In this document: piece after piece, positions 1 to 64,000 of the stretch
Position numbering within the stretch: position 1 is the first letter of the stretch
How the letters are laid out: each line of letters begins with the position of its first letter
The notes under the pieces: model-generated
Database searches by the model: none
What the model was told of the DNA's origin: nothing
What the model saw: only the letters and a program-made list of their open reading frames with translations
Source of the DNA: Escherichia coli
GTDB lineage: Bacteria > Pseudomonadota > Gammaproteobacteria > Enterobacterales > Enterobacteriaceae
Direction: 5' to 3' (one strand)
Assembly: GCF_045037415.1 (NCBI RefSeq)
Contig: NZ_CP173438.1
DNA: 64,000 bases
Position numbers and translations under genes: made by a program

Positions 1-633
1 CTGCGCGCTGCATTGCGGGATTTGTCTGGTGGTTCTAAGGGGCAACTGGAAGCATTGTGTGAGCACCCACCGGCAGACAAAAACGCATACCCACGCAAAC
101 ATATTCACCGTGTGCAGCTGGAGGACCGGACCGTTGATGCTCTGGTTACGCCAGTTTACGCTCTGGAAAGTTTCAGCAGACGTCGCCCCGCGCCGCCGAT
201 GAGTGATTTTGAATTTGCTGATTCATCCTGGCGGCGTTCTGTGAACTCGCTGGATGCAAGTCAGCAAGCGTGGTTGCGTTATTGCTACGGTGGTAACCTG
301 GCATTCAAACACCAAACAGCTATTTGTGAGGCTGTCTGGAGTCGCTATAAAGGAAACATCCCCGCGTCAACTCAGAGAAAAGTAGTTAAGCGCCTGCTTT
401 CGTTGGTGTGGTTGTCCGTGCAGGCGGTCGCAGCAGCAAATAAACGCGAGGATTTTAAGGAGATGGCCGGATCTACCCTAGCAGGAATGCTGTCGGTTTC
501 TCGTTCCACCTGGTGCGAAACATACTCCCTGCACTGGGTAGGAATGAAAGAGGCGGTGAGAGCACTTGATGAAGTGGCACTTCTTGCAACTTTGCATCAT
601 TATCAGAACCATTTAGACGACGTTTGCGTATAA
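1..633 (+). CDS. hypothetical phage protein, 5' end outside window (frame open from position 1); sits where lambdoid phages encode the Q antiterminator but I cannot support that by sequence
   Basis: ORF track 13..633 (TTG at 13) with the same frame open to window start; immediately upstream of putative late promoter and lysis genes. Confidence 0.4.
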   Translation: MRAALRDLSGGSKGQLEALCEHPPADKNAYPRKHIHRVQLEDRTVDALVTPVYALESFSRRRPAPPMSDFEFADSSWRRSVNSLDASQQAWLRYCYGGNLAFKHQTAICEAVWSRYKGNIPASTQRKVVKRLLSLVWLSVQAVAAANKREDFKEMAGSTLAGMLSVSRSTWCETYSLHWVGMKEAVRALDEVALLATLHHYQNHLDDVCV

Positions 634-664
634 TGCTTGCAAAAACGAACAAAATAGGCCATAT

Positions 665-693
665 TTGACGCTAATTTGGTATGTTGCCAAATT
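665..693 (+). promoter_or_regulatory. putative late promoter resembling lambda pR' (-35 TTGACG, 17-nt spacer, -10 CAAATT)
   Basis: TTGACG at 665-670 and CAAATT at 688-693; lambda pR' has TTGACT/TAAATT as I recall. Confidence 0.3.
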
Positions 694-701
694 TCTAAGA
701 A

Positions 702-728
702 CCTCGCCACGGCGGGGTTTTGTCGTTT
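702..728 (+). terminator. putative tR'-like intrinsic terminator (short GC hairpin CCTCG..CGGGG followed by TTTTGTCGTTT)
   Basis: Hairpin plus T-rich tract read directly; located between the putative late promoter and the first lysis gene. Confidence 0.3.
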
Positions 729-745
729 CTGAATCAGGAAAAATC

Positions 746-1129
746 ATGTCTGAACCTCTAACCGCTGGCGTTGCTGCTGGCTCGGCGGGGGTGACGTTTG
801 CTGCGTTATTTCCTGAGGCAACACCTGCAGTGATGATCTGTGCGCTGGCAGGCGCAGCTCTCTATGTGTTGTCGTCCGGGCAGCATCGATTCTGGAAGCA
901 GGTTATTTTCGCACTCATTTCGTTTGTTGGCGGTGTGTATTGCGCTGAGACAGCGTCAGCCATCATTACCGGTATTCTGAACGCGGTGCTGAGTCACCTG
1001 AACCCTCCCGTAACAGTAAAAGTCTCTCCCGCCATTGGTGCACTGGTTGCATCAGTAATCAGCGTTACATCACTGTTGCGGATCATGTCACAAGCTCGTT
1101 TATGGAAATCAGATAAGGGGATGAAATAA
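746..1129 (+). CDS. putative holin / lysis membrane protein (127 aa, hydrophobic segments)
   Basis: ATG at 746 preceded by AGGAAA; ORF track frame 665..1129; hydrophobic TM-like stretches; first gene of lysis cassette. Confidence 0.4.
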   Translation: MSEPLTAGVAAGSAGVTFAALFPEATPAVMICALAGAALYVLSSGQHRFWKQVIFALISFVGGVYCAETASAIITGILNAVLSHLNPPVTVKVSPAIGALVASVISVTSLLRIMSQARLWKSDKGMK

Positions 1130-1401
1130 TGACCCTGCACTCTGTCCTCATCAATGCCAATGCAATTATTTGTCTGATGTTGGCACTACGGTTGATGTTT
1201 TTTCAAAAAACAGGCCGCTATCGTTTTTTCATCTCACTAACTGCTTACCTCGCGATTCTGTCTGCTGCGTGGATAGCCCTACGAATTTTTTACGGGAAAT
1301 ATACGCAGGTTGATCCCGCAGAGTTCTTTCTCAACCTCACCATCTGTATTGCTGTCTGGCGGGCACGAGGGAATATTTCAAAAATAACAGGAGACAGGTA
1401 A
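1129..1401 (+). CDS. putative holin-like small membrane protein (90 aa)
   Basis: ORF track; 2-3 hydrophobic helices; start overlaps stop of previous gene (ATGA). Confidence 0.4.
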   Translation: MTLHSVLINANAIICLMLALRLMFFQKTGRYRFFISLTAYLAILSAAWIALRIFYGKYTQVDPAEFFLNLTICIAVWRARGNISKITGDR

Positions 1402-1880
1402 TGACGGATCCTAAATGGCTAATCGAGGCTCGAAAAAACCTCGGCATTCGGGAAATGAAAGGGAAGCAACATGCTGCAGAAATTGTGCAGTACTGGAAAG
1501 ATATCAAACGCGGCGGCATTAAGGATGACGAAACACCGTGGTGCGCTGCTTTCACCGGGGCAATGCTGGAACGTGCGGGTATTCGCTCAACGCGTTTTGA
1601 GTCTGCGAATTCTTATCTCGATTGGGGTAATGAACTGAAGGAACCCGCCTATGGATGCATTGCTATTCTGTCTCGGTCTGGCGGTGGTCACGTCGGCTTT
1701 GTTGTCGGGAAAAATGCCGCCGGGGATTTAATGATTTTGGGGGGCAACCAGGCAGATGAAGTAAATATCAAAGCTTTTCCTCGTTCCCGCGTAACAGGCT
1801 ACCGCTGGCCAGCAGGTCAAACGGATGTTCCACAATCACTTCCATTGGTGAATGCTGAGAAATCTATCTCAGAAGCGTAG
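1401..1880 (+). CDS. putative endolysin (cysteine-peptidase/CHAP-like type found in place of lysozyme in some enterobacterial prophages)
   Basis: 159-aa ORF coupled to the two membrane proteins; sequence pattern recalled from TIGR02594-type prophage lysis proteins; position in cassette. Confidence 0.5.
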   Translation: MTDPKWLIEARKNLGIREMKGKQHAAEIVQYWKDIKRGGIKDDETPWCAAFTGAMLERAGIRSTRFESANSYLDWGNELKEPAYGCIAILSRSGGGHVGFVVGKNAAGDLMILGGNQADEVNIKAFPRSRVTGYRWPAGQTDVPQSLPLVNAEKSISEA

Positions 1881-1887
1881 GTAAAAC

Positions 1888-2082
1888 GTGAAAAAACTTC
1901 TCTTAGCTGTCGCGTTCTTCACGCTGGCAGGCTGCACACATTCGACATACACCGAAGCGACTCGCGCTGACGGCAGCAGTATTAAACACGTGATGATCGC
2001 GCCGGGTACGAAGATTACTACTGCGAACGGTGGTTGTATTGATTCAACCGGGGCAGAGGCTTCATGCCTTGGTGGAAAATAG
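1888..2082 (+). CDS. small lipoprotein (64 aa, lipobox LAGC), possible spanin-type lysis accessory protein
   Basis: Signal peptide MKKLLLAVAFFTLAGC; last gene of lysis cassette. Confidence 0.45.
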   Translation: MKKLLLAVAFFTLAGCTHSTYTEATRADGSSIKHVMIAPGTKITTANGGCIDSTGAEASCLGGK

Positions 2083-2141
2083 GGTAATTTACTTTAACGA
2101 GAGGCCGCCTTTTTGTTTTAAGGCGGCACACATTCAACAGA

Positions 2142-2402
2142 TTAAGGTAACTGATTTGACCATTTTGTTGCGCGCCAGTTGTTCTGAACCATAATCTTCT
2201 GAAGTATCTCATCTGAAGGCTCTGCTTCGCCGCTTAGCCATTCTCTTAAAGTTGAACAATTTAGATAAGAGGAGTTCGCACGATAAAAAGATACGATGGC
2301 GTCCTCTGATAACTTCTCAGGAAACTTTTTTGGGTCAGCTTCTTTTAATATTACGCTCATTAAGGCTTCAATTTTTTCTCTGTTCATTTTTTGCGTTCTC
2401 AT
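2142..2402 (-). CDS. hypothetical moron protein (81-86 aa) on opposite strand in AT-rich island; weak resemblance to DinI-family proteins
   Basis: ORF track; alternative ATG at 2387; low GC surroundings; antisense to late operon. Confidence 0.45.
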   Translation of the reverse strand: MRTQKMNREKIEALMSVILKEADPKKFPEKLSEDAIVSFYRANSSYLNCSTLREWLSGEAEPSDEILQKIMVQNNWRATKWSNQLP

Positions 2403-2755
2403 GGTTGTTGTTTTTCTGTAATGATATCAATAAGTTCAAGATATATACATATATGGAAAACTTGTTCGGTAGTCTATCGATACAGCACAAAAGGATGGCT
2501 CGCTGCCAAAGTGAAAGCTTACGCTGATAATCAGATACACAAAGCTGATGTATGCAAACAAGTACGCCGCGAGGCTACAGTTGAGTTTGATGAACCTGAT
2601 GCGAGCCCCTAATTCCTGTCCTGAAAGGGAGATAGCCCCCTGGTCGCGGGTCCTTTCCGAAATCCAAAACACCGAGGGTCGGTAGACGCGCAAAAACTCG
2701 CTCGTTTTTAGTATTTTTTCATTTTGGGTATTTCCGGTTCCGGTGAGGATTTTTA

Positions 2756-3322
2756 ATGGCAAGTCAGGCTGAGGTTGCAGCACATTTACTGCTATCTGAT
2801 CGTCGTCTGCGCGATCTCGCAAAACTTCCGGGAGCACCAGTCCCACAAGGACGTGGTGATTGGGAGCTAGACGCATGGCGCCATTTTTATATTCGTTATC
2901 TCCGGAGCAATAGACGCGACACAACTAGTAATGACGAACCGGAAGCGGGGGACAATTCTCCCGAAAAAAATCGCGAGCAGTGGCTGAAAAATGAGGAACG
3001 ACAGGAGCGAATCCTGATGGCACGAGTAAAACGCCGCATTCTCGCTAAACGCTACGCGCCAATTGAATTAATTAGCGTCGCTGTATCTCGCGTCGCCGTT
3101 GAATTACGTACCCGCGTCGAGTCGTGGCCACCACGCCTGAAAAAGGTCTGGCCGGAGATGCCGCAAGAGGCGAGCAGTGTATTACGAGAGGAGCTGGCGA
3201 TAGCCTTAAATGAGTTGTCAGACATACGAATCGACTTCAGCGATTACGATGTCAGCGATATCGAACGCGATCTCGACAGGGTTGAATCCCTTGCGCGTGA
3301 CGATACCGATGACGGGTGTTGA
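2756..3322 (+). CDS. terminase small subunit (Nu1-like)
   Basis: 188-aa ORF immediately upstream of and overlapping the large terminase; position and size. Confidence 0.6.
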   Translation: MASQAEVAAHLLLSDRRLRDLAKLPGAPVPQGRGDWELDAWRHFYIRYLRSNRRDTTSNDEPEAGDNSPEKNREQWLKNEERQERILMARVKRRILAKRYAPIELISVAVSRVAVELRTRVESWPPRLKKVWPEMPQEASSVLREELAIALNELSDIRIDFSDYDVSDIERDLDRVESLARDDTDDGC

Positions 3323-5171
3323 GTGGGCTGATAAATATTTTTATCTCCCTGAGGGCTCCAGCCACATCGCTGGGCACTGGACGACTCAGCCGGTCCAGGT
3401 AGTGATGCTCAATATGATGACGAACGACGCGATAAAAATCGTGTCTGTTCGCAAATCAGCTCGTCTCGGTTATACAAAAATACTCGTCGCGGCGCTGCTC
3501 TATTTCGCTGAGCACAAAAAACGTAGTGCCGTGGTCTATCAGCCTATCGATGACGAATCGGATGGATTTGTCGCCGACGAGGTTGACCCCGCTATCGCCG
3601 AAATGCCAGTGATTCAGAAAATTTTCCCCGACTGGGATAAAAGCAACGAGCGTAACAATCTCCAGCGTAAAGAAATGAGCGGCGCGATTCTTGATTTTCG
3701 CGGCGCGAGTGCACCAGGAAATTTCCGGCGACTAACGAAACAGGTTGTCGAGGGTGACGAAGTTGACGGCTGGCCGCTGGAAGTTGCCAAAAAAGGCAAA
3801 GGCGAGGGCTCGCCCATCGAACTGGCGCTCGTTCGAATTAAAGGGGCAGCGTACCCGAAGGCGATTTTTGGTTCGACGCCGACCGTTACCGGCAAAAGTC
3901 ATATCGAAATGCTCGAAGACGCTGCCGATCTGACGTTTCGTTTTTACCTGACATGTCCGCATTGTGGCGAGGAGCAGGTCCTGGTATTTGGTTTCGACGG
4001 TATCGAATACGGCCTCAAATGGGATAACAGCCTGCAGACCAATGAGGCGAAATCGTCGTCCGCGTATTACCAGTGCTGCCACTGCCCGGAACATTTTTAC
4101 TATCGCGATCTCGAAAAAATGGAGTTCGGGGGGCGCTGGATAGCCGAGGACTGCACCTGGACCCGAGACGGCATTCATTTTTTTGATCATGACGGTGGCG
4201 TCGTTCGCGCGCCGAAACACGCTGCGATCGTGATAAACGCCCTGTATTCACTAAACCTCGATGGATGGGGCGAGATTGTCAGCGAGTGGCTGAAAGCGAA
4301 AGGCGACCCGCTCAAGGAAAAGACGTTTCATAACACGACGCTCGGCGAACTCTGGAGCGACGTGGCCAGCGAGCAGCTGGAGCACGATATTCTGGTTAAT
4401 CGCCGGGAAAAATACGCCAGCCAGGTTCCTGACGGTGTTGTTTATATAACCGGCGGCATCGACTCTCAGACGTCCGGGCGCTACGAGTGTTATGTGTGGG
4501 GCTGGGGAGCCGAGGAGGAGTGCTGGCTGATTGATAAAACAATCGTCCTCGGTCGCTACGACGAGGAGGACACGCTGCAGCGCGTCGACGGAGTGATTCG
4601 CAAACAATACCGGCGCAGCGACGGGACCACAATCGGCGTCAGTCGCTGGGCGTGGGATACCGGTGGTATAGATGCGCAGGTCGTTTATAACCGCTCGCTG
4701 AAACTCGGTCCGCTGTGGGTCATTCCAATCAAGGGCGCGAGCTCATACGGCCAGCCGGTCGTAAATATGCCTCGTACCCGTAACGCGAATAAAGTGTATT
4801 TGTCGTTGATTGGGACAGATACAGCGAAAGACCTGCTCGCAATGCGCCTGCAGCTGGAACCCGACTCCAAATCGGCGACACCAGGTGCGATTCATTTTCC
4901 CAACGACGACGAAATATTCAGCACGACAGAGGCAAAACAGCTCGTCTCCGAGGTTCTGATCCCGAAACTCATTAACGGTCGCGTCGTTTATCGTTGGGAC
5001 AACCAGGGCCGGCGAAATGAGGCGCTCGACTGCTGGGTGTACGGACTGGCAGCGCTGCGTATCAGTAAAATTCGTTTCCAGCTCAATCTCGAGACGCTCG
5101 CTGAGCAACGGAAAAAATCACAAAACAAACTGTCTCTCGAGGAGATGGCCAGAATGCTCGGAGGGAGCTAA
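3210..5171 (+). CDS. terminase large subunit (lambda gpA-like)
   Basis: Recalled similarity to lambda gpA, e.g. AVEWAD.. and ACPHCGEEQ motifs (here TCPHCGEEQ), GSTP.V.G. Confidence 0.9.
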   Translation: MSCQTYESTSAITMSAISNAISTGLNPLRVTIPMTGVEWADKYFYLPEGSSHIAGHWTTQPVQVVMLNMMTNDAIKIVSVRKSARLGYTKILVAALLYFAEHKKRSAVVYQPIDDESDGFVADEVDPAIAEMPVIQKIFPDWDKSNERNNLQRKEMSGAILDFRGASAPGNFRRLTKQVVEGDEVDGWPLEVAKKGKGEGSPIELALVRIKGAAYPKAIFGSTPTVTGKSHIEMLEDAADLTFRFYLTCPHCGEEQVLVFGFDGIEYGLKWDNSLQTNEAKSSSAYYQCCHCPEHFYYRDLEKMEFGGRWIAEDCTWTRDGIHFFDHDGGVVRAPKHAAIVINALYSLNLDGWGEIVSEWLKAKGDPLKEKTFHNTTLGELWSDVASEQLEHDILVNRREKYASQVPDGVVYITGGIDSQTSGRYECYVWGWGAEEECWLIDKTIVLGRYDEEDTLQRVDGVIRKQYRRSDGTTIGVSRWAWDTGGIDAQVVYNRSLKLGPLWVIPIKGASSYGQPVVNMPRTRNANKVYLSLIGTDTAKDLLAMRLQLEPDSKSATPGAIHFPNDDEIFSTTEAKQLVSEVLIPKLINGRVVYRWDNQGRRNEALDCWVYGLAALRISKIRFQLNLETLAEQRKKSQNKLSLEEMARMLGGS

Positions 5172-5404
5172 TGACGTCGCGCGAGGTTTTAACAGAACGA
5201 CTGCTGGAAGCGGAAATCGCTCTGCACAAATTATTAACGGGTAAATCGACCGTGTCGCTGTCTCACGGCGATTCAGCAGGAAATAACCGGAGCTATCAAT
5301 ACTCGCAGGCGAGTATTGAGCAGCTCCGAACGTACATTATCGAGCTGAAATCACAGCTCGGTCTGAGTACGGGACGCCGTCGGCCCGTGGGAGTTCGATT
5401 ATGA
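5171..5404 (+). CDS. head-tail joining protein (lambda gpW-like)
   Basis: 77 aa; LH.L.TGK and Y..EL..Q.G pattern like lambda W; position between terminase and portal. Confidence 0.75.
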   Translation: MTSREVLTERLLEAEIALHKLLTGKSTVSLSHGDSAGNNRSYQYSQASIEQLRTYIIELKSQLGLSTGRRRPVGVRL

Positions 5405-6975
5405 CTGCTCCGCAGCAGCTGCTCGGGCCTGACGGTAAAACGCCACTACGCCGTTACGCGGGGTATAACGGCGGCGGTCCCGGTTTCGGTGGCCAGCTGA
5501 TTGACTGGAACGCACCACAGCAGAGCGCCGACGCAGCACTGTTGCCGAATTTTTATCGCGGTAACGCGCGAGCAGACGATCTCGTTCGCAATAACGGCGT
5601 CGCGTCGAACGCCGTGCAGCTGCACCAGGATCATATCGTCGGCAATCTGTTTAAGTTGAGTTATCGCCCTAACTGGCGTTACCTCGGCATATCTCGCGAG
5701 GACGCCAGGGCGCTGGCGCGTGACGTCGAGGTAGCGTGGACTGAATACGCCGAGGACCCTCACTGCACGATTGATATCGAGCGGAAACGGACGTTCACAA
5801 TGATGATCCGCGAGGGCGTGGCTACTCACGCTTTCAACGGTGAAACCTGCGTACAACCAGTCTGGGAGAGTAGTGCCGGCAGCGTTTTTCGGACGCGATT
5901 CAAAATGGTCTCACCGAAACGGATTCGAAATCCGGGTTACGCAGCTGACACTCAATTTCGCCGCGCCGGTGTTGATATCGATAAAAACGGGGCCGCGGTC
6001 GGGTACTGGATAGCCGAGGATACTTACCCTCTCGGCGGAGTCGGTAAATGCCGGCGTATCCCAGCACAGCTCAGCAGCGGCAGACACGCATTCATCCACA
6101 TATTCGAGCCGCTCGAGGACGGACAGACCCGCGGGGACAATATTTTTTACAGCGTCATGGAGCGCCTGAAAATGCTCGACACACTGCAGCAAACACAACT
6201 GCAGAGCGCCATTGTGAAGGCGATGTATGCCGCGACAATCGAATCAGAGCTCGACAGCCAGCAGGCGTTTGAATATATCGCCGGCGCGGGTACTGATATC
6301 GACTCGAACCCGCTGAATTCGTTTATTCAGAGTTACGTGACGTACTACAACGGCGCAAATATCAAGCTCGGTGGTGTGAAAGTTCCCCACCTGCATCCCG
6401 GCGACAAACTCAGTTTACAGACCGCTCAGAATGCTGATGCTGGTTTTAGTTCACTGGAAAAATCACTCCTGCGTTACGTTGCAGCTGGCGTTGGCGCGTC
6501 ATACGAAGAACTTAGCCGGGACTACAGCCAGGTCAGTTACTCCAGCGCCCGGGCCAGTGCTAACGTCAGCTGGCGATTTTTCATGGGGCGTCGACGTTTT
6601 ATCGCCGCGCGACAGGCGTCGCTGATGTTCTGCTGCTGGTTTGAAGAGGCGCTGGCACGCGGAATTATCACCCTGCCACGCTCAGCTGTCCGGTCGTTTT
6701 ATGAGGCGCGGAACTCCTGGACGAACGCGCTCTGGATCGGCGCTGGTCGCATGGCGATTGATGGGCTGAAAGAGGTTCAGGAGAGCGCCATGCGCATCAC
6801 AACTGGCCTCAGCACGTATCAGAACGAACTGGCGCTGCAGGGACAGGATTACGAGGAGGTTATGGAGCAGCAGGAATACGAAATTCAGCGCCGGCGTGAA
6901 ATGGGGCTGAGCGAACCGTCATGGTCTGTATCTCACCCCTCAAATACCAACGATAACGGCTGGGGAGGTAACTGA
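5401..6975 (+). CDS. portal protein (lambda gpB-like)
   Basis: 524 aa, position after W, size. Confidence 0.9.
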   Translation: MTAPQQLLGPDGKTPLRRYAGYNGGGPGFGGQLIDWNAPQQSADAALLPNFYRGNARADDLVRNNGVASNAVQLHQDHIVGNLFKLSYRPNWRYLGISREDARALARDVEVAWTEYAEDPHCTIDIERKRTFTMMIREGVATHAFNGETCVQPVWESSAGSVFRTRFKMVSPKRIRNPGYAADTQFRRAGVDIDKNGAAVGYWIAEDTYPLGGVGKCRRIPAQLSSGRHAFIHIFEPLEDGQTRGDNIFYSVMERLKMLDTLQQTQLQSAIVKAMYAATIESELDSQQAFEYIAGAGTDIDSNPLNSFIQSYVTYYNGANIKLGGVKVPHLHPGDKLSLQTAQNADAGFSSLEKSLLRYVAAGVGASYEELSRDYSQVSYSSARASANVSWRFFMGRRRFIAARQASLMFCCWFEEALARGIITLPRSAVRSFYEARNSWTNALWIGAGRMAIDGLKEVQESAMRITTGLSTYQNELALQGQDYEEVMEQQEYEIQRRREMGLSEPSWSVSHPSNTNDNGWGGN

Positions 6976-8282
6976 TGCCGTGGAACAATTTTCCGCACCT
7001 CGCCGCCAGGGCGTTCAATCAACCGCTTTTGCTGGAGCCCACCTACGCGCGGGTATTTTTTTCGGCGCTGAGCGACCGGTTCGGTACCGGGCGACTGATT
7101 GATACAGCGTCTGGAGAGGTAATGAACAGCGACGAAATGAACGCGCTCGCGATGGGGTGGGACAGCAGCGAGCGAACACGCCAGAAATCGTATCGCGTGG
7201 AGCGTGGTATAGCCGTTCTGCCGGTTACCGGGACGCTGGTTCATAAATTGGGTTATATCAACCCAGTTAGCGGGATGAGCGGTTACAACGGAATCGCAAA
7301 ACGCCTGCAGCAGGCGATTTCTGATCCCGATGTAAGAGGGGTCCTGCTTGATATTGACTCCCCTGGCGGTGAAGTCGCCGGCGCGTTTGATACTGCTGAT
7401 TTAATCGCCCGGGCGCGAGAGCAAAAACCTGTGTGGGCGCTGGCCAGCGATACGGCCTGCAGCGCTGCCTATTTGCTGGCGTCAGCGTGTTCGCGCCGGC
7501 TGATAACGCAGACAGGCACAGTTGGTTCAATCGGTGTCCTGATGGCTCACCGCTGCGTCGAAAAAGCGCTGGAGATTGCTGGCGTCGACGTGACGCTGAT
7601 TTACGCCGGCGCGCACAAAGTTGACGGGAACCCGTATTCCCAGCTGCCAGGCGACGTTCGCGACGAATTCCAGCTGAGTATTAACAGCACGCGCGAGCAG
7701 TTCGCGCAAAAAGTCTCGGATTATACCGGGCTGAAAAAATCCAGGGTGCTGGCCACGGAAGCTGCAGTATTTATCGGCGCGGACGCGATTAAATCTGGTC
7801 TCGCTGATCAACTCGTTAATTACGCGGACGCTATCGCAGTGATGGCCGACGCACTGAAACCAAAAATGGAGCGCTTTATGTCTGGTACAGAAACCACGGC
7901 GGAGACCACGACCACAGAACAAACCGCGACCACGACTACTGTCGCGCAGGTTGAGTTTAACACGGAGCAGATTCGCGCGGACGCCGCATCAAGCGAACTG
8001 GCGCGTGTGATGGCCATCATCAATTGTCCCGAAGCTGTTGGGCGCGAGGCGCAGGCAAAAGCGCTCGCTGGCGTCCCCGGGATGACGGTCGGGCAGGCGC
8101 AGGTAGTCCTCGCTGCAGCACCTAAAACGGCGCAGGCGCGGACAGAAACGGCGCTCGATACACTAATGAGCACTGAATCACCAGCGACTATTCAGGATGC
8201 TGGCAGTACTACGGCAACAGGAACAACCGCAAACGTCTCGATGCTGGTTGCTGCAGGGCGTTCAATTTTAGGGGATGAATAA
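6975..8282 (+). CDS. head maturation protease / scaffold (lambda gpC-like, S49 peptidase family)
   Basis: 435 aa; SppA/S49-like core (..DSPGGEV..) and position. Confidence 0.85.
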   Translation: MPWNNFPHLAARAFNQPLLLEPTYARVFFSALSDRFGTGRLIDTASGEVMNSDEMNALAMGWDSSERTRQKSYRVERGIAVLPVTGTLVHKLGYINPVSGMSGYNGIAKRLQQAISDPDVRGVLLDIDSPGGEVAGAFDTADLIARAREQKPVWALASDTACSAAYLLASACSRRLITQTGTVGSIGVLMAHRCVEKALEIAGVDVTLIYAGAHKVDGNPYSQLPGDVRDEFQLSINSTREQFAQKVSDYTGLKKSRVLATEAAVFIGADAIKSGLADQLVNYADAIAVMADALKPKMERFMSGTETTAETTTTEQTATTTTVAQVEFNTEQIRADAASSELARVMAIINCPEAVGREAQAKALAGVPGMTVGQAQVVLAAAPKTAQARTETALDTLMSTESPATIQDAGSTTATGTTANVSMLVAAGRSILGDE

Positions 8283-8611
8283 TGACTACAGAAACGTATA
8301 GCCCGGACGATTTTATTCTTGGGCCTGACCTTGTTGTCACGACCGTCGGTCATTTTCAGGGCGGGATCAACGTACCCCGGCTGACACCGATTATGCTCGA
8401 CGCTACTGTCGGGACGTTTAAGGTTTGGGACGGCTCAGTCGGTAAAGCTATTGGCCTCACTGCCACCGCAGTTAATACTGGCTCCAGTTCTGCAGACTGC
8501 TCGTACTATAAATCAGGCTCGTTCCGTTACACGGCGATTAACTGGGGTACGGTTACCGACGTAGCTAAACGCAAATCAGCATTTGCGGGTACGCCGATCA
8601 GCGTCGGCTGA
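8282..8611 (+). CDS. head decoration protein (lambda gpD-like)
   Basis: 109 aa; pattern ..TP.MLD....W DG... FYKSG.FRY.... FAGT.IS like lambda D. Confidence 0.75.
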   Translation: MTTETYSPDDFILGPDLVVTTVGHFQGGINVPRLTPIMLDATVGTFKVWDGSVGKAIGLTATAVNTGSSSADCSYYKSGSFRYTAINWGTVTDVAKRKSAFAGTPISVG

Positions 8612-8632
8612 TAGCAAAAAACTCAAAACAAG

Positions 8633-8653
8633 CCGCCTCCGGGCGGTTTTTTT
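8633..8653 (+). terminator. hairpin plus T7 between decoration and capsid genes (intra-operon intrinsic terminator/attenuator)
   Basis: CCGCC-TCCG-GGCGG followed by TTTTTTT. Confidence 0.4.
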
Positions 8654-8669
8654 ATAACAGGATATATAA

Positions 8670-9705
8670 ATGAGCGATTCGTTTACTACGTCAGAACTGA
8701 TTACCGCGACACAGCAGGTATTTAAGTTCAATCCGTTGTTTTTAAAGCTGTTTTTCCGTGAGACCTACACGTTTACGAGCGAAGAGGTTTTTCTGGATAA
8801 AATCCCGGGAAAAGTGAACATGGCCGTGTACTGCGCGCCGATGATCACCGGCAAAGTTGACCGCACTCGCGGCTATTCAACGAACCATTTCAAACCGGGT
8901 TACACGAAACCCAAGCACACGATCAATCCGAATATGAGCATCAAGCGCGCAGCCGGTGAGCAGATTGGCCAGCCGGAAACGCCGGTCGAACGTCGTGCAA
9001 AAATCATCATGCAGAACCTGCTTGATGAGGAACTGAGCATCAGCCAGCTCGAAGAGTTCCAGGCGGTACAGGCTGTTCTGTACGGTAAATACACTGTTTC
9101 CGGCAGCAATATCGAGAACCTATGAGATCGACATGAGCCGCAGCGCGACGAATAACGTCACTCAGTCCGGTTCGACAGCCTGGTCGACTCAGGACGCGGA
9201 AACGTATGACCCGAGCGACGATATTGAATCCTACGCGGACCTCGCCTCCGGTGCGGTTAACGTGATCATCATGGATGGTAAAGCCTGGAAGCAGTTGAAG
9301 CGTTTTAAAAAATTCTGGACGGCACTGGATACGCGCCGTGGCTCAAACAGCCAGCTCGAGGTCGCGCTGAAAAACCTGGGCGACGTTGTCAGCTTTAAAG
9401 GCTACTACGGCGACACTGCGCTGTTTGTCTACAAAGGGCAATACCTCGACCCGGTAACAGACACTGAAACGCGTTATATGCCGGATAACACGATGATCCT
9501 TGGCAACACAAAAAACCGCGGGCTCCGCACTTATGGCGCAATTCAGGACGAAGACGCGCTGAAAGAGGGTATTTCCGAAGCGACGCGCTATCCAAAAGTC
9601 TGGACCACTACCGGTGATCCGGCAGTGACGCAAACAATGACGCAATCCGCGCCAGCAATGGTCCTCACGGACGCCGACGCGTTCGTTGTCGTAAAAATCG
9701 CGTAA
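8670..9705 (+). pseudogene. major capsid protein (lambda gpE-like) interrupted by +1 frameshift near 9115-9125; N part 8670..9125, C part in +1 frame to 9705
   Basis: Both ORF-track pieces (151 aa and 190 aa) align to consecutive parts of lambda E by recall; their start coordinates differ in frame (8670 vs 9133). Confidence 0.85.
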
Positions 9706-9739
9706 GAGTCGAAAGGCTCTTTTTTGTTAAGGAATCAAC

Positions 9740-10159
9740 ATGAGCACAAAAACAGAATTGCTGGCGCGTATTGACGATCTGAGCGCTCAGCTCGGTCGCG
9801 AATTACCGCGCAGCGGGACTATTGCGGAACTGGAATCAATCGTTGCCGGCGCTGAGTCAGAGCTCGATATTCTGAACGAGCAATCCGGTGACGCGGGAGG
9901 CATCGAGATTACAGTGAATACTGCGTCCGGGACCGATAATGAACTCGCTCAATCAATCGCGAGCGCTATCGTTTCACAGTCACAAGAGCAGGAGCTCGCA
10001 CCGGCTACGCGCCGCGTCAAGTTGCGTAACACGCTGGACGTTTATCACTACGTGAACGGGCGTCGCGTTCGCGAGATTGTTGCCGCAGGCCGTGAAATTG
10101 TTGTTGATTCACCGGAGGTCGCAGACCTTATCGCAGCTGATCACGTTTACGCTCTATGA
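9740..10159 (+). CDS. DNA-packaging / head completion protein (lambda FI-like)
   Basis: 139 aa, position after capsid gene, N-terminal pattern similar to lambda FI. Confidence 0.5.
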   Translation: MSTKTELLARIDDLSAQLGRELPRSGTIAELESIVAGAESELDILNEQSGDAGGIEITVNTASGTDNELAQSIASAIVSQSQEQELAPATRRVKLRNTLDVYHYVNGRRVREIVAAGREIVVDSPEVADLIAADHVYAL

Positions 10160-10536
10160 GCTACTACGATGACCTCCGGGCCGGCGACGAGGAGATGATC
10201 CGTGAGTGGGGACGGCCCGTTAAATTACGCGGTAAAACCGACCCCATTATCGCTATTTTCAACGAGCCTTACGCGCGCGTTGACGTTCCTCACGCTGGTT
10301 TTATTACCGGTACAGTAACGAGCCTGACGGCGCTCTCGGACGACGTCGCTGGCGTTGTTGCGCGTGACGTCGTCCAGGTTCCAAAGCAGCGCAGCATCGA
10401 ACCTGACGGCTCTGTTACCTGGTCTGGCTGGACCGATTACGTGGTTAAAGAGCCTCAACCTGATGGCACAGGGCTCACGAATATTTTTTTAGAGCCTCAC
10501 ACGTCCAGCGAAAACAGCGAGTATTCAAAATACTAA
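10156..10536 (+). CDS. head-tail connector / head completion (lambda FII-like)
   Basis: 126 aa, position. Confidence 0.45.
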   Translation: MSYYDDLRAGDEEMIREWGRPVKLRGKTDPIIAIFNEPYARVDVPHAGFITGTVTSLTALSDDVAGVVARDVVQVPKQRSIEPDGSVTWSGWTDYVVKEPQPDGTGLTNIFLEPHTSSENSEYSKY

Positions 10537-10567
10537 GTGGGACCTCGGTCCCACTTAAGGGGGAACC

Positions 10568-10948
10568 GTGGCCGATTTACGTAGTAACGCGCAGATGTTC
10601 GATATCGATGTTTCGGCGCTGGAGCAGCTCAGAGTCGAAATCAGCGCGACGCAACATCAAATGTTAATGGTATACAACAGGGCGCTGAACCGAACTGCAA
10701 AACATATGCACCGAATTTCAGCAGGAATGATTTTGACTGCACTGGCAGCTAAAAATCATAAGGCCGTAGATAAACGAATCAAGCCGTTCATTAAGCGCCG
10801 TAATTTTACAAAAGAAGGGGCAGGAGACCTGAGCAGCGCCAAGCTCTGGTACGGTCTGAATGATTTCCGGGTATCTGAGCTAAAGGGGCGATTACAAAAT
10901 CCACGGAGGCAAAAACAGCCTCGCGATCTTGAACCGGCCTGTTTTTGA
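10568..10948 (+). CDS. putative tail completion / virion morphogenesis protein
   Basis: ORF track; position between head and baseplate modules. Confidence 0.35.
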   Translation: MADLRSNAQMFDIDVSALEQLRVEISATQHQMLMVYNRALNRTAKHMHRISAGMILTALAAKNHKAVDKRIKPFIKRRNFTKEGAGDLSSAKLWYGLNDFRVSELKGRLQNPRRQKQPRDLEPACF

Positions 10949-11247
10949 AAACCAAAAAAGGCGCTAGAGGGGCAACTTTTACACCCAAAAGTGCAGGGCT
11001 GGCGATGATGAGTTGGCCCGATTCATTCGTAGCGAAACGCTACGGTGCGAAAAGTGTCTGGATTCGACTGGATCGCGGAGGAATCGAAGAGGCTCGCGTA
11101 CCTGTGCACGACGCGCTGGAGGATGCTATCGATGATTATATTTTTGAAAACATTGGCCCTGTTTTTATGGGCTTTTTTGAGAAAGATTTGCGCGGTCGCG
11201 TGAAAGGTAATGTCCACGTAGACCCAAAAACAGGTAAACGATTATGA
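10945..11247 (+). CDS. hypothetical phage protein (TTG start at 10945; alternative ATG at about 11005)
   Basis: ORF track; 4-nt overlap with upstream gene. Confidence 0.3.
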   Translation: MKTKKGARGATFTPKSAGLAMMSWPDSFVAKRYGAKSVWIRLDRGGIEEARVPVHDALEDAIDDYIFENIGPVFMGFFEKDLRGRVKGNVHVDPKTGKRL

Positions 11248-11780
11248 GCGGACTGGATGCATTTGACGAATATCTTGATCGCGTTAAAGGCGCGGTTTTA
11301 CAAATACCGTTCATCAAAACATTCGGAATTTATCCGGAAATTCCGGCTGGATTTGAAACGCCAGCTCTGTTCCTGGAAATCAGCAACTGGTCACAGAGTG
11401 ACGAATCGGTTCCAGGCTCAATTCAGTCAGTCGAGCTGTCGTGTAATTTGTATTTGCTGCGTGAATTTGCAGCTGATCAGTACGGACTGAAATCGCAGAA
11501 TGCAGCGCTCTATATGACGAGCTGGATCAATGGGCGAATGTTCGGTCCCGGAACTAAACCGGCAAAATTCAGCGACGCGGAACCGTGCGACTGGATTAAA
11601 AACGGGCAGTCAGTCGGTTCGCATTCAGTTCAGTGCGTGTCGTTCACGCAGGTTGTAGGCGTTGGTCCAGATATTTTCGATTATCCCTCACAGGGGACCC
11701 TGAAAAATATATACGTCGGAATAGCACCAGATATCGGCGCAGAACATGAGGGCGACTATTATGGCCCAATCGGACGATGA
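11244..11780 (+). CDS. putative tail completion / neck protein
   Basis: ORF track 178 aa; position. Confidence 0.35.
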   Translation: MSGLDAFDEYLDRVKGAVLQIPFIKTFGIYPEIPAGFETPALFLEISNWSQSDESVPGSIQSVELSCNLYLLREFAADQYGLKSQNAALYMTSWINGRMFGPGTKPAKFSDAEPCDWIKNGQSVGSHSVQCVSFTQVVGVGPDIFDYPSQGTLKNIYVGIAPDIGAEHEGDYYGPIGR

Positions 11781-12663
11781 ATATGCTGCAGCGGAGAACG
11801 CGCGCAGGCTGCGTGACGCAGTTAAACGCGGCACGATAGCTGCAGTTAAAATGAATCCTCCACGCTGCCGAGTCTCATTTGGTGGCGAACACCAGTCAGG
11901 CTGGCTGCAGTGGTTTACTCACGCCACCTCAGAACGCGTCGACTGGAGCGCACCATCAGTGGGCGATCCCGTTACTGTTGTTTCTGAGGGTGGGGATACG
12001 CGGAACGGTGTAGTTATGCTCGGGCTGCACATTGACGACAAAGCTCCGCCAAGCAATGACCCCCATGATCATGTCACTGCATACTGTGACGGGGCTACGA
12101 TGACGTATAACACAAAAAATCACACTCTGACATGGCAGGGCGTACCGGACGGCGTGGTAAAAATACTCGGTGAGTCTGAAATAGAAATATTTGGACGCGC
12201 AGATGTTACTATTAATAGCGAAAATGTAGTTAATATCCATGGTGGGAAATTAATTAACGCAGACGCTGATATTATTAATGTCACAGCGACAGATACAATT
12301 AACGCACATGCTGATTTAGTGAACGTTATAGCAACGAGTTCTGTTAGTGTTACTGCTGCGAACAGAATATCGCTGACAGCTCAAACAATCAGCGCGTGGG
12401 CTCCGGGTGGTATAACACTAGCTGGTCCAACGCATATTACCGAGACATTAGTAGTAGATAAATTAGCGACATTCCGTAACGATATTTCTGTCACTGGAGA
12501 TAACGGTGGAACAGGTAATATCACAACTCGCGGTAGTGTGTTAGCAGGGCAAGAGGTGCAGGACCGACAAGGCACAATAACTGAAGTCCGCACAACGTAT
12601 AACGGACACACTCATATATGTCCGGACGGGGAAACTCAACAACCGAACCAACCAATGGCGTAA
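11746..12663 (+). CDS. baseplate assembly protein V (spike; P2 gpV-like)
   Basis: CRV..GG..SGWLQW.TH pattern typical of gpV N-domain; repetitive C-terminal beta-helix-like region. Confidence 0.75.
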   Translation: MRATIMAQSDDEYAAAENARRLRDAVKRGTIAAVKMNPPRCRVSFGGEHQSGWLQWFTHATSERVDWSAPSVGDPVTVVSEGGDTRNGVVMLGLHIDDKAPPSNDPHDHVTAYCDGATMTYNTKNHTLTWQGVPDGVVKILGESEIEIFGRADVTINSENVVNIHGGKLINADADIINVTATDTINAHADLVNVIATSSVSVTAANRISLTAQTISAWAPGGITLAGPTHITETLVVDKLATFRNDISVTGDNGGTGNITTRGSVLAGQEVQDRQGTITEVRTTYNGHTHICPDGETQQPNQPMA

Positions 12664-12665
12664 AG

Positions 12666-13007
12666 ATGCTTGGAATGGACCGTAACACCGGTAAACTTTT
12701 ATCGGGGACTGATCACATTCGTCAGTCTATCGTTGATATTTTAACGACCCCGCTGGGGACGCGTGTAATGCTGCCGGAATATGGCAGCAAATTATTTGAT
12801 CTTGTTGATAATCCCACAGATCCGTCGCTTGCTATGCGAATAATCATGGAAAGCGCTGGCGCAATAGCACGATGGGAACCACGCGTCAGAATTGACAGAA
12901 TAAATGTGTTAGCAGTGGATATCGGGAAAATAACAATATTAATTATCGCAACAGATATCGAAACACAACAGCGATTAGAGTTTAATAATATGGAGCTGAT
13001 ATTTTGA
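12666..13007 (+). CDS. baseplate protein W (gp25-like)
   Basis: Pattern ILTTP.G.R.M.P.YGS like P2 gpW; ATG at 12666 just after V stop. Confidence 0.8.
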   Translation: MLGMDRNTGKLLSGTDHIRQSIVDILTTPLGTRVMLPEYGSKLFDLVDNPTDPSLAMRIIMESAGAIARWEPRVRIDRINVLAVDIGKITILIIATDIETQQRLEFNNMELIF

Positions 13008-13924
13008 TAACATCAACAGTTCAGAATTCGATAGTGAAAACTATTGATATGAGTCTGCTGCCGCCGCCAGCATTCGTTAAAACCCCGTTATTTTCAGATG
13101 TTAAATCTAATCTACTGTCAGAGCTGCAGATATTATATCCACAATTTAACGCACTCCTGGAGTCAGACCCGGCCGTTAAACTGCTGGAAATAGTTGCATA
13201 CAGAGAAATCATTATTACAGCTCGGGTAAATCAGGGGATGCTCGCTGTATTGCTCGCGTTTGCAAAGGGGAGTGACCTCGACCAGATTGGCGCTAATTTT
13301 GACTGCCTGCGGCTGTTGATAACGCCAGCTAATCCCGATGTAATTCCCCCGACTGAGGCTGTTTACGAGAGTGACGACGAGTATCGACACCGAATACAGC
13401 TATCATGGTATGCGCGGAATACTGCCGGCAGTACGAACGCCTATAACTATTTCGCGCTGTCGAGTGATCCCGACGTTCTGTCAGCTCAGGCGTACGGCCC
13501 GCCGGTGACCCAGCCTGGATACGTCGATATGTATGTCTTGTCGCGAACCGGCGACGGCACTCCGCCTCAATCACTACTGAATACAGTGAATGCGGCCCTG
13601 TCTCCTGACGATACTCGACCGCTGACTGATTTCGTGACTGTAAAACCTGCGTCGAACCTGAATTACCGGGTTGAGGCCGTTATCGTAGCCGGGCTCGGAC
13701 CCGACCAGAACGTTTTGCTTAACGGTGCTCAGAGCGATTTGGCGATATATGTGGATACGCAACATAAAATCGGAGCGACGGCAGCTCTGTCAGGAATTTA
13801 CGACGCGATACATCGTGACGGCACTGAACGTGTGATTCTGATATCGCCAACAGAGGATGTGATCGCTGGCGTCGGGCAGGCTCCGTACTGCACAGAAATC
13901 AAACTCAGCGTGCAAATGGGGTAG
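13004..13924 (+). CDS. baseplate assembly protein J
   Basis: 306 aa, size and position match P2 gpJ. Confidence 0.8.
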   Translation: MITSTVQNSIVKTIDMSLLPPPAFVKTPLFSDVKSNLLSELQILYPQFNALLESDPAVKLLEIVAYREIIITARVNQGMLAVLLAFAKGSDLDQIGANFDCLRLLITPANPDVIPPTEAVYESDDEYRHRIQLSWYARNTAGSTNAYNYFALSSDPDVLSAQAYGPPVTQPGYVDMYVLSRTGDGTPPQSLLNTVNAALSPDDTRPLTDFVTVKPASNLNYRVEAVIVAGLGPDQNVLLNGAQSDLAIYVDTQHKIGATAALSGIYDAIHRDGTERVILISPTEDVIAGVGQAPYCTEIKLSVQMG

Positions 13925-13926
13925 CC

Positions 13927-14553
13927 ATGACAAGTCAAAGCGTACTGCCTCCGAACGCAATAACCCCTGAGAGGGCGCTTGAGGTTGTTTTATCTCACGT
14001 CGGCGATCTGCCTGGCGATATTCGAATTATTAAAAATCCCGATTTGTGCCCTGCAAATCTGTTGCCGTGGCTGGCGTGGGAGTACGCGGTCACCTACTGG
14101 AACCCCGACTGGAGTGAGCAGCAAAAACGCGAAATTATTAAAGCAGCTGCGTGGCAGAATAAGCACCGCGGAACGCGTGGAGCTGTTGAACGAGCGTTAT
14201 TAACTGTTGGCTTTGAGAGCAAAATGAGAGAGTGGTTTGAAGCCACGCCCAGGGACGACCCGTATACATTCGCAATTAAAATATATCTGCTAAAAAGCAT
14301 GGGGTTAGATTTAGAACTATTGAATACATTTATTGCACAAATATTTGATGCAAAAAATTGTCGTTCCTTATTAAAAGAAATAAATTTCGAAACGGGTGTC
14401 GATGGTGAGTTTTTTATAGCCGGTACACCTTACGCGAAAATAGGCGTAAACGTCCCAGCAGACGGCGACGGCGGTGTAAAAATTAACGGCGGGCTATATA
14501 TATCGGGCTCACCAATTGTTAGTTTAAATGTGGAGATAGGGCCAAATGGCTGA
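13927..14553 (+). CDS. tail protein I (baseplate)
   Basis: 208 aa, position after J. Confidence 0.7.
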   Translation: MTSQSVLPPNAITPERALEVVLSHVGDLPGDIRIIKNPDLCPANLLPWLAWEYAVTYWNPDWSEQQKREIIKAAAWQNKHRGTRGAVERALLTVGFESKMREWFEATPRDDPYTFAIKIYLLKSMGLDLELLNTFIAQIFDAKNCRSLLKEINFETGVDGEFFIAGTPYAKIGVNVPADGDGGVKINGGLYISGSPIVSLNVEIGPNG

Positions 14554-15730
14554 AAATAAAATTTACGCAGTACTGACAGACCGTGGCGCACAACTTGAAG
14601 CCGCTGCGCTGGCATCGGGTGTACCCGTGGTGCTGAATAAATTCGTTATTGGCGACGCAAACGGAAACGACGACGTAACACCGGACCCGGCACGAACTGC
14701 ATTAATTCACGAGACGTATCGTGGGGATATTAAATCCGCAGAAAATAGCGGTAACCAGGTTATCTTTACACTTTACGTACCGCCAGACACTGGGGGCTAT
14801 ACTATCCGTGAGGTGGGGATATTAACAGATAAAGGCGAGCTGTACTCTGTGGCGCGCTCGCCGGACATTTTAAAACCTACGGACAGCAACGGTGCGCTGA
14901 TTTCAATCACGTATAAATACACACTCGCGGTGTCCAGCACATCTACGGTTAATGTTGTAGTATATGACAACTACGTAACTCCCGAGGAAGCTGACAAAAA
15001 ATATTTGCAGATAAGTAAAAACTTATCTGAAATTCCCGCAAATGGTGAAACTGCTCAGCAGGCTGCGCGGAAAAATATTGGTATAGATGGGGACGTTGCA
15101 TATAGAGATAAGGGTAATGCATTTACTCATCCAAATACTTTTAAAGATGATGTGATTTTTGAAGACGTTTTATCCTCTAAAAAACAAATAAATATAAACA
15201 AACCGGGCACTGATTTGACGTTGTTTTCATTTGCTGGTTTATCAGATGTGTCGGGCGATTATTTAGATTTTTCGACCCGTGGAGAAAACAATCAGAAGGT
15301 TTTTTATAGATTACGCGGAGTTCACTATGATGGCCTGGTGTTACTGTGCGGCGGGCAGACGTATAAATACTGGAATGAGGCTAATCTTAAACCGGTTAAA
15401 ACGATTAACGGGGAGTCGCCGGATGAAAATGGCAACATAGATATAAGTCTTTCACCGGACCCATCACCGGAAATAGGTGTTGTTGGCGCGGTTGGTACTT
15501 ATGCGCTTGTCGCTATTAATCATGCACCACAAATACTCCCGGGCTCCATATGGGCTGGAGGGGATTTATATTACGCTAGTATAAATAATACCGGTTCATA
15601 TAACACGGATATTGCCACAAAACCATTTTATGACACACCACTTATTGGCTCATGGCGAGCCATGGCGTATTCACCCGGTGGAGTCGGTGATATTGGGACT
15701 GCCTGTTTTTTAGCTATTAGGATTGCGTAA
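14546..15730 (+). CDS. tail fiber protein (P2 gpH-like conserved N-terminus, divergent low-GC C-terminus)
   Basis: N-terminal region resembles conserved tail-fibre anchor domain; C-terminal half AT-rich. Confidence 0.7.
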   Translation: MAENKIYAVLTDRGAQLEAAALASGVPVVLNKFVIGDANGNDDVTPDPARTALIHETYRGDIKSAENSGNQVIFTLYVPPDTGGYTIREVGILTDKGELYSVARSPDILKPTDSNGALISITYKYTLAVSSTSTVNVVVYDNYVTPEEADKKYLQISKNLSEIPANGETAQQAARKNIGIDGDVAYRDKGNAFTHPNTFKDDVIFEDVLSSKKQININKPGTDLTLFSFAGLSDVSGDYLDFSTRGENNQKVFYRLRGVHYDGLVLLCGGQTYKYWNEANLKPVKTINGESPDENGNIDISLSPDPSPEIGVVGAVGTYALVAINHAPQILPGSIWAGGDLYYASINNTGSYNTDIATKPFYDTPLIGSWRAMAYSPGGVGDIGTACFLAIRIA

Positions 15731-16119
15731 TGATAAGCGTTGATTCATTTAGAAAAATAACAAACCCTGTTTTTAATGACGAGCATGGGTTATCTATAAA
15801 TATTATTTGCGATATTGACGGGATTGGAAACGACATTCCATTCACCGCAATGAAAAATGATTGCGAGGAACACGGTAGGGTTTTATATGAAAGAGCGCTG
15901 AGCGGGGATTATGGGAGCATTTCTAAATTTGTAAAAAAAGAGCAGACGCAAAAACTCCAGACTACATTACGGACTGTTGGCGATCTGTCAATTGAGGCAT
16001 TCTCAATTCAGTGTGCAGTAGATGCCGGAACCGCATCTGACGCGCAAATCGAAAATTTGGCCGAGCTTAAAGAAGCAATAGCGACGCGAATTGGTGAAAA
16101 TAGAGAAGGAATAAAATGA
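15730..16119 (+). CDS. putative tail fiber assembly / chaperone protein
   Basis: 129 aa ORF directly after fibre gene, low GC. Confidence 0.4.
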   Translation: MISVDSFRKITNPVFNDEHGLSINIICDIDGIGNDIPFTAMKNDCEEHGRVLYERALSGDYGSISKFVKKEQTQKLQTTLRTVGDLSIEAFSIQCAVDAGTASDAQIENLAELKEAIATRIGENREGIK

Positions 16120-17618
16120 GCGTAACTAATTTTTTACACGGTATTCGCACGCTCGAATACGACGACGGCACAAAAGAGATCAACACAGTAGATATTTCCG
16201 TGATTGGGATTGTTGGTACTGCTCCCGATTCCAGCTACCCAACTTGTGCATCACTATTATGGGGATCAGAGCTCGCAGACAATCTTGTTGAGTTTTCGAC
16301 TGTCATGCCAGGGGCCGACGGAAACAACTGGATTGTTGAAATTGTTGATTTGGGAATTAACGGGAATGTAGCAACTCCAGGATACAGCACACTGCCCGAC
16401 GGTTCGAGAAAATTAACAATGATCACGGACGGTGCCATGACCCCGTCAAAAATGTACGATCAGAACCAGCAGTATAAAGAAGGACTCCAGATTGGAGAAT
16501 ATATTAACGTCACATTCGGTGGTGATCACGCAGGAACGGGGACTGTATTCGCGCTCCCCCCAACAAATTTATCCGGTGGTAAAGACGAATCGTTCAAATA
16601 TAATGTTCCGACGTTAATTGCAGGCAGTCAAAAAAAAGCTGGATTGCTCGGTGGGTCTGGAACCCTTCCTCCCGCTGTATCTGAAATACTAAATCAGGAG
16701 GATGCCATTATTGTTGTTGTCCGCGTCGAAGAGGACAGCGACGAAACAAAAATGCGGCAGAACGTCGTTAACGGGATTAACGCATTGTTGACGTCTGCGC
16801 AAATAAATCAAGTAACGCCGAGAATTTTAATCGCTCCAGATTATAGTGCTAACGATTATATTGCAGAACAACTTGAAGTGGTGACAAATAAATTACGAGG
16901 CGTTGGATATATCGATTCACCGCGAGGCGCTACGCCTGCTGACGTTGTAAATCGTCGTCAGAGGTACGGCGGCAGAATGGAAATTCTGCGCCCTCGTGTT
17001 TATTCTACGAGTGATGTTAGTGGTTTATCTCGTCCGTATTCAGCTATCGCTGCTGGTTTACGAGCCAGAATTGATAACGAAAAAGGGTTTTGGTGGAGCA
17101 AATCGAATCAAAATATCTACGGAATTACAGGACTCGAACAAGTCGATGATTTTATAATCGGTGAAACGAACTGCACAGCAAATCTGCTGAACGCCAGCCA
17201 GGTCAGCACAATTATTCGCTATGATGGATTCAGACACTGGGGTAACTATCTGTGTAGCCTCAGTCCCCAATGGTCCTTTGAATGCGTTCGTCGGACAGCT
17301 GACGTAATTGAGGATTCAATAGCCCGGGCAATGATGACCGATTTTATTGATCGCCCGATAGACCTGCACCTCGGAACAGACGTTGTAGAGTCGATAAACG
17401 CGTATCTGCATAAATTAGAGGAGCAGGGCGCGATTAACGGAGGACGGGCGTGGTTAGATGAAGAGTTAAATACAAAAGAAAGTCTGGCCGCTGGTAATCT
17501 TTATATTAATGTTGACTTTGGACCGAAATCCCCGGCACAAACAATTACGTTAATGTACCGCATTAATAATGATTACACAGTTGAAGCTCTGGCCTCTCTT
17601 TTTAAAGAAACAGTCTAA
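16116..17618 (+). CDS. contractile tail sheath protein (P2 FI-like)
   Basis: 500 aa; N-terminal MS..N..HG...LEY pattern like P2 FI; size and position. Confidence 0.85.
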   Translation: MSVTNFLHGIRTLEYDDGTKEINTVDISVIGIVGTAPDSSYPTCASLLWGSELADNLVEFSTVMPGADGNNWIVEIVDLGINGNVATPGYSTLPDGSRKLTMITDGAMTPSKMYDQNQQYKEGLQIGEYINVTFGGDHAGTGTVFALPPTNLSGGKDESFKYNVPTLIAGSQKKAGLLGGSGTLPPAVSEILNQEDAIIVVVRVEEDSDETKMRQNVVNGINALLTSAQINQVTPRILIAPDYSANDYIAEQLEVVTNKLRGVGYIDSPRGATPADVVNRRQRYGGRMEILRPRVYSTSDVSGLSRPYSAIAAGLRARIDNEKGFWWSKSNQNIYGITGLEQVDDFIIGETNCTANLLNASQVSTIIRYDGFRHWGNYLCSLSPQWSFECVRRTADVIEDSIARAMMTDFIDRPIDLHLGTDVVESINAYLHKLEEQGAINGGRAWLDEELNTKESLAAGNLYINVDFGPKSPAQTITLMYRINNDYTVEALASLFKETV

Positions 17619-17635
17619 TAATCTGGAGAATTGAT

Positions 17636-18148
17636 ATGGCAGATAGTAACACCTATCGTGCATTTGCGTTGTTCGTCCAGGGAGAACGAGTTTTAAATTG
17701 CACTGAATACACTCCCGTCGATATGAAAATAATCGAAGATGATTTTAAGACGGGCGCTATGGATACAGCTATCACTCTGGACGGGGGAATGGAGAAAATG
17801 TCAGCCAGTTTTAAAGTCTCTGGCTCCGATTCTGGTGTGATGGGGTATTTGGGATTAATACCAGGTGCTAAAACAAGGTTCGAAATTCGAAGTGCATATA
17901 CTGACAATTACGGTGTCAATTTTGAACGTATTGATACATATGAGGGGCTTATTACGGCGATTACTGATGACGCGCAGGGGACTGATTCAAAATCAGCAGT
18001 TGGGCAATCAGTAACGATTGCGCCGAGCTATTATAAACGAGTTCAAAATGGAAAAATTATTTACGAGATTCATCCTGCAAAAATGAAACGAGTAATTAAT
18101 GGTGTTGACGTTCTTGCGGGCGTTGCTCGTATTCTCCATGTATATTAA
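17636..18148 (+). CDS. tail tube protein (P2 FII-like)
   Basis: 170 aa directly after sheath. Confidence 0.7.
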   Translation: MADSNTYRAFALFVQGERVLNCTEYTPVDMKIIEDDFKTGAMDTAITLDGGMEKMSASFKVSGSDSGVMGYLGLIPGAKTRFEIRSAYTDNYGVNFERIDTYEGLITAITDDAQGTDSKSAVGQSVTIAPSYYKRVQNGKIIYEIHPAKMKRVINGVDVLAGVARILHVY

Positions 18149-18160
18149 AAGGCAAATAAA

Positions 18161-18442
18161 ATGGAATCATTATTAGACAGTATGACTATTACGCTCTCTC
18201 GCCCGTTTATTATTAAGGGGGAGAGCCGCGATACAATTACTATTCGCGAACCAAAATTACGCGACCGCATTATGTTCAGTAACGATAAAAGTGGTCTTGA
18301 AGAGCGGACAGCGACAATGCTGGCGCGCCTGGCAAATCTGGAGCGTGAGGATTTATATGCACTGCCTGCGTGCGATTACGATCAAATGGAGGCCGCATTT
18401 AACGAACTGGTAAAGCCTCCGAAAGACCGACATCAGATATAG
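18161..18442 (+). CDS. tail assembly chaperone (P2 gpE-like); a -1 frame extension (E'-like) is open to about 18550
   Basis: 93 aa ORF upstream of tape measure; overlapping -1 frame ORF without own start. Confidence 0.6.
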   Translation: MESLLDSMTITLSRPFIIKGESRDTITIREPKLRDRIMFSNDKSGLEERTATMLARLANLEREDLYALPACDYDQMEAAFNELVKPPKDRHQI

Positions 18443-18550
18443 TTATTCTGATTCCGTTTATTGCGAAAAAACTTGCCATCCCGCCCGATACGCAAATGGA
18501 CCTGCCGTACCGGGTTTTTAATTTCTATGTAAACGAGGTCATGAAAATCG

Positions 18551-47508: not shown

Positions 47509-49579
47509 TCTGGCCGCGATGCTGCGCCTGCCCGCAAACCTGAAATCGACACAATGGCAGATCCTTGCCGGACCGATTTTGATCCTGTTGATCTTGTCGA
47601 TGATGGTGCTGCCACTGCCCGCATTCATACTCGACCTGCTGTTTACCTTCAATATTGCCTTGTCGATCATGGTGTTGCTGGTGGCGATGTTTACCCAGCG
47701 CACGCTCGAGTTTGCTGCGTTTCCGACCATTCTGTTGTTTACCACGCTGTTGCGTCTGGCACTTAACGTGGCTTCAACCCGTATCATTTTGATGGAAGGG
47801 CATACCGGCGCGGCGGCGGCTGGAAAGGTGGTCGAAGCGTTCGGTCACTTCCTCGTCGGTGGCAATTTCGCTATCGGTATCGTGGTGTTCGTCATTCTCG
47901 TGATCATCAACTTTATGGTTATCACCAAAGGTGCCGGGCGTATTGCGGAAGTGGGCGCGCGCTTTGTTCTCGATGGTATGCCGGGTAAGCAGATGGCGAT
48001 TGACGCCGACCTTAACGCCGGATTGATTGGTGAAGATGAAGCGAAAAAACGCCGCTCCGAAGTGACTCAGGAAGCCGATTTTTACGGCTCGATGGACGGG
48101 GCAAGTAAGTTTGTTCGCGGCGATGCCATCGCCGGGATCCTCATCATGGTCATTAACGTTGTCGGCGGATTGCTGGTCGGTGTGCTGCAACATGGCATGA
48201 GCATGGGGCACGCGGCGGAAAGTTATACGCTATTGACCATTGGCGACGGTCTGGTGGCACAAATTCCGGCGTTGGTGATTTCTACCGCCGCGGGGGTCAT
48301 CGTTACGCGTGTCAGCACCGATCAGGATGTTGGCGAGCAGATGGTGAATCAGCTTTTCAGTAACCCAAGCGTTATGTTATTAAGCGCCGCCGTGCTCGGT
48401 TTACTCGGCCTGGTGCCTGGAATGCCAAACCTGGTATTTTTGCTGTTCACTGCCGGATTGCTGGGGCTGGCCTGGTGGATCCGCGGACGTGAACAAAAAG
48501 CGCCTGCCGAACCAAAACCGGTAAAAATGGCAGAGAATAATTCGGTAGTCGAAGCAACGTGGAACGATGTACAACTGGAAGATTCTCTGGGAATGGAAGT
48601 GGGGTATCGGTTGATCCCGATGGTTGATTTTCAGCAGGATGGTGAGTTGTTGGGCCGTATACGCAGTATCCGCAAGAAATTTGCCCAGGAGATGGGCTTC
48701 CTACCCCCAGTGGTGCACATCCGCGATAACATGGATTTGCAACCAGCCCGCTATCGTATCTTGATGAAAGGTGTCGAAATGGGGAGTGGTGATGCTTATC
48801 CGGGGCGCTGGCTGGCAATTAATCCAGGCACTGCCGCCGGAACATTACCTGGTGAAGCGACCGTTGATCCGGCATTTGGCCTGAATGCTATCTGGATTGA
48901 AAGTGCGCTTAAAGAACAGGCGCAGATTCAGGGGTACACCGTGGTTGAGGCCAGCACGGTGGTGGCAACGCATCTTAACCACCTCATTAGCCAGCATGCC
49001 GCAGAGCTGTTTGGTCGTCAGGAGGCACAACAGCTGCTGGATCGCGTCGCCCAGGAGATGCCAAAGCTGACGGAAGATCTCGTTCCTGGCGTCGTCACGC
49101 TTACCACACTGCATAAAGTGCTGCAAAATCTGCTCGATGAAAAAGTGCCGATTCGCGATATGCGCACCATTCTCGAAACGCTGGCGGAACATGCGCCCAT
49201 CCAAAGCGATCCGCATGAATTAACCGCTGTCGTGCGCGTAGCGTTGGGACGGGCGATTACCCAGCAGTGGTTTCCTGGCAAAGATGAAGTCCATGTTATT
49301 GGCCTCGATACACCGCTGGAACGTTTGTTGCTACAGGCGTTGCAAGGCGGTGGTGGACTGGAGCCAGGGCTGGCGGATCGTTTACTGGCGCAAACTCAGG
49401 AAGCGCTATCCCGTCAGGAGATGTTGGGTGCGCCGCCGGTATTGTTGGTGAACCACGCGCTACGACCATTATTGTCTCGCTTCCTGCGCCGCAGCTTGCC
49501 GCAGTTAGTGGTGCTGTCGAATCTGGAACTATCAGATAACCGACATATCCGTATGACGGCGACGATTGGCGGCAAATAA
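47501..49579 (+). CDS. flhA: flagellar export protein FlhA
   Basis: MSNLAAMLRLPANLKSTQW... 692 aa; ORF track starts 25 codons upstream. Confidence 0.95.
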   Translation: MSNLAAMLRLPANLKSTQWQILAGPILILLILSMMVLPLPAFILDLLFTFNIALSIMVLLVAMFTQRTLEFAAFPTILLFTTLLRLALNVASTRIILMEGHTGAAAAGKVVEAFGHFLVGGNFAIGIVVFVILVIINFMVITKGAGRIAEVGARFVLDGMPGKQMAIDADLNAGLIGEDEAKKRRSEVTQEADFYGSMDGASKFVRGDAIAGILIMVINVVGGLLVGVLQHGMSMGHAAESYTLLTIGDGLVAQIPALVISTAAGVIVTRVSTDQDVGEQMVNQLFSNPSVMLLSAAVLGLLGLVPGMPNLVFLLFTAGLLGLAWWIRGREQKAPAEPKPVKMAENNSVVEATWNDVQLEDSLGMEVGYRLIPMVDFQQDGELLGRIRSIRKKFAQEMGFLPPVVHIRDNMDLQPARYRILMKGVEMGSGDAYPGRWLAINPGTAAGTLPGEATVDPAFGLNAIWIESALKEQAQIQGYTVVEASTVVATHLNHLISQHAAELFGRQEAQQLLDRVAQEMPKLTEDLVPGVVTLTTLHKVLQNLLDEKVPIRDMRTILETLAEHAPIQSDPHELTAVVRVALGRAITQQWFPGKDEVHVIGLDTPLERLLLQALQGGGGLEPGLADRLLAQTQEALSRQEMLGAPPVLLVNHALRPLLSRFLRRSLPQLVVLSNLELSDNRHIRMTATIGGK

Positions 49580-49971
49580 TGAGAGCCTTATTAGCAATAT
49601 TATTGTTTCCGCTGCTGGTGCAAGCCGCCGGGGAGGGGATGTGGCAGGCGAGTAGCGTGGGCGTTACGCTAAATCATCGCGGTGAATCGATGTCGTCAGC
49701 GCCTCTTTCTACGCGACAACCTGCTTCAGGATTGATGACGCTGGTGGCGTGGCGTTATCAGCTTATCGGTCCGACACCTGCAGGACTGCGGGTTCGCTTG
49801 TGTTCACAATCTCGTTGTGTCGAATTGGAGGGGCAGAGTGGAACCACCATGGCCTTTTCCGGTATACCGGCGGCAGAACCGTTGCGCTTTATCTGGGAAG
49901 TGCCTGGCGGTGGGCGGCTAACTCCGCCGCTAAAGATTCAACGGAATGAAGTGATTGTAAATTATCGTTAA
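49579..49971 (+). CDS. flhE: flagellar protein FlhE
   Basis: 130 aa with signal peptide. Confidence 0.9.
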   Translation: MRALLAILLFPLLVQAAGEGMWQASSVGVTLNHRGESMSSAPLSTRQPASGLMTLVAWRYQLIGPTPAGLRVRLCSQSRCVELEGQSGTTMAFSGIPAAEPLRFIWEVPGGGRLTPPLKIQRNEVIVNYR

Positions 49972-49974
49972 TGA

Positions 49975-50006
49975 TAAAAAAGCCGATGTCTGCAATGACA
50001 TCGGCT
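49975..50006. terminator. bidirectional intrinsic terminator between convergent flhE and argS
   Basis: A6-AGCCGATGTC-TGCAA-TGACATCGGCT. Confidence 0.7.
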
Positions 50007-50023
50007 GTTGCCGTATAACGCGA

Positions 50024-51757
50024 TTACATACGCTCTACTGTCTCAATACCCAGCGTATCCAGACCCAGCTTCAGCGTCTTCGCCGTCAGTTGTGCCAGTT
50101 TCAGACGGCTGTTACGCACTTCTTCGTTTTCTGCGCTGAGGATCGGGCAGTGCTCATAGAAGCCAGAGAACAGACCGGCCAGATCGTACAGGTAAGCACA
50201 CATCACATGCGGCGTGCCTTCACGGGCAACCACAGTGAGGGTTTCTTCAAACTGCAGCAGGCGAGCTGCCAGTTGCGCTTCACGATCTTCACGGATGATT
50301 ACCGGAGCTGCAGCCAGTTGCTCTTCGTTAATTTCTGCTTTACGGAACACGGACAATACACGCGTGTAAGCATACTGCATGTATGGCGCGGTATTACCCT
50401 CAAACGCCAGCATGTTGTCCCAGTCGAAGATGTAGTCCGTGGTGCGGTTTTTGGAGAGATCCGCATATTTCACCGCACCAATACCAACCGCGTTAGCCAG
50501 TTTTTCCAGCTCGTCGGCTGGCATATCCGGGTTCTTTTCTGCCACCAGACGACGTGCACGCTCCAGGGCTTCATCCAGCAGATCGGCCAGTTTCACCGTA
50601 CCGCCAGCGCGGGTTTTGAACGGTTTACCATCTTTGCCCAGCATCATGCCGAACATGTGGTGTTCCAGCGGTACGGATTCCGGTACATAGCCCGCTTTAC
50701 GGACGATCGCCCATGCCTGCATCAGGTGTTGATGCTGACGGGAATCGATGTAATACAGCACGCGATCGGCATGCAGTGTTTCATAACGATATTTCGCGCA
50801 GGCGATATCAGTGGTGGTGTAGAGATAGCCGCCATCTTTCTTCTGAATGATAACGCCCATCGGTTCGCCTTCCTTGTTTTTGAACTCATCAAGGAATACA
50901 ACGGTCGCGCCTTCACTTTCTACTGCCAGACCTTTGGCTTTCAGGTCCGCCACGATACCCGGCAGCATTGGGTTGTAGAGACTTTCACCCATGACGTCAT
51001 CGCGGGTCAACGTCACGTTCAGACGATCGTAGGTGATCTGGTTCTGCGTCATGGTGATGTCGACCAGTTTGCGCCACATCTCGCGGAAATATTCGTCACC
51101 GCTTTGCAGTTTTACCACGTAGTTACGTGCACGCTCGGCAAACTCTTCATCCTCGTCGTAATGCTTTTTCGCATCGCGGTAGAAACCTTCAAGGTCAGCC
51201 AGCTCCATTTCACCGGCGTTTTCCTGCTGCTGCTTTTCCAGCCATGCAATCAGCATACCGAACTGAGTGCCCCAGTCGCCGACGTGGTTTGCGCGAATCA
51301 CTTTGTGACCGAGGAACTCCAGAGTACGAACTGCTGCGTCACCAATAATGGTAGAGCGCAGGTGACCGACATGCATCTCTTTCGCCACGTTTGGCGCAGA
51401 GTAGTCAACCACAATGGTCTGTTTTTCTGGCGTAGCAACACCGAGACGATCGGACGCCAGCGCCTGCTGAACATGTTCAGCCAGGAATGCCGGATCAAGG
51501 AAAATGTTGATAAAGCCTGGACCGGCGATCTCAACTTTGCTGGCGATACCGTTAAGATCCAGATGAGTCAGCACCTGCTCTGCTAATTGTCGCGGTGCCA
51601 TACCCAGTTTTTTAGCAACTGCCATCATGCCGTTAGCCTGATAGTCGCCGAACTGAACTTTTGCTGACTGACGAACCTGCGGTTCGCAATCCGCAGGCGC
51701 GCCTGCCGCAATCATGGCCTGACGGACTTTTTCTGAGAGAAGAGCCTGAATATTCAC
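50024..51757 (-). CDS. argS: arginyl-tRNA synthetase ArgS
   Basis: 577 aa class I aaRS with HVGH motif. Confidence 0.97.
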
Positions 51758-51972
51758 CGGAATACCTTACATTGATGAAGCGAGCAAAAATTACCCGCAC
51801 CAGTTAAAGAAATTAGGGCGGGAGTATACTGCAAATGGCTGTTTTCGTCAGCAACGTGCGCGTGGCGTATTGCCGTTTTCACTATTGCATCAGAAGCGGC
51901 GTGAAATCAGCGGTTGGTTGGCGCAGGGCAACAGGGTAAATTAACGCTTTTAATGAAAGACGAAGAATGATT

Positions 51973-52539
51973 ATGGCGAACTGGCAATCTATCGACGAGC
52001 TGCAGGATATTGCATCGGATTTACCGCGATTTACCCACGCATTAGATGAACTTTCCCGCCGTCTGGGGTTGGATATCACTCCGCTGACTGCCGATCACAT
52101 TTCTTTGCGTTGCCATCAAAACGTCACCGCTGAACGCTGGCGTCGCGGGTTTGAACAGTGCGGCGAGCTTTTGTCAGAAAATATGATCAATGGCAGACCG
52201 ATTTGTTTGTTTAAATTGCATGAACCGCTACAGGTTGCGCACTGGCAGTTTTCCATTGTGGAGCTACCGTGGCCCGGGGAAAAACGTTACCCGCACGAAG
52301 GTTGGGAACATATTGAAATCGTTCTACCGGGTGATCCAGAAACGCTGAATGCCCGTGCGCTGGCATTGCTTTCTGATGAAGGACTCAGCCTGCCGGGGAT
52401 CTCAGTTAAAACCAGTTCGCCAAAAGGTGAGCATGAACGATTACCGAATCCGACGCTGGCGGTCACCGATGGTAAAACAACCATTAAGTTTCATCCGTGG
52501 TCCATTGAAGAGATCGTTGCCAGCGAGCAGTCGGCGTAA
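51973..52539 (+). CDS. yecM: YecM
   Basis: MANWQSIDELQDIASDLPRF... 188 aa. Confidence 0.9.
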   Translation: MANWQSIDELQDIASDLPRFTHALDELSRRLGLDITPLTADHISLRCHQNVTAERWRRGFEQCGELLSENMINGRPICLFKLHEPLQVAHWQFSIVELPWPGEKRYPHEGWEHIEIVLPGDPETLNARALALLSDEGLSLPGISVKTSSPKGEHERLPNPTLAVTDGKTTIKFHPWSIEEIVASEQSA

Positions 52540-52543
52540 CTAA

Positions 52544-53299
<756 letters not shown>

Positions 53300-53686
53300 T
53301 TTTTACCGTTGCATCATGTCGCCCAATATGATGCTTGCTCGTACCAGGCCCCTGCAATTTCAACAGGGGCCTTTTTTTATCCCTGAGTAGTATAAAAAAC
53401 GAACGATTGCCGTGATCTGTTGAGCGGGTGACAGTGCGCATAGCATTGTGCTAGAAATATTCTATATATTCACATTCATTATGTGATTTAAATTGCCAAA
53501 ACTGACAAATATATATTCTAAATAACAACTGGGTTATTCCTTAGCAATTAATGATTACATTGTAATAAATCATATTCTTTATCGATTATTTCAGGCAGTG
53601 TTGTGCCGAATTAAGCAAGTAGTCAATTCGTTGTATATTTATTTATACAATGGTATCGGTGTCCTGGAATTTAATTAGAGGAATCT

Positions 53687-54787
53687 ATGCGAGGGAAAAA
53701 ACGCATTGGGTTATTGTTTTTGCTGATAGCGGTTGTGGTTGGTGGCGGCGGGTTATTGCTGGCGCAAAAAGCCTTACATAAAACGTCGGATACTGCATTT
53801 TGCCTTTCCTGCCACTCGATGAGTAAACCTTTTGAGGAATATCAGGGAACTGTCCACTTTTCGAACCAAAAAGGTATACGCGCGGAATGTGCCGATTGCC
53901 ATATTCCAAAGTCAGGGATGGATTATTTATTTGCTAAATTAAAAGCATCTAAAGATATTTATCATGAATTTGTTAGCGGCAAAATAGACAGTGACGATAA
54001 GTTCGAAGCTCATCGCCAGGAAATGGCCGAAACAGTATGGAAAGAATTAAAAGCAACTGACTCTGCAACCTGCCGTAGTTGCCATTCTTTTGATGCCATG
54101 GATATTTCCTCGCAAAGTGAATCTGCGCAGAAAATGCATAATAAAGCGCAAAAGGACGGCGAAACTTGTATCGATTGCCATAAAGGCATTGCCCATTTCC
54201 CGCCAGAAATAAAAATGGATGACAACGCGGCGCATGAGCTGGAAAGTCAGGCCGCTACTTCAGTTACTAATGGCGCACATATTTATCCTTTCAAAACTTC
54301 TCGCATAGGCGACCTGGCTACCGTGACTCCTGGTACCGATCTCACCGTCGTTGATGTCAGTGGTAAACAGCCAATTGTTCGGTTGCAGGGTTATCAAATG
54401 CAGGGCAGTGAAAACACGCTCTACCTGGCGGCAGGTCAACGGCTGGCGCTCGCCACATTAAGTGAAGAAGGTATCAAGGCGCTAACGGTAAACGGGGAAT
54501 GGCAGGCTGACGAATACGGCAATCAATGGCGTCAGGCGTCTTTACAGGGTGCGCTAACCGATTCCGCATTAGCGGACCGTAAACCACTATGGCAATACGC
54601 TGAAAAACTTGACGATACCTATTGCGCTGGCTGCCATGCCCCTATTGCCGCCGACCATTACACCGTCAATGCATGGCCGTCCATTGCCAAAGGAATGGGT
54701 GCGCGAACCAGCATGAGCGAAAACGAACTGGACATTTTGACGCGGTACTTCCAGTACAACGCCAAAGATATTACCGAGAAACAGTGA
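53687..54787 (+). CDS. torY: NapC/NirT-type multihaem cytochrome c TorY
   Basis: 366 aa with several CxxCH motifs. Confidence 0.95.
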
Positions 54788-54811
54788 TCCTCGTTGATCA
54801 GGGAGGAAGTT

Positions 54812-57241
54812 ATGACATTAACAAGACGCGAATTTATTAAACATAGCGGTATTGCCGCTGGGGCGCTGGTGGTGACATCGGCTGCACCGTTACCTGCATG
54901 GGCAGAAGAGAAGGGCGGCAAAATTCTCACCGCGGGACGTTGGGGAGCGATGAACGTAGAAGTGAAGGACGGCAAGATTGTTTCTTCGACAGGCGCGCTG
55001 GCGAAGACCATACCGAACTCCTTACAGTCTACGGCGGCGGATCAGGTACACACCACGGCGCGTATTCAGCATCCGATGGTGAGAAAAAGCTATCTCGATA
55101 ATCCACTGCAACCGGCGAAAGGTCGTGGCGAAGATACCTATGTACAGGTGAGCTGGGAACAAGCATTAAAACTGATTCATGAGCAACACGATCATATTCG
55201 TAAAGCTAACGGACCATCGGCCATTTTTGCCGGATCTTACGGCTGGCGTTCTTCTGGCGTGTTGCATAAAGCGCAAACCTTACTGCAACGTTATATGAAC
55301 CTGGCGGGCGGTTATTCCGGGCATAGCGGCGATTATTCAACCGGAGCGGCACAGGTGATCATGCCGCATGTGGTCGGTTCTGTGGAGGTCTATGAACAGC
55401 AGACTTCCTGGCCGCTGATTCTGGAAAACAGTCAGGTGGTGGTGTTGTGGGGCATGAACCCGCTGAATACCTTAAAAATTGCCTGGAGCAGTACCGATGA
55501 ACAAGGGCTGGAATACTTCCATCAGCTGAAAAAATCTGGCAAACCAGTGATTGCCATTGATCCTATCCGCTCCGAAACCATCGAATTCTTTGGCGATAAT
55601 GCCACCTGGATCGCACCGAATATGGGCACCGACGTGGCACTGATGTTAGGGATTGCGCATACCCTGATGACACAAGGCAAACACGATAAAGTGTTCCTTG
55701 AAAAATACACTACCGGGTATCCGCAGTTTGAAGAGTATCTGACAGGCAAGAACGATAATACGCCGAAGAGTGCGGCCTGGGCGGCGGAAATTACTGGCGT
55801 GCCGGAAGCGCAGATTGTGAAACTTGCAGAACTGATGGCGGCAAATCGCACAATGCTGATGGCAGGCTGGGGAATTCAGCGCCAGCAATACGGTGAACAG
55901 AAACACTGGATGCTGGTGACGCTGGCGGCGATGTTAGGGCAAATTGGTACACCGGGCGGCGGGTTTGGTTTCTCTTATCATTACTCCAACGGTGGCAACC
56001 CGACGCGTGTTGGCGGCGTGCTACCAGAAATGTCTGCGGCGATTGCCGGACAGGCCAGCGAGGCCGCTGATGATGGCGGAATGACGGCGATTCCTGTTGC
56101 CCGTATCGTCGATGCGCTGGAAAATCCTGGCGGCAAATATCAGCATAACGGTAAAGAACAAACGTATCCGAATATCAAAATGATCTGGTGGGCGGGTGGC
56201 GGTAACTTTACCCATCACCAGGATACTAATCGTCTGATTAAAGCATGGCAGAAACCGGAGATGATCGTCGTTTCTGAATGCTACTGGACCGCAGCAGCCA
56301 AACACGCAGATATCGTATTACCGATCACCACATCGTTTGAGCGCAATGACCTGACGATGACCGGTGATTACAGCAACCAGCATATTGTGCCGATGAAGCA
56401 GGCTGTCGCTCCGCAATTTGAAGCGCGCAACGATTTTGACGTGTTTGCCGATCTTGCTGAATTACTCAAACCTGGCGGAAAAGAGATCTATACCGAAGGT
56501 AAAGATGAAATGGCGTGGCTGAAATTTTTCTATGATGCCGCTCAGAAAGGTGCCCGTGCGCAACGCGTGACGATGCCGATGTTTAATGCCTTCTGGCAGC
56601 AAAATAAACTGATCGAAATGCGCCGCAGCGAGAAGAACGAACAGTACATTCGTTATGGTGATTTCCGCGCCGATCCGGTGAAAAATGCGCTGGGTACGCC
56701 AAGCGGCAAAATTGAGATTTACTCCAGAACGCTGGAAAAATTTGGCTATAAGGATTGCCCGGCACACCCAACCTGGCTTGCGCCTGATGAGTGGAAGGGT
56801 ACCGCCGACGAGAAGCAGTTGCAGCTTCTGACCGCACATCCGGCACACCGTTTACACAGTCAGCTTAACTATGCGGAACTGCGTAAAAAATATGCGGTTG
56901 CCGATCGTGAACCAATCACTATTCACACCGAAGATGCTGCTCGCTTTGGTATTGCGAATGGCGATCTGGTGCGTGTCTGGAACAAACGTGGTCAGATTCT
57001 GACAGGCGCGGTGGTGACTGACGGGATCAAAAAAGGCGTGGTATGCGTGCATGAAGGTGCATGGCCAGATCTGGAAAATGGCTTGTGTAAAAACGGTAGT
57101 GCGAACGTGTTAACGGCGGATATCCCCAGCTCGCAGCTGGCGAATGCCTGTGCCGGTAACTCTGCGCTGGTGTATATCGAAAAATATACGGGCAATGCGC
57201 TGAAGTTAACGGCGTTTGATCAGCCAGCTATTCAGGCATAA
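54812..57241 (+). CDS. torZ: TMAO/biotin sulfoxide reductase TorZ (BisZ), Tat signal
   Basis: [31 protein letters not shown]... Confidence 0.95.
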
Positions 57242-57276
57242 GACGTAAAAAGCGCCCGGAAACGGGCGCTAAATTT

Positions 57277-59424
<2,148 letters not shown>

Positions 59425-59476
59425 ACAAACTCCCTTTAAAATGGCCGATGGCACCTGTCTATGATAGGTGGCAAAT

Positions 59477-60202
59477 TCAGAAAAGAGAAGATTGCTGTGG
59501 AATAGCCGGAACTGCTCCGATCTCTGGAAGCGTTTTACGTAAGTCTTCCCACAGGGTATGTACCAGTTCCGGGGCCTGGGCAATATCTGGCGTATGTAAA
59601 AAAAGATAAGGCGTAGTGGTCTGATGCCACTGCGCTAATTTTTGTAACCAGACCTGAAATAATTCCCGGTTTTGCGTCATATCATCACTACCGATAAAAC
59701 GGATCAGTGGATTTTTCGCCGTCAGTACAGCATGTACCGGAACTTTAGGTTTTTTTCGTTGAGCGTAGCGAATAGCTTCACTGTGTGGACGTGCTGCATG
59801 AACCGGGCGGCTGTCTAAAATCACCCGATTAACGCCGCGCTGATGTAAACCGCGATTAAGCGTTTGTTCCTCTTCCCCTTTGGCGAAAAACTGTGGATGG
59901 CGGACTTCCACACCATAATTAAATTCGCCGGGAAGAGAATCGAGAAAATGCCAAAGCGCAGGCAGCTCCCGTGGGCCGAATGTGGCAGGCAGTTGCAGCC
60001 AGTATTGTCCAATGCGCGGAGCCAACGGTGACATGCGGGTCAAAAATTCAGTCACTAAATCATCGCAATGCCGTAATGCTGCCTGATGCGAAATAGTCGC
60101 CGGAAACTTAAAACAGAAGCGGAAGTCATCTGTGGTCTGCTCACGCCAGCGCAGGACAACCTCGGGTTTCGGCAGGGCATAAAGCGTGGTGTTACCCTCC
60201 AC
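59477..60202 (-). CDS. yecE: YecE (DUF72), 5' end replaced by prophage B; no in-frame ATG, stop at 60260-60262 upstream in frame
   Basis: 241 codons from GTG at 60202 match YecE from ..VEGNTTLYALPK; the first roughly 30 codons of K-12 YecE (recalled length 272 aa) have no counterpart. Confidence 0.8.
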   Translation of the reverse strand: MEGNTTLYALPKPEVVLRWREQTTDDFRFCFKFPATISHQAALRHCDDLVTEFLTRMSPLAPRIGQYWLQLPATFGPRELPALWHFLDSLPGEFNYGVEVRHPQFFAKGEEEQTLNRGLHQRGVNRVILDSRPVHAARPHSEAIRYAQRKKPKVPVHAVLTAKNPLIRFIGSDDMTQNRELFQVWLQKLAQWHQTTTPYLFLHTPDIAQAPELVHTLWEDLRKTLPEIGAVPAIPQQSSLF

Positions 60203-60228
60203 ACAGTTAACATGACGGGTATTAAGGA

Positions 60229-61542
60229 TTAACTTACTGATTTTAATAAGCCTCTGGTGTCACTTTGGTGACTATGGGGCATCATTGGGACATAATCTGT
60301 CAGCTTCTGATTCAGCATTGCGATCTGTTCTGCATTGCTGTCAGTCATCCATGCTCCGTATACATTGAATACCATCTGGGCACTTGCATGGCCCATCTGG
60401 CTGGCAATGAAGCTTGGGTTTGCTCCGGCAGATAATGACCAGCACGCATAAGTGTGTCGTGACTGGTATGCCTTTCGATGCCTGATCCCTGCACGCTTAA
60501 TGGCTGTTTCCCATGAGTCACCTACAGAATCGACTTTGTAGACAAAACCTACCTGTTCGCTTTTTCTAACCACTTGAGGGTTAAACACGAAAGTACATTC
60601 ATGGTTCACTGAACGTCCATATTCACGTAGTTGCACCTTGATGTTGTACTGCTTACCCAGTCTTGTCATTTCAGCCTGATTTTTCAGGACACTGATAGCG
60701 GGCTGGATAAGGTGCACAACCCTGTTTGTGCTTGCTTCAGTTTTCGGTAGAGTGAACTCACCAAGTTTCGTATAATTGCGCCTGATGGTAATTGTTCCTG
60801 CCTTCAGATCGATATCTTCCCAGGCCAGGGAAACCAGTTCACCGTGACGCATTCCTGTGTACACAGCCAATGACCACAGGTTTTTCGTCTGCTGATGTCG
60901 GCAAGCATCTATCAGGCGAATAAATTCGTCACGAGTTAGCGGATCTGGCTCTGCCCTGGCTCTTTTAAGAGGCTTAATTCCCTGGAAGGGATTTGCTTCT
61001 AAGTAACCGTGATCTGCAGCAAACTGAAACATTCCAGCGATTGTCGTCATGTAATAATTTACAGTAACGACGCTCCGTCCTTTTGCTGCTGCTTTGTTTT
61101 TCGTTGAATTCTGATACCCGGTAAGCAAATCTTTCCTGATATACAGCAATTCCTCTTTGGTTACCGATGACACCAGTCTACTGCCTCCAATTTTCGGAAC
61201 CATCGTTCTTGCAACGGATTCATAGCGATTGAATGCATTTGCAGAGATTTCCATTCGTTTCAGATCCAGCCACTTTTCTTCAAGTTCCTTCACCGTAATT
61301 TCTTTTTTACTTACCCCAAAAGCCTGAAGGTTGGGGGAGTCAGGGAACTGTGCAGCATAATCAAAGCTTCCTGTGCGGATGGCAAAACATACTGATGTCC
61401 GCAGTTCCCCGGCGATCTTCCTGTTCTTGGCAGTGTCAGGGACACCAAGATTTTCCCTGACACGTTTACCTTTAAAATTAAACCAGATGCGTAATGTGCC
61501 GCCGTGGTTTTCGACGCCTGTTGGATATTTGACTTTATCCAT
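60229..61542 (-). CDS. int: phage integrase (tyrosine recombinase), 3' end abuts/overlaps yecE 5' region
   Basis: 437 aa; N-terminal arm-binding-like domain and C-terminal catalytic region with conserved R..H..R..Y context. Confidence 0.85.
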   Translation of the reverse strand: MDKVKYPTGVENHGGTLRIWFNFKGKRVRENLGVPDTAKNRKIAGELRTSVCFAIRTGSFDYAAQFPDSPNLQAFGVSKKEITVKELEEKWLDLKRMEISANAFNRYESVARTMVPKIGGSRLVSSVTKEELLYIRKDLLTGYQNSTKNKAAAKGRSVVTVNYYMTTIAGMFQFAADHGYLEANPFQGIKPLKRARAEPDPLTRDEFIRLIDACRHQQTKNLWSLAVYTGMRHGELVSLAWEDIDLKAGTITIRRNYTKLGEFTLPKTEASTNRVVHLIQPAISVLKNQAEMTRLGKQYNIKVQLREYGRSVNHECTFVFNPQVVRKSEQVGFVYKVDSVGDSWETAIKRAGIRHRKAYQSRHTYACWSLSAGANPSFIASQMGHASAQMVFNVYGAWMTDSNAEQIAMLNQKLTDYVPMMPHSHQSDTRGLLKSVS

Positions 61543-61597
61543 CGATACCTCCAGACGCCCAAGAGCGATACGAGCTTACATATTTCATGATATTAAA

Positions 61598-61834
61598 TCA
61601 CCTGGGTTGTTTGTTTTTCATTGAGGCGACCCAGGCATCTATTGCTTTTCTGTTATACATACATTCACTGGAAGGCTTTGGATTACCGTCTGGTGATACG
61701 TGAATATACTCTCTTCCAACCATCCAGCATTCTTTCCGGGCCCGAAGAATTGTGCCTGGTTTGAGCCCGGTAATTGCGATAAGAACGCTTTCACAAACCC
61801 ATTCATTGGGAGCCAGTTGAATCACATTGCCCAT
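61598..61834 (-). CDS. xis: putative excisionase
   Basis: 78 aa ORF immediately upstream of int. Confidence 0.55.
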   Translation of the reverse strand: MGNVIQLAPNEWVCESVLIAITGLKPGTILRARKECWMVGREYIHVSPDGNPKPSSECMYNRKAIDAWVASMKNKQPR

Positions 61835-61842
61835 GTATTACC

Positions 61843-61989
61843 TCACACAACACTCAGCCCACGGCAGTGGCAACACACTTCAAACATTCGCTTCACAACT
61901 TCACGACAGTAGAAGCCGTCAACATCTCGCGTCAGGTCATAGCGATTGCCGTAACGCTGGTGGACCCATCGTTCAAATGCTTTATTCAT
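61843..61989 (-). CDS. small Cys-rich protein (48 aa, CCHC cluster)
   Basis: Hand-translated; ATG 3 nt after upstream stop; below ORF-track cutoff. Confidence 0.4.
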   Translation of the reverse strand: MNKAFERWVHQRYGNRYDLTRDVDGFYCREVVKRMFEVCCHCRGLSVV

Positions 61990-61992
61990 TCT

Positions 61993-62235
61993 TTACTTCC
62001 TTTTTATGGCTCGTAATTTTTTCAGGTGCTTTTCCTGCTCAGTGTCCGCGAGAATTTTGCGGTACTCCTGGTGGTCAATATGTTCGAACAGGCAGTTTAA
62101 CTCACCAATGCGTACCCGCCCGGATCGTCCGTCCATCCGTCGAAAGAACACTGAGTGCTCAGTGATGCGAGTAATCACCACGGGGTATCCGGCTCTGTCC
62201 GTGTATATCTGACCGCGTTGAATCAAAGCGAACAT
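61993..62235 (-). CDS. hypothetical early protein (80 aa from ATG at 62235)
   Basis: ORF track 61993..62289 with internal ATG closely following upstream stop. Confidence 0.5.
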   Translation of the reverse strand: MFALIQRGQIYTDRAGYPVVITRITEHSVFFRRMDGRSGRVRIGELNCLFEHIDHQEYRKILADTEQEKHLKKLRAIKRK

Positions 62236-62239
62236 GTGG

Positions 62240-62323
62240 TTATCCCCAGCGGCAAATCGAATACACCACCAGCGCCACCGCCATCGCAATTCCTACCGTT
62301 GTTAATGCTTCAGGCCAGGTCAT
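62240..62323 (-). CDS. 27-aa hydrophobic peptide [27 protein letters not shown] (single predicted TM helix)
   Basis: Hand-translated; ATG overlaps upstream stop (ATGA); GGAGG 9 nt upstream. Confidence 0.4.
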
Positions 62324-62664
62324 CGTAAAATATCCTCCACGCTTATCAGTCCGTTCCGCTCCAGATAACTCATCGCCTTATCCGGTAATTTGCAGTCTGG
62401 CTTCGCTTTCCTCAGTTGCCAGGTTAACTGCTTTACCAGCATGGTTAACTCATCGACCAGACGCTGATATCCCACTGGTTTGTATTCATGCAATTTACCG
62501 GCTGGCTCTGCTACCAGCGATACCAGTGCGATTTCCAGAACAGCAATATCCATCTTATATGTGCGGATGATGTCATGGTCGATTGTGCCCGGTATGCACA
62601 GTCTCTGTGCTTCAATAGTCTCCTCTGCGTGAGCTATTAACTGCTCTCTGGTAAAAGTCGTCAT
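62320..62664 (-). CDS. hypothetical early protein (114 aa), divergent member of paralogous family
   Basis: ORF track; shares MTT.T.E start and ..IALVSL.AEP motif with the two paralogues upstream. Confidence 0.6.
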
Positions 62665-62827
62665 GCCGTAGCCCCTTCTTGATATTTTTCAAACCAGAAC
62701 ACAACCGGCTCTGCTTCCAGCGATACCAGCGCAATCCGTGCCAGTTCCATTTGTTCACCACGGGTAAGCCCGTTTTCAAGCGGATTTTTAATGAACAATT
62801 CAATACGTTCTTTGGTAATAGTGGTCA
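62660..62827 (-). CDS. 55-aa protein [44 protein letters not shown]..., stand-alone copy of the N-terminal module of the 136-aa paralogue
   Basis: Hand-translated; AGGAG RBS; ATGA overlap with downstream gene. Confidence 0.5.
62700..62827. repeat. copy 1 of about 125-bp imperfect direct repeat (about 88 percent identical to 63388-63514)
   Basis: Aligned by eye. Confidence 0.7.
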
Positions 62828-62838
62828 TGTGTTACTCC

Positions 62839-63102
62839 TTAACCCGCAGTGCTTTCAACTGATGAGGGGAACAAAATCTTTTCATCAAACCCTGCATTCA
62901 TATCATGGACAGCAACACACCAATCCATTGACGAACGATTATCAAGAGCCTCCATGATTTCATCCATGCGGCGCAGGTCATACAGGTAAATGCTTTTATC
63001 GCCAATGGTGTAAAAACCAATTTTTTTCGGTGATGGGCAGCGATCAAGAACGTCCTGTAATTCGTTCAACCATGCCCGTTCTTTTTTTGTTAAAGTTGCC
63101 AT
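62839..63102 (-). CDS. hypothetical early protein (87 aa from ATG at 63102)
   Basis: ORF track 62839..63213; internal ATG with AAGGAGAGTGA RBS just after upstream stop. Confidence 0.5.
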   Translation of the reverse strand: MATLTKKERAWLNELQDVLDRCPSPKKIGFYTIGDKSIYLYDLRRMDEIMEALDNRSSMDWCVAVHDMNAGFDEKILFPSSVESTAG

Positions 63103-63103
63103 A

Positions 63104-63514
63104 TCACTCTCCTTTCCCATGAAGCATAGCGGCGCGGCAGGCGTTCCAGCCTGTAGCGTATGCAGCCGCTTTGCTGCTGCCTTCAACTGGCGCATCCTGC
63201 CAATACATTTCATCCGGCACTACCGGCGCTGGCAAGGCAGCGTGATAGTAGAGTGGCATAGTTTTGTACAGTGGTTCGCCAGGACTTCCGTCAACCTGAT
63301 TCCATTCTTCAACCCAGGCATCAACAACCGCTTTGCTGGTTGATACATGTTCTTCTGAATCTACATTTTGTCCTGATATACAGAACATAACTGCCTCTGC
63401 TTCCAGCGATGCCAGAGCAATTCGTGCCAGTTCCATTTGTTCGCCACGAGTAAGTCCGTTATCAAGCGGATTTTTAATGAATAATTTGATACGTTCTTTG
63501 GTTATAGCGTTCAT
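63104..63514 (-). CDS. hypothetical early protein (136 aa), N-terminal module [40 protein letters not shown]
   Basis: ORF track 63104..63556; ATG at 63514 with AAGGAGAGTGA RBS. Confidence 0.55.
   Translation of the reverse strand: MNAITKERIKLFIKNPLDNGLTRGEQMELARIALASLEAEAVMFCISGQNVDSEEHVSTSKAVVDAWVEEWNQVDGSPGEPLYKTMPLYYHAALPAPVVPDEMYWQDAPVEGSSKAAAYATGWNACRAAMLHGKGE
63388..63514. repeat. copy 2 of about 125-bp imperfect direct repeat
   Basis: Aligned by eye. Confidence 0.7.
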
Positions 63515-63515
63515 C

Positions 63516-63881
63516 TCACTCTCCTTTGATGCGAATGCCAGTAGCGCGGATTGCATCGATGACTTCAGAAACTTTGTATGCCATTACCGTTTGGTAATCA
63601 TCGTGAAAATCTGTTCGATGAAGCATGCTGCTACGTTCCGGGAGCGATATTTCCCGAGCATCCAGTTCCTTAACGCGCTCCTCCAGTTCGTAGACCCTGC
63701 ATTGTTCTCTATCATCAATCAGATATAACCCAAGACATTCGCTTTCTACCCAACCGCCAAAATCATGATCGTAACGCTCACATGAAAACTCACCGTCACC
63801 GTCCTTTGTTGGAATGGTGTAACTATCTAATGGGCCACCATATGTCGGCACATTTCCCAATGTTGGATGCTCAATCCACAT
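63516..63881 (-). CDS. hypothetical early protein (121 aa)
   Basis: ORF track. Confidence 0.5.
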   Translation of the reverse strand: MWIEHPTLGNVPTYGGPLDSYTIPTKDGDGEFSCERYDHDFGGWVESECLGLYLIDDREQCRVYELEERVKELDAREISLPERSSMLHRTDFHDDYQTVMAYKVSEVIDAIRATGIRIKGE

Positions 63882-64000
63882 GAAAAATGCACGTCCGGTT
63901 ATTGGGCAAATATCTGGCCGCCATTGGTTACGAACAGCCTTGGTTTCGGATAATTCTTCAGCGTGTTGTTTTACTTCCTCAAGCTCAACTCTCAGCTTCC

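Follow-up and report, generated by a model that had tools for sequence, protein, structure and literature searches.

Does the opening segment of this DNA form a Q-dependent switch for prophage late genes and, if so, from which promoter and with which kind of Q protein would it work? The window, namely the whole analysed stretch of 64,000 nucleotides of Escherichia coli DNA, begins within an open reading frame that is followed by promoter-like hexamers, a hairpin, and a run of T residues ahead of the next gene. Inspection of the letters alone had led to the proposal of a pR'-like late promoter with a nearby terminator, an arrangement suited to a Q-dependent switch, in which the promoter was likened to lambda pR'. 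Comparison with related phages makes it highly likely that positions 1-745 hold, in a lambdoid prophage of E. coli, a switch for the late genes that is of the phage 82 type; the switch, the Q gene, and the terminator of that proposal are therefore retained, while the hexamers chosen probably have to be replaced.

The Q gene and its surroundings

The window is E. coli prophage DNA whose bases 1-1400 match phage vB_EcoM-705R4 (ON470624) at 100% identity, and the same prophage region is carried by 446 of 5426 complete E. coli genomes (~8%). The frame that opens the window (Table 1) is labelled 'bacteriophage antitermination protein Q' in RefSeq and is likewise present as Q in ON470624, the identical phage record, in which the full-length gene comprises 223 codons. 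The suggestion in the sequence-only reading that this partial frame could be Q was borne out by a profile search, in which it matched the Pfam family PF06323 (E = 1.9e-36; 126 bits; profile positions 11-206 of 220) above the gathering score, with no Pfam match to either PF03589 or PF06530. Q proteins are divided into three unrelated families, i.e., Q-lambda (PF03589), Q21 (PF06530), and Q82 (PF06323) (PMC9388147, PMC7171158). The window protein is thus placed in the same family as phage 82 Q, to which the complete 223-residue sequence is only 35% identical (E = 9e-39), and is unrelated to the lambda family. No model in NCBIfam matched the window Q, and searches of the PDB with the single Q sequence and with a 17-member profile returned no solved relative, in agreement with a 2022 statement that the Q82 family was structurally uncharacterised (PMC9388147).

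Downstream of the promoter and terminator, a lysis and morphogenesis operon lies on the same strand as Q (Table 1). An 86-aa open reading frame on the minus strand (2142-2402) separates the lysis genes from the small terminase gene; labelled a hypothetical protein in ON470624, it could be a moron-like insertion within the late operon. Within the first holin gene, 34 nucleotides at 1022-1055 are 100% identical to a 'CRISPR'-annotated segment of E. coli ES6 (NZ_CM184335, 1108652-1108685), and an E. coli CRISPR spacer apparently targets the prophage holin gene at this site. At the end of the Q gene, a perfect TATAAT at 629-634 overlaps the stop codon; no usable -35 lies 16-18 bp upstream of it, and it was not reported by the consensus promoter scan.

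Table 1. Features of the predicted late-gene switch and of the genes on either side, with column conservation in the module alignment
Feature	Position	Strand	Column conservation	Remarks
Q antiterminator gene, 3' 211 codons	1..633	+		Q82 family; stop TAA 631-633
-35 hexamer TTGCAA of the probable pR'	637-642	+	99.5%	assigned by homology and conservation
Promoter spacer AAACGAACAAAATAGGC, 17 bp	643-659	+		probable Q-binding element (QBE)
-10 hexamer CATATT of the probable pR'	660-665	+	98.6%	
TTGACG, '-35' of the sequence-only reading	665-670	+	82% (76% identical to window)	last base of the assigned -10 plus positions about -6 to -2
11 bp holding the predicted start	666-676	+		
Predicted transcription start	672..673	+		+1 of 82 pR' falls on T672 in the alignment; nearest purine A673
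Predicted sigma70-dependent pause element, extended -10-like TGGTATGTT (TGn + TATGTT)	677-685	+	94%	+6 to +14 of 82 pR'
GC-rich discriminator GCC	686-688	+	96%	+15 to +17 of 82 pR'
CAAATT, '-10' of the sequence-only reading	688-693	+	88% (81% identical to window)	discriminator C plus A/T-rich stretch before the pause
A/T-rich stretch AAATTTC	689-695	+		
Predicted pause positions T696/A697	696-697	+		+25/+26 of 82 pR'
Terminator hairpin	698..721	+		10 pairs; G+C core 702-717; loop CACG 708-711
Terminator T-tract TTTTGTCGTTTCT	718..730	+		predicted RNA release ~724-728
First late gene, holin (PF16931)	746..1129	+		
3TM holin	1129-1401	+		after the first holin
TIGR02594/CHAP endolysin	1401-1880	+		
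Small lipoprotein	1888-2082	+		then terminase subunits and portal genes

The late promoter and the elements behind it

The DNA downstream of other Q82-family genes was compared with the window, and included phage 434, 80 viral contigs whose Q is 47-100% identical to that of the window, and 80 contigs of the phage 82 clade. Among the latter, the locus L097 encodes a Q that is 100% identical to phage 82 Q; it reads attgcaaaactggattaa and then AAAGCATATATTTCATATAAATCTGATATTTTGCCAATGTTGTAC..., and positions 600-760 of the window read ...gtttgcgtaTAAtgcTTGCAAaaacgaacaaaataggcCATATTtgacgctaatTTGGTATGTTGCCaaatttctaagaacctcgccacggcggggttttgtcgtttctgaatcaggaaaaatcATG. With TTGCAA-17-TATATT as its promoter, L097 reproduces every published feature of 82 pR' (PMC5001585, PMC3326312), i.e., the AAA start, the extended -10-like TGATATTTT at +6 to +14, the GCC of +15 to +17, the A/T-rich stretch behind it, and the U of position +25. 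The window aligns with L097 free of gaps over the whole distance between the -35 and the pause site, as TTGCAA-17-CATATT-11-TGGTATGTT-GCC-7-T. The real pR' is probably, on this alignment, TTGCAA-17-CATATT at 637-665, which lies 28 bp upstream of the promoter chosen earlier; the original placement of the late promoter at 665-693 is not supported, as both phage 82 homology and conservation place it at 637-665.

Scoring of the sequence alone leaves the two candidate promoters tied at 8/12 against the sigma70 consensus, and a consensus promoter scan with a threshold of 9 lists neither of them; homology and conservation were therefore used to choose. Between the window and phage 82, the -35 TTGCAA, the 17-bp spacing, and the position of the -10 are all the same, as are the 11-bp gap to an extended -10-like pause element (TGnTAT..T), the GCC, the A/T-rich stretch, and the T at the pause, followed in both by an intrinsic terminator and then by the late genes. 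The two differ in the -10 hexamer itself (CATATT in the window and TATATT in phage 82), in the pause element (TGGTATGTT in the window and TGATATTTT in phage 82), and at the aligned +1, where the window has T and phage 82 has A. They also differ in the placement of the module, which begins 17 nt before the end of the Q gene in phage 82 and 3 nt after the Q stop codon in the window. Similarly, phage 434 (OL657226), whose Q belongs to the 82 clade and is ~35% identical to the window Q, has the same promoter geometry and carries an identical 13-mer, ATTTGGTATGTTG; its discriminator, however, is GTA instead of GCC, and its promoter overlaps the 3' end of Q, unlike that of the window. The hexamer TTGCAA, the 17-bp spacing, and the distance to the pause element recur after the phage 82-identical Q gene of L097 and after the phage 434 Q gene, and CATATT aligns with TATATT in the former and TATACT in the latter.

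The RNA from 82 pR' begins with AAA (PMC5001585), which fixes +1 in L097 and hence the numbering of the gap-free aligned window. The predicted start at 672/673 sits 7-8 nt past the -10; since T672 stands at the aligned +1, the actual start could lie 1-2 nt away from it. Beyond the start, the 82 promoter has a pause element that resembles a -10 and includes the TG of an extended -10 (PMC5001585, PMC3326312); this element is nearer to consensus than that of lambda (PMC5001585). The GCC at +15 to +17 is needed for the 82 pause, whose further features are an A/T-rich segment and U at +25, with pausing at +25/+26 (PMC5001585; the TG motif also in PMC3326312). A full-text search of the literature for TGGTATGTT and its variants returned unrelated primer matches only. 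In addition, an inverted repeat, AATTTGGTA...TGCCAAATT at 673-693, could pair over 9 bp to give the predicted leader RNA a 5'-terminal hairpin; as a functional element, this hairpin (AAUUUGGUA/UGCCAAAUU) was rejected, being limited to the window's clade and eroded even there, and it is probably incidental.

Column conservation was taken from a MAFFT alignment of 61 distinct modules (Table 1), and the pattern TTGYRA-17-NANNNT-11-TGNTANNNY was found in 150 of 164 Q82-family loci. Distinct modules retain TTGCAA in 53/55, CATATT or TATATT in 51/55, GCC in 48/55, and T at '+25' in 53/55, although a few clades dominate the relatives and these counts are not independent events. The module lies at offsets of -21, -17, +3, +30, or +66 from the Q stop codon; with such a variable offset, what is conserved is the regulatory unit, not a reading frame.

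A hairpin with a T-tract within about 40 nt had also been described in the sequence-only reading, and the pair was located at 698-730, the hairpin at 698-721 being the top-ranked terminator-like site within positions 1-3000. The RNA 672-735 folds with a computed energy of -21.4 kcal/mol (z = -3.64), and none of 200 shuffled sequences was as good. The consensus stem is retained in 27 distinct relatives, with double changes at two pairs; AACCCGC/GCGGGTT is near-invariant, the few pairs with one-sided or double changes still pair, and the window carries a variant, CCTCGC/GCGGGG, that includes a G-U pair. The tail GGGTTTTGTCGTTTT is common to the loci L030, L031, and L071, in which it stands behind different stems, and the phage 434 record has a terminator annotation at the matching site. 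The hairpin of the window begins ~2-6 nt past the pause site 696/697, and it likewise abuts the pause site in phage 434 (AAACCCGC...GGGTTTTTTTT) and most other loci, whereas in L097 it lies ~25 nt further downstream. Termination at these positions would be expected to release an RNA of ~52-56 nt. An Rfam search over the leader gave only chance-level matches to istR and RsmY (E = 0.6-0.9, far under the gathering scores).

Alternative readings of the hexamers and the hairpin

According to the sequence-only reading, TTGACG and CAAATT mimic lambda pR' and would themselves be the late promoter, which implies a start at ~700 and a Q that acts on a terminator 15-40 nt downstream. The likeness as such was correctly described: lambda pR' in NC_001416 is TTGACT-17-TAAATT, each hexamer is one base off, and the spacer at 671-687 is exactly 17 nt; furthermore, the proposed -35 matches 5/6 of the consensus, and CAAATT retains the key A (position 2) and T (position 6). 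However, sites matching at least 8/12 of the sigma70 consensus number 212 on the plus strand and 217 on the minus strand of the 64-kb window, or ~1 per 300 nt per strand, and TTGACG plus CAAATT alone is no better than chance. A start at ~700 would also put the hairpin (698/700-721) at the 5' extreme of the RNA, so that neither a sigma70-dependent pause nor the loading of Q would have an initial transcribed region in which to occur; every characterised Q, from three systems, loads while sigma70 holds the polymerase in a pause at +16 to +25 (PMC4914094, PMC5001585). Nor are these hexamers conserved where Q is 96-97% identical, as the first becomes TTAACG or TAAACG and the second CAAATA or CAAATC; TTGAAG, TTTAAG, or TTAGCG occurs at the first site in other relatives, and CAAAGT or CGAAAT is also found at the second. 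Moreover, the supposed 17-bp spacer contains the predicted start and the pause element, and TGnTATGTT-GCC, which outside the promoter is the best conserved part of the module, corresponds to the pause element defined by experiment in phage 82. The window Q, matching PF06323 only, stands outside the lambda family. That the late promoter lies at 665-693 is thus very improbable, and the resemblance of its hexamers to lambda is coincidental to the real promoter.

In its logic, the lambda switch is the same as that predicted for the window: a Q gene is followed by a late promoter for sigma70, whose spacer holds the QBE (putative in the window), and then by a sigma70-dependent promoter-proximal pause, a terminator, and lysis genes. 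The layouts differ, in that the lambda pause element lies at +1 to +6 with a pause at +16/17 and the window element at +6 to +14, and in that lambda tR' ends at ~+194 to give 6S RNA, whereas the window terminator starts at ~+27. No PF03589 protein was found, and the bases past the putative start at ~700 are the terminator stem itself; what was found, at the level of sequence, is a Q82 protein, a promoter with 17-bp spacing, the pause features, and a terminator before position 746. Judged by these elements, the module is of the phage 82 type, not the lambda type.

Both sets of hexamers might be used, in that pR' at 637-665 is Q-regulated while TTGACG is a '-35-like' element that sigma70 region 4 contacts in early elongation, as has been shown for lambda pR', or while TTGACG and CAAATT form a weak nested promoter with transcripts that end at the terminator. 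In both systems the last base of the -10 is shared with a TTGAC motif, TTGACG covering the last T of the assigned -10 just as TTGACT of lambda covers that of TAAATT (CATATTTGACGC vs TAAATTTGACTC); a -35-like element that induces a pause at +14/+15 has been reported for 82 pR' (PMC5001585, PMC3326312), and most relatives retain TTGAAG or TTGACG, with a column conservation of 76-82%. This dual use is nevertheless unlikely, given that the nearest relatives carry TTAACG or TAAACG at the site and that 9 bp separate TTGACG from the -10-like element, as against 3 bp in lambda, so that the lambda mechanism is not simply transferable. TTGACG at 665-670 may belong with the '-35-like' elements known at lambda and 82 pR', or it may have arisen by chance. 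Alternatively, the hairpin and T-tract could be the mere terminator of the early Q transcript, with the late genes driven from elsewhere; the hairpin lies 65 nt past the Q stop codon and would halt unmodified read-through from upstream. Yet the terminator moves with the promoter-pause module and not with the Q stop codon (offsets -21 to +66), and the first late gene begins 16 nt past the T-tract with no promoter-like site between them. A role in ending the early Q transcript is, in any case, compatible with a role in the late switch, and that the hairpin has the former role alone is barely credible.

The putative Q-binding element and the predicted operation of the switch

The QBE of phage 82 lies between the -35 and the -10, within -31 to +30 (PMC4914094), and the spacer of the window is the probable Q-binding element, an assignment made because of this published position, the unusually high conservation of the spacer, and the way in which spacer families track the Q clade. 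Conservation of the spacer in the alignment is 89% across loci with a Q identity of no more than 50-60%; the spacer reads ..GAACAAAATAGGC or ..GCAACAAAATAAGC in the window's clade, compared with AACTGGATTAAAAAGCA in the 82 clade. By a base-by-base count, the spacers of the window and of phage 82 have 9/17 bases in common and differ at 8/17, so the exact QBE is not readable from them.

On the minus strand, positions 639-652 (TTGTTCGTTTTTGC) hold TTGY-N6-TTGY within the -35 and spacer of pR', which is the CII-binding consensus in the annotation of phage 434; in phage 434, the annotated CII site and the -35 of paQ likewise overlap the -35 of pR'. On the other strand, the same bases read GCAA-N6-ACAA and are kept across the clade. 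A CII-dependent antisense promoter (paQ-like) at 652-639 is no more than a lead, as a reading of the sequence revealed no acceptable minus-strand -10 at the right distance and the window does not include the immunity region. GCAA-N6-ACAA could serve as both a QBE and a CII-type activator site and thus bring a lysogeny regulator to the late promoter itself. It is rather doubtful that either this dual site operates or TTGACG works as a '-35-like' element for sigma70 region 4 (or Q) in the paused Q82-type complex. If true, either would constitute a regulatory layer undescribed for the Q82 family.

The operation of the switch is inferred from its homology to phage 82. RNA polymerase with sigma70 would start at pR', at about 672/673, whereupon the retained sigma70 would re-bind TGGTATGTT, and the GCC and the A/T-rich stretch would help to keep the complex in a scrunched, paused state in which the RNA is ~25 nt long and has its 3' end at T696/A697. 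Without Q, the polymerase would escape and terminate at the hairpin and T-tract, leaving an RNA of ~52-56 nt and silent lysis and morphogenesis genes. Once accumulated, Q would bind the spacer element and engage the paused complex with the help of NusA. It would then ride with the polymerase and block the action of the terminator hairpin, and transcription would continue through the holin gene, which starts at 746, to the genes behind it. NusA assists Q at phage 82, where the pause is at +25 (PMC4914094), and Q82 with NusA is described as shielding ~10 extra nucleotides of emerging RNA in a passage of PMC4914094 that cites earlier work.

The module of the window is an uncharacterised member of a well-known kind of element and is unsurprising to a specialist; its value lies in correct annotation, as the promoter and the pause element are unannotated in all phage records carrying the module and the terminator is annotated only in phage 434. 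The signature TTGCAA-17-yATAtT-11-TGnTATnTT-GCC-7-T followed by a terminator could locate the late promoters of Q82-family prophages, and the pairing of spacer variants with Q clades would be useful in defining the QBE of Q82, the one Q family that still lacks a solved structure. The terminator directly behind the loading pause in most members also offers a test bed for the speed with which Q82 confers termination resistance.

The phage 82-type module is not universal in the Q82 family. Gifsy-1 (L177, 1179-1300) and the viral contig L096 have a different leader, in which a G+C-rich hairpin region precedes the terminator ACACGCCGCGAGCGTGTTTTTT, and the linear-plasmid prophages N15 (L178) and PY54 (L179) have no promoter-pause-terminator module directly after Q. 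Within the phage 82 clade (L097 compared with L156 and its relatives), Q proteins that are ~89-100% identical are followed by at least three versions of the leader and terminator, namely the L097 type, the 434 type, whose terminator directly adjoins the pause site, and a third that runs into GGGTTGACTATCC...; such varied leaders behind near-identical Q genes point to recombination just after the pause element.

What the first reader, a model, noticed from the sequence alone, without database searches (positions are those of the whole stretch)
2083..2755. Antisense moron in an AT-rich island between the lysis cassette and the packaging genes
An 81-86 aa ORF on the minus strand (2142..2402) sits in a low-GC insert with its own upstream AT-rich region and a GC palindrome (about 2104-2130) downstream. 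Its pattern (FP...VS.Y.AN......ILQ....W) is faintly reminiscent of DinI-family proteins, which are common prophage cargo, but this is a weak call. This position often holds accessory cargo.
Basis: inference. Interest (0 to 1): 0.5.

Follow-up and report, generated by a model that had tools for sequence, protein, structure and literature searches.

The report
Small Cro-like prophage cargo gene
The backward-facing ORF between the lysis and packaging genes of this E. coli prophage is a real, conserved 81-residue gene of unknown function whose predicted fold is a divergent Cro/repressor-type helix bundle, not DinI, so it is a fairly ordinary piece of prophage cargo.

Summary
A minus-strand ORF lies in a low-GC island (about 0.34-0.39 against about 0.50-0.53) between the lysis cassette and the terminase small subunit gene. 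A strong 8-bp GC hairpin (2104-2127) lies downstream of it. The true product is 81 aa (2142-2387), because every homologue starts at the second ATG.

It is a real gene. dN/dS is 0.05-0.34, and same-length homologues at 35-56% identity occur in other enterobacterial prophages. The family is rare and unnamed (phrog_5191, unknown function).

In all six informative contexts the gene sits directly next to, and divergent from, the first packaging gene. This holds across three different packaging-module types. It always opposes the late operon.

My best reading is an autonomous cargo gene (a moron) encoding a small regulatory protein. Whether it binds DNA or a partner protein is unresolved. No significant promoter was found, and no expression data were available to me.

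The parts
2142..2387 (-). Coding sequence of an 81-aa all-helical protein (phrog_5191 family; divergent XRE/Cro-like fold). Stop codon TAA at 2142-2144, start ATG at 2385-2387.
2388..2402 (-). In-frame 5-codon extension from an upstream ATG (2400-2402), used in the 86-aa PGAP annotation. Probably 5' UTR.
   Evidence: Not conserved: absent from all distant homologues and out of frame in L009. No Shine-Dalgarno sequence in front of it.
2403..2500 (-). AT-rich upstream region (GC about 0.3-0.36) that should hold the gene's promoter. The best candidate is -35 TGTATA (2449-2444), a 17-nt spacer, then -10 TATCAT (2426-2421), 33 nt before the ATG. An imperfect palindrome lies at 2429-2466.
   Evidence: Composition. 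Promoter scoring gave a best score that 36% of shuffles matched, so it is not significant. The consensus scan found no minus-strand promoter. The palindrome is, and it is degraded in the 94% allele L009, so it is not supported as an operator.
2104..2127 (.). GC-rich hairpin (8-bp stem, 8-nt loop) between the convergent lipoprotein gene and the ORF. Likely a bidirectional transcription stop or RNA 3'-end stabiliser. It has no proper U-tract on either strand.
   Evidence: dG -16 to -17 kcal/mol, z -4.4. The terminator scan did not call it because the T-run is missing. Homologues also have a GC hairpin just downstream of the stop codon, and the stem is conserved with a variable loop in L007, L016 and L008.
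2671..2683 (.). Dyad ACCGA-GGG-TCGGT, a candidate cos cleavage site. It is not part of the gene, but it defines where the gene sits on the mature chromosome.
   Evidence: Nucleotide 1 of the linear records of Aeromonas phages phiARM81ld and PhAER-5 (and the last bases of PhAER-1 and -2) aligns to window 2677. The 83 bp from there to terS are 77-79% identical. That the record ends are the physical ends is inferred.
2702..2743 (+). Direct repeats TCGTTTTTAGTATTT / TCATTTTGGGTATTT and TTCCGGTTCCGG just upstream of terS, candidate terminase-binding (cosB-like) elements. They belong to the packaging module, not to the ORF.
   Evidence: conserved with phiARM81ld.

Best explanation
The feature is an autonomous prophage cargo gene, a 'moron'. 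It is a horizontally mobile, AT-rich cassette encoding an 81-aa cytoplasmic four-helix protein whose fold is a divergent lambda-repressor/Cro (XRE-type) helix-turn-helix domain.

It is transcribed against the direction of the late operon, from the AT-rich stretch next to the cos/terS region, and its transcript ends at the GC hairpin shared with the convergent lysis genes.

In a lysogen, late transcription stops at the terminator just after Q (698-721), so the gene can be expressed without interference. After induction, Q-modified polymerase reading through the hairpin would oppose it.

The product most likely acts as a small regulator. It would use the surface of helix 3 (CSTLREWLSG) and the following E-P-S-D-E loop to bind DNA, or alternatively a partner protein.

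Shown: the gene is real and under purifying selection; the fold class; the conserved position and orientation; the absence of DinI and LexA features.
Inferred: the promoter, the timing of expression, and DNA binding or a regulatory role.
For: Real gene: dN/dS 0.05-0.34 in five pairs. Same-length homologues (81-85 aa) at 35-56% identity share 16 invariant residues. Full-length phrog_5191 match.

Cassette behaviour: the gene's GC is 0.33-0.44, below both flanks (0.45-0.55), in all 8 loci measured. In six informative contexts it is the immediate, divergent neighbour of the first packaging gene, although that gene is Nu1-like terS (phrog_57), Terminase_2/phrog_51 terS, or HNH plus Terminase_4. It is convergent with lysis genes or other cargo.

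Transcript end: a hairpin lies downstream here and in the homologues. A tR'-like terminator follows Q.
Against: - No promoter stands out from shuffled sequence in any locus.
- The only upstream palindrome is not conserved in a 94% allele, so there is no evidence for an operator or autoregulation.
- The hairpin lacks a U-tract.
- Sequence membership of XRE/HTH_3 is below threshold.
- The helix 2 to helix 3 connection is about 6 residues longer than a canonical HTH turn, lacks the usual Gly, and tolerates a 4-residue insertion in P0010.
- Five of the six proteins checked have a net charge of zero or below (pI 5.0-6.6).
- Invariant residues R72, W76 and S77 lie in a low-confidence C-terminal tail, which is more suggestive of partner binding.
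- The AFDB model of the same protein superposes poorly on mine (TM 0.41), and the alignment behind the models is shallow (7-9 sequences).
- No expression data were available.
Confidence: 0.45

Rival explanations
1. Same gene and fold, but the HTH-like domain has lost DNA binding and works by protein-protein contact. Examples of this mode are the TP901-1 MOR antirepressor, an orphan XRE-type antitoxin, or a small anti-defence or exclusion factor. It would bind a host or phage protein through the conserved C-terminal W-R-x-T-x-W-S tail and helix 3.
Against: No PADLOC hit. No conserved partner gene next to it in any locus. Variable exposed residues on helix 3 are also what DNA-binding specificity changes look like. 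P22 C2 binds DNA although it has a similar acidic S-E-T-E-P loop after helix 3 (sequence from memory, alignment).
Confidence: 0.3
2. The gene is functionally tied to DNA packaging or genome ends, not to lysogeny. Either it is an accessory factor acting at cos/pac or on terminase, or it is an immediate-early gene placed at the last-packaged, first-injected end of the chromosome so that it is expressed before anything else.
For: In all six informative contexts it is the direct divergent neighbour of the first packaging gene (55-353 bp away), while the number of genes between it and the lysis cassette varies from 0 to 5. In the window the candidate cos cut (about 2677) lies about 290 bp from its start codon, so it would be the terminal gene of the mature chromosome, reading inward.
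Against: The packaging modules beside it belong to three unrelated terS types, including cos-type and probable headful-type (my inference from the terminase families). A specific terminase or cos interaction is therefore unlikely. A module boundary is simply where cargo can insert. The gene survives in decayed prophages lacking terL (L004, L012). The cos position is inferred only from record ends of distant Aeromonas phages.
Confidence: 0.1
3. DinI-family, SOS-induced RecA modulator.
For: Only a superficial resemblance: similar length, and an 'ILQ....W' string near the C-terminus.
Confidence: 0.01
4. Chance ORF in an AT-rich non-coding spacer, with no protein made.
For: ORF length alone is not significant. 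Neighbouring spurious ORFs of 91 and 162 aa overlap it. There is no convincing promoter and only a weak Shine-Dalgarno sequence.
Against: Purifying selection holds although synonymous sites are heavily diverged: L007 against L016 has dS 1.8, dN 0.08, omega 0.05. Length and 16 invariant residues are conserved down to about 35% identity. The fold prediction is confident and reproducible.
Confidence: 0.02

Closest known systems
XRE/Cro/CI-type helix-turn-helix domains (Pfam HTH_3 PF01381; lambda-repressor-like DNA-binding domain fold), including small stand-alone members such as Cro, R-M controller C proteins, Aca proteins and HigA antitoxins
   Different: Below every sequence threshold (HTH_3 E 0.024 over 21 residues). 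A 13-residue loop follows helix 1. The helix 2 to helix 3 connection is about 6 residues longer than the canonical turn, has no conserved Gly and is indel-tolerant. Mostly non-basic. Has an invariant C-terminal W/R/W-S tail. No operator or partner gene was identified.
MOR antirepressor of lactococcal phage TP901-1 (PDB 6tri_B)
   Different: No detectable sequence similarity. MOR lies in the immunity switch region, whereas this gene lies at the lysis/packaging junction. No partner is known here.
Lambda bor and other morons at the right end of lambdoid genomes (Juhala/Hendrix concept; my own knowledge)
   Same: Same slot between the lysis genes and cos. Opposite orientation to the late operon. 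Deviant base composition. Followed by a hairpin. Dispensable-looking cargo present in some relatives and replaced by other genes in others.
   Different: Bor is an outer-membrane lipoprotein. This protein has no signal peptide and is a cytoplasmic helical domain. There is no sequence relationship.
DinI (Pfam PF06183)
   Same: About 81 residues, often prophage-borne, with a short 'ILQ..W'-like string.
   Different: No profile or pairwise similarity, a different fold class, and no LexA box.

Membership tests
DinI (PF06183) | Significant match to the DinI sequence profile | tested here: not met
   Pfam scans of the protein and of all 7 alignment members list no DinI hit even at E<=10.
DinI (PF06183) | Alpha/beta DinI fold | tested here: not met
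DinI (PF06183) | SOS control through a LexA box upstream | tested here: not met
   No CTGT-N8-ACAG-like site with fewer than 2 core mismatches in 1900-2900. The best candidate has 8 of 20 mismatches to the consensus.
XRE / HTH_3 (PF01381) family | Profile match above the Pfam threshold | tested here: not met
   HTH_3 i-Evalue 0.024-0.026 covering only residues 45-65. 0 of 7 members reach E<=0.001. hhalign to four classical XRE domains gives E 0.043.
Lambda-repressor-like (XRE/Cro/CI) fold superfamily | Helical bundle superposable on solved XRE-type domains | tested here: met
Lambda-repressor-like (XRE/Cro/CI) fold superfamily | Canonical tight helix-turn-helix (3-4 residue turn, usually with Gly) between helices 2 and 3 | tested here: not met
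   Predicted loop 38-43 (6 residues) with no conserved Gly. A 4-residue insertion in P0010 falls in this loop.
Lambda-repressor-like (XRE/Cro/CI) fold superfamily | Sequence-specific DNA binding, usually as a dimer on a palindromic operator | tested here: inconclusive
   The only upstream palindrome (2429-2466, 72% complementary) is eroded in the 94% allele. No shared motif was seen in homologous upstream regions. Binding itself cannot be tested with these tools.
Moron (autonomous cargo transcription unit in a prophage) | Base composition different from the surrounding phage genes | tested here: met
   Gene GC is 0.39 against 0.50-0.53 here, and lower than both flanks in all 8 loci measured.
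Moron (autonomous cargo transcription unit in a prophage) | Own promoter and own terminator | tested here: inconclusive
   A strong hairpin lies downstream here and in the homologues, but it has no U-tract. No promoter scores above shuffled sequence.
Moron (autonomous cargo transcription unit in a prophage) | Moves between otherwise unrelated phage backbones, or is present and absent among relatives | tested here: met
   Found next to three unrelated packaging-module types and several lysis-cassette types. No empty site was seen among E. coli carriers of this prophage: 442 and 443 genomes carry the insert and the insert plus flanks respectively.
Known anti-phage defence proteins (PADLOC) | Match to a defence-system protein model | tested here: not met
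   0 families at E<=1.

The most novel reading that the evidence does not exclude
The invariant placement, directly beside and reading away from the first packaging gene, may be functional and not just a permissive insertion site. In cos-type carriers such as this one the gene would then be the terminal, inward-reading gene of the last-packaged and first-injected DNA end. By established lambda knowledge the right end enters first. The candidate cos cut is at about 2677, about 290 bp from the start codon. On this reading the protein is an immediate 'first-in' factor made before the rest of the genome is available. It would be a divergent Cro-fold protein that neutralises a host defence or resident-prophage repressor, or that primes the lysis-lysogeny decision. 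That would be a class of end-proximal early genes not described, to my knowledge, for lambdoid phages.
Probability: 0.08. Interest if true: 0.7.

Novelty: new member of a known kind. Interest (0 to 1): 0.25.

Why it matters
If the reading is right, a prophage carried by about 8% of complete E. coli genomes (442 of 5426) expresses a previously unnamed small Cro-fold regulator from its late region. Among the listed hits, those labelled with a serotype or sequence type are O25b:H4/ST131.

Such factors can rewire host or phage transcription, alter induction or block superinfection. They are cheap to test by deletion, overexpression, EMSA and phage challenge.

The conserved placement next to the packaging genes across unrelated packaging modules is a small but clean regularity about where and how cargo genes travel.

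As it stands, this is one more 'hypothetical' moron with a fold assignment. Correcting the DinI/SOS idea is the main concrete gain.

Tried and rejected
- DinI: rejected. No Pfam hit, no BLASTP alignment, wrong fold, no LexA box. My first LexA pattern had the wrong spacing and was redone.
- NCBIfam and PADLOC: no hits.
- Rfam over 1-6000 at E<=1: only two chance-level matches, none in the interval.
- PDB sequence search with the family profile: only a chance PDCD5 match at E 0.28.
- Family size. The exhaustive phmmer search of 1.8 billion representatives found only four genuine distant relatives. The three large repetitive proteins at E 5e-5 to 9e-4 (P0011-P0013) are low-complexity artefacts. 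Two profile searches of the 5.8-billion set added three members and then nothing. IMG/VR gave only 91-100% identical copies. Plasmids gave none. The phage collection gave one identical copy, in vB_EcoM-705R4.
- Promoter search: nothing above shuffles.
- Operator search: the palindrome 2429-2466 is not conserved. Footprinting of homologous upstream regions showed a conserved block in L002, L012 and L014 that is at least partly the terS ribosome-binding site on the other strand.
- Plus-strand ORFs 2391-2612 and 2252-2527 and the minus-strand ORF 2436-2924: no family hits; treated as spurious.
- Literature: no paper mentions the protein accessions or phrog_5191. The Gifsy defence paper PMC12724215 concerns an unrelated Avs2-like gene. 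The search for phiARM81ld cos data found nothing usable.
- Empty-site search in E. coli: none. The ORF is present wherever this lysis and terS pair is present, except in one decayed prophage with a deletion (L010, P0006).

Full report
**1. What is there**

The window opens in the late region of a lambdoid E. coli prophage. In order it carries:
- a Q-type antiterminator (13-633, phrog_304);
- a tR'-like terminator (698-721);
- two holins and a TIGR02594-type endolysin (1401-1880);
- a 64-aa lipoprotein (1888-2082);
- after a 673-bp gap, a Nu1-like terminase small subunit (2756-3322, phrog_57), the GpA-like large subunit, gpW and the portal.

The interval is 100% identical to Escherichia phage vB_EcoM-705R4. 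It is present once in 442 of 5426 complete E. coli genomes; among the listed hits, those that carry a type label are O25b:H4/ST131.

Inside the gap lies the minus-strand ORF 2142-2402. GC drops to 0.335-0.385 there, against about 0.5 or more in the flanks. A perfect 8-bp GC stem (2104-2111 / 2120-2127) sits 15 nt past the stop codon. It folds at -16 to -17 kcal/mol on either strand, z -4.4.

**2. Is it a gene?**

ORF length alone is not convincing. In AT-rich DNA I expect roughly 0.3 ORFs of this length in the interval, and obviously spurious ORFs of 91 and 162 aa overlap it.

Conservation settles the question.
- The protein matches phrog_5191 end to end (E 9.5e-62; function unknown).
- An exhaustive phmmer search of 1.8 billion cluster representatives found four distant relatives of 81-85 aa at 36-53% identity. 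Profile searches added three more.
- All of them begin at the second ATG of the window ORF. The 94%-identical allele L009 has a 2-nt insertion between the two ATGs. The product is therefore 81 aa (2142-2387).
- Sixteen residues are invariant.
- Pairwise dN/dS is 0.23 (window against L009), 0.34, 0.11 and 0.11 among L002, L012 and L014, and 0.05 for L007 against L016, where dS is 1.8.

This is clear purifying selection on a protein. The family is very small: 13 clusters among 5.8 billion, including fragments, and the named members come from Escherichia and Citrobacter. It is absent from the plasmid collection, and IMG/VR holds only near-identical copies.

**3. What the protein looks like**

Pfam, NCBIfam and PADLOC give nothing significant.

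AlphaFold2 on the 7-sequence alignment gives pLDDT 86 and pTM 0.75, with helices at 3-14, 28-37, 44-52 and 59-68. A second run centred on P0009 (41% identical) reproduces the same layout at pLDDT 85.8.

The faint sequence signals agree in register. HTH_3 (E 0.024), phrog_3037 'repressor' (E 0.039) and hhalign to P22 C2, 434 Cro, 434 cI and SinR (E 0.043) all align residues about 42-70 to helix 3, the G-x-x-x-P loop and helix 4.

I therefore assign the fold to the lambda-repressor-like superfamily, while noting that family membership by sequence is not met.

The domain is atypical in four ways.
- A 13-residue loop follows helix 1.
- The helix 2 to helix 3 link is about 6 residues longer than a canonical turn. 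It has no conserved glycine and accepts a 4-residue insertion in P0010.
- Five of the six proteins checked have a net charge of zero or below (pI 5.0-6.6).
- Three invariant residues (R72, W76, S77) lie in a lower-confidence C-terminal tail.

These points keep a protein-binding mode of action alive alongside DNA binding.

**4. DinI is excluded**

- No DinI profile hit, even at E<=10, for any family member.
- No pairwise alignment to DinI (sequence from memory).
- An all-alpha fold.
- No LexA box within 1900-2900.

**5. Genomic context elsewhere**

I recovered eight independent contexts. In every one the gene opposes its neighbours.

In all six informative contexts its 5' end faces, at 55-353 bp, the 5' end of the first gene of the packaging module. 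That module differs between contexts:
- Nu1-like terS (window and L009);
- phrog_51/Terminase_2 terS (L002, L012/13, L014/15);
- HNH plus Terminase_4 plus TerL (L007, L016).

On the other side it converges on the lysis cassette, with between zero and five intervening cargo genes. These include DUF1378, an Acb2/Tad1-hairpin protein, Sequestin, DUF4145 and unknowns. The two remaining contexts are a decayed prophage (L004-6) and a 1-kb contig (L008).

The gene is AT-poorer... correction: GC-poorer than both flanks in all eight loci measured. A GC hairpin follows the stop codon in each, and the stem is conserved with a variable loop in L007, L016 and L008.

This is the behaviour of a mobile cargo cassette, a moron, sitting at a module boundary. 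The consistent attachment to the packaging side is a real regularity.

**6. Where it sits on the mature chromosome**

The 83 bp upstream of terS are 77-79% identical to the left ends of the linear records of Aeromonas phages phiARM81ld and PhAER-1, -2 and -5. The terS proteins of these phages are 46-47% identical to the window's. Their nucleotide 1 aligns to window 2677, in the centre of the dyad ACCGA-GGG-TCGGT (2671-2683).

If those record ends are the physical cos ends, which is an inference, then the region divides as follows:
- 2671-2683 is cosN;
- the repeats at 2702-2743 are cosB;
- only about 2140-2500 is the AT-rich insert.

The ORF would then be the terminal gene of the right end of virion DNA, reading inward.

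**7. Expression signals**

No sigma-70 promoter stands out. The consensus scan finds none on the minus strand. A weight-matrix scan gives TGTATA-17-TATCAT, 33 nt upstream of the ATG, at a score that 36% of shuffles matched. No locus was significant.

The Shine-Dalgarno sequence is weak (GAGA). The 2429-2466 palindrome is eroded in L009. The hairpin has no U-tract. Autonomy of transcription is therefore inferred from orientation and composition, and has not been shown.

**8. Mechanism I commit to**

I read the feature as an autonomous cargo gene encoding a small divergent Cro/XRE-fold regulator.

In the lysogen, late transcription stops at 698-721, so the antisense gene is free to be expressed. 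After induction, Q-modified polymerase runs through the hairpin head-on into it.

The protein most likely regulates transcription through helix 3 (confidence about 0.45 for the whole statement). The main rival is the same fold used for protein binding, in the manner of an antirepressor, antitoxin or anti-defence factor (0.3). A packaging- or end-linked role (0.1), DinI (0.01) and a chance ORF (0.02) follow.

**9. Verdict**

'Antisense moron in a cargo slot' is supported, and 'DinI-like' is refuted. This is a new member of a known kind (a prophage moron with an XRE-like fold), it is already catalogued as a function-unknown PHROG, and it is of modest interest.

Noticed in passing
window 2671-2683 and 2702-2743: The dyad ACCGAGGGTCGGT lies exactly where nucleotide 1 of the linear Aeromonas phage records (phiARM81ld, PhAER-5) aligns. 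Direct repeats and TTCCGGTTCCGG follow just upstream of terS and are conserved at about 78% with those phages.
   Followed up: partly
window 698-721: A strong intrinsic terminator (10-bp stem plus T-run) lies between the Q antiterminator gene (13-633) and the first holin, which is the expected tR' of the late operon. No consensus late promoter was picked up by the scan in 560-800.
   Followed up: partly
window 1888-2082: The lysis cassette ends with a single 64-aa lipoprotein (lipobox LAGC), which gives only weak hits to Rz-like spanin and assorted lipoprotein families. No recognisable i-spanin/o-spanin pair follows the endolysin.
   Followed up: no
window 2756-3322 versus 3017-3322: RefSeq/PGAP annotates the terminase small subunit as a 101-aa protein starting about 260 nt downstream. 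phrog_57 aligns from residue 1 of the 188-aa form, and the Aeromonas homologues also start there. The PGAP start is therefore probably too short.
   Followed up: partly
window 2476-2612 (+): The C-terminal 45 codons of a plus-strand ORF (…GWLAAKVKAYADNQIHKADVCKQVRREATVEFDEPDASP*) read like real protein and have normal GC. They may be the remnant of a gene truncated when the AT-rich cassette arrived. There is no PHROG or NCBIfam hit.
   Followed up: partly
L010 (NZ_CM149862.1) about 3001-3369; protein P0006: One decaying copy of the prophage has a deletion removing the promoter region and the first 36 or so codons of the gene. The remainder is fused to an antisense ORF from the cos region. The same copy has an IS in terL and a terS pseudogene.
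   Followed up: partly
L007 6469-6708; L014 7107-7301; L002 1036-1719; L009 2170-2738: The same lysis-to-terS slot in relatives carries other cargo: an Acb2/Tad1-hairpin (anti-CBASS-type) protein, a 'Sequestin' domain protein, a DUF4145 protein, and two extra hypothetical genes. The slot is a hot spot for counter-defence and accessory genes.
   Followed up: no
L012 740-2429 and L013 231-1920: In these metagenomic contigs the terS next to the homologue is followed by umuD/umuC-like genes (Peptidase_S24 plus IMS) and not by a large terminase. This suggests a prophage remnant or an unusual mosaic.
   Followed up: no
AFDB entry A0A8S0FSW7: The public AlphaFold DB model of the identical 86-aa protein superposes poorly on my model (TM 0.41, rmsd 8.3 A). 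The database model is probably low-confidence, which is a caution for anyone using it for fold searches.
   Followed up: no

Follow-up and report, generated by a model that had tools for sequence, protein, structure and literature searches.

The segment at positions 2648-2743, together with an accessory element at 2936-2944, is highly likely to be the cos site of a temperate Escherichia coli phage of about 42.6 kb that combines a lambda-type head with a contractile tail. Positions here are those of the window, the whole 64,000-nucleotide (64-kb) stretch of DNA that was analysed. Judged from its sequence, the site is lambda-like, with an N15-style simple cosB and an R sequence of its own. The exact nick positions, the binding of the small terminase subunit (TerS) to the R element and to its inverted copy, and the activity of this prophage copy are points that we infer by analogy with characterized phages. 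The features discussed below are as follows.

2636-2653, + strand: GC-rich string CCCCCTGGTCGCGGGTCC, whose final 6 nt alone can be assigned to a sub-site (cosQ)
2648-2654, + strand: cosQ heptamer GGGTCCT, putative packaging-termination signal, with identity to lambda continuing through 2659
2672-2693, no strand assigned: cosN, 22 bp, predicted site of nicking by the terminase, with its centre between 2682 and 2683
2677-2688, + strand: predicted 12-nt 5′ cohesive end GGTCGGTAGACG, placed to within 1 nt on either side (alternatives 2676-2687 and 2678-2689)
2689-2730, + strand: interval from cosN to the R element, corresponding to lambda I2, with an A5 tract followed by T5, T6 and T4 tracts
2731-2743, + strand: R3-like candidate TerS-binding element TTTCCGGTTCCGG, a tandem of two TTCCGG units, bp 55-67 from the predicted left end
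2756-3322, + strand: terS, small terminase subunit, 188 aa, matching PHROG 57 over its full length (E 3e-39)
2936-2944, - strand: rR2-like inverted copy of the R core, reading GAACCGGAA on the + strand and TTCCGGTTC on the - strand, bp 260-268
3309-5171, + strand: terL, large terminase subunit of the gpA family (Pfam GpA_ATPase, E 2.5e-46; GpA_nuclease, E 5.2e-64)

Prophage and gene context

The host element is a prophage of about 42.6 kb with a lambda-type head and a P2-type contractile tail, and the window begins inside its Q antiterminator gene. Upstream of the 353-bp non-coding gap (2403-2755) that contains the core of the site lie two holins (665-1398) and an endolysin (1401-1880). Downstream of terS and terL are gpW, a lambda-family portal, an S49 protease/scaffold, a D-like decoration protein, an E-like major capsid protein and gpFI; the head genes are followed by a P2-type tail module, and the prophage ends before yecA at approximately position 23,100. 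In E. coli SK1144, the element spans the interval from an integrase beside tRNA-Leu to yecA, and its length of about 42.6 kb fits a lambda-type head. The integrase, replication, Q and lysis genes and the complete head and tail sets are intact in this copy, which has no annotated pseudogenes.

Of 5,426 complete E. coli genomes, 442 carry the segment 2300-3400; in 408 of these copies the identity over the query reaches 99% or more, and the strains concerned are often labelled ST131. The same segment is 100% identical to the phage record vB_EcoM-705R4. ON470624 (27 kb) is the only phage record identical here; it and its sister records are fragments of 20-27 kb that end in ImmA or inside terL, not at cos.

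The gene immediately downstream of the gap had been described from the bare sequence as Nu1-like, and the description holds at the level of protein families: the 188-aa product falls in PHROG 57, which lambda Nu1 also matches over its full length. This family is the only link to Nu1, since direct BLASTP comparison of the two proteins is marginal (E 6e-4 over 49 aa). The product matches no Pfam family at E≤0.001, and hence is not a member of Pfam's Nu1 family, and a comparison with PDB sequences returns only noise (E>0.5). By these sequence relationships it is a distant relative of Nu1. RefSeq labels the gene product "hypothetical protein", and the gene is truncated in one genome. TerL is 44% identical to the proteins of phage 21 and several lambda-like E. 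coli phages and 60% identical to that of Valp1, and on the strength of its domains it is the enzyme expected to nick cosN. A large terminase of the gpA family predicts cos packaging with 5′ overhangs, as in the lambda family. The adjacent terminase genes that accompany a lambda-like cos are thus both present, TerL being assigned by Pfam and TerS by PHROG 57.

cosQ and the GC-rich segment

The starting point was a GC-rich string, CCCCCTGGTCGCGGGTCC, which an earlier note had placed upstream of the small terminase gene and likened to the cosN/cosB region of lambda. The string is indeed there, at 2636-2653 on the + strand, 103-120 bp 5′ of the terS ATG (2756), with 83% G+C. The surrounding stretch 2636-2691 contains 64% G+C, compared with 44% in the gap as a whole and 50% in the window. 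Taken alone, this enrichment is modest, given that the 100-nt profile peaks at 0.58, a level matched in many coding stretches; the flagged stretch stands out above chance because of its sequence and not its GC composition. The regional assignment stands, in that the parts of a cos site do lie within 2620-2755, directly 5′ of terS and the gpA-family terL, but the sub-site label does not: the GC-rich motif is neither cosN nor cosB, and its 3′ end is the start of cosQ, with cosN some 30 bp to its right and cosB at 2689-2743. The portion at 2620-2647 has no stable fold, and nothing comparable to it occurs in the cos regions of lambda or of the Aeromonas and Vibrio phages compared.

The sequence GGGTCCTTTCCG (2648-2659) is identical to lambda 48473-48484 at all 12 positions. 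It occurs once in the 64 kb, both strands having been searched, and exact copies are expected by chance at about 0.0075 per window, or about 2e-5 in the gap on this strand. Its first seven nucleotides, GGGTCCT, are what we take to be the 7-bp cosQ. In lambda-like phages, cosQ is a highly conserved 7-bp site required for packaging termination (Feiss et al. 2015, PMC4669245). The distance from the start of GGGTCCT to the first base of the cohesive end is exactly 30 nt in lambda, N15, phiARM81ld, Valp1/K242, ST2-1pr and the IMG/VR contig L047, and in the window it is 29 nt in the best register or 30 nt in an alternative one.

Alignment with the cos sites of lambda-like phages, which had been set beforehand as the check on the proposal, reveals an exact match in cosQ and its flank, similarity in the cosN region and a close agreement in the spacing between them. 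[quoted passage not shown]

cosN and the predicted cohesive end

With slashes setting off the 12-nt end, the cosN of the window reads CCGAG/GGTCGGTAGACG/CGCAA, and the aligned sites read TTACG/GGGCGGCGACCT/CGCGG in lambda, CTACG/GGTGTGTGAACG/CGCAG in ST2-1pr and CCACG/GGTCTGGGGACG/CGCAA in L047. In its wider context the predicted end is AACACCGAG/GGTCGGTAGACG/CGCAAAAAC. The end is placed at 2677-2688 because four indications converge there: a BLAST alignment, the match of the left half to lambda, the register of L047 and two-fold symmetry. In the BLAST comparison of 2560-2800, base 1 of the phiARM81ld and PhAER-5 records falls opposite 2677, and the PhAER-1 and PhAER-2 records end opposite the same position. 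The left half, GGTCGG, shares five of six positions with the GGGCGG of lambda, a score that falls to four of six with a shift of one to the left and to two of six with a shift of one to the right. [quoted passage not shown] 2015, PMC4669245). Searching IMG/VR for the cosN type of the window retrieved 37 loci. One of these, L047, carries a near-identical 12-mer in the exact lambda register, 30 nt after the start of GGGTCCT and in the form ACG/GGTCTGGGGACG/CGC, and the distance from its right nick to CTATTTATGA is 12 nt, as in lambda; L037 likewise has a window-type cosN in the lambda register with the lambda spacing to CTATTTATGA. By manual count, two-fold symmetry about 2682/2683 extends to 5 of 11 positions per half, which is the score of lambda cosN as well.

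Two features fit imperfectly even in the best register, namely the distance of 29 nt, not 30, from cosQ to the nick and the dinucleotide AG, not CG, to the left of the nick, and for this reason the ends are given to within 1 nt on either side. According to Feiss et al. 2015 (PMC4669245), lambda-like phages have conserved CG dinucleotides on both sides of the cut, with strong conservation on the left. In the window, the right nick is flanked by CG (2689-2690) and the left nick by AG (2675-2676), with a CG situated 2 nt further left (2673-2674). The left flank is GG or AG in relatives of the SerU type and CG in L047 and ST2-1pr.

The cos core (2640-2699) contains a single substitution, at 2664, across 14 IMG/VR contigs and two divergent E. 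coli copies, and just 5′ of it, at about 2636-2639, the length of a C-run varies. Close E. coli variants (94-97% identity) differ only at 2664, 2700, 2704, 2726-2727 and 2730, as well as in the length of the C-run near 2636, and offer too few substitutions to be usable for footprinting. A small palindrome, ACCGAGGGTCGGT (2671-2683), was considered as the symmetry centre of cosN and rejected, being unconserved in relatives with the same cosN and implying nicks 5-6 nt to the left of every homologous genome end.

Genome ends in related phages

The records of lambda and N15 start 30 nt after cosQ, and that of N15 annotates a 12-nt sticky end. The phiARM81ld record starts with GGGCGTTAGACC, and its right end consists of GGGTCCT plus 23 nt ending in GCG. 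At each of its two termini, the record of Valp1, whose TerL is 60% identical to that of the window, retains adapter remnants, which we take to be Illumina TruSeq sequence, flush against GGGGCATGACCT (CTCTTCCGATCT/GGGGCATGACCTCGCAG on one side and CCCCACGGGGGCATGACCT/AGATCGGAAGAGC on the other). Since end-repaired 12-nt 5′ cohesive ends produce the pattern of one 12-mer abutting adapters at both ends, the Valp1 record indicates that this 12-mer is a 12-nt 5′ cohesive end. In K242, a relative that is contiguous here, GGGGCATGACCT begins exactly 30 nt after the start of GGGTCCT, and the Vibrio prophage ST2-1pr follows the same plan by sequence, as ACG/GGTGTGTGAACG/CGC. The Valp1 genome was reported together with virion morphology (PMC11054321); neither that paper nor the HY01 paper contains anything on termini. 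No comparison is afforded by the HY01 record, from which the intergenic cos segment is missing. None of the 14 IMG/VR contigs with an exact cos ends at the site: the margin to the end of the fetched locus is about 350 nt or more in each. A second IMG/VR scan, with its anchor placed a little inside the predicted end, likewise yielded no contig that starts there.

cosB: a candidate R element and its inverted copy

From the right nick to the terS ATG there are only 67 bp. The first part of this interval is the tract-rich spacer, whose pattern (CGCA, an A-tract, CTC, then T-tracts) is common to the window, phiARM81ld, K242 and ST2-1pr. An I1-type bend site for IHF was sought within cosB and rejected, as the IHF consensus WATCAANNNNTTR has no match with one mismatch or fewer in 2600-2760. 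The A/T tracts may stand in for such a site.

The R element occurs in identical form in phiARM81ld (bp 54-66), as GTTTCCGGTTTCCG in Valp1 (bp 55-68) and as GGTTTCCGGTTTCCGG in ST2-1pr. Its 9-nt core, TTCCGGTTC, is found twice only in the 64-kb window, at 2732 on the + strand and at 2936 on the - strand. The second occurrence, inverted, lies inside terS about 200 bp from the R element, where it supplies the codons GAA CCG GAA (Glu-Pro-Glu); such an inverted copy arises in 1.3% of terS shuffles. Both phiARM81ld (bp 250-258) and Valp1 have these nine nucleotides with the reading frame unchanged, and the terS of ST2-1pr also contains the R core in inverted form, TTCCGGTT, at a distance of about 280 bp from where the left end of that phage is predicted. 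The element and its inverted copy are therefore kept in position and sequence in four lineages whose TerS proteins share 38-56% identity. The linker residues flanking Glu-Pro-Glu are unconserved in three aligned TerS proteins. Protein-level selection on Glu-Pro-Glu could explain part of the conservation of the inverted copy. The tripeptide can also be encoded synonymously as GAGCCAGAG.

Cos sites of the lambda/21/Monarch type have a complex cosB, with R3, an inverted R2 and R1, and with the IHF site I1 lying between R3 and R2, all arrayed 5′ of terS. This arrangement is not found in the window, where the gap between cosN and terS contains a single R-like element and has no room for the R3-I1-R2-R1 array of lambda. 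The arrangement of the simple, N15-type cosB, a single site in the position of R3 with an inverted rR2 in terS about 200 bp distal to it, is the one that is present, and alignment of the TerS proteins brings the N15 rR2 codons into line with those for Glu-Pro-Glu. The R3 and rR2 sequences of the N15/Monarch specificity are absent, such that the architecture is the same and the sequence differs.

Across three host genera, GAACCGGAA is kept nucleotide for nucleotide, including all three wobble positions, within a variable linker of TerS. It is possible, and suggested here only tentatively, that the prophage and the Aeromonas/Vibrio telomere myophages constitute a second lineage with a simple cosB, marked by the tandem TTCCGG, in which the inverted site GAACCGGAA is under selection at the DNA level. 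If so, the remote inverted site would be a direct object of selection as DNA, though it is dispensable in N15, and a loop of about 200 bp, bridged by TerS over the start of terS, would be an integral and perhaps autoregulatory part of packaging initiation.

Comparison with known cos sites

The order and orientation of the sub-sites are those of lambda cos, as is the location between the lysis genes and terS. The two sites share cosQ with its flank (GGGTCCTTTCCG), a similar distance from cosQ to the nick (29-30 nt here and 30 nt in lambda) and CGC after the right nick, and downstream of both are a gpA-family TerL, gpW and a lambda-type portal. They differ in the left nick flank (AG here, CG in lambda) and in cosB, which spans about 55 bp with one R-like element and without R2, R1 or an IHF site, compared with about 120 bp in lambda. 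Moreover, terS starts at bp 80 rather than at bp 191, and the similarity of TerS to Nu1 is remote, at the level of the PHROG.

In N15, the simple cosB comprises a single critical R3 (bp 48-59) with a matching, inverted rR2 in gene 1 (bp 249-260), about 200 bp distal, and lacks an IHF site (Feiss et al. 2015, PMC4669245). In the N15 record, GAGGTTGTTGTTT at about bp 48-60 is read as the R3 that the same paper places at bp 48-59. The site in the window resembles this plan in its single R site near bp 50-65 (55-67 here, 48-59 in N15), in the absence of an IHF site and in an identical cosQ. On reading, its R sequence is nevertheless unrelated, being TTCCGGTTCCGG here and GGTTGTTGTTT in the region of about bp 50-60 of the N15 record, and a different packaging specificity is therefore expected. 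Aligned with each other, the two TerS proteins show just 19% identity. N15 is a siphovirus maintained as a linear plasmid, whereas the phage described here has a contractile tail and inserts into the chromosome by means of a tyrosine integrase.

The packaging module as a whole is closest to those of the Aeromonas phages phiARM81ld and PhAER and, from Vibrio, Valp1, K242 and ST2-1pr, with TerS identities of 38-56% and TerL identities of 43-60%. These Aeromonas and Vibrio relatives have a cos of the same kind and share with the window the R core TTCCGGTT, the inverted copy in terS, the A/T-tract spacer and the cosQ heptamer, whereas their cohesive ends (GGGCGTTAGACC, GGGGCATGACCT and GGTGTGTGAACG) differ from the GGTCGGTAGACG predicted here. 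Valp1, HY01 and phiARM81ld are, according to their authors, protelomerase carriers or linear-plasmid prophages; unlike these telomere myophages, the E. coli phage resides in the chromosome, integrated at tRNA-Leu.

Alternative interpretations

The most probable alternative is that the site is a true cos cut at positions, or with an overhang length, other than those predicted, which we regard as possible although we incline against it. The options are GGGTCGGTAGAC (2676-2687), GTCGGTAGACGC (2678-2689, which restores the 30-nt spacing from cosQ) and an overhang of 13-14 nt in the form CG/AGGGTCGGTAGACG/CG. A count of 30 nt from cosQ leads to 2678, the GGG with which the lambda and phiARM81ld ends start begins at 2676 here, and the conserved CG flanks are 14 nt apart in this sequence. 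Against these observations, the left half matches lambda best at 2677, base 1 of phiARM81ld aligns to that same position, and L047 has ACG/GGTCTGGGGACG/CGC in the exact lambda register at the same distance from CTATTTATGA; a different overhang length is also opposed by the 12-nt ends of all relatives whose ends are experimentally or physically defined. It is also conceivable, though rather unlikely, that the prophage is cryptic or defective, the site being a relic, a cos by descent that no longer serves to package this copy. The near-identity of 408 of the 442 copies fits clonal (ST131) inheritance over active spread, and the deposited "phage" records are fragments of 20-27 kb, but all modules are intact in SK1144 with no annotated pseudogenes, 42.6 kb is a packageable length, one record was deposited under the virion-style name vB_EcoM-705R4, and versions of 42-45 kb appear in metagenome-derived IMG/VR contigs.

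Two further readings would deny that the segment is a cos site at all. That the GC-rich segment is a transcription signal, either a terminator of the lysis operon or a regulatory hairpin before terS, is very improbable. A weak inverted repeat (GAAAGG/CCTTTC, 2623-2628 and 2652-2657) and a terminator-like match on the minus strand (2684-2670) can be cited for it, as can a strong hairpin with a T-run that overlaps cosQ in phiARM81ld (z -4.97). In the window, however, the segment 2606-2664 folds worse than shuffled controls (z +1.27), terminator-like matches number two where shuffles predict 1.1, the palindrome ACCGAGGGTCGGT is lost in SerU-type relatives that share the same cosN, and 2000-3400 has no relevant Rfam match at E≤1; what is conserved is primary sequence at fixed spacing and not pairing. 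Headful (pac) packaging with a coincidental resemblance to cos is scarcely credible in view of a TerL that has both the gpA ATPase and the gpA nuclease domains, the presence of gpW, a lambda-type portal, gpFI and other lambda head genes, a 12/12 cosQ match with a chance of about 2e-5 at this location, and relatives with fixed 12-nt ends.

Proposed mechanism and implications

The mechanism proposed for the cos site is modelled on lambda and N15. After excision and replication, a TerS dimer would bind the R element TTTCCGGTTCCGG (2731-2743), and TerS would probably also bind the inverted copy about 200 bp away in its own gene. This binding would position the gpA-type TerL (3309-5171) on cosN, where it is predicted to introduce nicks 12 bp apart, in the top strand after approximately 2676 and in the bottom strand after approximately 2688, leaving 5′ overhangs of GGTCGGTAGACG. 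Packaging would then proceed rightward, such that the terS end enters the head first. On reaching the following cos in the concatemer, the terminase, still translocating, would require cosQ (2648-2654) as well as cosN to cut and to finish.

The site is very probably real but ordinary, and the biology is as expected: the lambda rule of cosQ, an interval of about 30 nt and a 12-nt end, in combination with the simple-cosB plan of N15, extends to another lineage. The assignment provides an annotated packaging origin and predicted ends of the virion chromosome for a prophage that is widespread in E. coli (442 of 5,426 genomes, largely of ST131 type), and terS, a hypothetical protein in RefSeq, can be correctly named as the small terminase. 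With cos located, linear maps of the phage can be drawn correctly, induction can be detected by the pile-up of read starts, and satellites or plasmids that carry cos and are mobilisable by this terminase can be predicted.

Reuse of the cosQ-cosN module

Outside the relatives of the packaging module, the E. coli lambdoid prophages represented by SerU-LTIIb and a set of IMG/VR loci (L029-L049) have a cosQ and cosN near-identical to those of the window (CACCGRGGGTCKGNRGACGCGCAAAAAC), and differ from it in having a cosB and terS of the lambda, the N15/Monarch or another type. The module CACCGRGGGTCKGNRGACGCGCAAAAAC is joined to a lambda-like cosB in SerU-LTIIb, L030-34, L042 and L044, to an N15/Monarch-like cosB (GGTTGTTGTTTAAT) in L029, L037, L046 and L049, and to a further type of cosB in L047 and L048. 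Reuse of cosQ-cosN with at least three other types of cosB amounts to mosaic exchange at cos, as would be expected of a functional module.

Composition and genomic context of the prophage

The prophage (window 1-23100, with its left part taken from comparison locus L056) is a hybrid element, in which a head and packaging module of the lambda type is combined with a contractile tail of the P2 type (baseplate V/W/J/I, sheath, tube and a gpD-like protein). It is approximately 42.6 kb in size, is present in 442 of the 5,426 complete E. coli genomes, and has an integration site that adjoins tRNA-Leu and lies between pgsA and yecA. The nearest relatives of its packaging module, from Vibrio and Aeromonas, are linear-plasmid (telomere) phages that encode a protelomerase, according to their authors, whereas the E. 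coli prophage carries a tyrosine integrase. The remainder of the window (23100-64000) lies outside the phage and is ordinary E. coli chromosome, comprising yecA, tyrP, ftnA, araFGH, otsBA, uspC, flhDC, motAB, cheA and onward.

Reading frames flanking cos

Three reading frames border the cos region:

2142-2402, minus strand: 86-aa ORF between the lysis cassette and cos, matching PHROG 5191 (function unknown; E 9.5e-62)
2391-2612, plus strand: 73-aa ORF with a TTG start, stopping just upstream of the GC-rich segment
2756-3322, plus strand: small terminase gene

The 86-aa ORF lies within a markedly AT-rich patch (2300-2450), where GC content is 0.29-0.37. It has the look of a moron-type insertion beside cos. 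The 73-aa ORF is probably not a real gene. A search against PHROG returned no match to it, and CGA stands in place of its TAA stop (2610-2612) both in strain L26 and in several IMG/VR contigs. The small terminase matches no Pfam family, and is named “hypothetical protein” by RefSeq/PGAP in every E. coli genome that was examined. The SK1144 annotation covers only the C-terminal 101 aa of the protein (window 3017-3322; L051:13017-13322).

Exchange of cos segments among prophages

In E. coli prophages, a cosQ-cosN of the window type is joined to at least three other types of cosB and terS (IMG/VR loci L029-L049; comparison locus L003:2490-2720): a lambda-like type, an N15/Monarch-like type and a further one. 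In the lambdoid prophage SerU-LTIIb, the LT-IIb enterotoxin operon lies directly upstream of a cos with this cosQ-cosN. A palindrome, GATAAT...ATTATC, precedes cosQ by 6-12 bp in lambda (GATAATCATTATC; L007:254-266) and in many cos regions of the SerU type (IMG/VR loci L049, L037 and others); the window lacks it.

Cos regions and termini of related phages

At the right end of the Aeromonas phage phiARM81ld (L005:1503-1540), cosQ is overlapped by a strong hairpin (-19.3 kcal/mol, z -4.97) with a T-run behind it, such that the GGGT of GGGTCCT sits within the 3′ arm of the stem. This arrangement resembles an intrinsic terminator lying within cos, and the E. coli window has no counterpart of it. 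Across cos, the record of another Aeromonas phage, PCAh2, reads ...CCCTTGCG|CGTTAGACCC (L004:1480-1515). Compared with the joined ends of phiARM81ld, ...CCCTTGCG|GGGCGTTAGACCC (L005, L002), PCAh2 lacks the first three cohesive-end bases (GGG); either the ends were collapsed during assembly or this is a genuine cosN variant.

The “complete genome” of the Vibrio phage Valp1 (GenBank OR500391.1) retains Illumina adapter remnants at both termini (L008:1-38 and L012:1-41), TTCCCTACACGACGCTCTTCCGATCT at one and AGATCGGAAGAGCACACGTCTGAA at the other. At each terminus the remnant is directly abutted by a duplicated 12-mer, GGGGCATGACCT, which reveals the 12-nt cohesive ends of Valp1, a feature that the Valp1 genome paper (PMC11054321) does not mention. 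Since the record is contaminated by these remnants, its length of 42,988 bp is inflated.

Follow-up and report, generated by a model that had tools for sequence, protein, structure and literature searches.

An extra base splitting the major capsid gene of an Escherichia coli ST131 prophage is very probably a base-calling error at a methylated Eco31I site

The stretch of DNA analyzed here (the window, 64,000 nucleotides) is, judging from its sequence, part of the chromosome of Escherichia coli ST131. Positions 1..60210 align to the reverse strand of EC958 (2,006,0xx-2,066,276) and contain a prophage and the chromosomal genes yecA, tyrP, ara, ots, flhDC, mot, che, flhBAE, argS, torYZ, cmoAB and yecE. 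The head module of the prophage shows a lambda-type gene order: terminase, gpW, portal, S49 protease, decoration protein, capsid and FI. This order was taken from the annotation of strains 447, SK1144 and EC958, and matching ORFs are seen in the window. The tail module downstream of it is contractile and P2-like, with sheath, tube and baseplate V/W/J/I genes; the prophage shares its head gene order with lambda but differs from it in joining this head to a P2-like tail.

The major capsid gene of the prophage, which is of the lambda gpE type, is located at 8670..9705 on the plus strand and appears as two ORFs. The first one (8670..9125, plus strand) encodes an N-terminal fragment of 151 amino acid residues and ends at a TGA stop made by an extra base. 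The second one (9133..9705, plus strand) encodes a C-terminal fragment of 190 residues from its first ATG, although its frame is open from 9037, and the two frames overlap over 9037..9125. The first-pass annotation of this DNA had described both ORFs as the two halves of a gpE-type capsid gene, with the second in the +1 frame, and our analysis agrees in both respects, since 8670 and 9133 leave remainders of 0 and 1, respectively, when divided by three. Residues 4-344 of the intact protein align end to end with residues 3-341 of lambda gpE (PDB 7VI9) with an E-value of 1.2e-127, and residues 6-342 match positions 1-328 of the 329 positions of the Pfam model Phage_cap_E (PF03864) with an E-value of 1.7e-59. 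The gpE-like identity of the product therefore stands, but not the length of 341 amino acids that had been given with it, as the intact protein has 344.

The extra base lies in the sequence GAGAACC at 9114..9120. If either A (9117 or 9118) is left out, the two frames join into an uninterrupted ORF of 344 codons (..SGSNIETYEIDMSRS..); a continuous ORF after this removal had been proposed from the sequence. Alignment to intact homologous capsid genes, suggested as a check in the first-pass annotation, shows 100% identity between the repaired 344-residue product and WP_001283997.1, an intact E. coli protein annotated as "major capsid protein" in E. coli SK1144 and EC958. In sister assemblies, the NCBI pipeline PGAP independently labels the 1036-bp version of the gene as "major capsid protein, frameshifted". 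The gene, 1036 bp as assembled and with a true length of 1035 bp (344 amino acids), is almost certainly intact in the organism and an ordinary prophage gene.

Comparison of the window with EC958 over the 60,210 aligned bases shows only two differences, both of them 1-bp indels, and no substitutions. These are the extra A at 9117 and a missing G at 10932/10933, and each one is found inside a GAGACC hexamer. The aligned stretch contains eight GAGACC/GGTCTC sites, and the probability that both differences land in them by chance is about 6e-7. Strain SK1144, which shows no match to the M1.Eco31I-type methyltransferase gene and was used as a methyltransferase-free negative control, departs from EC958 at 12 places within these 60 kb, none of them at a motif site.

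The first of the two corrupted Eco31I/EcoMI sites (9114..9120, plus strand) reads GAGAACC in the window and in all 18 insertion-bearing public assemblies described below, and GAGACC in EC958, SK1144 and 427 other genomes. Its spurious base at 9117/9118 is a duplicated A and corresponds to the m6A position of GAG-m6A-CC. The second corrupted site (10931..10935, plus strand) reads GAACC, having lost one G in relation to the reference GAGACC. It lies in the next gene but two after the capsid gene (10568..11247, plus strand), which encodes a protein of 226 amino acids when intact (WP_000774516.1) and which the lost G splits into 10568..10948 and 10945..11247. We consider this split as a second false frameshift at an Eco31I site. 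Across assemblies the site is read as GAGACC, GAGAACC, GAACC or GGAACC, and the exact GAACC variant of the window was found in only seven public genomes, all of them "Esc" assemblies.

The remaining sites are correct in the window. Two of them are GGTCTC sites: the one at 5907..5912 is read as GGTTTC in 447 and A1.S1.126, and the one at 7797..7802 as GGTTCTC in A1.S1.126, whose S49 peptidase gene is annotated as "frameshifted" at that place. The GAGACC site at 7902..7907 is correct in all 18 insertion-bearing assemblies too. Furthermore, a GAGACC site inside the capsid gene itself (8760..8765) is read as GAAACC or GGAACC in eight sister assemblies, and the one at 10824..10829 as GAAACC or GAGAACC in sister assemblies. 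The last GAGACC site (35700..35705) is chromosomal and located outside the prophage.

Among 5,426 complete E. coli genomes, 445 contain a match to the 1036-bp capsid gene, with an identity of at least 99% in 419 cases; the ST131 reference strains EC958 and JJ1886 are among these matches. An exact 40-mer across the insertion is present in 18 of the 5,426 genomes, and in the remaining 427 that contain the gene its length is 1035 bp. The insertion-bearing genomes are those of 447, 439 and 446 from Taiwan, with chromosomes of about 5.2154 Mb; twelve "Esc" isolates, with chromosomes of 5,156,475-5,156,537 bp; A1.S1.126 from Poland; and UID2404240038 and UID2309220027 from Thailand. In addition, all four matching phage records carry a single-frame 1035-bp capsid gene. 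These records (ON470596, ON470604, ON470624 and ON470627) are named "Escherichia phage vB_EcoM-...", have 20-27 kb, and their intact gene is annotated as "major capsid protein E".

These counts bear on whether a programmed +1 ribosomal frameshift could join the two ORFs in vivo. The overlap of the two frames makes such a shift geometrically possible. However, in 427 of the 445 genomes one uninterrupted frame of otherwise identical DNA encodes the protein, the GAG AAC CUA UGA at the join gives no +1 re-pairing where ..IETYE.. must be restored and contains no slippery sequence, and neither lambda gpE nor any solved homologue is made from more than one frame. We give this explanation a negligible probability, in accordance with the first-pass annotation, which had held that no programmed frameshift operates here.

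All 18 insertion-bearing loci were compared with EC958, and 9,038 bp containing seven Eco31I sites were common to all of them. In this common region, every difference from EC958 falls on an Eco31I site, with the exception of two SNPs in A1.S1.126. When the 18 assemblies and the window were pooled, 56 of 67 differences from EC958 were located in Eco31I sites (binomial P of about 2e-125), the target being defined as the site plus or minus one base, which represents 0.36% of the compared bases. Changes at Eco31I sites are found at or adjacent to the modified base, and individual sites show between two and four states. Most of the differences outside Eco31I sites look like technical errors as well, among them G7 read as G6, A8 read as A7, and a C lost from the Dcm site CCAGG.

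The twelve Esc assemblies belong to one clone, and their chromosome lengths vary by no more than 62 bp. Nevertheless, nine different patterns of the seven sites are found among them, against a background in which the rest of the 9 kb is identical to EC958. Two further assemblies of the same clone, Esc29 (5,156,506 bp) and Esc8 (5,156,493 bp), are outside the list of 18 and were found with the 40-mer of the second artefact (GAACC at 10931). Both have an intact capsid gene of 1035 bp with GAGACC, encoding WP_001283997.1, and in both of them two other Eco31I sites are still miscalled. As twelve assemblies of the clone carry the capsid frameshift and two do not, and they differ only at methylation sites, the frameshift does not behave as a heritable character.

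The first-pass annotation had left two possibilities, an inactivating mutation or an assembly error. According to the first, the prophage would be in decay, and a genuine 1-bp insertion, inherited in an ST131 sublineage, would have inactivated its capsid gene. Genuine prophage pseudogenes look alike, in that a single-base indel splits a structural gene which annotation pipelines flag as "frameshifted", and here PGAP flags the gene in 18 public genomes with an identical GAGAACC throughout. The presence in the same prophage of a real truncated gpD-like tail gene, in common with EC958, points in the same direction. A genuine pseudogene is, however, inherited and arbitrary in position, while the capsid case is on the motif, scattered across lineages and inconsistent within a clone. 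The insertion falls on a methylated Eco31I base and the sole other difference in 60 kb falls in another such site, sister assemblies differ from each other only at Eco31I sites, and Esc29 and Esc8 are intact although they belong to the same clone as twelve assemblies with the frameshift. Furthermore, Poland, Thailand, Taiwan and the Esc project are all represented among the carriers, which are scattered in relation to the yecE marker described below, and 427 genomes are intact. On the location at an Eco31I site, the disagreement within one clone and the intact sisters, we reject the inactivating mutation as very unlikely and favor the error, the extra A being the methylated base of an Eco31I site and sister assemblies disagreeing at such sites.

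The yecE marker is the junction of a second prophage, which is inserted in yecE at 60210/60211; positions 60211..64000 contain its start, which is lambdoid. It begins with a tyrosine integrase gene (60229..61542, minus strand) followed by an excisionase gene and ead/Ea22-like genes. This prophage is absent from EC958 and SK1144, its exact junction is found in about 130 public genomes, and 77 public genomes match at least 80% of window positions 60100..64000. Among the insertion-bearing genomes, the junction is present in A1.S1.126 and missing from the Esc, 447, 439 and UID genomes, and Ecol_AZ146, ZH063 and THO-003 show the junction together with an intact capsid gene. Since all four combinations of insertion and yecE junction exist, the capsid insertion does not track descent. 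Esc3 and Esc25 are equal to the window at all motif sites yet lack its yecE junction; A1.S1.126 shares the junction but not the motif-site states. This combination of junction and motif-site states marks the window as a further independent instance beyond the 18 public records. A SNP at 13481 was also considered as a lineage marker of the insertion-bearing genomes, but it was discarded because it is the common ST131 allele (408 genomes) and SK1144 is the outlier.

The motif shared by the corrupted sites is that of a methylation system described in ST131. Eco31I recognizes GGTCTC/GAGACC, one strand of which receives m6A and the other m5C, according to Bitinaite et al. (1992) as cited by Forde et al. 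(2015; PMC4659465). The latter authors reported that M1.EcoMI and M2.EcoMI of EC958 are 100% identical to the Eco31I methyltransferases and that, by SMRT sequencing, 100% of the GAGACC adenines of EC958 are m6A at GAG-m6A-CC, made by M1.EcoMI, while M2.EcoMI is predicted to produce GGT-m5C-TC on the opposite strand. The type IIS system is located on the leuX island of EC958; ST131 strains of clades A and C possess it, apart from rare exceptions, and those of clade B do not. Furthermore, prophages and genomic islands of EC958 are enriched in GAGACC/GGTCTC sites (PMC4659465). Nanopore data have also revealed methylation of both GAGACC and GGTCTC in E. coli ATCC 25922 (PMC12679398).

In the EC958 genome, the Eco31I genes are found at 4,977,699-4,982,256 (GI-leuX), adjoining mcrBC and about 2.9 Mb away from the capsid gene, and they are annotated as an "Alw26I/Eco31I/Esp3I family" methyltransferase, a cytosine-5 methyltransferase and an endonuclease. 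The presence of the methyltransferase was analyzed with a chimeric query made of the capsid gene and 900 bp of the M1.Eco31I-type gene. Among the matches listed, this gene is present in 17 of 17 insertion-bearing genomes (17 of the 18). We infer that the genome of the window also contains the Eco31I methyltransferase genes, at a locus outside the 64 kb; the system would be the cause of the artefact and not part of the feature itself.

Taken with the motif location of the differences, these data suggest how the extra base could have arisen. The Eco31I-type IIS system of ST131 would methylate every GAGACC/GGTCTC, with m6A on GAG-A-CC and m5C on GGT-C-TC. When native methylated DNA is read by a signal-based long-read method, the modified bases would distort the signal, and the base-caller may miscall or miscount bases at or beside them, leading to a wrong consensus. 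Small shifts in the proportions of reads could then decide whether the error enters the final consensus. At 9114..9120 the methylated A would have been duplicated (GAGACC to GAGAACC), splitting the capsid gene, and at 10931..10935 a G would have been dropped, splitting the neighboring gene. The error pattern indicates that the sequencing platform was almost certainly Oxford Nanopore.

Errors of this kind have been described by Lohde et al. (2024; PMC11610573) and Dabernig-Heinz et al. (2024; PMC11389150). As these reports outline them, base-calling of native bacterial nanopore reads goes wrong systematically at methylated motifs, in a strain-specific manner. The position of these errors at the read level is conserved across laboratories, the consensus outcome varies by run with small differences in the share of wrong reads, and PCR amplification or methylation-aware models remove the errors. 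The errors found here are likewise bound to a motif and variable in outcome, and they also produce false alleles and pseudogenes. They differ in type, since the published descriptions considered here concern A/G and C/T substitutions (PMC11610573, PMC11389150), whereas many of the errors found here are 1-bp indels. Our literature search did not find GGTCTC/GAGACC described as a nanopore error motif.

Two observations argue against an artefact: the capsid site shows one and the same error (GAGAACC) throughout the 18 assemblies and the window, which alone resembles an inherited allele, and the prophage already holds one genuine frameshift in ST131, in the gpD-like tail gene (21006..21779). The artefact reading nevertheless fits the data, because the changes are bound to the motif, variable, and absent from the methyltransferase-free SK1144 and from hundreds of assemblies of the same lineage. 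We therefore consider it very probable that the extra A is a base-calling error at a methylated Eco31I site and that the capsid gene is really intact, the cause being base-calling at a methylation motif rather than a homopolymer error or a mis-assembly.

A different explanation of the same motif association is that Eco31I sites are true mutational hot spots in ST131 through methylation or restriction damage, and that the frameshift is real, recurrent and reversible, affecting a fraction of each population. The strict confinement of the changes to the motif and their recurrence in unrelated isolates are in line with this idea, and the change of GGTCTC to GGTTTC at the m5C position matches real deamination of 5-methylcytosine. 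However, up to four of the seven sites are altered within 9 kb of one assembly in which nothing else has changed, which would require an absurd site-specific rate, and assemblies of earlier accession listed with the same methyltransferase and prophage have the 1035-bp gene. Such changes would also have had to escape notice in hundreds of further assemblies that have this system, and m6A is not known to be mutagenic. In addition, the cut made by Eco31I lies away from the sequence it recognizes, and scars of repair would therefore not be expected within the motif (PMC4659465). Real hot spots are thus extremely improbable. The same low probability applies to the proposal that hypermutable Eco31I sites produce indels which toggle the capsid gene and other site-rich prophage genes, as a form of restriction-modification-linked prophage control or phase variation.

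If the base-calling explanation is right, about 4% (18 of 445) of the public complete E. coli genomes with this prophage report a false capsid pseudogene. In some records, the 226-aa gene and the S49 peptidase gene are also falsely split, each at an Eco31I site, and other false splits in those records would come from a Dcm site (the TIGR02594 gene) and from homopolymers (the tail sheath and tape-measure-like genes). Eco31I sites would thus give public ST131 genomes frameshifts and alleles that do not exist in the organisms, a matter of low biological import. As prophages and islands of EC958 are enriched in these sites, pseudogene counts, calls of prophage "defectiveness" and allele or SNP typing would be systematically biased in unpolished native long-read assemblies of ST131.

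Other genes of the prophage also show length differences. The P2 gpD-like tail gene (21006..21779) has 774 bp in the window, EC958, 447, A1.S1.126 and the UID strains, and 1044 bp in SK1144, where it is annotated as "contractile injection system protein, VgrG/Pvc8 family". The two forms are set apart by an extra A at about 21773, GGACAAGG in relation to GGACAGG of SK1144. This A was considered as a further artefact and rejected, because it is off the motif and common to EC958, and is taken as a real polymorphism; it may make the prophage defective in most ST131 strains. A 1641-bp tape-measure-like tail gene contains a G run at 19499..19505, which is G7 in the window and EC958 and G6 (or G5) in 447, A1.S1.126 and both UID strains, where the gene is annotated as two ORFs. 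A miscounted homopolymer probably accounts for the G6/G5 reading of those records. At the equivalent of window position 1748, approximately, A1.S1.126 shows CAGG instead of the Dcm site CCAGG, and its TIGR02594-family lysis gene is annotated as "frameshifted"; the window is correct at this place. The loss looks like another artefact at a methylation site. The S49 peptidase and tail sheath genes of A1.S1.126 are flagged as frameshifted too.

Finally, two observations concern the chromosomal part of the window. In the interval between tar and cheR (approximately 42956..43107), all that is left of a Tar-like chemoreceptor gene is a short remnant, annotated as "frameshifted; incomplete" in EC958 and SK1144. 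On the E. coli K-12 map, this interval is the place of tap. As the window is identical to EC958 there, the remnant is a real feature of the lineage and no artefact. In the intergenic region upstream of araF (approximately 27974), a TA repeat is two bases shorter than in SK1144 and the same as in EC958.

Follow-up and report, generated by a model that had tools for sequence, protein, structure and literature searches.

[quoted passage not shown] The question is raised by the window analysed here, a stretch of 64,000 nt from E. coli contig NZ_CP173438.1, in which a sequence-only reading had tentatively proposed that an E-like chaperone gene is extended into the -1 frame. Comparison of this locus with its relatives suggests that a second, longer protein is very probably made from it by a programmed -1 frameshift, of the kind known from lambda and P2, at the unusual slip sequence G_GUA_AAG.

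The tail operon and its prophage

The operon, of the P2-like contractile type, occupies positions 16116-22050 of the window, and the features on which the argument turns are the following.

16116-17618: sheath gene, a member of the P2-like tail operon
17636..18148, plus strand: tail tube gene, P2 FII-like, 170 aa (from the ORF list; called major tail tube protein in the records of phages and of E. coli)
18161..18442, plus strand: E-like tail assembly chaperone, zero frame, 93 aa (stop TAG at 18440-18442; PF10109; PHROG 166)
18403..18442, plus strand: overlap zone of 40 nt in which the zero and -1 frames are both open (from frame translations)
18409..18415, plus strand: proposed slip site G_GUA_AAG (invariant heptamer; zero frame cuG GUA AAG, -1 frame GGU AAA G)
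18415..18573, plus strand: putative E' extension, -1 frame after the slip, 52 codons (18415-18570) and TAA at 18571-18573 (from conservation, predicted helices and kinship to the E' of P2, L036 and Mica)
18551..20191, plus strand: tape measure protein gene, 546 aa (from the ORF list; its first 23 nt overlap the end of E')

The genes for gpU, gpX and gpD lie downstream of the tape measure gene. The tube gene directly precedes the chaperone gene, and the tube proteins of the relatives belong to PF04985. The order tube, E, tape measure is the same in all relatives, as is the place of the tape measure start (ATGGC, +142 nt from the slip site), and in no record is a gene annotated in the 108-nt stretch between the E stop and the tape measure gene.

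The host element is a prophage, its head module lambda-like and its tail P2-like, inserted beside yecA/tyrP. Of 5,426 complete E. coli genomes 452 have identical DNA, among them those of the ST131 strains EC958 and JJ1886, and four database records submitted as "phages" represent this element too; a profile search of genome contigs with a 9-sequence alignment returned one locus. A 139-aa ORF (22217-22636) that separates the gpD remnant from yecA at the end of the prophage has a lipoprotein-type signal peptide (..LALVGCATKP..) and may be a cargo gene, and ARAGORN found no tRNA in 22000-23200. Between gpU and gpX the minus strand has a hydrophobic ORF of 44 aa (20624-20758); several relatives have a PF14373 (Imm_superinfect) gene of 77-80 aa at this place, and the ORF in the window may be what is left of it or a shortened form.

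The chaperone gene and the open -1 frame

The 93-aa product matches Pfam PF10109, Phage_TAC_7 ("E, or 41 or 14"), with E = 6.5e-15 over residues 9-84, is also assigned to PHROG 166 (tail protein), and is labelled "phage tail assembly protein" by PGAP. The -1 frame relative to this gene is preceded by a TAA at 18400-18402 and is open for 56 codons (18403-18570) up to its own TAA. The peptide that the sequence-only reading had quoted as evidence of an extension (..IVILIPFIAKKLAIPPDTQMDLPYRVFNFYVNEV..) does belong to the -1 frame of ORF 18161-18442, and the frame is open as that reading had described it, from about 18400; the end given there, at about 18550, falls short, since the frame continues 23 nt further, to 18570, and thus overlaps the tape measure ATG at 18551. 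The extension had also been said to have no start codon of its own, and rightly so: the first ATG/GTG/TTG of the frame is at 18496, well within the conserved part of E' and after 30 conserved codons, and among the lineages compared below no such codon is conserved ahead of the conserved E' residues.

On its own an open -1 frame is weak evidence, because such stretches are common in the window: in about half of the ORFs of at least 90 aa the -1 frame stays open for 56 codons or more over the ORF's own stop, a control that is confounded by neighbouring genes. Judged from the window sequence, then, the bare length of the frame is not unusual, and it is the relatives that make the case. These were gathered by protein searches and contig look-ups, and the clade so sampled comprises 30 members with 26 distinct sequences, which were cut to 14 non-redundant representative lineages for analysis; the nucleotide identity of their E genes is 54-95%. 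Conservation among relatives had been put forward as a point on which the proposal could fail, and the frame is open in all 14 lineages, for 55-56 codons, and for 53-63 codons across the wider relatives apart from that of Burkholderia phage Mica (86). The distance from the slip site to the E' stop is identical in 14/14 lineages, with zero indels.

The proposed slip site

Given that the zero and -1 frames are both open only at 18403-18442, the shift must fall within this overlap. The sequence-only reading could not find a canonical slippery heptamer, and X_XXY_YYZ is indeed absent from these 40 nt, but the near-canonical G_GUA_AAG lies among them at 18409-18415, in register for a -1 shift. When the 14 lineages are aligned ungapped, no stretch of nucleotides free of variation is longer than TGGTAAAG, which contains this heptamer, and the heptamer itself is unchanged in 30/30 clade members examined.

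The conservation exceeds what the E protein would need. Twenty-seven columns of E hold an invariant, degenerate amino acid, and only two of these, the valine (GTA in 14/14) and the lysine (AAG in 14/14), are invariant in codon as well; all 23 conserved degenerate codons upstream of GTA AAG vary synonymously. Ahead of GTA, 8 lineages have CTG and 6 have ATG, which makes position 1 of the heptamer a G throughout, and the other conserved leucine columns in E make use of five different codons. The locus thus has a slip-prone A_AAG in register and conserved beyond protein-level need, and we propose from this pattern that G_GUA_AAG, a non-canonical motif of the A_AAG type, is the slip site that had been missed.

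Re-pairing of the P-site tRNA from GUA to GGU leaves a central mismatch. The GUA codon is read by a wobble-prone tRNA (cmo5U34), and motifs of the NNA_AAG type were reportedly studied by Licznar et al. in EMBO J in 2003. A text search of the literature for the heptamer string returned unrelated microRNA papers only. Of all tetramers, A_AAG is the one most prone to shift in E. coli, and bare tetramers that have no stimulator shift at about 0.15% in reporter assays (PMC4066793), so the efficiency of the frameshift here could be very low. NNA_AAG motifs, for example G_CGA_AAG in IS1222, are established productive -1 sites, with higher efficiency when a wobble-prone tRNA reads the 5' codon (PMC5009743).

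Candidate stimulators

Sites of the dnaX or IS3/IS911 type have a hairpin or pseudoknot 5-9 nt downstream, a Shine-Dalgarno-like sequence 10-14 nt upstream, or both, and the site in the window does not have the features of this type. A search for structure downstream of the slip site, as the sequence-only reading had advised, gave no conserved hairpin or pseudoknot: RNAalifold predicted no consensus structure from the 14 lineages, the minimum-free-energy fold that includes a hairpin in the window (ATCAGA/TCTGAT) was no better than shuffles (z = -1.34), and a CGGAA/TTCCG helix drawn by hand around the E stop showed no covariation, its 63.6% paired being the mean of column shuffles. We rejected a downstream stimulatory RNA structure on these three grounds.

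Upstream, a Shine-Dalgarno-like GGAGG is found at 18383-18387, 16 nt from the heptamer. The optimal spacing for stimulation of a -1 shift is 10-14 nt, and the GGAGG here is further away; it is present in 10/14 lineages and missing in the other four. A Shine-Dalgarno-like stimulator is accordingly not supported.

That the heptamer is non-canonical, that no stimulator was found and that the overlap continues for 27 nt downstream of the heptamer could all be taken to mean that the frameshift is real but takes place at some other point of the 40-nt overlap or in a different way (for instance by slippage in the P site only, at another codon, or by slippage during transcription), with TGGTAAAG conserved for some other cause. 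We consider this improbable. The rest of the overlap is conserved at the nucleotide level in single codons at most, and in several lineages the -1 frame opens just 3 nt ahead of the heptamer, which leaves little room for another shift site; the longest homopolymer in the overlap is A3, which makes transcriptional slippage implausible.

Distant relatives and their slip motifs

Deeper relatives, namely L032, L033, L036, Hafnia phage yong2 and Citrobacter phage Chris1, each have a start-less -1 ORF of 53-63 codons. In L032 and L033, the E proteins of which are 35-41% identical to that of the window, a canonical T_TTT_TTG is found one codon upstream of the homologous position, and in L036 (E 33% identical) CTG_CAA_AAG stands exactly at the homologous codons. 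Phages yong2 and Chris1 have GTT_TTT_ATG, and are annotated without a frameshift product. The Mica gene has A_AAT_TTT, a -1 ORF of 86 codons and a curated frameshift annotation, while P2 is annotated with a -1 shift at GGT_TTT_TTG.

A comparison with the E/E' pair of P2 had also been suggested at the outset, and here the inferred fusions align with P2 E+E' over their full length, end to end and collinearly, with coinciding slip sites. At the level of E' alone the hhalign match to P2 is collinear and weak (P = 0.0016, probability 16%). The E' of L036 supplies a link, its motif WPPSEVMNLPYRMF standing between HWPPSELYPMSL of P2 and IPPDTQMDLPYRVF of the window. The likeness to lambda G/GT and P2 E/E' proposed in the sequence-only reading thus holds in the position of the gene, its PF10109 membership, the start-less and selected -1 ORF, the in-register motif and the collinearity with P2.

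Across the PF10109 homologues (L032, L033, L035, L036, L037, L038 and L039) there are at least five slip motifs at or near one position. Other distant relatives (P0028, P0034, P0040, P0042, P0043, P0046 and others), of 170-200 aa, consist of two tandem PF10109-like domains, that is, a duplicated chaperone.

The predicted fusion protein

The predicted E+E' fusion, encoded by 18161..18415 joined to 18415..18570, has 137 aa: 85 zero-frame residues followed by 52 from the -1 frame (...AAFNELVK-ASERPTSDIVILIPF...SKL). Its predicted junction, ...NELVK-ASERP..., contains LVKASE, and the E' peptides encoded by the -1 frame include PTSDIVILIPFIAK and LAIPPDTQMDLPYR.

An AlphaFold2 model built on a 17-sequence fusion alignment has a mean pLDDT of 84 and a pTM of 0.71. 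The E part is modelled as a beta-hairpin plus helices, and the E' part as three helices (91-105, 109-113 and 117-131) with pLDDT of about 88-91. The top match of this model in BFVD, a collection of predicted viral structures, is the 137-aa "tape measure chaperone" of Mica (E = 9.8e-7 over 120 columns); sequence and fold searches of the PDB gave no meaningful match to a solved structure. E' had no match in Pfam, NCBIfam or PHROGs, and in Pfam specifically PF06528 (Phage_P2_GpE) matched none of 15 E' sequences, the fusion having no match beyond PF10109.

Among proteins from public assemblies (P0001, P0002, P0003 and P0005) there are variants, which may be real alleles or assembly errors, in which a 1-nt insertion permanently joins E to E', and others in which E is joined to the +1 frame. 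The permanent E-E' proteins, as in P0001 and P0002, have 137 aa and the junctions ..VKLSERP.. and ..NETGKAPERP..; those fused to the +1 frame have 119 aa.

Evidence that E' is probably translated as part of a fusion

Selection on the extension was examined in a segment of 32 codons that belongs to E' only, after every E stop and before the tape measure ATG. Column entropy in this segment was 0.62, 0.41 and 1.13 at positions 1, 2 and 3 of the -1-frame codons, pN/pS was 0.33 in the -1 frame vs 1.23 and 1.61 in the other two frames, and stops numbered zero in the -1 frame vs 1-6 per sequence in the other two. The conserved peptide reads ..DI(I/V)IL(I/L)P(F/Y)..K.L.IPP..Q..(L/M)PYRVFNFY..EL.K..G... 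By these substitution patterns E' is protein-coding and under purifying selection.

Translation of E' need not in principle involve a frameshift. It might be a separate small protein, made by initiation or termination-reinitiation at a non-canonical start (ATA, ATT or CTG at about 18439-18450) beside the E stop, and several observations point this way: the conserved E' sequence (D-I-[IV]-I-L) has the E stop (18440-18442) in its first part, L036 has an E'-frame ATG right at its E stop, where a gene caller predicts a 41-aa ORF, and the yong2 record annotates a separate 39-aa ORF. This reading is, in our estimate, marginally less probable still than a shift at another site. The clade has no ATG, GTG or TTG at a conserved position, annotation treats the homologous products of P2 and Mica as fusions, and a separate protein would explain neither the synonymous invariance of GTA AAG nor the slip-type motif at the same codon in every relative.

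Least credible of all is that the -1 frame is untranslated and conserved through a nucleotide-level constraint, in the tape measure initiation region or an RNA element; a 56-codon open frame does arise commonly by chance in the window and the last ~30 nt overlap the ribosome-binding site and start codon of the tape measure gene, but substitutions are codon-periodic, with low pN/pS in the -1 frame only and zero stops in 14 lineages, no conserved RNA structure was found, and the confident predicted fold matches a known frameshift chaperone.

Proposed mechanism

A conserved coding -1 ORF, an invariant in-register motif and homology to known frameshift products are established by the comparisons above, and we infer the slip, how exactly the tRNAs bring it about, how efficient it is and how the proteins interact as follows. 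The chaperone gene in all likelihood gives rise to two proteins, E and E+E', via a -1 slip at G_GUA_AAG. Most ribosomes would read 18161-18442 and produce the 93-aa E-like chaperone, while a small fraction would slip back by 1 nt at 18409-18415. Probably the one tRNA-Lys of E. coli lets go of AAG and pairs again on the overlapping AAA; the P-site tRNA-Val that reads GUA may simultaneously re-pair, imperfectly, on GGU. Slipped ribosomes would go on in the -1 frame to 18570, and the 137-aa fusion is probably a rare product.

If the pair works like lambda G/GT and P2 E/E+E', binding of the tape measure protein would fall to the N-terminal part that both products share, and recruitment of the tube protein to the E' part with its three predicted helices. 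Through this recruitment, as we propose, the tube would begin to polymerise on the tape measure, with the ratio of chaperone to fusion fixed.

A more speculative idea, which we regard as unlikely, is that G_GUA_AAG works free of any stimulator, with partial P-site re-pairing, and still reaches a useful efficiency at roughly the percent level through context effects undescribed for phage structural genes. Candidates for such effects would be the wobble-prone P-site tRNA-Val or the conserved nascent peptide AFNE(L/M)VK. The same idea includes repeated exchange of slip types at the same codon (T_TTT_TTG, GUU_UUU, G_GUA_AAG, G_CAA_AAG and A_AAU_UUU), which possibly tunes the ratio of E to E+E'.

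A defect in gpD of this strain

E. coli GF131 (NZ_CP172134) has an intact gpD of 348 aa. Relative to this gene, with which it shares 94.9% DNA identity, the gpD region of the window (21006-22050) contains one extra A at about 21773, which breaks it into an ORF of 257 aa and a fragment of 54 aa. The gpD of P2 is annotated as essential, and given that its counterpart is broken here, this ST131-type prophage is probably unable to build tails. The tail module would thus probably be defective as judged from its genes, and the frameshift signal in this strain is intact yet possibly idle.

Significance

Comparative sequence data support the site in the window as one more case of tail-chaperone frameshifting, a known class; the case is unannotated and its motif is a non-canonical one of the A_AAG type. 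Because frameshifting in tail chaperones is textbook recoding, its presence here is expected and unsurprising. What the case bears on is annotation and method: the prophage family, with its 452 E. coli genomes, and phages yong2 and Chris1 are all annotated without E+E', and heptamer searches restricted to X_XXY_YYZ miss the G_GUA_AAG site. The various slip motifs of the PF10109 homologues, moreover, offer a compact natural series on motif type vs chaperone-to-fusion ratio.

Comparison with known frameshift systems

In lambda the chaperone gene (gpG/gpGT) lies upstream of the tape measure gene, as in the window, and a rare -1 shift yields a fusion, as proposed here. The lambda slip sequence GGGAAAG (G_GGA_AAG) is one base apart from GGUAAAG, and both have the A_AAG lysine slip; lambda is not known to require a strong RNA stimulator (PMC5009743). 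The differences are that the proteins of the window have no detectable sequence homology with G or T, that lambda is a siphovirus whereas the tail encoded in the window is contractile, and that the P-site codon in the window cannot fully re-pair.

The A_AAG and NNA_AAG motifs of insertion sequences (IS1222 G_CGA_AAG and the IS3 family) share with the window a 5' codon that ends in A and the slip of the A-site tRNA-Lys from AAG to AAA that is proposed here. Those motifs, however, are known from transposase genes and usually come with a downstream pseudoknot or hairpin, whereas the motif in the window belongs to a phage structural operon in which no stimulator was detected.

In operon design the window parallels P2, where gpE and gpE+E' arise by a programmed -1 frameshift in the FETUD tail operon, as stated in the passage of PMC5009743 that cites Christie et al. 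2002. The order sheath, tube, E, tape measure, U, D is common to both operons, the E proteins align collinearly over their full length, that of the window being a PF10109 member, and E' is in both cases a start-less -1 frame that overlaps the tape measure start. The fusions are of similar size (137 aa here, 142 aa in P2), with slip sites at the same alignment position. P2 uses a canonical T_TTT_TTG, however, in place of the G_GUA_AAG of the window clade; the E' of the window lacks the PF06528 match and is weakly similar to that of P2; the overlap of E' with the tape measure gene is 23 nt in the window and 8 nt in P2; and gene X stands between U and D in the operon of the window.

Mica (CPT_Mica_022/023) differs in its slip site, an A_AAU_UUU close to the E stop, and in its E protein, which is about 31% identical. 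Like the window it has a PF10109 chaperone and the E' motif SE..LNM..RF, and its frameshift product of 137 aa is the top structural match of the fusion model.

What the first reader, a model, noticed from the sequence alone, without database searches (positions are those of the whole stretch)
49972..50023. flhE and argS are directly adjacent, with no gene between them
Only about 52 bp with a shared bidirectional terminator separates the two convergent genes. As I recall the K-12 map, a small gene (yecT) lies between them, so this would be a strain-variable spot.
Basis: established knowledge. Interest (0 to 1): 0.2.

Follow-up and report, generated by a model that had tools for sequence, protein, structure and literature searches.

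The report
yecT-less flhE–argS junction, common allele
In this E. coli strain the flagellar gene flhE and the arginyl-tRNA synthetase gene argS are separated by 52 bases holding one terminator hairpin, because the strain carries the common, old version of this spot that lacks the small K-12 gene yecT; this is ordinary strain variation.

Summary
flhE (49579-49971, +) and argS (50024-51757, -) converge on a 52-bp spacer (49972-50023). The spacer holds one 10-bp-stem hairpin (49981-50006). K-12 MG1655 has 784 bp at this position, carrying yecV and yecT.

This is a clean two-allele polymorphism. The short junction occurs in 1,782 of 5,426 complete E. coli genomes, including B2 strains SK1144 and UTI89 and an ST394 strain. 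The yecT allele occurs in 3,642.

The two spacers share no homology from stop codon to stop codon. The short spacer, with the same stem, is also present in E. albertii. The yecT segment has 39% GC against 53-54% in the flanks, and the literature reports it as H-NS/StpA-repressed. I therefore read the window as an old "empty" allele, not a recent deletion. This polarity is inferred.

"Bidirectional terminator" is only half supported. The T-tract is canonical for argS, but the flhE side reads GUUGCC.

One added point: the nearest non-Escherichia YecT homologues (59-64% identity) lie inside type VI secretion clusters next to peptidoglycan-hydrolase effectors. yecT is therefore probably an orphan immunity gene, and this strain lacks it.

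Interest is low and the feature is already visible in public annotation.

The parts
49579..49971 (+). flhE coding sequence (130 aa), last gene of flhBAE
   Evidence: ORF list. Pfam FlhE PF06366, E=4e-41. Annotated as flhE in the 100%-identical SK1144 record.
49969..49974 (+). Tandem in-frame stops TAA-TGA at the end of flhE. In E. albertii and L003 the first codon is CAG/CAA and TGA is the stop.
   Evidence: Sequence; alignment of short alleles.
49972..50023 (.). 52-bp flhE-argS intergenic spacer: the short (yecT-less, yecV-less) allele
   Evidence: Same junction in 1,782 of 5,426 complete E. coli genomes. Homologous 55-bp spacer in E. albertii L006 and in L003.
49981..50006 (.). Stem-loop: arms 49981-49990 and 49997-50006 (10 bp, 6 G-C pairs), loop 49991-49996
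   Evidence: Fold (-17.0 and -17.6 kcal/mol). Terminator scan. The stem is invariant and the loop variable across six Escherichia short alleles.
49969..49980 (-). T-rich tail of the argS intrinsic terminator (minus strand reads TTTTTATCATTA). It runs into the flhE stop codon.
   Evidence: only the minus-strand site passes the scan.
50007..50018 (+). Poor U-tract on the flhE side (GTTGCCGTATAA). G at 50007 is T in other short alleles (GGCTTTTG).
50024..51757 (-). argS coding sequence (577 aa), convergent with flhE
   Evidence: ORF list. 99.8% aa identity to K-12 ArgS. Annotation.

Best explanation
The window comes from a phylogroup-B2-type E. coli that carries the short allele of the flhE-argS intergenic region.

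Shown:
- The two convergent genes are 52 bp apart.
- The spacer holds a single strong hairpin whose U-tract lies on the argS strand. It is the Rho-independent terminator of argS. For flhBAE it offers a hairpin preceded by A6, but only a weak U-tract (UGUUG here, UUUUG in other strains).
- About one third of complete E. coli genomes have this allele. About two thirds have a non-homologous 784-bp allele carrying yecV and yecT, with separate terminators.

Inferred:
- The short allele is the older 'empty' state of the site in Escherichia. The same stem occurs in E. albertii and in another Escherichia lineage.
- The AT-rich, H-NS/StpA-repressed yecT segment was acquired later. It is itself old: it is present in E. 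whittamii and Escherichia sp. E1V33 at species-level divergence. It has since segregated, or been exchanged by homologous recombination, among Escherichia lineages.
- yecT most likely encodes a periplasmic LprI/DUF1311-type immunity protein orphaned from a type VI secretion effector/immunity island. On this reading the practical consequence for this strain is the lack of that one immunity gene and of the 14-aa YecV.
For: Anatomy:
-.

K-12 comparison:
- The K-12 intergenic region is 784 bp with yecV and yecT.
- It has no homology to the 52 bp apart from ATAAAAAAGCC.
- Its GC is 39%, against 53-54% in flhE and argS.

Population:
- The flanks are present in 5,425 of 5,426 genomes.
- The short junction is in 1,782 genomes and the yecT segment in 3,642.
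- Short-allele carriers include SK1144, which is B2 (PMC12366417), UTI89, and EcPF15, which is ST394 (PMC7427188).
- Long-allele carriers include K-12, MC4100 and B strains, plus O26:H11, O104:H4, O121:H19, O157-like and O55:H7 strains.

Age of the alleles:
- The short spacer in E. albertii and L003 has the identical stem GCCGATGTC/GACATCGGC.
- The yecT segment of K-12 is 94.3% identical to E1V33 and 91.8% to E. whittamii. That is about the same as the flanking argS (93.8% and 93.9%) and flhA-flhE (93.3% and 91.8%).
- Other enterobacterial genera carry different genes here: an MFS transporter plus GH88 hydrolase, or GH88 plus a class-B PBP. None has yecT.

yecT biology:
- YecT matches Pfam LprI, E=1e-17.
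- It is BglJ-RcsB activated and H-NS/StpA repressed (PMC3950696).
- Homologues of 59-64% identity sit directly upstream of PAAR-TssM and downstream of VgrG and pesticin-like, CHAP or phage-lysozyme effectors.
- DUF1311 proteins are reported as T6SS immunity proteins (PMC12981562; PMC9796082).
Against: - Polarity rests on few outgroups. E. fergusonii, E. marmotae and E. ruysiae were not identified among the loci, and the species identities of L003 and L004 are unknown.
- The yecT allele is as old as species-level splits, so 'ancestral' versus 'derived' within E. coli is not resolved.
- No target-site duplication, integrase or other insertion signature flanks the yecT segment. One search found only an 11-bp repeat of doubtful significance.
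- Termination at the hairpin was not measured on either strand.
- The immunity function of YecT is inferred from the genomic context of 60%-identical homologues. One such homologue (L071) is not in a T6SS cluster.
Confidence: 0.8

Rival explanations
1. The window's lineage once carried yecT and lost it by deletion, leaving the 52-bp junction.
For: yecT is present in two other Escherichia species-level lineages (L004, L005) and in two thirds of E. coli. A gain before the E. coli radiation followed by loss is therefore conceivable. IS1 insertions disrupt the yecT region in some strains (H33, H81, H107), so the locus is prone to damage.
Against: The 52 bp contain no remnant of the 784-bp allele. 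The same hairpin stem and spacer architecture occur in E. albertii and L003, and independent deletions would not recreate them. Short-allele E. coli strains are themselves deeply diverged in flhE, with 13-25 differences per 330 nt. The allele is therefore not a recent event.
Confidence: 0.12
2. The long (yecT) haplotype entered the ancestor of E. coli A/B1/C/E by homologous recombination from a cryptic-clade Escherichia. Alternatively, the short one was re-imported into B2/D. On either version the dimorphism is introgression, not retained ancestral polymorphism.
For: In the last 330 nt of flhE, K-12 (long) differs from E1V33 (long) at 16 sites but from the window (short) at 26. In the first 600 nt on the argS side, K-12 differs from the window at 13 sites and from E1V33 at 44 (sliding windows). 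The flhE 3' end therefore groups by allele, not by species.
Against: The signal is confined to about 300 bp and a patch in flhA. flhE is hypervariable even among short-allele strains. K-12 versus E1V33 identity in the yecT segment (94.3%) is barely above that of flanking core genes, so any transfer was ancient. The window's flhE is not closer to E. albertii or L003 than K-12's is.
Confidence: 0.3
3. The junction is an assembly or sequencing artefact (a collapsed region).
For: Relative to SK1144 the window has a few single-base indels elsewhere, so its sequence quality is not perfect.
Against: The identical 126-bp junction is present in many independent complete genomes, including UTI89. It is annotated flhE|argS with nothing between.
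Confidence: 0.01

Closest known systems
E. coli K-12 MG1655 argS-yecV-yecT-flhE region (b1876-b1878, NC_000913.3 1960062-1962972)
   Same: Same flanking genes in the same convergent orientation. ArgS is 99.8% and FlhE 94.6% identical at the protein level. The argS terminator sits at the same distance, with the same GGCTTTTTTAT ending.
   Different: 784 bp instead of 52 bp. It carries yecT and yecV, has a different argS terminator stem, and has an extra 14-15-bp-stem hairpin between yecT and flhE. No sequence homology across the spacer.
Short flhE-argS junction of UTI89 / SK1144 (B2), EcPF15 (ST394) and E. albertii NBRC 107761
   Same: Same architecture and identical stem. UTI89 and SK1144 are 100% identical over 126 bp.
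   Different: Other E. coli short alleles and E. albertii have TTTTG after the hairpin where the window has TGTTG. E. albertii and L003 have a 9-nt loop and a 55-bp spacer.
Intrinsic terminators shared by convergent genes ('bidirectional terminators'; Ju, Li and Liu 2019 Nat Microbiol, cited from memory)
   Same: A single G+C-rich hairpin between two convergent stop codons, with an A-tract on one side.
   Different: The U-tract is present on one strand only. The plus-strand tail fails the consensus scan.
LprI/DUF1311 T6SS immunity proteins (Etsi4/Z0245 of EHEC; orphan LprI genes of the Pantoea agglomerans hcp island)
   Same: YecT has the LprI domain and an N-terminal signal-like sequence. Its 59-64% homologues sit in T6SS effector/immunity islands.
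   Different: yecT in E. coli stands alone between argS and flhE with no T6SS genes nearby, and it is absent from this window. No assay links YecT to any effector.
flhE-argS interval of other Enterobacteriaceae (Salmonella, Citrobacter, Enterobacter, Leclercia and others)
   Same: Same flanking genes; the interval is a variable cargo site.
   Different: These genera hold 2-4 kb with an MFS_2 transporter plus GH88 hydrolase, or GH88 plus a class-B PBP. By position the PBP is probably Salmonella PBP3SAL, which is from memory; PMC7933661 states that PBP3SAL is absent from E. coli.

Membership tests
Rho-independent (intrinsic) terminator, argS strand | G+C-rich stem-loop shortly after the stop codon | tested here: met
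   10-bp stem with 6 G-C pairs and a 6-nt loop, starting 17 nt after the argS stop; -17.0 kcal/mol.
Rho-independent (intrinsic) terminator, argS strand | Run of U immediately 3' of the stem | tested here: met
   Tail TTTTTATCAT; passes the scan.
Rho-independent (intrinsic) terminator, argS strand | Transcripts actually end there | not testable with these tools
   Needs 3'-end mapping in a short-allele strain.
Bidirectional terminator (also serving flhBAE) | U-tract 3' of the hairpin on the second strand as well | tested here: not met
   The plus-strand tail is GTTGCCGTATAA, and no plus-strand site is called at the hairpin. Other short alleles have TTTTG, which is still below the scan's threshold.
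Bidirectional terminator (also serving flhBAE) | Hairpin lies downstream of both stop codons and is conserved | tested here: met
   9 nt after the flhE stop and 17 nt after the argS stop. The stem is invariant in six Escherichia short alleles. With no variation there is no covariation support either.
yecT (LprI/DUF1311 family) locus | An LprI-domain ORF between argS and flhE | tested here: not met
   No ORF in the 52 bp. No YecT-like sequence anywhere in the window (best E=0.48).
Mobile-element insertion as origin of the yecT segment (in K-12-type strains) | Terminal inverted repeats, target-site duplication, or a transposase or integrase | tested here: not met
   The repeat finder on the K-12 region gives only short two-copy repeats, and no boundary-matched pair except an 11-bp repeat at the yecT stop and the flhE 3' end. 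There is no recombinase gene. Four plasmid-collection records carry yecT at 96-99% protein identity: three are very large E. coli records that I judge to be chromosomal sequence filed as plasmids, and one is a 5-kb Klebsiella oxytoca record that I did not follow up.
Horizontally acquired, xenogeneically silenced DNA (yecT segment) | Deviant base composition and H-NS-family repression | tested here: met
   39% GC against 53-54% in the flanks. H-NS/StpA repression and BglJ-RcsB activation come from the literature, not from tests here (PMC3950696).
T6SS orphan immunity gene (yecT) | Close homologues encoded next to T6SS effectors | tested here: met
   In 4 of 5 informative contexts the homologue lies directly upstream of a PAAR gene. 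Three of those also show TssM downstream and VgrG or peptidoglycan-hydrolase effectors upstream. The fifth context is non-T6SS.
T6SS orphan immunity gene (yecT) | Protein neutralises a cognate effector | not testable with these tools
   Needs co-expression or competition assays.

The most novel reading that the evidence does not exclude
The flhE-argS spot holds an ancient, trans-species presence/absence polymorphism of an orphan type VI secretion immunity gene (yecT). E. coli A/B1/C/E, E. whittamii and E1V33 keep it. B2/D-type E. coli (including this strain) and E. albertii keep the empty site. Short-allele strains would then be specifically vulnerable to a lysozyme-like T6SS effector of other Enterobacterales, with the two haplotypes maintained by differing competitive environments.
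Probability: 0.25. Interest if true: 0.4.

Novelty: already known. Interest (0 to 1): 0.15.

Why it matters
It matters little in itself. This is a routine accessory-gene difference, visible in the RefSeq annotation of thousands of genomes, plus a textbook terminator. It has three modest uses:
- It is a clean, near-binary marker: 1,782 versus 3,642 of 5,426 complete genomes. B2 and ST394 strains sit on the short side, and K-12, B1-type and O157-type strains on the long side.
- It warns that K-12-based maps (yecT, yecV, the BglJ-RcsB target promoter) do not transfer to B2/ExPEC strains.
- It gives a testable hint that the uncharacterised yecT is an orphan T6SS immunity gene, which this strain lacks.

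Tried and rejected
- A global MAFFT alignment of window versus K-12 misplaced the flhE flank. I replaced it with BLAST blocks and local alignments.
- The left arm of the short-allele hairpin looked similar to K-12 'GATGTCTTGTTGCAAT'. I rejected this. Other long alleles read CATGTTTTGTTGCAA there, forming the arm of a different hairpin (a 14-15-bp stem), so the resemblance comes from K-12-specific substitutions.
- I searched both Escherichia alleles for remnants of the MFS, GH88 or PBP genes found at this site in other genera. The best hit had E=0.037, on the wrong strand, among 51 queries, so it is not significant.
- I looked for a yecT paralogue in the window and found none.
- I searched for yecT on plasmids. 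There are four close hits: three very large E. coli records that look like chromosomal sequence filed as plasmids, and one 5-kb Klebsiella oxytoca record that I did not follow up. The remaining hits are distant alphaproteobacterial and betaproteobacterial LprI proteins at 32-36% identity.
- No solved structure matches YecT by sequence.
- I tried to read the state of reference phylogroup-D strain UMN026 by accession, but the record is not in the collection. A full phylogroup tally was therefore not made.
- Literature searches for 'yecT' and 'b1877' found no paper describing this polymorphism.
- A 21-nt 71% repeat with 722-bp spacing and an 11-bp exact repeat in K-12 were judged compatible with chance.

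Full report
**Observation**

The window carries flhB (46360-47508), flhA (47501-49579) and flhE (49579-49971) on the plus strand. argS (50024-51757) lies on the minus strand, followed by yecM and cutC. The last base of the flhE stop codon and the argS stop codon are separated by exactly 52 bp (49972-50023).

No ORF fits in this spacer. tblastn with K-12 YecT finds nothing anywhere in the 64-kb window.

The spacer holds one hairpin:
- Sequence AGCCGATGTC-TGCAAT-GACATCGGCT, at 49981-50006.
- Free energy -17.0 to -17.6 kcal/mol.
- The 76-nt context has z-scores of -3.8 and -4.1, and none of 200 shuffles folds as well.

**Comparison with K-12**

In MG1655 the same two stop codons are 784 bp apart. 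The interval carries yecV (14 aa, MSIFRIHLDGNKKA) and yecT (162 aa).

The difference is not a clean indel. Outside the coding sequences the two alleles share only ATAAAAAAGCC at the argS terminator and the last three bases.

K-12 has its own argS terminator with a different stem (AAGCCTGATC...GATCAGGCTT). It also has a separate 14-15-bp-stem hairpin between the convergent yecT and flhE.

The flanks are ordinary E. coli orthologues: 97.1% identity on the argS side and 96.3% on the flh side.

**Is the terminator bidirectional?**

The consensus scan calls a terminator only on the minus strand, with tail TTTTTATCAT running into the flhE stop codon. On the plus strand the hairpin is preceded by A6 but followed by GTTGCCGTATAA.

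Other short alleles (strains XDL, EcPF15 and THO-008, and E. albertii) read GGCTTTTG at this point. The window type, which includes UTI89 and SK1144, has G at 50007.

The hairpin is therefore shared, but it is a canonical terminator only for argS. Its role for flhBAE is plausible and unproven. The stem is invariant in all six short alleles while the loop varies. That shows conservation, but provides no covariation.

**Population frequency**

- The flanks occur in 5,425 of 5,426 complete E. coli genomes.
- A 126-bp probe across the short junction is covered at 80% or more in 1,782 genomes.
- The K-12 784-bp segment is found in 3,642 genomes.
- Together these make 5,424, so the site is effectively biallelic.

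Short-allele carriers include SK1144, which is 99.97% identical to the window over 60 kb and is phylogroup B2 according to PMC12366417. They also include UTI89 and EcPF15, which is ST394 according to PMC7427188. ST394 is phylogroup D from my own knowledge.

Long-allele carriers include K-12, MC4100 and B strains, and O26:H11, O104:H4, O121:H19, O55:H7 and O157-like strains. From my own knowledge these are phylogroups A, B1 and E.

I could not tabulate phylogroups for all genomes.

**Age and polarity**

A scan of species-representative genomes with FlhE gave four other Escherichia lineages:
- E. albertii (L006) has a 55-bp spacer with the same stem as the window.
- A lineage labelled E. coli but only about 93% identical in argS (L003) has the same.
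- E. whittamii (L005) carries yecT in a 771-bp spacer.
- Escherichia sp. E1V33 (L004) carries yecT in a 787-bp spacer.

Divergence of the yecT segment between K-12 and those species is 94.3% and 91.8% identity. This is about the same as in the flanking core genes. Both alleles are therefore old.

Several observations point to the short allele being the older, never-occupied state, with yecT acquired within the genus:
- The short spacer is homologous between E. coli and E. albertii.
- The short spacer contains no trace of the long one.
- The yecT segment has 39% GC against 53-54% in the flanks.
- yecT is reported to be H-NS/StpA-repressed and BglJ-RcsB-activated (PMC3950696).

This polarity is an inference. 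I estimate it at about two chances in three.

The last 330 nt of flhE group by allele, not by species: K-12 differs from E1V33 at 16 sites and from the window at 26. argS groups by species: 13 versus 44 differences per 600 nt. This hints at old recombinational exchange of the haplotype. The signal is short, however, and flhE is hypervariable even among short-allele strains.

**Wider context of the site**

In 25 loci from other enterobacterial genera where argS was within reach, flhE and argS are 2-4 kb apart. The interval holds an MFS_2 transporter plus a GH88 hydrolase, or, in Salmonella and the Citrobacter freundii group, GH88 plus a class-B penicillin-binding protein. None has yecT.

No remnants of these genes survive in either Escherichia allele. 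The interval is thus a long-standing cargo site at the edge of the flh operon.

**What the missing gene probably is**

YecT matches Pfam LprI/DUF1311. A protein search found Escherichia and Shigella copies plus a group of full-length homologues at 59-64% identity.

In four of the five contexts with informative neighbouring genes, that homologue lies immediately upstream of a PAAR gene. In three of those it is also followed by TssM and preceded by VgrG and peptidoglycan-hydrolase effectors (pesticin-like, CHAP, or phage-lysozyme plus M23). The clusters are attributable to Citrobacter tructae-like, Pantoea/Enterobacter-like and Mangrovibacter genomes. One context (L071) is not T6SS.

These genes are also about 38% GC, within clusters of 49-55% GC. 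No other part of those clusters exists in E. coli.

DUF1311 proteins are documented T6SS immunity proteins: Etsi4/Z0245 in EHEC (PMC12981562) and the orphan LprI genes in Pantoea (PMC9796082).

I therefore infer that yecT is an orphan immunity gene. The window's strain, like a third of E. coli, simply lacks it.

**Verdict**

The junction is annotated in more than 1,700 public genomes, and the mechanism (an intrinsic terminator between convergent genes, plus an accessory-gene dimorphism) is textbook. The only mildly new angle is the orphan-immunity reading of yecT together with the trans-species age of the dimorphism. Both are untested.

Noticed in passing
window 1-22650: Prophage late region next to yecA: Q antiterminator, holins, terminase, portal, capsid, and P2-like baseplate, sheath and tube genes. 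Relative to the otherwise 99.97%-identical SK1144, the window has single-base insertions at 9117 (splits the major capsid ORF into 8670-9125 and 9133-9705) and 21773 (truncates the gpD/VgrG-like ORF), and a deletion at 10932. These are either sequencing errors or real frameshifts.
   Followed up: partly
window 42955-43106: tap is missing. Only about 150 bp encoding a Tap/Tar-like N-terminus (MFNRIRISTTLF...) remains between tar and cheR, and it is annotated as a pseudogene in SK1144. This is consistent with the reported lack of Tap in uropathogenic/B2 strains (Lane et al. 2006, from memory).
   Followed up: partly
window 60223-64000: A second, lambdoid prophage is integrated in yecE. It has an integrase at 60229-61542 on the minus strand (Arm-DNA-bind_2 plus Phage_integrase), an excisionase and ead/Ea22-like genes. 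It is absent from SK1144 and present in the same form in 77 complete E. coli genomes.
   Followed up: partly
window 53071-53378 (+) and 41123-41200 (-): Rfam finds MicL sRNA inside the 3' end of cutC (371 bits) and C0465 RNA between cheW and tar (112 bits). No RNA family matches in the flhE-argS spacer.
   Followed up: no
window 49579-49971 (flhE): flhE is unusually polymorphic within E. coli: 22-28 differences per 390 nt between strains, including between two short-allele strains. The adjacent argS has 2-18 differences per 600 nt.
   Followed up: partly
L007-L061 (other genera), between flhE and argS: The interval holds an MFS_2 transporter plus a GH88 unsaturated glucuronyl hydrolase in most genera. 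In Salmonella and the Citrobacter freundii group it holds GH88 plus a class-B PBP, probably PBP3SAL. L042 has an extra 198-aa ORF with no Pfam hit.
   Followed up: partly
L069 6001-6486, L070 5573-6058, L072 5001-5486, L074 516-1001: YecT-like genes (59-64% identical) occupy a fixed slot immediately upstream of the PAAR gene in T6SS clusters, after arrays of small unannotated ORFs that may be further orphan immunity genes. In L071 the homologue instead sits near flgD/flgE.
   Followed up: partly
L001 5457-5467 and 5586-5596 (K-12): An exact 11-bp direct repeat, GATAATTCACA, sits at the yecT stop codon and at the 3' end of flhE, bracketing the 119-bp yecT-flhE spacer. It could be a microhomology left by the acquisition event or a chance match.
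   Followed up: no
E. coli genome hits H33, H81, H107: Some K-12-type strains carry IS1 inserted in the yecT region. In H33, yecT is no longer annotated.
   Followed up: no
window 27973: The window lacks a TA dinucleotide present in SK1144, in the ftnB-araF intergenic region.
   Followed up: no

Follow-up and report, generated by a model that had tools for sequence, protein, structure and literature searches.

Insertion of a putative phiP27-type lambdoid prophage at codons 29-31 of yecE in Escherichia coli

The stretch of Escherichia coli DNA analyzed here (64,000 nucleotides of contig NZ_CP173438.1, assembly GCF_045037415.1; the window) contains, with a probability of about 0.93, the int-proximal junction of a phiP27-type lambdoid prophage located at its normal attachment site, codons 29-31 of yecE. 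Int-mediated site-specific recombination best accounts for the insertion, with strand exchange approximately 90 bases into yecE, within the segment TTAACTG. The gene is thereby split: codons 1-28 and the start codon stay 51 kb away beside yecD, as seen in the genome of strain Ecol_AZ146, and codons ~32-272 lie immediately after int in the same orientation. Neither a replacement start codon nor an N-terminus is supplied to this remnant by the phage. Since 2002, yecE has counted as a textbook site of integration for Stx phages and other lambdoid phages, and phiP27-type integration there is real but ordinary and already well documented. The features to which the text refers are the following.

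57277-58248, minus strand: cmoB, downstream; context
58245-58988, minus strand: cmoA, downstream of yecN; context
59029-59424, minus strand: yecN; context, not part of the element
59477-60203, minus strand: 3' part of yecE, bacterial DNA; codons 30-272 and the stop, the third base of codon 31 being 60203
60199-60219, minus strand: 21-bp imperfect att core CCCGTCATGTTAACTGTGTGG, with 3 mismatches to attB CCCGCCACTTTAACTGTGTGG
60200-60202, minus strand: GTG, native Val32; first ATG, GTG or TTG in the yecE frame after the upstream stop
60204-60210, minus strand: 7-bp overlap (crossover) segment TTAACTG, identical in attB, both prophage junctions and the reconstructed attP
60211-64000, no strand assigned: int-proximal 3.8 kb of the prophage (int, xis and small early-left genes), continuing past the right end of the window
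60229-61542, minus strand: integrase of 437 aa (PF12167 and PF00589), stop TAA at 60231-60229
60245-60247, minus strand: ATT, RefSeq/PGAP start of the 256-aa 'DUF72 domain-containing protein' WP_042040108.1
60260-60262, minus strand: TGA closing the yecE frame upstream, in phage DNA within the 3' end of int
61598-61834, minus strand: excisionase (xis) of 78 aa, RefSeq 'excisionase family protein'; the DNA aligns with phiP27 L02 'putative excisionase'

The native state of the gene can be seen at two unoccupied loci (L001 and L002), where the gene order is aspS / yecD-yecE-yecN-cmoA-cmoB / torZ. Native yecE is 819 nt long and encodes 272 aa, and its ATG overlaps the stop codon of yecD (ATGA). 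Orthologues of 272 aa that cover the whole query are found in Citrobacter, Salmonella, Klebsiella, Enterobacter, Kosakonia, Cronobacter, Cedecea and other genera. The translation of the window remnant equals native YecE from N30 onward (compared with L001, WP_000639277.1; the locus is otherwise 100% identical). The alignment with an unoccupied locus, suggested in an earlier note on this DNA, thus defines the core and yields a native gene of 272 codons that does not start at 60202. A natural start at GTG 60202, which would leave the gene intact and place the whole prophage upstream of it, between yecD and yecE, would agree with this GTG being the first canonical start in the frame and with the deposition of a 241-aa version on at least 1,000 contigs. 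However, the unoccupied loci and the full-length orthologues refute such a start. Residues 1-31 are in addition conserved down to 33% identity, and the first 85-92 nt of yecE sit at the other end of the prophage. We give this alternative next to no probability.

The position of the exchange is fixed by comparing three sites in the sense of yecE. attB reads GCCCGCCACT TTAACTG TGTGGAGGG, the window junction reads ACCCGTCATG TTAACTG TGTGGAGGG, and the far junction, taken from Ecol_AZ146, reads GCCCGCCACT TTAACTG CGTGATACGG; in short form, the sites are CACT-TTAACTG-TGTGG, CATG-TTAACTG-TGTGG on the int side and CACT-TTAACTG-CGTGA at the far side. The flanks are swapped around TTAACTG, which shows a reciprocal site-specific crossover within this segment. 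In the window, DNA up to 60203 is bacterial and DNA from 60211 onward is phage-derived, with the overlap (60204-60210) between them. In the free phage CharmingMan, the two phage arms adjoin without interruption, confirming the reconstruction of attP. Homology to the unoccupied locus ends at ~60210-60222 (~4,900 genomes), and the 21-bp core has a single match in the window, with 0 expected from shuffled sequences; this shared end of homology and the uniqueness of the core argue against a chance pattern. The proposal of the earlier note that the prophage is inserted inside the 5' end of yecE is therefore borne out by the three-way comparison, with the first ~28-31 codons replaced by phage DNA.

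Lambda Int/Xis recombination exchanges attP (POP') and attB (BOB') across a 7-bp overlap. In attB of yecE, the overlap is surrounded by the inverted repeat CCGCCAC-N9-GTGGAGG, whose arms, following the lambda paradigm, are candidate core-binding sites of Int. Repeated 9-12-mers in the reconstructed attP arms were too few to be proposed as arm-type sites. Several other candidates at the site were rejected. No further copy of the yecE core turned up in the window, whether as an attB within Prophage A or elsewhere, the junction itself being the only match; an attB copy within another prophage has precedent (PMC8112680). An alternative att site at a tRNA gene was discarded, as no tRNA genes were found anywhere in the window. 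A scar allele, considered from homology matches ending after 811 or 823 bases, was also rejected because L001 and L002 are identical at the core, and the difference is an effect of BLAST extension. A lambda sib-like hairpin or terminator in the P' arm folded no better than shuffled sequences (z = 0.36; L005:8350-8470), and a terminator scan of the same segment of the arm found none.

The far junction lies outside the window, and both this junction and the complete extent of the prophage were observed only in a proxy genome, NZ_CP018991.1 (E. coli Ecol_AZ146). This genome matches window positions 1-49927 with 0 mismatches and two 1-bp gaps, and has 1 mismatch in 7.3 kb around the junction. In NZ_CP018991.1, a yecE 5' pseudogene of 105 nt comes after yecD, together with the reciprocal junction. 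The stretch from one copy of the overlap to the other measures 51,058 bp, which in terms of the proxy genome places the far junction ~47 kb beyond position 64000. The other end of the prophage, which the earlier note had left to be located, is thus found beside yecD in a near-identical genome, beyond the window. The Ecol_AZ146 prophage has a full lambdoid gene set (repressor region, replication, Q, lysis, terminase, head, tail and tail fibres), and its 51-kb annotation lists no Shiga toxin genes. At the int-distal end, a SLATT-domain gene is followed by a reverse-transcriptase gene (NZ_CP018991.1 525096-526995; L005 9097-10996), a pair that may be a defence-type RT system, and a frameshifted dinI-like gene adjoins the far junction. 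Between Q and the lysis genes lie genes for a DUF262 protein, a HEPN-like nuclease and a DNA cytosine methyltransferase (NZ_CP018991.1 557550-560408; L004 31551-34409), which look like accessory or defence cargo.

Judged from its sequence, the integrase is a predicted lambda-type heterobivalent tyrosine recombinase. It combines an arm-DNA-binding domain (PF12167, Arm-DNA-bind_2, residues 7-70, E=2.4e-23) with a catalytic domain (PF00589, residues 202-395, E=1.2e-17), and the motifs TGMRHGE, SRHT and GH...NVYGAW were recognized by eye in the translation. The gene ends 10 bp short of the 21-bp core, so the integrase is unaltered by integration. The catalytic and arm-binding domains, the adjacent xis and the duplicated overlap with reciprocal junctions together make up a lambda-type integration module. 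The likeness to lambda extends to the 7-bp overlap, the imperfect inverted core sites and the conservative reciprocal exchange. Conversely, attB of lambda is intergenic (gal-bio), whereas the target here lies within a protein-coding gene; unlike lambda, Int ends only 10 bp from the core and the P' arm shows no sib-like structure. The phage also carries no duplicate of the displaced yecE end.

Among known phages, the Stx2e phage phiP27 (AJ298298 / NC_003356) shares with the window the gene order att, int (437 aa) and xis and the target yecE at the identical nucleotide position, with 94.9% nt identity over 1,699 bp of int-xis-att. The attL given in its GenBank record (1-11) maps exactly to window 60200-60210. 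The repeated core of phiP27 is given as 11 bp, whereas here the exact identity of the junctions is limited to 7 bp by a T/C difference at the eighth base. The comparison concerns the integration module; the phiP27 genome is 42.6 kb long, and the proxy prophage is 51 kb without annotated stx. These facts on phiP27, which is integrated in yecE, were taken from its GenBank annotation and a review (PMC8065619) that cites Recktenwald and Schmidt (2002). By its int and att sequences and by the position of insertion, the module in the window is assigned to the phiP27-type yecE-integrating phages. A closer relative is PhiR49_2 (PV340570.1, from ECOR13; 41 kb), whose int, xis and att are 99.8% identical to the window at the nucleotide level and whose record begins at window 60198, at the att core.

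The same target position in yecE is also used by phage 297 and by the 'PPyecE' Stx1a, Stx2a and Stx2d phages of O145:H28, O26 and O80 (AJ431361, LC5678xx; PMC8112680, PMC9751135). The 19-bp att core of phage 297 (AJ431361) corresponds to window 60200-60218, and the architecture is as in the window, with int immediately upstream of the truncated yecE. However, the integrase of these phages belongs to a different lineage (428 aa, 73% nt identity to the window int), and the phage-derived peptide fused to yecE differs between phi297-type and window-type junctions (IEPDSEIISLNIS... versus IKISKLILNT...). These phages commonly carry stx, whereas none is annotated in the 51-kb proxy prophage, of which the window holds the first 3.8 kb. 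In the literature, yecE is listed among the classical Stx-phage insertion sites (PMC8065619), attL/R sites of 21 bp at yecE and the inducibility of yecE prophages have been described (PMC8112680), and laboratory transduction of an Stx2d phage led to integration into yecE (PMC9751135). Of 5,426 complete E. coli genomes, 4,903 retain the whole attB span and the native yecE of 272 codons and 523 lack an intact span, and a junction like that of the window is present in 489 (~9%), which puts the occupancy of yecE at about 9-10%; the two megablast queries, for phiP27-type and phi297-type lysogens, cross-match near the 3' end of int, so the counts for the two types are not separable and 489 and 523 are reliable as totals only.

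In the window, translation of the yecE remnant would need GTG 60202 or ATT 60247. The earlier note had described a yecE frame without an ATG upstream of 60202 and closed by a stop at 60260-60262, and this description holds: after the TGA at 60262-60260, none of the 19 codons from 60259 to 60203 (HQRLIKISKLILNTRHVNC) is ATG, GTG or TTG. It had also placed the integrase stop (60229) within the first codons of yecE; the position of the stop is right, but the DNA at that point is phage DNA that merely stands in place of codon ~23. A start at GTG 60202-60200 (VEGNTTLYALPK...) would give 241 codons up to the stop at 59477, and direct reading revealed no Shine-Dalgarno-like sequence upstream of this GTG. 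The suggestion of the earlier note that yecE is left with at best an internal GTG start is a fair one, the only alternative being the ATT at 60247-60245 chosen by PGAP. AGAGG is found 3 nt upstream of this ATT, which is non-canonical and probably an annotation convenience. PGAP starts the truncated yecE at ATT in phiP27-type lysogens (256 aa) and at ATA in phi297-type lysogens (265 aa), and sets no pseudogene flag on the prophage-truncated gene. Both starts are regarded as annotation artefacts. Exact copies of the remnant 'proteins' are present on at least 1,000 public contigs for the 256-aa version and on at least 1,000 for the 241-aa version.

The consequences for the protein can be predicted from what is removed. 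Residues 1-31 are nearly invariant across enterobacterial orthologues of YecE, and W9, W14, L22 and Y25 make up 4 of the 10 invariant columns in an alignment of 71 DUF72 proteins with 33-83% identity to E. coli YecE. In an AlphaFold model of YecE (pLDDT 95.1, pTM 0.92), the N-terminal segment contains a strand (3-6) and two helices (12-17 and 22-26), and among crystal structures the DUF72 TIM barrels 1ztv, 1vpy and 1vpq match the model. An input of 14 close orthologues was unusable (mean pLDDT 63.9, residues 1-42 below 50), and the 71-sequence alignment was used instead. Native YecE matches PF01904 over residues 21-249, and its sequence aligns to PDB 1vpy from residue 1. The copy in the window is without residues 1-28, carries F29V and does not encode a complete DUF72 TIM barrel; it is a fragment of a YecE/DUF72 (PF01904) member and not an intact member. 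With beta1 and 4 of the 10 DUF72-invariant TIM-barrel residues lost, and with neither a start codon nor a homologous N-terminus provided by the phage, the predicted product of the remnant is most likely non-functional, be it translated from GTG 60202 or from ATT 60247, both of them weak starts. As to the function that would be lost, the papers searched yielded one proposal for the family: a computational study of the DUF72 protein Tm1631 suggests that it binds DNA and has a site resembling that of endonuclease IV (PMC3828134).

A truncated or hybrid YecE might nevertheless still be made and be functional, with translation beginning at ATT 60247, at GTG 60202 or by re-initiation 27 nt past the int stop on transcripts that read through from int. 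The frame is open from 60259, the 241 codons of the remnant are still open and undecayed in 4 of the 4 lysogens inspected, and PGAP calls a CDS. A scan of the minus strand from int to cmoA found no consensus promoter or terminator, a result that says only that there is no obvious terminator; with no terminator-like site between int and the remnant, read-through transcription is possible. However, the starts that the annotation pipeline picked, ATT (phiP27-type) and ATA (phi297-type), are non-canonical, no N-terminal peptide is common to both phage families, and the product would be without the barrel elements named above. The undecayed reading frame is equally expected from recent or reversible insertions, with which its state in the four lysogens fits. 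A functional hybrid product is accordingly considered very improbable, and a disrupted, non-functional yecE is the preferred reading.

Whether this disruption is permanent depends on the state of the prophage. The element could be a fixed, defective remnant, so that yecE would be lost for good in the lineage. The proxy prophage has a frameshift in the tail-tip gene J (gpJ), owing to which it may not make infectious particles, and several of its genes are partial. Decayed yecE prophages also exist elsewhere: in some genomes, for example NZ_CP144710.1 (L013 3156-3269), yecE is cut ~35 bp further in (~window 60168) and fused to the prophage gene bet, with int and xis absent, an arrangement that suggests a decayed yecE prophage in which a deletion extends out of the phage into yecE. 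Against a fixed remnant stand an intact int (437 aa) and xis, the exact 7-bp overlap and the core at both junctions, and the retention of the full 51-kb lambdoid gene set; moreover, an int/att module with 99.8% identity has been deposited as a phage, PhiR49_2. Permanent loss is therefore judged unlikely, while keeping some weight. Under the preferred reading of an insertion at the normal attachment site, the conservative exchange and the intact int, xis and junctions mean that excision by Int and Xis across the 7-bp overlap should restore yecE exactly, as expected from the mechanism.

Two further observations concern the rest of the window. Prophage A (~1-22,640) adjoins yecA, according to the annotation of NZ_CP018991.1 (612991-635665), and contains a Q antiterminator, holins, terminase, lambda-like head genes and P2-like contractile tail genes. 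Between cheR and tar (~42,955-43,106), the proxy annotation gives a 152-nt frameshifted 'Tar ligand binding domain' pseudogene. In K-12, this place is taken by tap. As only the 152-nt pseudogene lies between cheR and tar, the chemoreceptor gene tap appears to be deleted or decayed in the source strain.

A more far-reaching interpretation is that the yecE prophage acts as a reversible switch ("active lysogeny"), with YecE turned off on integration and back on after precise excision. On this view, two distinct integrase lineages would have converged on the 21-bp core owing to an advantage that the phage or the lysogen gains from the loss of YecE or from the separation of yecE-yecN from yecD. As an alternative, read-through from int and re-initiation at GTG 60202 could yield a truncated YecE with altered function. 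Such an interpretation is highly speculative and we consider it a long shot.

The exact anatomy of the insertion is now fixed, with the 7-bp overlap at 60204-60210 and the loss of codons 1-28, including conserved elements of the barrel. The disruption is hidden by the ATT and ATA starts in RefSeq, and gene-presence and pan-genome analyses can be misled. The neighbouring genes are also affected in their arrangement: yecN and the downstream genes cmoA and cmoB are on the same strand as yecE, with gaps of 52 and 40 bp, and are now split by the prophage from yecD and its upstream region. In lysogens, yecE, yecN and possibly cmoAB are thus uncoupled from yecD, which could matter if a function of YecE is established.

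Follow-up and report, generated by a model that had tools for sequence, protein, structure and literature searches.

Neighbouring genes whose stop and start codons lie close together or overlap can be translationally coupled by termination-reinitiation, as in the TGATG of trpE-trpD or in ATGA overlaps. Gene boundaries of lambdoid phages have also been described as recombination joints: according to the account given in PMC3029335, with reference to Clark et al. 2001 (HK620) and to the modular theory of Susskind & Botstein 1978, these are short conserved boundary sequences with non-homologous flanks that occur in many left/right combinations. In the exo-xis region of such phages, mosaicism of Ea22 has already been published (PMC10834534), and the significance of the '+GE' tail of Ea22 proteins was reported as unknown in 2020 (PMC7093339). 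The region described here, taken from a 64-kb stretch of Escherichia coli DNA (the window), is an example of two features already familiar from phages: the tight translational packing of an early operon, and boundary sequences at lambdoid mosaic joints. We consider it probable that its recurring gene junction is a translation-initiation junction that doubles as a mosaic boundary sequence in the distal early-left operon.

The region belongs to a lambdoid prophage of E. coli and forms the int-proximal end of its leftward early operon, the "exo-xis" region. The prophage adjoins yecE/yecN/cmoA, and 100% identical copies of it are present in RefSeq genomes; the RefSeq annotation of an identical genome gives the same gene ends as found in the window. 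Nine tightly spaced genes lie on the minus strand:

63516-64000, minus strand: 3' part of an Ead/Ea22-like gene (full gene 63516-64331, 271 aa, GTG start), which runs beyond the window
63104-63514, minus strand: orf136, an intact 136-aa ORF (phrog_5117: residues 1-134 against profile positions 1-124 of 125)
62839-63102, minus strand: orf87, a conserved phage protein of unknown function (phrog_1714, full length, E=1e-50)
62661-62828, minus strand: orf55, an N-terminal module alone, paralogous to the start of orf136
62320-62664, minus strand: orf114, whose start overlaps the orf55 stop (ATGA)
62240-62323, minus strand: a 27-aa hydrophobic ORF with no RefSeq annotation, whose start overlaps the orf114 stop (ATGA)
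61993-62235, minus strand: DUF4222 gene (RefSeq annotation, profile match)
61843-61989, minus strand: orf48 (phrog_3871; RefSeq annotation, PHROG match)
61598-61834, minus strand: excisionase gene xis (DUF1233; RefSeq annotation, profile matches)

As in the lambda/Stx exo-xis region, the upstream gene belongs to the Ead/Ea22 family (Pfam PF13935: E=2e-32, 112.9 bits with a cutoff of 27, residues 2-130), and its product has the coiled-coil and the ...GIRIKGE tail of lambda Ea22. Unlike that region, the accessory genes downstream of Ea22 do not resemble lambda ea8.5, and neither exo, bet nor gam is annotated in the leftward gene block of the prophage. NCBIfam gave no name to any of the small proteins, and Rfam 15 covariance models gave no match at E<=1 across 61400-64000. 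Position 63881, which a first-pass annotation had taken as a gene boundary, proved to be an internal Met: the frame is open to the end of the window and the annotated Ead/Ea22-like gene reaches 64331.

Read from xis upward, the stop-to-start gaps are 8, 3, 4, -4, -4, 10, 1 and 1 nt, these being same-strand neighbours whose stop and start codons overlap or lie within a few nucleotides of each other. The tight packing initially described, by overlaps or abutments of 1-8 nt, is borne out except for the one gap of 10 nt; the three ATGA overlaps of that description come down to two in this range, at 62320-62323 (which depends on the unannotated 27-aa ORF) and at 62661-62664. A third was not found, the 'ATGA' at 61989 and 63514 being a start codon followed by an A. 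A Shine-Dalgarno (SD) sequence precedes each of the nine starts, with anti-SD duplexes of -5.5 to -10.6 kcal/mol. Internal promoters or terminators dividing the operon were rejected, as the scan of the region was at or below chance: no promoter-like site was found on the minus strand, and there were three terminator-like sites on both strands against 2.3 expected. The early-left promoter lies outside the window, and a PL-like site in an identical genome (L001) is weak and not above chance. The architecture thus appears to fit one leftward unit, as the first-pass annotation had proposed, while the coupling and the leftward promoter of that proposal stay putative.

Two junctions of the series carry the motif AAGGAGAGTGA(T/G)ATG, 15 bases common to both that hold a ribosome-binding site, a stop codon and the next start codon:

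63512-63527, minus strand: junction 2, AAAGGAGAGTGAGATG; K-G-E codons of the Ea22-like gene, TGA at 63516-63518, 1-nt spacer, orf136 ATG at 63512-63514
63100-63115, minus strand: junction 1, AAAGGAGAGTGATATG; K-G-E codons of orf136, TGA at 63104-63106, 1-nt spacer, orf87 ATG at 63100-63102

On the minus strand, AAGGAGAGTGATATG is exact at 63100-63114 and AAGGAGAGTGAGATG is exact at 63512-63526. With up to two mismatches the window holds four matches, against 0.31 expected, and none of the shuffles reached four; the remaining two have two mismatches each and are located elsewhere. The common motif seen in the first pass is therefore real, both copies being exact and far above chance, but it is confined to two junctions only in its exact form, since a third junction, at 62808-62841, is related. 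At both motif junctions the upstream gene closes with the three sense codons AAA GGA GAG (K-G-E), which contain the SD AAGGAG; TGA, one nucleotide and ATG follow. The SD of the downstream gene is inside the upstream coding sequence, 6 nt before the ATG, and its anti-SD duplex (-9.1 kcal/mol) is among the strongest of the nine starts. The SD of orf55 (TAAGGAG) overlaps the orf87 stop and lies 10 nt before the orf55 ATG.

On terminating in the upstream gene, a ribosome would stand a single base away from the next start codon, and a strong SD would lie immediately behind it; given this geometry, the downstream gene is likely to be translated in step with the upstream one, and from it we infer translational coupling at the junctions. 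Known termination-reinitiation systems share with this region the SD in the upstream 3' end, the 1-nt gaps (at the two motif junctions) and the ATGA overlaps (at two others); they differ in that no masking RNA structure is predicted here, where dependence on upstream translation is putative. Folding of four junctions was indistinguishable from that of shuffles (z -0.5 to +0.6), so that there is no sign of masked downstream starts strictly needing upstream translation, and independent initiation would be possible; masking RNA structure was accordingly rejected as evidence of obligatory coupling.

An SD-like element just before an in-frame UGA, with the downstream ORF in the +1 frame, could also belong to a recoding site, where a prfB-like +1 frameshift or a bypass at GAG-UGA would fuse the upstream to the downstream protein; some PHROG families (phrog_60) do join the Ea22 N-terminus and the ITKERI module in one protein. 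In the prfB frameshift site, however, the SD lies 3 nt upstream of the P-site codon, whereas here it overlaps that codon, and a +1 shift would place the tRNA of the P-site GAG on AGU, where it cannot re-pair. A prfB-type site was rejected on this codon and SD geometry. As each downstream ORF also has an ATG of its own, ideally spaced from the SD, and the same junction precedes unrelated downstream genes, we hold recoding to be extremely improbable.

The conservation of the junction was followed in 80 loci retrieved through the Ea22 coiled-coil peptide, so that the 3' end played no part in the choice of loci. AAA GGA GAG TGA is found in 44/44 unique Ea22-like genes ending in K-G-E, with zero synonymous variation and with the rare Gly codon GGA in every case. 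In variant tails the peptide is altered but an SD is retained 5-10 nt ahead of the following ATG (KGGE and stop, AAAGGAGGTGAGTAATG; KGK and stop, AAGGGGAAGTAGGGATATG); the same holds for a further variant, KGEAS and stop (...GGGGAGGCATCATGA). The tail is common to unrelated proteins, namely Ea22 C-terminal domains, orf136-type proteins and a 63-aa NRKAK-type protein. Had K-G-E been selected at the protein level, for instance because it tags Ea22-like proteins for recognition or stability, the SD-like bases would be incidental; every Ea22 compared in PMC7093339 ends in (K/R)GE, and lambda has retained the tail although no gene lies directly downstream. Such selection leaves several observations aside: GGA and GAG show no synonymous change in any of the 44 genes, unrelated small proteins have the tail only where the next gene starts 1 nt later, and the KGGE, KGGA, KGG and KGK variants change the peptide with the purine run kept. 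We judge it quite improbable. Published papers treat '+GE' as a protein feature, whereas the present data point to the nucleotide level, that is, to an SD and a recombination joint: the Ea22 "+GE" C-terminus is probably the translation of the next gene's SD and of this joint.

A link to HNH homing endonucleases, suspected for '...NHLRTKGE' tails, was dropped, these being 63-aa proteins without an HNH signature. The first pass had noticed neither that the upstream proteins owe their K-G-E tail to the motif nor that the motif is a mosaic recombination joint.

Conservation extends beyond the motif itself, into two boundary islands:

63508-63551, minus strand: boundary island at the Ea22 3' end, ..GCT GGC ATT CGC ATC AAA GGA GAG TGA K ATG, nearly invariant
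63104-63152, minus strand: second boundary island, at the orf136 tail, ..WNACRAAMLHGKGE and stop, common to phage proteins with different bodies

Among 44 unique sequences, pairwise identity over the ~35-nt island is 0.9-1.0 at about -27 to +7, also at third codon positions, against ~0.3 outside it (upstream of -30, and downstream), where the flanks in other phages are unrelated. The Ea22 3' end is thus a boundary sequence, a short conserved stretch with non-homologous flanks, of the same kind as those reported for lambdoid phages in the account cited above (PMC3029335). Lambda ea22 has the same island, and lambda carries the junction with its start codon lost (ATG to ATC) and the next gene 191 nt away, which indicates that the island can persist without a coupled gene. 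A 38,297-bp viral contig has the identical motif at the 3' end of an Ea22-like gene, in the order Ea22, junction, small ORF.

The same boundary is found between many partners. The 51 loci compared show 30 different pairings of 11 upstream types with 16 downstream genes and contain 11 four-gamete quartets; these counts do not represent independent events, the sampled loci being phylogenetically related. The orf87 gene, at 96-99% nucleotide identity, stands behind at least six different upstream tails, each time with the identical 16-mer, and elsewhere directly follows Ea22-like genes with at least five different tails, without orf136 in between. At least two unrelated cassettes have the motif on both sides. 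Ends of blastn HSPs cluster at the Ea22 island (63508-63516, 63541-63551) and at the orf136 tail (63113-63120, 63148-63152), and 8/24 breakpoint clusters are no more than 7 nt away from a gene end, where 8.7% are expected (binomial p=7e-4). Multiple left/right combinations and breakpoints concentrated at the island are, at the level of sequence comparison, signs of exchange at this site. The junction, together with ~20-25 further conserved bases of the upstream tail, would form the boundary sequence common to otherwise unrelated cassettes. The swapping of neighbouring genes is a pattern in the data, of which homologous recombination at the boundary sequence would be the mechanism.

Alternatively, selection for efficient initiation might have produced a near-consensus SD, stop and start at each junction separately, the junctions having neither common ancestry nor a role in recombination. 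All nine starts do have some SD, the same family includes other SD-bearing tails (KGGE, KGK, KGEAS), and the two junctions of the window are dissimilar upstream of a 12-mer. Yet convergence does not predict an identical 12-mer and spacing throughout a family of junctions present in more than 120 viral contigs. It also fails to predict the lack of synonymous variation among the 44 unique genes, the invariance of third positions across the ~35-nt island, and the identical 16-mer ahead of orf87 genes of 96-99% identity behind six different upstream genes. Convergence alone is, in our assessment, improbable. The junction motif belongs to a widespread and already described type of phage boundary sequence, real but ordinary.

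SD function does not account for the invariance over ~20 nt past the SD, which could reflect recent spread or another cis function. Given this invariance at synonymous sites and the unrelated cassettes flanked on both sides, the ~35-nt island might be a cis-element dedicated to a system of accessory-gene cassettes at the 3' end of ea22. It might be a preferred crossover or cleavage site for phage recombination functions, with cassettes ending in ...KGE and stop stacked in arrays; or a small invariant hairpin (UCGCAUC / AAAGGA loop / GAGUGA) might present the SD and tune coupled translation. In either version we find a dedicated element decidedly unlikely.

The boundary-sequence reading also accounts for the two copies of the motif in the window, since the cassette that separates the Ea22-like gene from orf87, orf136, itself ends in a copy of the junction; in other phages a single copy joins the two genes. 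With its 1-nt spacer, orf136 forms a 412-nt cassette bearing the motif at both ends, and is itself a chimera of an N-terminal module ('MxxITKERIxLFIKNPL..SLEAE') and a different body and tail. Two further features relate to this module:

62695-62840, minus strand: 146-nt direct repeat, copy 1 (copy 2 at 63381-63526, 86% identity)
63391-63422, minus strand: 32-nt intragenic linker, ..IAL(A/V)SL(E/V)AEP.. (other two copies at 62502-62533 and 62705-62736)

The 146-nt repeat spans the 5' coding module of orf55 and orf136 with the junction upstream of it, one end coinciding with junction 2. With such a repeat nearby and two exact motif copies 412 nt apart, a local duplication inside the prophage could have copied one junction to the other site. 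But the repeat pairs junction 2 with the junction at 62828, not with junction 1, and the 90 nt upstream of junction 2 show an identity of 0.32 to those of locus L123, which are identical to those of junction 1; other phages, moreover, have either junction type by itself, next to different genes. Local duplication was rejected on account of the unrelated flanks and of the other coordinates that the repeat pairs, and we regard it as very improbable. The 'duplicated junctions' of the first-pass annotation are accordingly two copies flanking the orf136 cassette, not the product of a local event.

HSP ends also cluster at the intragenic linkers (62702-62748, 63388-63434), and breakpoints inside genes, at the IALASLEAEP linker, are about as many as those at junctions. 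The 32-nt linker appears from these alignments as a second class of mosaic breakpoint.

Integron cassette arrays offer an analogy only: they likewise consist of serial small cassettes with a recurring short bounding sequence and an upstream promoter. Here, by contrast, an attC-type imperfect inverted repeat and an integron integrase are both absent, the conserved element is part of the coding sequence, and exchange would presumably proceed through general or phage homologous recombination. The junction matters for the design of ea22 deletions or tags, since these would also change how the downstream gene is expressed.

Pieces of the 2.5-kb stretch occur in 2529/5426 E. coli genomes, and at least 80% of it in one place in only 76. 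PGAP/RefSeq misdescribes the intact chimeric orf136 as two partial pseudogenes. The 27-aa ORF, conserved and missed by RefSeq, has tblastn matches in 88 phage records, in several of which it is annotated as a hypothetical protein.

A lambdoid prophage has its left end in positions 60229-64000 of the window, beside yecE (DUF72), yecN, cmoA and cmoB of E. coli. Its minus-strand gene block corresponds to the exo-xis region in lambda and Stx phages, and the operon comes from the LexA-family repressor region, outside the window, heading leftward through the following genes:

60229-61542, minus strand: integrase
61598-61834, minus strand: excisionase (DUF1233)
61843-61989, minus strand: orf48
61993-62235, minus strand: DUF4222 gene
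62240-62323, minus strand: orf27, a 27-aa ORF without annotation
62320-62664, minus strand: orf114
62661-62828, minus strand: orf55
62839-63102, minus strand: orf87
63104-63514, minus strand: orf136
63516-64331, minus strand: Ead/Ea22-like gene, extending past the window end

As annotated, the host DUF72 (yecE-like) gene starts within the 3' end of the prophage integrase gene, with a 19-nt overlap (60229-60247). The prophage thus appears to sit in the 5' end of this host gene and to provide the start that it now has. A 2.5-kb stretch recurs identically in RefSeq genomes, including NZ_AP022525 (locus L001; window coordinate = L001 coordinate + 52499). Across the population the region is highly mosaic: pieces of the stretch are found in 2529 of 5426 E. 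coli genomes, and at least 80% of it lies together in only 76.

The first-pass annotation had described a coupled operon with duplicated junctions, two of which share a motif, an observation that is real and imprecisely delimited, with an interpretation that is partly right. The motif does recur, exactly, at 63100-63114 and 63512-63526 (minus strand), and with up to two mismatches it has four matches in the whole window against 0.31 expected, a number reached by 0 shuffles. Similarity extends beyond the two junctions first listed, since a third, at 62808-62841, is related. Packing is mostly within the proposed 1-8 nt (stop-to-start gaps of 8, 3, 4, -4, -4, 10, 1 and 1 nt), with one gap of 10 nt. 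Instead of three ATGA overlaps there are two, at 62323 and 62664, the former requiring orf27, which RefSeq omits; and the supposed right limit, 63881, falls on a methionine within the Ea22-like gene.

In the upstream frame the motif reads AAA GGA GAG TGA N ATG, hence upstream proteins end in K-G-E. Its core is the consensus Shine-Dalgarno (SD) sequence AAGGAG, 6 nt before the downstream ATG. At both motif junctions the stop codon lies 1 nt from the downstream start, and pairing to the 3' end of 16S rRNA is predicted at -9.1 kcal/mol. At 9/9 starts of the block there is SD-like pairing, with energies of -5.5 kcal/mol or lower. A scan found no promoter-like sites on the minus strand, and terminator-like matches were at chance level. 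Given these features, the junction geometry fits co-transcription with termination-reinitiation coupling, and it is from the sequence that we infer translational coupling. Local RNA folding at the junctions is not stronger than in shuffled sequence and thus gives no sign of masked downstream starts. Neither the codons nor the spacing at the junction suit a prfB-like frameshift.

One paper notes a (K/R)GE end on all the Ea22 proteins that it compares and describes its significance as unknown (PMC7093339). We retrieved 80 loci through an Ea22 coiled-coil peptide, in order to keep the motif out of the selection. Among these, AAA GGA GAG TGA is present in 44/44 unique K-G-E-ending genes with 0 synonymous changes, followed in nearly all by one base and ATG. 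Variant tails, KGGE* (AAAGGAGGTGAGTAATG), KGK*, KGEAS* and KGG*, alter the peptide, yet in each a purine-rich SD remains 5-10 nt ahead of the following start. The same end codons occur in unrelated small proteins, such as the orf136 type (tail ...ACRAAML(H/K)GKGE) and a 63-aa NRKAK-type protein. Selection of K-G-E at the protein level accounts neither for the codon invariance nor for the variant tails that preserve the SD. These two observations, with the tail common to unrelated proteins, lead us to argue for a nucleotide-level explanation, in which the tripeptide would be a by-product of an SD and a recombination joint. We found no such statement in the literature looked at; it is a small step, not a new kind of system, and the junction feature belongs to already known kinds.

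Pairwise nucleotide identity at Ea22 3' ends is ~0.3 up to -30, 0.9-1.0 from about -27 to +7 and ~0.3 beyond, the conserved stretch including third codon positions (GGC ATT CGC ATC AAA GGA GAG TGA K ATG). Pure convergence on an SD at each junction does not explain this pattern, as it leaves the 35-nt island and the synonymous invariance unaccounted for. In these loci 11 upstream domain types meet 16 downstream genes in 30 combinations, with 11 four-gamete quartets. Exact copies of the 16-mer lie in over 120 viral contigs at the least, among the matches listed, including putative HK620, HK022 and VT2-Sakai; in the putative HK620 contig it links an Ea22-like gene to a 63-aa ORF, and the next gene begins with the same MTTITKERI module as orf55 and orf136. 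The motif is probably a translational junction doubling as a lambdoid boundary sequence, a concept credited to Clark et al. 2001 (HK620) and to Susskind & Botstein 1978 where PMC3029335 cites them; Ea22 mosaicism has been published (PMC10834534).

In other phages orf87 (96-99% nucleotide identity) immediately follows Ea22-like genes whose tails are of five or more kinds, always via AAAGGAGAGTGATATG. Here it follows orf136, which has the motif in its own tail and so forms a 412-nt cassette with a junction on both sides. The NRKAK cassette is likewise motif-flanked on both sides in four comparison loci (L020, L062, L085 and L107). Its product is a 63-aa protein, M(AT)NNRKAKILLVRR...AAQNRWKNHLRTKGE*, and the flanking 16-mers (L020 7051-7283, L062 1062-1300, also L085 and L107) are ~220 nt apart. 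Local duplication of the junction is ruled out by the unrelated flanks.

A 146-nt direct repeat (62695-62840 / 63381-63526, 86% identity) ends in junction 2 (63512-63527); it is the 5' module common to orf55 and orf136, whose products start with the same 34 residues. Homology breakpoints against motif-independent loci cluster at the junction islands: 63508-63516, 63541-63551, 63113-63120, 63148-63152, 62828-62842 and 62318-62324; 8/24 clusters are within 7 nt of a gene end, versus 8.7% expected (p=7e-4). Equally strong clusters, intragenic, fall in a 32-nt linker encoding IAL(A/V)SL(E/V)AEP:

62502-62533, minus strand: linker copy in orf114
62705-62736, minus strand: linker copy in orf55
63391-63422, minus strand: linker copy in orf136

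Because of this coincidence, the linker acts as a second, within-gene linker for reshuffling N- and C-terminal modules. PGAP splits orf136 (63104-63514, minus) into two partial pseudogenes that overlap, one of them an N-terminal fragment of DUF551; both share one frame, the 136-aa ORF is intact, and residues 1-134 match phrog_5117 almost whole (profile 1-124/125). It seems to be a live chimera rather than a pseudogene.

About 20 nt of the island past the SD are also invariant, for which a recent spread through recombination or an additional cis role could account. At 63516-63540 (minus) and in homologous islands a weak hairpin is predicted (UCGCAUC pairing with GAGUGA around an AAAGGA loop; -3 to -6 kcal/mol when folded alone, -4.2 kcal/mol by alifold), which would present the SD in its loop. 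Every position of this hairpin is invariant, with no covariation.

Lambda ea22 (L122, NC_001416, 2140-2160, minus; record ~29840-29860) ends with the same island, GGCATTCGCATCAAAGGAGAGTGAGAT, followed by ATC instead of ATG, 191 nt of unannotated sequence and then ea8.5. Six viral loci have a 7-codon mini-ORF (MSRNTGL*) at that site, then lambda-like sequence. The lambda-type arrangement resembles a scar left by the loss of a cassette.

The hydrophobic orf27 (62240-62323, minus), without RefSeq annotation in an identical genome, fills what appears as 84 nt of empty sequence separating orf114 from the DUF4222 gene: upstream it overlaps orf114 by ATGA, and downstream 4 nt lie before the DUF4222 gene. 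It has tblastn matches in 88 phage records, 77 at 60-80% identity, several of them annotating a hypothetical protein. One record, PP818812.1 (Actinobacillus phage vB_Apl-pPE4, 13106-13186), matches the E. coli prophage copy at 96% identity, unexpectedly for its recorded source, Actinobacillus pleuropneumoniae, and may be an E. coli-type lambdoid phage or carry a mislabelled host.

Follow-up and report, generated by a model that had tools for sequence, protein, structure and literature searches.

The closest described relatives of the genes analyzed here are EaA of phage P22 (eaA, 317 aa), the function of which is listed as 'Unknown' (PMC4837284), and HkaE of phage HK620. In the Ea22 protein of lambda and the Stx phages (Ead_Ea22, PF13935), a short N-terminal part precedes a helical part for oligomerisation, which a flexible connection links to swappable C-terminal domains that include DUF551 (PMC10834534), and a pro-lysogenic effect of Ea22 has been measured (PMC7093339). 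For the DUF551 protein YfdS of the E. coli prophage CPS-53, an effect on peroxide tolerance is reported and, together with YfdQR, one on replication initiation upon over-expression (PMC4776307). For EaA, HkaE or DUF551 heads, the literature found on tested function was limited to genome annotations, the Ea22 work and the YfdS over-expression data. Lambdoid phages are mosaics that arise through recombination, both homologous and homeologous (PMC2327257).

The window analyzed in this study is a stretch of 64,000 nt of E. coli DNA, which carries three related small genes of a prophage close to its end. These genes are likely to be short members of the EaA family, composed of box-joined segments, and their array was likely built by mosaic recombination.

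Gene order and membership in the EaA family

Four genes from the list of open reading frames follow each other on the minus strand, encoding proteins of 136 aa (63104..63514), 87 aa (62839..63102), 55 aa (62661..62828) and 114 aa (62320..62664). The spacing is 1 nt and 10 nt, followed by a 4-nt ATGA overlap between the 55- and the 114-aa genes. Upstream in the same operon lies the 3' part of an Ead/Ea22-like gene (63516..64000, minus strand), which runs past the edge of the window and is annotated in identical genomes with 271 aa and PF13935. In an identical annotated genome, the order on this single strand is int, xis, 48 aa, DUF4222, 114, 55, 87, 136, Ea22-like and further on a LexA-family repressor, which agrees with the leftward early region proposed by the first-pass annotation. 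The genes would be co-transcribed from the early leftward promoter. A promoter and terminator scan of the locus gave signals at chance level only. The 55-aa ORF has a strong Shine-Dalgarno sequence, and its ATGA overlap suggests that translation is coupled to that of the 114-aa gene.

An N-terminal module common to the 136-, 55- and 114-aa genes had been described before, and the similarity was found to be well beyond chance. The 136- and the 55-aa proteins are identical in 37 of 44 residues (BLASTP, E 2e-25) and the 55- and the 114-aa proteins in 19 of 54 (E 4e-6); the direct BLASTP comparison of the 136- and the 114-aa proteins gave no significant match. The N-termini of all three match the same positions of the PHROG profiles 60, 660, 5117 and 3323, and a 29-nt box with 83-90% identity is present in all three genes (repeat D3). 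Judged by these similarities, the 114-aa gene carries a more distant version of the 136/55 module. At the DNA level, the identity of 88% reported for the first two genes was reproduced with 111 of 126 nt over codons 1-42; the repeat finder returned 146 nt at 86% for this pair (D1). The similarity begins at the ATG and ends at codon 44-45, whereas only the Shine-Dalgarno sequence is shared further upstream. It covers 44 codons and is thus not confined to the ribosome binding site and the start, and profile searches gave no characterised housekeeping phage family. The intervening 87-aa gene is, as claimed, non-homologous. It belongs to phrog_1714 (E 1e-50), has no Pfam match and shares only a similar start (MATLTKKER) and the ribosome binding site (D2).

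The module also occurs outside this locus. Using tblastn, it was found in eaA of P22 and hkaE of HK620 (84-90% identity over 42-44 residues) and in 92 phage records in all, with identities of 84-98% between the 55- and 136-aa genes and the phage copies of the ~42-residue module. Database names of the homologues include Eaa and DUF550/DUF551. By these matches, the module is assigned to the N-terminus of P22 EaA, HK620 HkaE and the 'DUF550/DUF551-containing' prophage proteins, and the three genes are classified with the known EaA family of lambdoid and P22-like phages, as short representatives. In the hmmscan analysis, the 136-aa protein matched phrog_5117 over its full length (E 5e-22), the 55-aa protein phrog_3323 (E 2.4e-18) and the 114-aa protein phrog_660 (E 2.5e-42), and all three matched phrog_60 from position 116, with ends at 165-227. 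The location is that of the EaA type, since the genes lie between xis and the Ea22/recombination genes on the int strand and are read leftward, as are eaA and hkaE, with which they also share the box-delimited segments. An exhaustive search of representatives yielded 688 clusters at 50% identity related to the 136-aa protein, including the long forms; a word-indexed search gave short proteins only. This delimits a large and little-studied family that is present in nearly half of the complete E. coli genomes.

Compared to P22 EaA and HkaE, the window contains a head-only form (55 aa), a head with a middle segment (136 aa) and a head with a different C-terminal box (114 aa), all of them without the C-terminal Pfam domains. 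They are therefore short forms of the EaA group and not full-length EaA. In addition, three occur in tandem, whereas only 2 of the 92 phage records with the canonical module have it at two places. The Pfam scan of the 136- and 114-aa proteins gave no match even at E <= 10, so that DUF550 (MazG-like pyrophosphohydrolase), DUF551 and Ead_Ea22 are absent, and the 55-aa protein is too short for a C-terminal DUF550 or DUF551 domain. The pattern ..PDGWISCSERMP..HWMPLPEPP of the DUF551 profile (PF04448) is not matched by the 136- or the 114-aa protein. The PGAP label 'DUF551 domain-containing, incomplete' given to codons 1-42 of the 136-aa ORF reflects the shared head and not the domain, and the head should not carry this label. 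YfdS, likewise an accessory protein of a prophage, belongs to the wider DUF551 group, but its phenotypes are not transferable to the genes of the window because these lack the domain.

The relation to Ea22 is one of position and design. The Ea22-like gene directly precedes the 136-aa gene, and the EaA-type genes follow the same principle of portable, swappable parts, although the three genes have no sequence similarity to the coiled coil or the C-terminal domain of Ea22. In the chimeras P0123, P0128 and P0133, Ea22-type N-termini are joined to the middle segment of the 136-aa protein at a ..SL(E/D)AEPV box.

Conserved boxes and the deletion between them

The EaA-type proteins consist of short segments strung together at conserved boxes, namely the start M-T-T-I-T-K-E-R, the end of the first module ..ARIALASLEAEPV (box 2), ..PLYxAPPAPVVPEE (also ..APPAPVVPEE) and ..GWNACRAAML. 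Across the family, identical boxes flank many unrelated inserts. The 136-aa protein comprises the N-terminal hairpin module, a small alpha/beta segment with VDAWVEEWN, a Pro-rich PAPVVPDE linker and the 'MYWQDAPVEGSSKAAAYATGWNACRAAML' helix, and its C-terminus is HGKGE-stop. In the 114-aa protein, a divergent and longer N-terminal hairpin (residues 1-54) is followed by a short disordered linker and a C-terminal helical box. Further boxes at the gene boundaries hold the stop codon and the ribosome binding site of the next gene. At the junction of the Ea22-like and the 136-aa genes (..AAAGGAGAGTGAgATG.., 63494..63527, minus strand, repeat D2), the K-G-E-stop codons of the upstream gene double as the Shine-Dalgarno sequence of the next one. 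Two related copies of D2 were found, one at the 136/87 junction (63082-63115) and one preceding the 55-aa gene (62808-62841).

All copies of box 2 are on the minus strand and were identified as repeat D3. They are located at 63389..63433 in the 136-aa gene (ELARIALASLEAEAV), at 62703..62747 in the 55-aa gene and at 62503..62550 in the 114-aa gene. The latter two are spaced 203 nt apart. In L082, the same prophage at the same site, exactly 203 nt between these two copies are absent (62513..62715), with the box of the 55-aa gene as the left and that of the 114-aa gene as the right end, and the flanks are 100% identical. The deletion fuses the 55- and the 114-aa genes into a 101-aa gene. At the crossover, the identity consists of a 13-nt and a 9-nt run inside the 29-nt box. 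The window and L082 thus form a natural before-and-after pair, in which a box-to-box deletion can be seen at single-nucleotide resolution.

The homology endpoints determined in a sample of 60 E. coli records cluster at the same sites. The box-2 regions of the 136- and 55-aa genes (13 and 15 endpoints, respectively) hold 28 of 78 internal endpoints on 8% of the query, and 70 of 78 fall at boxes or gene boundaries, which make up 23%, although these counts come from related genomes and from the outer ends of joined BLAST pieces only, so that their nominal P value overstates independence. Isolated islands of 38-45 nt with 95-100% identity were found around box 2 in otherwise unmatched genes (H156-H159). 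The C-terminal part of the 114-aa protein occurs with at least five alternative N-terminal modules (heads), which are swapped at the box.

The boxes serve as joints for recombination. That lambdoid phages evolve in a modular, mosaic way through exchanges at short conserved sequences is reportedly an established idea, from the linkers of Susskind and Botstein to the work of Juhala et al. in 2000 and Martinsohn et al. in 2008. As in lambdoid mosaicism, blocks of high identity stop at conserved patches, and direct repeats of the patch enclose the deletion. The divergence gradient toward the joint also resembles the 'shoulder' pattern described for these phages (PMC2327257). In contrast to lambdoid linkers, the joints are found not only at gene boundaries but also inside the coding sequence, at the ends of a module under purifying selection. 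Since box 2 is nearly invariant, it probably doubles as a homology patch, which the recombination systems of phage and host use to exchange or delete the segments on either side. As an example of lambdoid mosaicism, the locus is clear but ordinary, and it does not represent a new kind of system; with a protein module under purifying selection that probably also serves as a patch of homology, it provides a clean case of how accessory genes of lambdoid prophages are rebuilt.

Coding status of the short forms and origin of the array

The 55-aa protein is made up of the canonical N-terminal module (residues 1-42) and a 13-residue tail. An unrelated HNH endonuclease gene found elsewhere ends with the same tail and precedes the same 114-aa gene, so that the tail belongs to the 114-aa unit. 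The 55-aa ORF is probably a head module that continues, just past box 2, into the leader of the 114-aa gene. This junction would also fit a non-functional recombination scar, a head cut after box 2 with 13 codons of the 114-aa leader, next to a 136-aa ORF that is a truncated DUF551 gene, leaving only the mosaic process as meaningful. The loss of the 55-aa ORF in L082 and its relatives leaves the locus undisrupted, PGAP marks the 136-aa ORF as incomplete and splits it into two pseudogene pieces in some genomes, and the long form P0121 continues into DUF551. Such a scar is possible but doubtful, as the 55-aa gene is intact in 19 of the 19 IMG/VR loci carrying it (21 copies with the window and L001), with the strong Shine-Dalgarno sequence and the overlap that suggests coupled translation. 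Other heads on the same tail keep the frame as well (P0108, P0117), and purifying selection acts on the residues of the head. Like the 136-aa protein, many independent short forms terminate in ..AAML(Q/H)GKG(G)E-stop. Short forms should not automatically be annotated as pseudogenes.

The 19 IMG/VR loci were also used for the analysis of gene linkage. In 18 of them, the 87-aa gene precedes the 55-aa gene at a distance of 13 nt, and the ATGA overlap of the 55- and 114-aa genes is present in all. The 136-aa gene is found beside these genes in only 2 of the 19 (L004 and L005). The 87-, 55- and 114-aa genes form a conserved cassette, with the 87-aa gene as its first member; the 136-aa gene is a neighbour independent of it. 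The cassette probably travels as one unit, and the 136-aa gene is probably a separate short form of head, middle and AAML-helix that was placed upstream of it.

This linkage bears on the module duplication proposed in the first-pass annotation. The homologous copies are real, but they are diverged alleles joined by mosaic recombination and not products of a local duplication, since the cassette is conserved and the 136-aa gene independent of it. An origin by tandem duplication from a single ancestral gene within the prophage, with subsequent divergence, would fit the three module copies in the same orientation within 1.2 kb and their similar ribosome binding site and start regions (D2). It is nevertheless improbable, because 12% of the nucleotides differ between the 136- and 55-aa heads (8 codon changes are synonymous and 7 non-synonymous), and the allele of the 136-aa head (MNAITKERIKLF..DNG) is attached to quite different bodies in other proteins. 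The 114-aa head, for its part, belongs to the interchangeable heads on the same C-terminal part. The duplication was rejected on the basis of divergence and linkage. The head sequences point toward the three copies of the window not being each other's closest relatives.

Predicted structure, possible function and constraint on box 2

In the AlphaFold models of the 136- and 114-aa proteins, the module is predicted to be an antiparallel two-helix hairpin of roughly 42-54 residues. The model of the 136-aa protein comprises H6-14, H23-38, E41-46, E58-60, H61-74, E83-87 and H113-131 with a mean pLDDT of 76. For the 114-aa protein, H6-26 and H30-51 are predicted with a pLDDT above 90, followed by a disordered stretch (56-62), H63-87, H95-103 and H109-113. 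The pTM values of the two models are low (0.39 and 0.43). Using Foldseek with both models against the PDB and with the 136-aa model against BFVD, no significant match was obtained, only generic helical hairpins of 44-46 residues. A sequence search of the PDB with both proteins and the module profile gave nothing below E 0.1.

The hairpin may be a handle for oligomerisation or partner docking, to which variable C-terminal effector parts, non-essential for phage growth, would be attached. A more far-reaching proposal, which we consider unlikely, is that the head is a common handle through which the EaA-type proteins of one phage co-assemble, with the head-only 55-aa protein, translationally coupled to the 114-aa protein, as a capping or decoy 'microprotein' tuning the longer effectors. 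If this were true, the whole family would represent plug-and-play host-manipulating or counter-defence domains delivered via one handle.

It is very unlikely that the overlapping 55/114 pair, or the whole cassette, is a prophage-borne toxin-antitoxin or anti-phage defence module. Two small overlapping genes in an accessory region would suit such a module, and the 114-aa gene adjoins a ParDE pair in one other prophage. However, no match to PADLOC and NCBIfam models was found among the seven proteins of the locus, or to Pfam for the three scanned ones of the four (136, 114 and 87 aa). In natural variants, one fused gene takes the place of the pair, a change that an addictive pair would not easily tolerate, and the genes lie in a repressed early operon with no evident promoter active in the lysogen.

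Very improbable, too, is a reading in which the box works in cis at the level of DNA or RNA, for instance as a protein-binding site, regulatory RNA or recombination signal, with the protein similarity being secondary: the nearly identical islands in otherwise unmatched genes and a weak hairpin overlapping the box would fit, but Rfam with permissive thresholds gave no match, sites resembling promoters or terminators do not exceed chance and the box differs from the Chi sequence. Among 36 distinct module DNAs, the residues of box 2 are nearly invariant, whereas the diversity at third codon positions is 0.31 in the box compared to 0.12-0.13 in the preceding part of the module. The box is thus free to vary at synonymous sites, and the conservation acts at the protein level; a constraint at the DNA level was rejected. 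Across these module DNAs, the diversity jumps at codons 42-44.

Gene layout and the shared N-terminal module

The end of the window comprises a prophage left arm inserted at the 3′ end of yecE (DUF72), with all genes on the minus strand. These are the integrase (60229-61542), the excisionase (61598-61834), a 48-aa ORF (61843-61989), a DUF4222 gene (61993-62235), the 114-aa (62320-62664), 55-aa (62661-62828), 87-aa (62839-63102) and 136-aa (63104-63514) genes and an Ea22-like gene that leaves the window (63516 onwards). The spacing among the 136-, 87-, 55- and 114-aa genes is 1 nt, 10 nt and then a 4-nt ATGA overlap. In one annotated copy, a LexA-family repressor heads the leftward gene row, as in an early-left operon. 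A 2.5-kb stretch of this arm has a 100% identical counterpart in many complete E. coli genomes. Promoter- and terminator-like sites were no more frequent in the gene row than expected by chance, and an Rfam search of the locus gave no matches.

At its 3′ end, yecE (window 59477-60202) directly borders the integrase gene. Both CDS overlap by 19 nt in the annotated genome (L001:3978-6043), so that the attachment site apparently lies within the yecE end. The int-xis genes are 93.5% identical to those of phiP27, and the DUF4222 gene is bracketed by a 25-nt inverted repeat (61939-61963 and 62266-62290; 80% complementary, 302 nt between the arms).

The N-terminal module described for the 136-, 55- and 114-aa genes in the first-pass annotation was correctly observed. 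The N-termini of the 136- and 55-aa proteins agree at 37 of 44 residues (E 2e-25). Their head DNA agrees in 111 of 126 nt, which matches the earlier estimate of 88%, with 8 synonymous and 7 non-synonymous codon differences. The similarity is not confined to RBS and start, since it continues from the ATG to codon 44-45; upstream only the Shine-Dalgarno sequence is common to both. For the 55- and 114-aa proteins, 19 of 54 residues are identical (E 4e-6), with insertions of 11 and 2 residues, and the direct comparison of the 136- and 114-aa proteins was not significant. All three N-termini match identical positions in the PHROG profiles 60, 660, 5117 and 3323, and the 29-nt box ATTGCGCTGGTATCGCTGGAAGCAGAGCC (coding strand) could be identified in all three genes with 83-90% identity.

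The intervening 87-aa gene, regarded as non-homologous from the start, belongs to the separate PHROG family 1714 and resembles the module genes only in its RBS and start (MATLTKKER). This start differs by one codon in length from the start box MTTITKER. Some 114-type proteins, such as P0279, begin with MATLTKEERFTKEQL. The start box may extend more widely than the module itself.

Segmental build of the EaA family

The 44-residue module was detected by tblastn in 92 of 50,697 phage records. In these, P22 eaA, HK620 hkaE and genes labelled EaA, DUF550- or DUF551-containing begin with it, and its bearers in protein databases carry the same names. The three module genes of the window are additional members of this known EaA family. 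Searches of the 136-, 114- and 87-aa proteins against Pfam and of the window proteins against NCBIfam and PADLOC gave no matches, and none to a well-characterised housekeeping family was found.

An exhaustive search (E ≤ 1e-3) resulted in 688 clusters at 50% identity related to the 136-aa protein, and the inspected sequences have a consistent order of boxes and segments. They open with the start box M-T-T-I-T-K-E-R, a variable stretch and box 2 (..ARIALASLEAEPV). Next comes a middle segment, drawn from many unrelated ones, then ..PLYxAPPAPVVPEE, a second short variable stretch and ..GWNACRAAML. The proteins either stop after AAML (..GKGE*) or continue with a Ser/Asn-rich linker and ..GNSPVTPDGW.. 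into DUF551, DUF550 or another C-terminal domain. The 136-aa protein is a complete short form (head, VDAWVEEWN middle and AAML helix). Several independent short forms of 120-131 aa have the same ending, and the long counterpart P0121 runs on into DUF551. In the 114-aa protein the head is directly joined to a C-terminal box, which also closes the long forms P0218, P0333, P0344 and P0352. This C-terminal part carries at least five different heads, every time joined at one sequence.

The natural chimeras P0123, P0128 and P0133 combine Ead/Ea22-type N-terminal regions (MSKIDYQALR...) with the 136-aa middle segment. Their junction is the ..SL(E/D)AEPV box, so the Ea22 and EaA families swap parts via the same joint. 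The 136-aa ORF (63104-63514; L001:7623-8015) is intact, yet inconsistently annotated by RefSeq/PGAP. Some identical genomes have it as two pseudogene fragments that overlap and are called "incomplete", of which one bears the DUF551 label despite the absence of this domain, and in others it is apparently counted as one further hypothetical protein.

Recombination joints and origin of the array

Recombination uses the boxes as joints. In a sister prophage at the identical chromosomal site (L082), the gene order is Ea22-like, 136-aa, 87-aa, a single 101-aa gene, DUF4222, the 48-aa ORF, xis and int. Compared to the window it has an exact gap of 203 nt (window 62513-62715), with both flanks 100% identical. 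The gap ends sit within two box-2 copies, which are likewise spaced by 203 nt, and the deletion product P0293 consists of the 55-aa head and the 114-aa body.

For the breakpoint analysis, 60 E. coli records were taken at even intervals from the ranked list of 2,628 matches. The two box-2 regions (8% of the query) contained 28 of 78 internal homology ends, and boxes and gene boundaries together (23%) contained 70 of 78; the nominal P of 5e-12 is indicative only, since the sampled records are related. In several records the sole match was an island of 38-45 nt over box 2.

At another locus, a 121-aa HNH endonuclease gene shares its C-terminal 16 residues with the 55-aa ORF and is followed, with an ATGA overlap, by the same 114-aa gene. 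The 55-aa tail therefore belongs to the 114-aa unit, with the joint directly after box 2. This locus (L083:2183-2889, E. coli STEC384, NZ_CP091029.1) is a different prophage region behind replication genes and beside a ParDE toxin-antitoxin pair. When placed at a mosaic joint, such a free-standing HNH nuclease might by its own action promote recombination nearby.

The gene boundaries have their own box AAAGGAGAGTGAnATG (repeat D2; window 63082-63115, 63494-63527 and also 62808-62841), in which the last codons of one gene (K-G-E-stop) double as the Shine-Dalgarno sequence for the gene after it. The Ea22-like gene and many short EaA proteins have the ending ..KGE*.

The first-pass annotation was right in its interpretation as a whole. 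The shared module is genuine, and the proposed module duplication has to be modified, as the array points to assembly by mosaic recombination and not to duplication in place. In the gene-neighbourhood comparison, 19 IMG/VR loci carried the 55-aa gene. It was followed by the 114-aa gene with ATGA overlap in all 19 and preceded by the 87-aa gene in 18, and the 136-aa gene was located upstream in only two (L004 and L005). Among complete E. coli genomes, 319 contain at least 80% of the 87-55-114 cassette and 128 at least 80% of the 1,365-nt four-gene query, of which some part is present in approximately 2,470 of 5,426. Mosaic assembly is indicated by this rare linkage of the 136-aa gene, the 12% divergence of the two canonical heads and the fact that other bodies, too, carry the 136-aa head allele.

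Diversity per codon position was determined for the canonical head in 36 distinct DNA versions. The amino acids of box 2 are almost invariant and its third-position diversity is 0.31, compared to 0.12-0.13 for codons 2-27; the conservation therefore acts on the protein and not on the DNA or RNA. Diversity jumps at all three positions in codons 42-44. This rise on approaching the joint is similar to the "shoulders" of divergence that homeologous recombination leaves in lambdoid phages (PMC2327257). The locus is a textbook-quality instance of a known phenomenon within a known family.

Predicted structure and putative function

The 136- and 114-aa proteins were modeled using AlphaFold2 with family alignments. 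In the 136-aa model (mean pLDDT 76, pTM 0.39), helices 6-14 and 23-38 are followed by a small alpha/beta unit and, after a long linker, by a C-terminal helix (113-131) predicted with confidence. The 114-aa model (mean pLDDT 78.5, pTM 0.43) has a longer hairpin (helices 6-26 and 30-51, pLDDT above 90), a disordered stretch (56-62) and three more helices. Since both models place a hairpin at the N-terminus, the common module is predicted to be an antiparallel two-helix hairpin with box 2 at the end of the second helix. Neither sequence nor fold searches of PDB and BFVD gave a significant match; the only local matches were generic hairpins 44-46 residues long.

The published entry for P22 EaA reads "Unknown" (PMC4837284), and no functional tests of the EaA-type family were found in the literature searched. 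Among studied relatives, Ea22 and the DUF551 protein YfdS come closest in design (PMC10834534, PMC7093339, PMC4776307). Ea22 is pro-lysogenic and is built from a short N-terminal region, a coiled coil and exchangeable C-terminal domains, one of which is DUF551 (PMC10834534, PMC7093339). Tentatively, the hairpin might serve as a handle through which variable accessory domains, presumably expressed early after induction, oligomerise or dock.

Rare frameshifts in public assemblies fuse the 55- and 114-aa ORFs into proteins with two tandem heads (P0263/P0264, 167-168 aa) or truncate the 55- or 136-aa ORF (listed variants P0101, P0065 and P0131); these could be genuine or sequencing errors. A joint may have produced the 55-aa ORF as a head-only by-product. 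All occurrences of the cassette keep it intact, yet natural deletion variants can dispense with it.

Follow-up and report, generated by a model that had tools for sequence, protein, structure and literature searches.

A 27-codon open reading frame (ORF) is found in an early operon of a lambdoid prophage of Escherichia coli, where its start codon overlaps the stop codon of the preceding gene and its own stop lies just before the next start. It was asked whether so short a frame is a gene at all, and what its peptide would do for the phage. The window, i.e., the whole stretch of DNA that was analysed, is 64,000 nucleotides long (NZ_CP173438.1). An earlier note had proposed a real ORF at this place. 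Its coordinates were exact, and the strand, which it left unstated, is minus. The features around the ORF are collected in Table 1.

Table 1. Position of the 27-codon ORF, its translation signals and the neighbouring genes in the window
Feature	Position	Strand	Remarks
27-codon small ORF	62323..62240	minus	ATG 62323-62321, TAA 62242-62240; 84 bp
Shine-Dalgarno (SD) GGAGG	62338-62334	minus	10 nt before the ATG, within the last codons of the upstream gene
ATGA start/stop overlap with upstream gene	62320..62323	minus	upstream TGA at 62322-62320
Upstream 114-aa hypothetical gene	62664-62320	minus	WP_021519728.1 in an identical genome; stop overlapped by the start of the small ORF
Downstream DUF4222-family gene	61993..62235	minus	ATG at 62235, 4 nt past the stop of the small ORF; PGAP name, from identical sequence
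48-aa ORF	61989-61843	minus	same-strand run after DUF4222
Excisionase (xis)	61834-61598	minus	same-strand run
Tyrosine integrase (int)	61542-60229	minus	abuts chromosomal yecE (DUF72)

The prophage is of the lambdoid type and integrated at yecE, and the small ORF is part of its leftward arm. In a 100% identical genome, a LexA-family (CI-like) repressor, an HTH protein and small accessory genes including an Ea22-like one are placed further upstream on the same strand, and the Rha, replication and Q genes are divergent on the other strand. No exo, bet or gam gene is annotated in this prophage arm of the identical genome. The early-left location that had been proposed before is thus borne out, with the repressor, the Ea22-like accessory genes, the ORF, DUF4222, xis and int on one strand.

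Two nearby minus-strand genes of the window (62661-62828 and 63104-63556) share an Ea22-like N-terminal module, i.e., ITKERI(E/K)LFIKNPL(E/D), 16 further residues and (V/A)SLEAE. The 55-aa member of this pair resembles a truncated duplicate. The same N-terminus starts a 286-aa protein in a phage-plasmid of the Salmonella phage SJ46 type (L100). Past the end of the window, near the Q antiterminator of the identical prophage (NZ_CP018991.1 558000-560408, i.e., L288 1-2409), a DUF262 protein, a MAE_28990/MAE_18760-family HEPN-like nuclease and a DNA cytosine methyltransferase were found. This set may be prophage-borne defence or restriction-modification cargo.

The ATG overlapping the upstream stop and the GGAGG ribosome-binding site, both claimed earlier, were found as described. 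The spacer of 10 nt is somewhat long but still usable. From the ATGA overlap and the SD, translation of the ORF is predicted to be coupled to that of the upstream gene. A consensus scan of the region found no minus-strand promoter-like site, and Rfam gave no match at E ≤ 1 for it; both absences agree with a polycistronic operon. The same kind of scan listed two weak terminator-like sites on the minus strand, both outside the 84 bp and in about the number that is found in shuffled sequence. The last codons of the ORF, TGG GGA (62243-62248, minus strand), contain a weak SD-like GGGGA 7 nt before the DUF4222 ATG. The conserved C-terminal W-G may be constrained twice, by the peptide and by its part in the SD of the next gene.

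On its own, the 27-codon ORF is no better than chance, because the background is too rich in ORFs: 89 ORFs with a length of 20 aa or more overlap the 5 kb around it. It rises above chance because its frame, length, start, stop and peptide sequence are all conserved. Among 30 intact DNA variants, the variable sites numbered 9, 8 and 21 at codon positions 1, 2 and 3, and an identical peptide was encoded by many variants differing by up to nine synonymous changes; this set was gathered via peptide similarity and is biased for that reason. A second sample of 102 homologues was collected with a frame-agnostic nucleotide anchor, placed in the first 29 nt only. The conservation of the frame in homologous prophages, which had been set beforehand as the test of the ORF, was found in this sample. 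The ATG-started 27-codon frame was intact in 96 of the 102 copies, two others started with GTG, and four were longer by at least one codon. In the part not constrained by the anchor, pN/pS was 0.35 in frame, compared with 0.79 and 2.28 in the other two frames, where the value of 0.35 is only moderate and the sampled sequences are related, not independent.

Relatives of other lengths differ by whole codons, i.e., 24 aa in the phage-plasmids of the Salmonella phage SJ46 type and 23 and 25 aa elsewhere. Among 60 E. coli copies that were sampled evenly, about five had length changes of 1 bp. Three indel copies were read (L010 1201-1283, L011 1201-1285 and L012 1201-1283), and all were homopolymer-length changes that break the frame. 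The other differences of the copy in L012 were mostly synonymous. These homopolymer indels could be decay in cryptic prophages or errors of long-read sequencing or assembly. The frame is under purifying selection, and the small ORF is very probably a real protein-coding gene and a member of a family.

The gene had been called unannotated. This holds for the 100% identical RefSeq record, where PGAP left the ORF out, and for every other record inspected. It does not hold for GenBank throughout, since a few deposits contain the exact peptide under the names "Prophage protein", "bacteriophage protein" and "hypothetical protein". The minimum gene length of Prodigal is 90 nt. One likely reason for the missing annotation is that 84 nt falls below the common minimum lengths of gene callers.

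Searches for a known family gave no assignment. Pfam (queried with a 50-aa family member and with the window peptide padded with GSG), NCBIfam and PADLOC returned nothing meaningful, with DUF883_C at E = 0.045. In PHROGs, only insignificant matches were obtained, i.e., phrog_4612 (E = 0.011) and phrog_35838 (E = 0.15). The KdpF model TIGR02115 scored 12.5 bits over 12 residues (E = 0.12) against a cut-off of 26.85. Motif strings gave no relevant match in the full text of the papers searched, and the peptide sequence was not found in the supplements of the "Cryptic Bacterial Microproteome". It was also absent from the supplements of a ribosome-profiling study of Sakai (EHEC), in which only ORFs of at least 30 aa were scored. 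In the databases and literature searched, the family is apparently undescribed and without a public name.

Some copies carry the NCBI name "DUF551 domain-containing protein, partial", which is an artefact of naming and clustering. A Pfam search showed no DUF551 in the peptide, and the clustered DUF551 proteins of 121 and 185 aa do not contain the peptide. The link arose from partial calls at contig edges, which run through the 3' end of a DUF551 gene in the frame of the peptide (P0030, P0035 and P0036). Clustering at 90% identity places 27-aa peptides under the 121- and 185-aa DUF551 representatives (P0002, P0020-P0035).

Other known phage functions were considered and rejected. A holin does not fit the int-proximal leftward arm, far from the lysis genes; there was no PHROG holin match, and the peptide has only 27 aa, whereas holins usually have at least 60 aa. 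Lambda Kil, Rac KilR and DicB were rejected on the lack of a Pfam, NCBIfam or PHROG match. These division inhibitors are soluble and not transmembrane proteins.

The distribution of the 84-bp unit was examined by blastn with the 84 bp alone. Of 5426 complete E. coli genomes, 1633 (approximately 30%) contain it, at 3109 places in total, with up to seven copies per genome and 163 of the places on plasmids. The unit is present in the Stx phages 933W, VT2-Sakai and VT1-Sakai and also in Salmonella phage SJ46. In Klebsiella phage ST16-OXA48phi5.3, an unannotated family variant of 22 aa with WPTAF lies just upstream of xis-int. The K-12 prophages Rac, Qin and DLP12 contain no homologue, so K-12 datasets are uninformative on expression. 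Among species-representative genomes, the E. coli-type N-terminal pattern was found only in an Escherichia sp. contig and in a 369-bp contig of "Acinetobacter idrijaensis" (L015, JQCU01000559.1). Another E. coli-type copy, with approximately 97% DNA identity, lies in PP818812.1 (Actinobacillus phage vB_Apl-pPE4) at 13011-13189. The copies in JQCU01000559.1 and PP818812.1 are likely due to contamination or mis-assigned hosts.

When a query with longer flanks was used in blastn, the alignments broke repeatedly at query positions 347/348 and 431, which are the first and last bases of the ORF. Hundreds of prophage alignments begin or end precisely at these bases. The small ORF is therefore an exact mosaic joint between lambdoid modules. 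About 100 fetched copies fell into 11 upstream and 13 downstream context clusters. On the upstream side lie, among others, genes of the 114-aa family, genes for several DUF551 proteins, L0139 of 933W and an EaA-like gene. The ORF is followed by DUF4222-xis-int in some copies and elsewhere by hok/sok loci, by terminator-like hairpins with parDE after them, or by other sequence; across contexts, homology stops exactly at the stop codon. The ATGA overlap is kept in every context, with at least 10 different upstream genes, and 11 of the 12 upstream-context representatives have a stretch of purines resembling an SD ahead of the ATG; the remaining one, L096, reads cggagaaca. As the SD and the ATGA are kept and homology ends at the stop, the moving unit is the SD plus the ORF, as a gene module. 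The small ORF thus acts as a self-contained mobile 84-bp gene module that carries its own SD, degenerate in L096.

In many E. coli contexts (L004, L006, L008, L047, L066, L076 and L093), the small ORF is the final gene before a strong terminator-like hairpin. Examples of these hairpins are AAAGATCCCG...CGGGATCTTT and AAAACCCCGG...CCGGGGTTTTT, which are followed by hok/sok or by parDE in the opposite orientation. In 933W-type phages, the ORF lies beyond att and adjoins hokW. The variant of EDL933 and VT1-Sakai (L003 1499-1585, L290 998-1084) has two adjacent ATGs (ATGATGAAT). In this two-ATG context, GenBank holds a 28-aa form, MMNWPEAF... (ASL58468.1), and a 45-aa form whose start lies within the DUF551 gene (P0036). 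With two adjacent ATGs and differing GenBank annotations, the choice of start site in the EDL933/VT1-Sakai context is ambiguous.

Distant relatives were searched with a degenerate DNA pattern for codons 1-11 only (M-x-W-P-E-A-F-x-x-V-G), from which E. coli codon choice was excluded. Thirteen viral and 50 metagenome stretches were retrieved, giving 46 distinct peptides on contigs with a GC content of 0.33-0.71. Of the 41 complete distinct peptides, 38 were hydrophobic over residues 12-21 and 21-31 aa long, compared with 3.3% of null ATG ORFs from the same contigs, and only two pattern matches looked like chance. Positions that the pattern leaves unconstrained were also shared among 40 complete distant peptides: A at position 13 in 19, a small residue at position 15 in 36, A at position 17 in 24, W at position 21 in 15, the first K/R at position 25 in 18, and a positive C-terminal net charge in 31. 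The family signature is MxWPEAFxxVG at residue 1, small residues at 13, 15 and 17, W/Y at 21, R/K at 25 and a length of approximately 21-31 aa, although the peptide-derived search pattern itself accounts in part for the "invariant" residues at the N-terminus.

A profile of 44 members was compared with 1.84 billion representative proteins, and 201 clusters were matched at E ≤ 0.001, all of 24-107 aa. Wherever the start was correctly called, the motif stood at residue 1, and the longer members added only polar, charged C-terminal tails. The variants WPTAF, WPDAF and WPQAF exist, so E5 is not absolutely fixed. A tblastn search of the phage collection with two distant or consensus peptides gave no match, probably because of low-complexity masking. 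The phage-like contigs on which the motif recurs come from metagenomes of soil, water and gut.

Among 44 distant members, 27 have a start that overlaps the stop of the ORF before it (-4 or -1 nt), and an overlap of their stop with the following start is frequent. The readable contexts are phage early regions, with RecT, YqaJ-like or PD-(D/E)XK exonuclease and MBL-fold genes nearby, the gene names coming partly from Pfam labels and partly from the reading of translations. No conserved neighbour gene that would hint at a partner or pathway was found among the 44. The window peptide fits the N-terminal motif from residue 1, with L replacing the usual F at position 7, and it fits the rest of the signature with A13, A15, A17, Y21, R25 and 27 aa. 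Its gene fits the family setting as well, i.e., a packed phage accessory run and a start overlapping the preceding stop. The ORF is no local peculiarity but a mobile gene module, and it belongs to a phage microprotein family that is widely spread and marked by a strict motif at the N-terminus. This goes beyond what the earlier note had seen in it.

The translation of the window ORF contains W3-P4-E5-A6, V10-G11, A13/A15/A17, Y21, R25 and W26. The single hydrophobic helix that had been predicted for it agrees with the hydropathy. The Kyte-Doolittle mean was 2.16 for residues 6-24 and 2.46 for residues 10-24, which is consistent with one membrane helix. Localisation of the peptide to the membrane is accordingly regarded as probable, as predicted from its composition. 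A lipoprotein or signal-peptide reading was rejected by sequence inspection, as a basic N-region is absent and the Y-S-I before the sole Cys misfits a lipobox. The acidic N-terminus (E5), the basic C-terminus (R25) and the aromatic residues at both ends suggest a single-pass helix with the N-terminus out and the C-terminus in.

It is reasonable to propose that the ORF encodes a 27-residue single-pass inner-membrane microprotein, which would be translated by coupling to the preceding gene in the leftward accessory run. In the predicted N-out/C-in topology, W3 and Y21/W26 would be placed at the two membrane interfaces, and G11/A15 and A13/A17/Y21/R25, on faces of the helix, would form a small-residue surface for helix packing. 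The peptide may then dock on a conserved host inner-membrane protein and modulate it during early lytic growth or induction. Docking is favoured because the N-terminal cap is conserved above bulk hydrophobicity and because the family spans very different hosts. A partner-binding mechanism, rather than a non-specific membrane poison, is still put forward tentatively, and an even chance would overstate it. The explanation taken as a whole, i.e., a coding, coupled inner-membrane microprotein that docks on a host membrane protein, is given slightly better than an even chance.

A broader form of the docking account can be imagined. The peptides would belong to an undescribed and widespread group of "WPEAF peptides", missed by length limits, that target one universal envelope machine, e.g., FtsH, YidC/Sec or a component of the divisome. 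The near-invariant N-terminal cap and the small-residue helix face would be retained for that targeting. This form is rather doubtful.

A different function is conceivable for the same membrane peptide, namely host killing, which the earlier note had named first, or membrane damage. The peptide would then form oligomers in the inner membrane and, once the early operon is derepressed, collapse the proton motive force or stop growth. Known type I toxins are of similar dimensions, i.e., TisB 29 aa, DinQ 27 aa and Hok approximately 50 aa, and the size and hydrophobicity of the peptide are within this range. In the lysogen it would stay silent, provided that it is transcribed only from the repressed leftward operon, and most E. 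coli contexts adjoin hok/sok or parDE modules. However, a hok neighbour makes up one of the 13 downstream contexts. No antisense RNA, own promoter or Rfam match was found, and the peptide resembles neither Hok/Gef, Ldr, Ibs and TisB nor any model of NCBIfam, Pfam or PADLOC; these searches speak against a type I toxin-antitoxin toxin. The strong SD and the operon coupling also differ from a translationally locked message. The best conserved part is a specific N-terminal motif, which suggests recognition over bulk membrane damage. Host killing is therefore regarded as unlikely.

The frame might instead be translated for the sake of its position, as a functionless bridge ORF that hands ribosomes over or shields the transcript from Rho, or the DNA might be a recombination linker at gene boundaries. 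Start and stop overlaps are common on both sides, the 84-bp block is the exact joint between different mosaic modules, and the last codons provide the next gene with an SD-like sequence. Yet the peptide is conserved where the DNA is not, as seen in the GC range of 0.33-0.71, the synonymous excess and the lowest pN/pS in frame. In many E. coli contexts, moreover, the ORF is the last one before an intrinsic-terminator-like hairpin, where there is nothing to couple to, and a bridge ORF needs no fixed N-terminal motif, small-residue stripe or basic C-terminus. This possibility is very improbable. Still fainter is the chance of a non-coding element (a small RNA, a terminator or a protein-binding site) or of a part of another gene. 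A TTG-started 98-aa ORF, which is an N-terminal extension of DUF4222 (TTG 62289), and a 57-aa plus-strand ORF (62155-62328) overlap the region, and antisense frames are open across the 84 bp in most variants. Against this, PGAP starts DUF4222 at ATG 62235, each of 49 variants has stops in both of the other sense frames, and the overlapping ORFs cannot be the conserved unit, since they reach beyond it into flanking sequence that is exchanged from one context to another. Within the 84 bp there is no promoter-like or terminator-like site, and there was no Rfam match at the threshold given above. Such an element can hardly be expected here.

The existence of this gene has a practical meaning. It is present, often in several copies, in approximately 30% of the complete E. 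coli genomes, the major Shiga-toxin phages included, and standard pipelines skipped it in all records that were inspected. Its motif in phage-like metagenome contigs offers a testable way into the "dark" microproteome of phages. Should a conserved membrane machine prove to be modulated by the peptide, the machine would have a compact natural ligand, and the early contact between phage and host would gain a new player; if the peptide is merely toxic, it would be another silent killer gene in prophages. The 84-bp block also marks exact joints of the lambdoid mosaic, which is useful for the comparison and annotation of prophages.

The closest setting among known systems is the exo-xis region. Accessory genes of this region in the lambdoid leftward arm influence lysogenisation and induction (PMC4195576). 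The genes orf60a, orf61, orf63, orf73, ea22 and ea8.5 of lambda and their phi24B homologues are likewise small, dispensable, poorly understood and leftward (PMC4195576). They lie between the immunity/recombination region and xis-int, and the small ORF occupies the same niche with Ea22-like or EaA-like neighbours. However, none of them is a 27-aa transmembrane peptide, and they have no sequence similarity to the small ORF. The place beyond att in 933W-type phages also differs from the exo-xis position between exo and xis.

The small regulators of membrane proteins, i.e., AcrZ, MgrB, MgtS, MgtR, PmrR, KdpF and CydX (PMC12648545), are alike in having fewer than 50 aa and a single helix. The small-residue faces of the peptide would suit helix-helix packing, and the likeness is one of working principle only. 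Unlike these regulators, the peptide is phage-borne and mobile, with no sequence relationship to them and no adjacent partner gene. The toxins Hok/Gef, TisB, DinQ, Ibs and Ldr share its size, hydrophobicity and prophage location, and the ORF is frequently adjacent to hok/sok. The peptide differs from them in that no antisense RNA, dedicated promoter, control by mRNA folding or model match accompanies it, and it is SD-coupled in an operon.

Lambda CIII and SpoVM of B. subtilis are small inhibitors of FtsH. Both are amphipathic surface helices and not transmembrane. They are comparable to the peptide as small early or membrane-associated peptides that are aimed at a universally conserved membrane machine. 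They have no sequence similarity to it, and the comparison serves purely as a lead. As the family extends over hosts with a GC content of 0.33-0.71, its members would need a target that is universally conserved in the manner of CIII and SpoVM.
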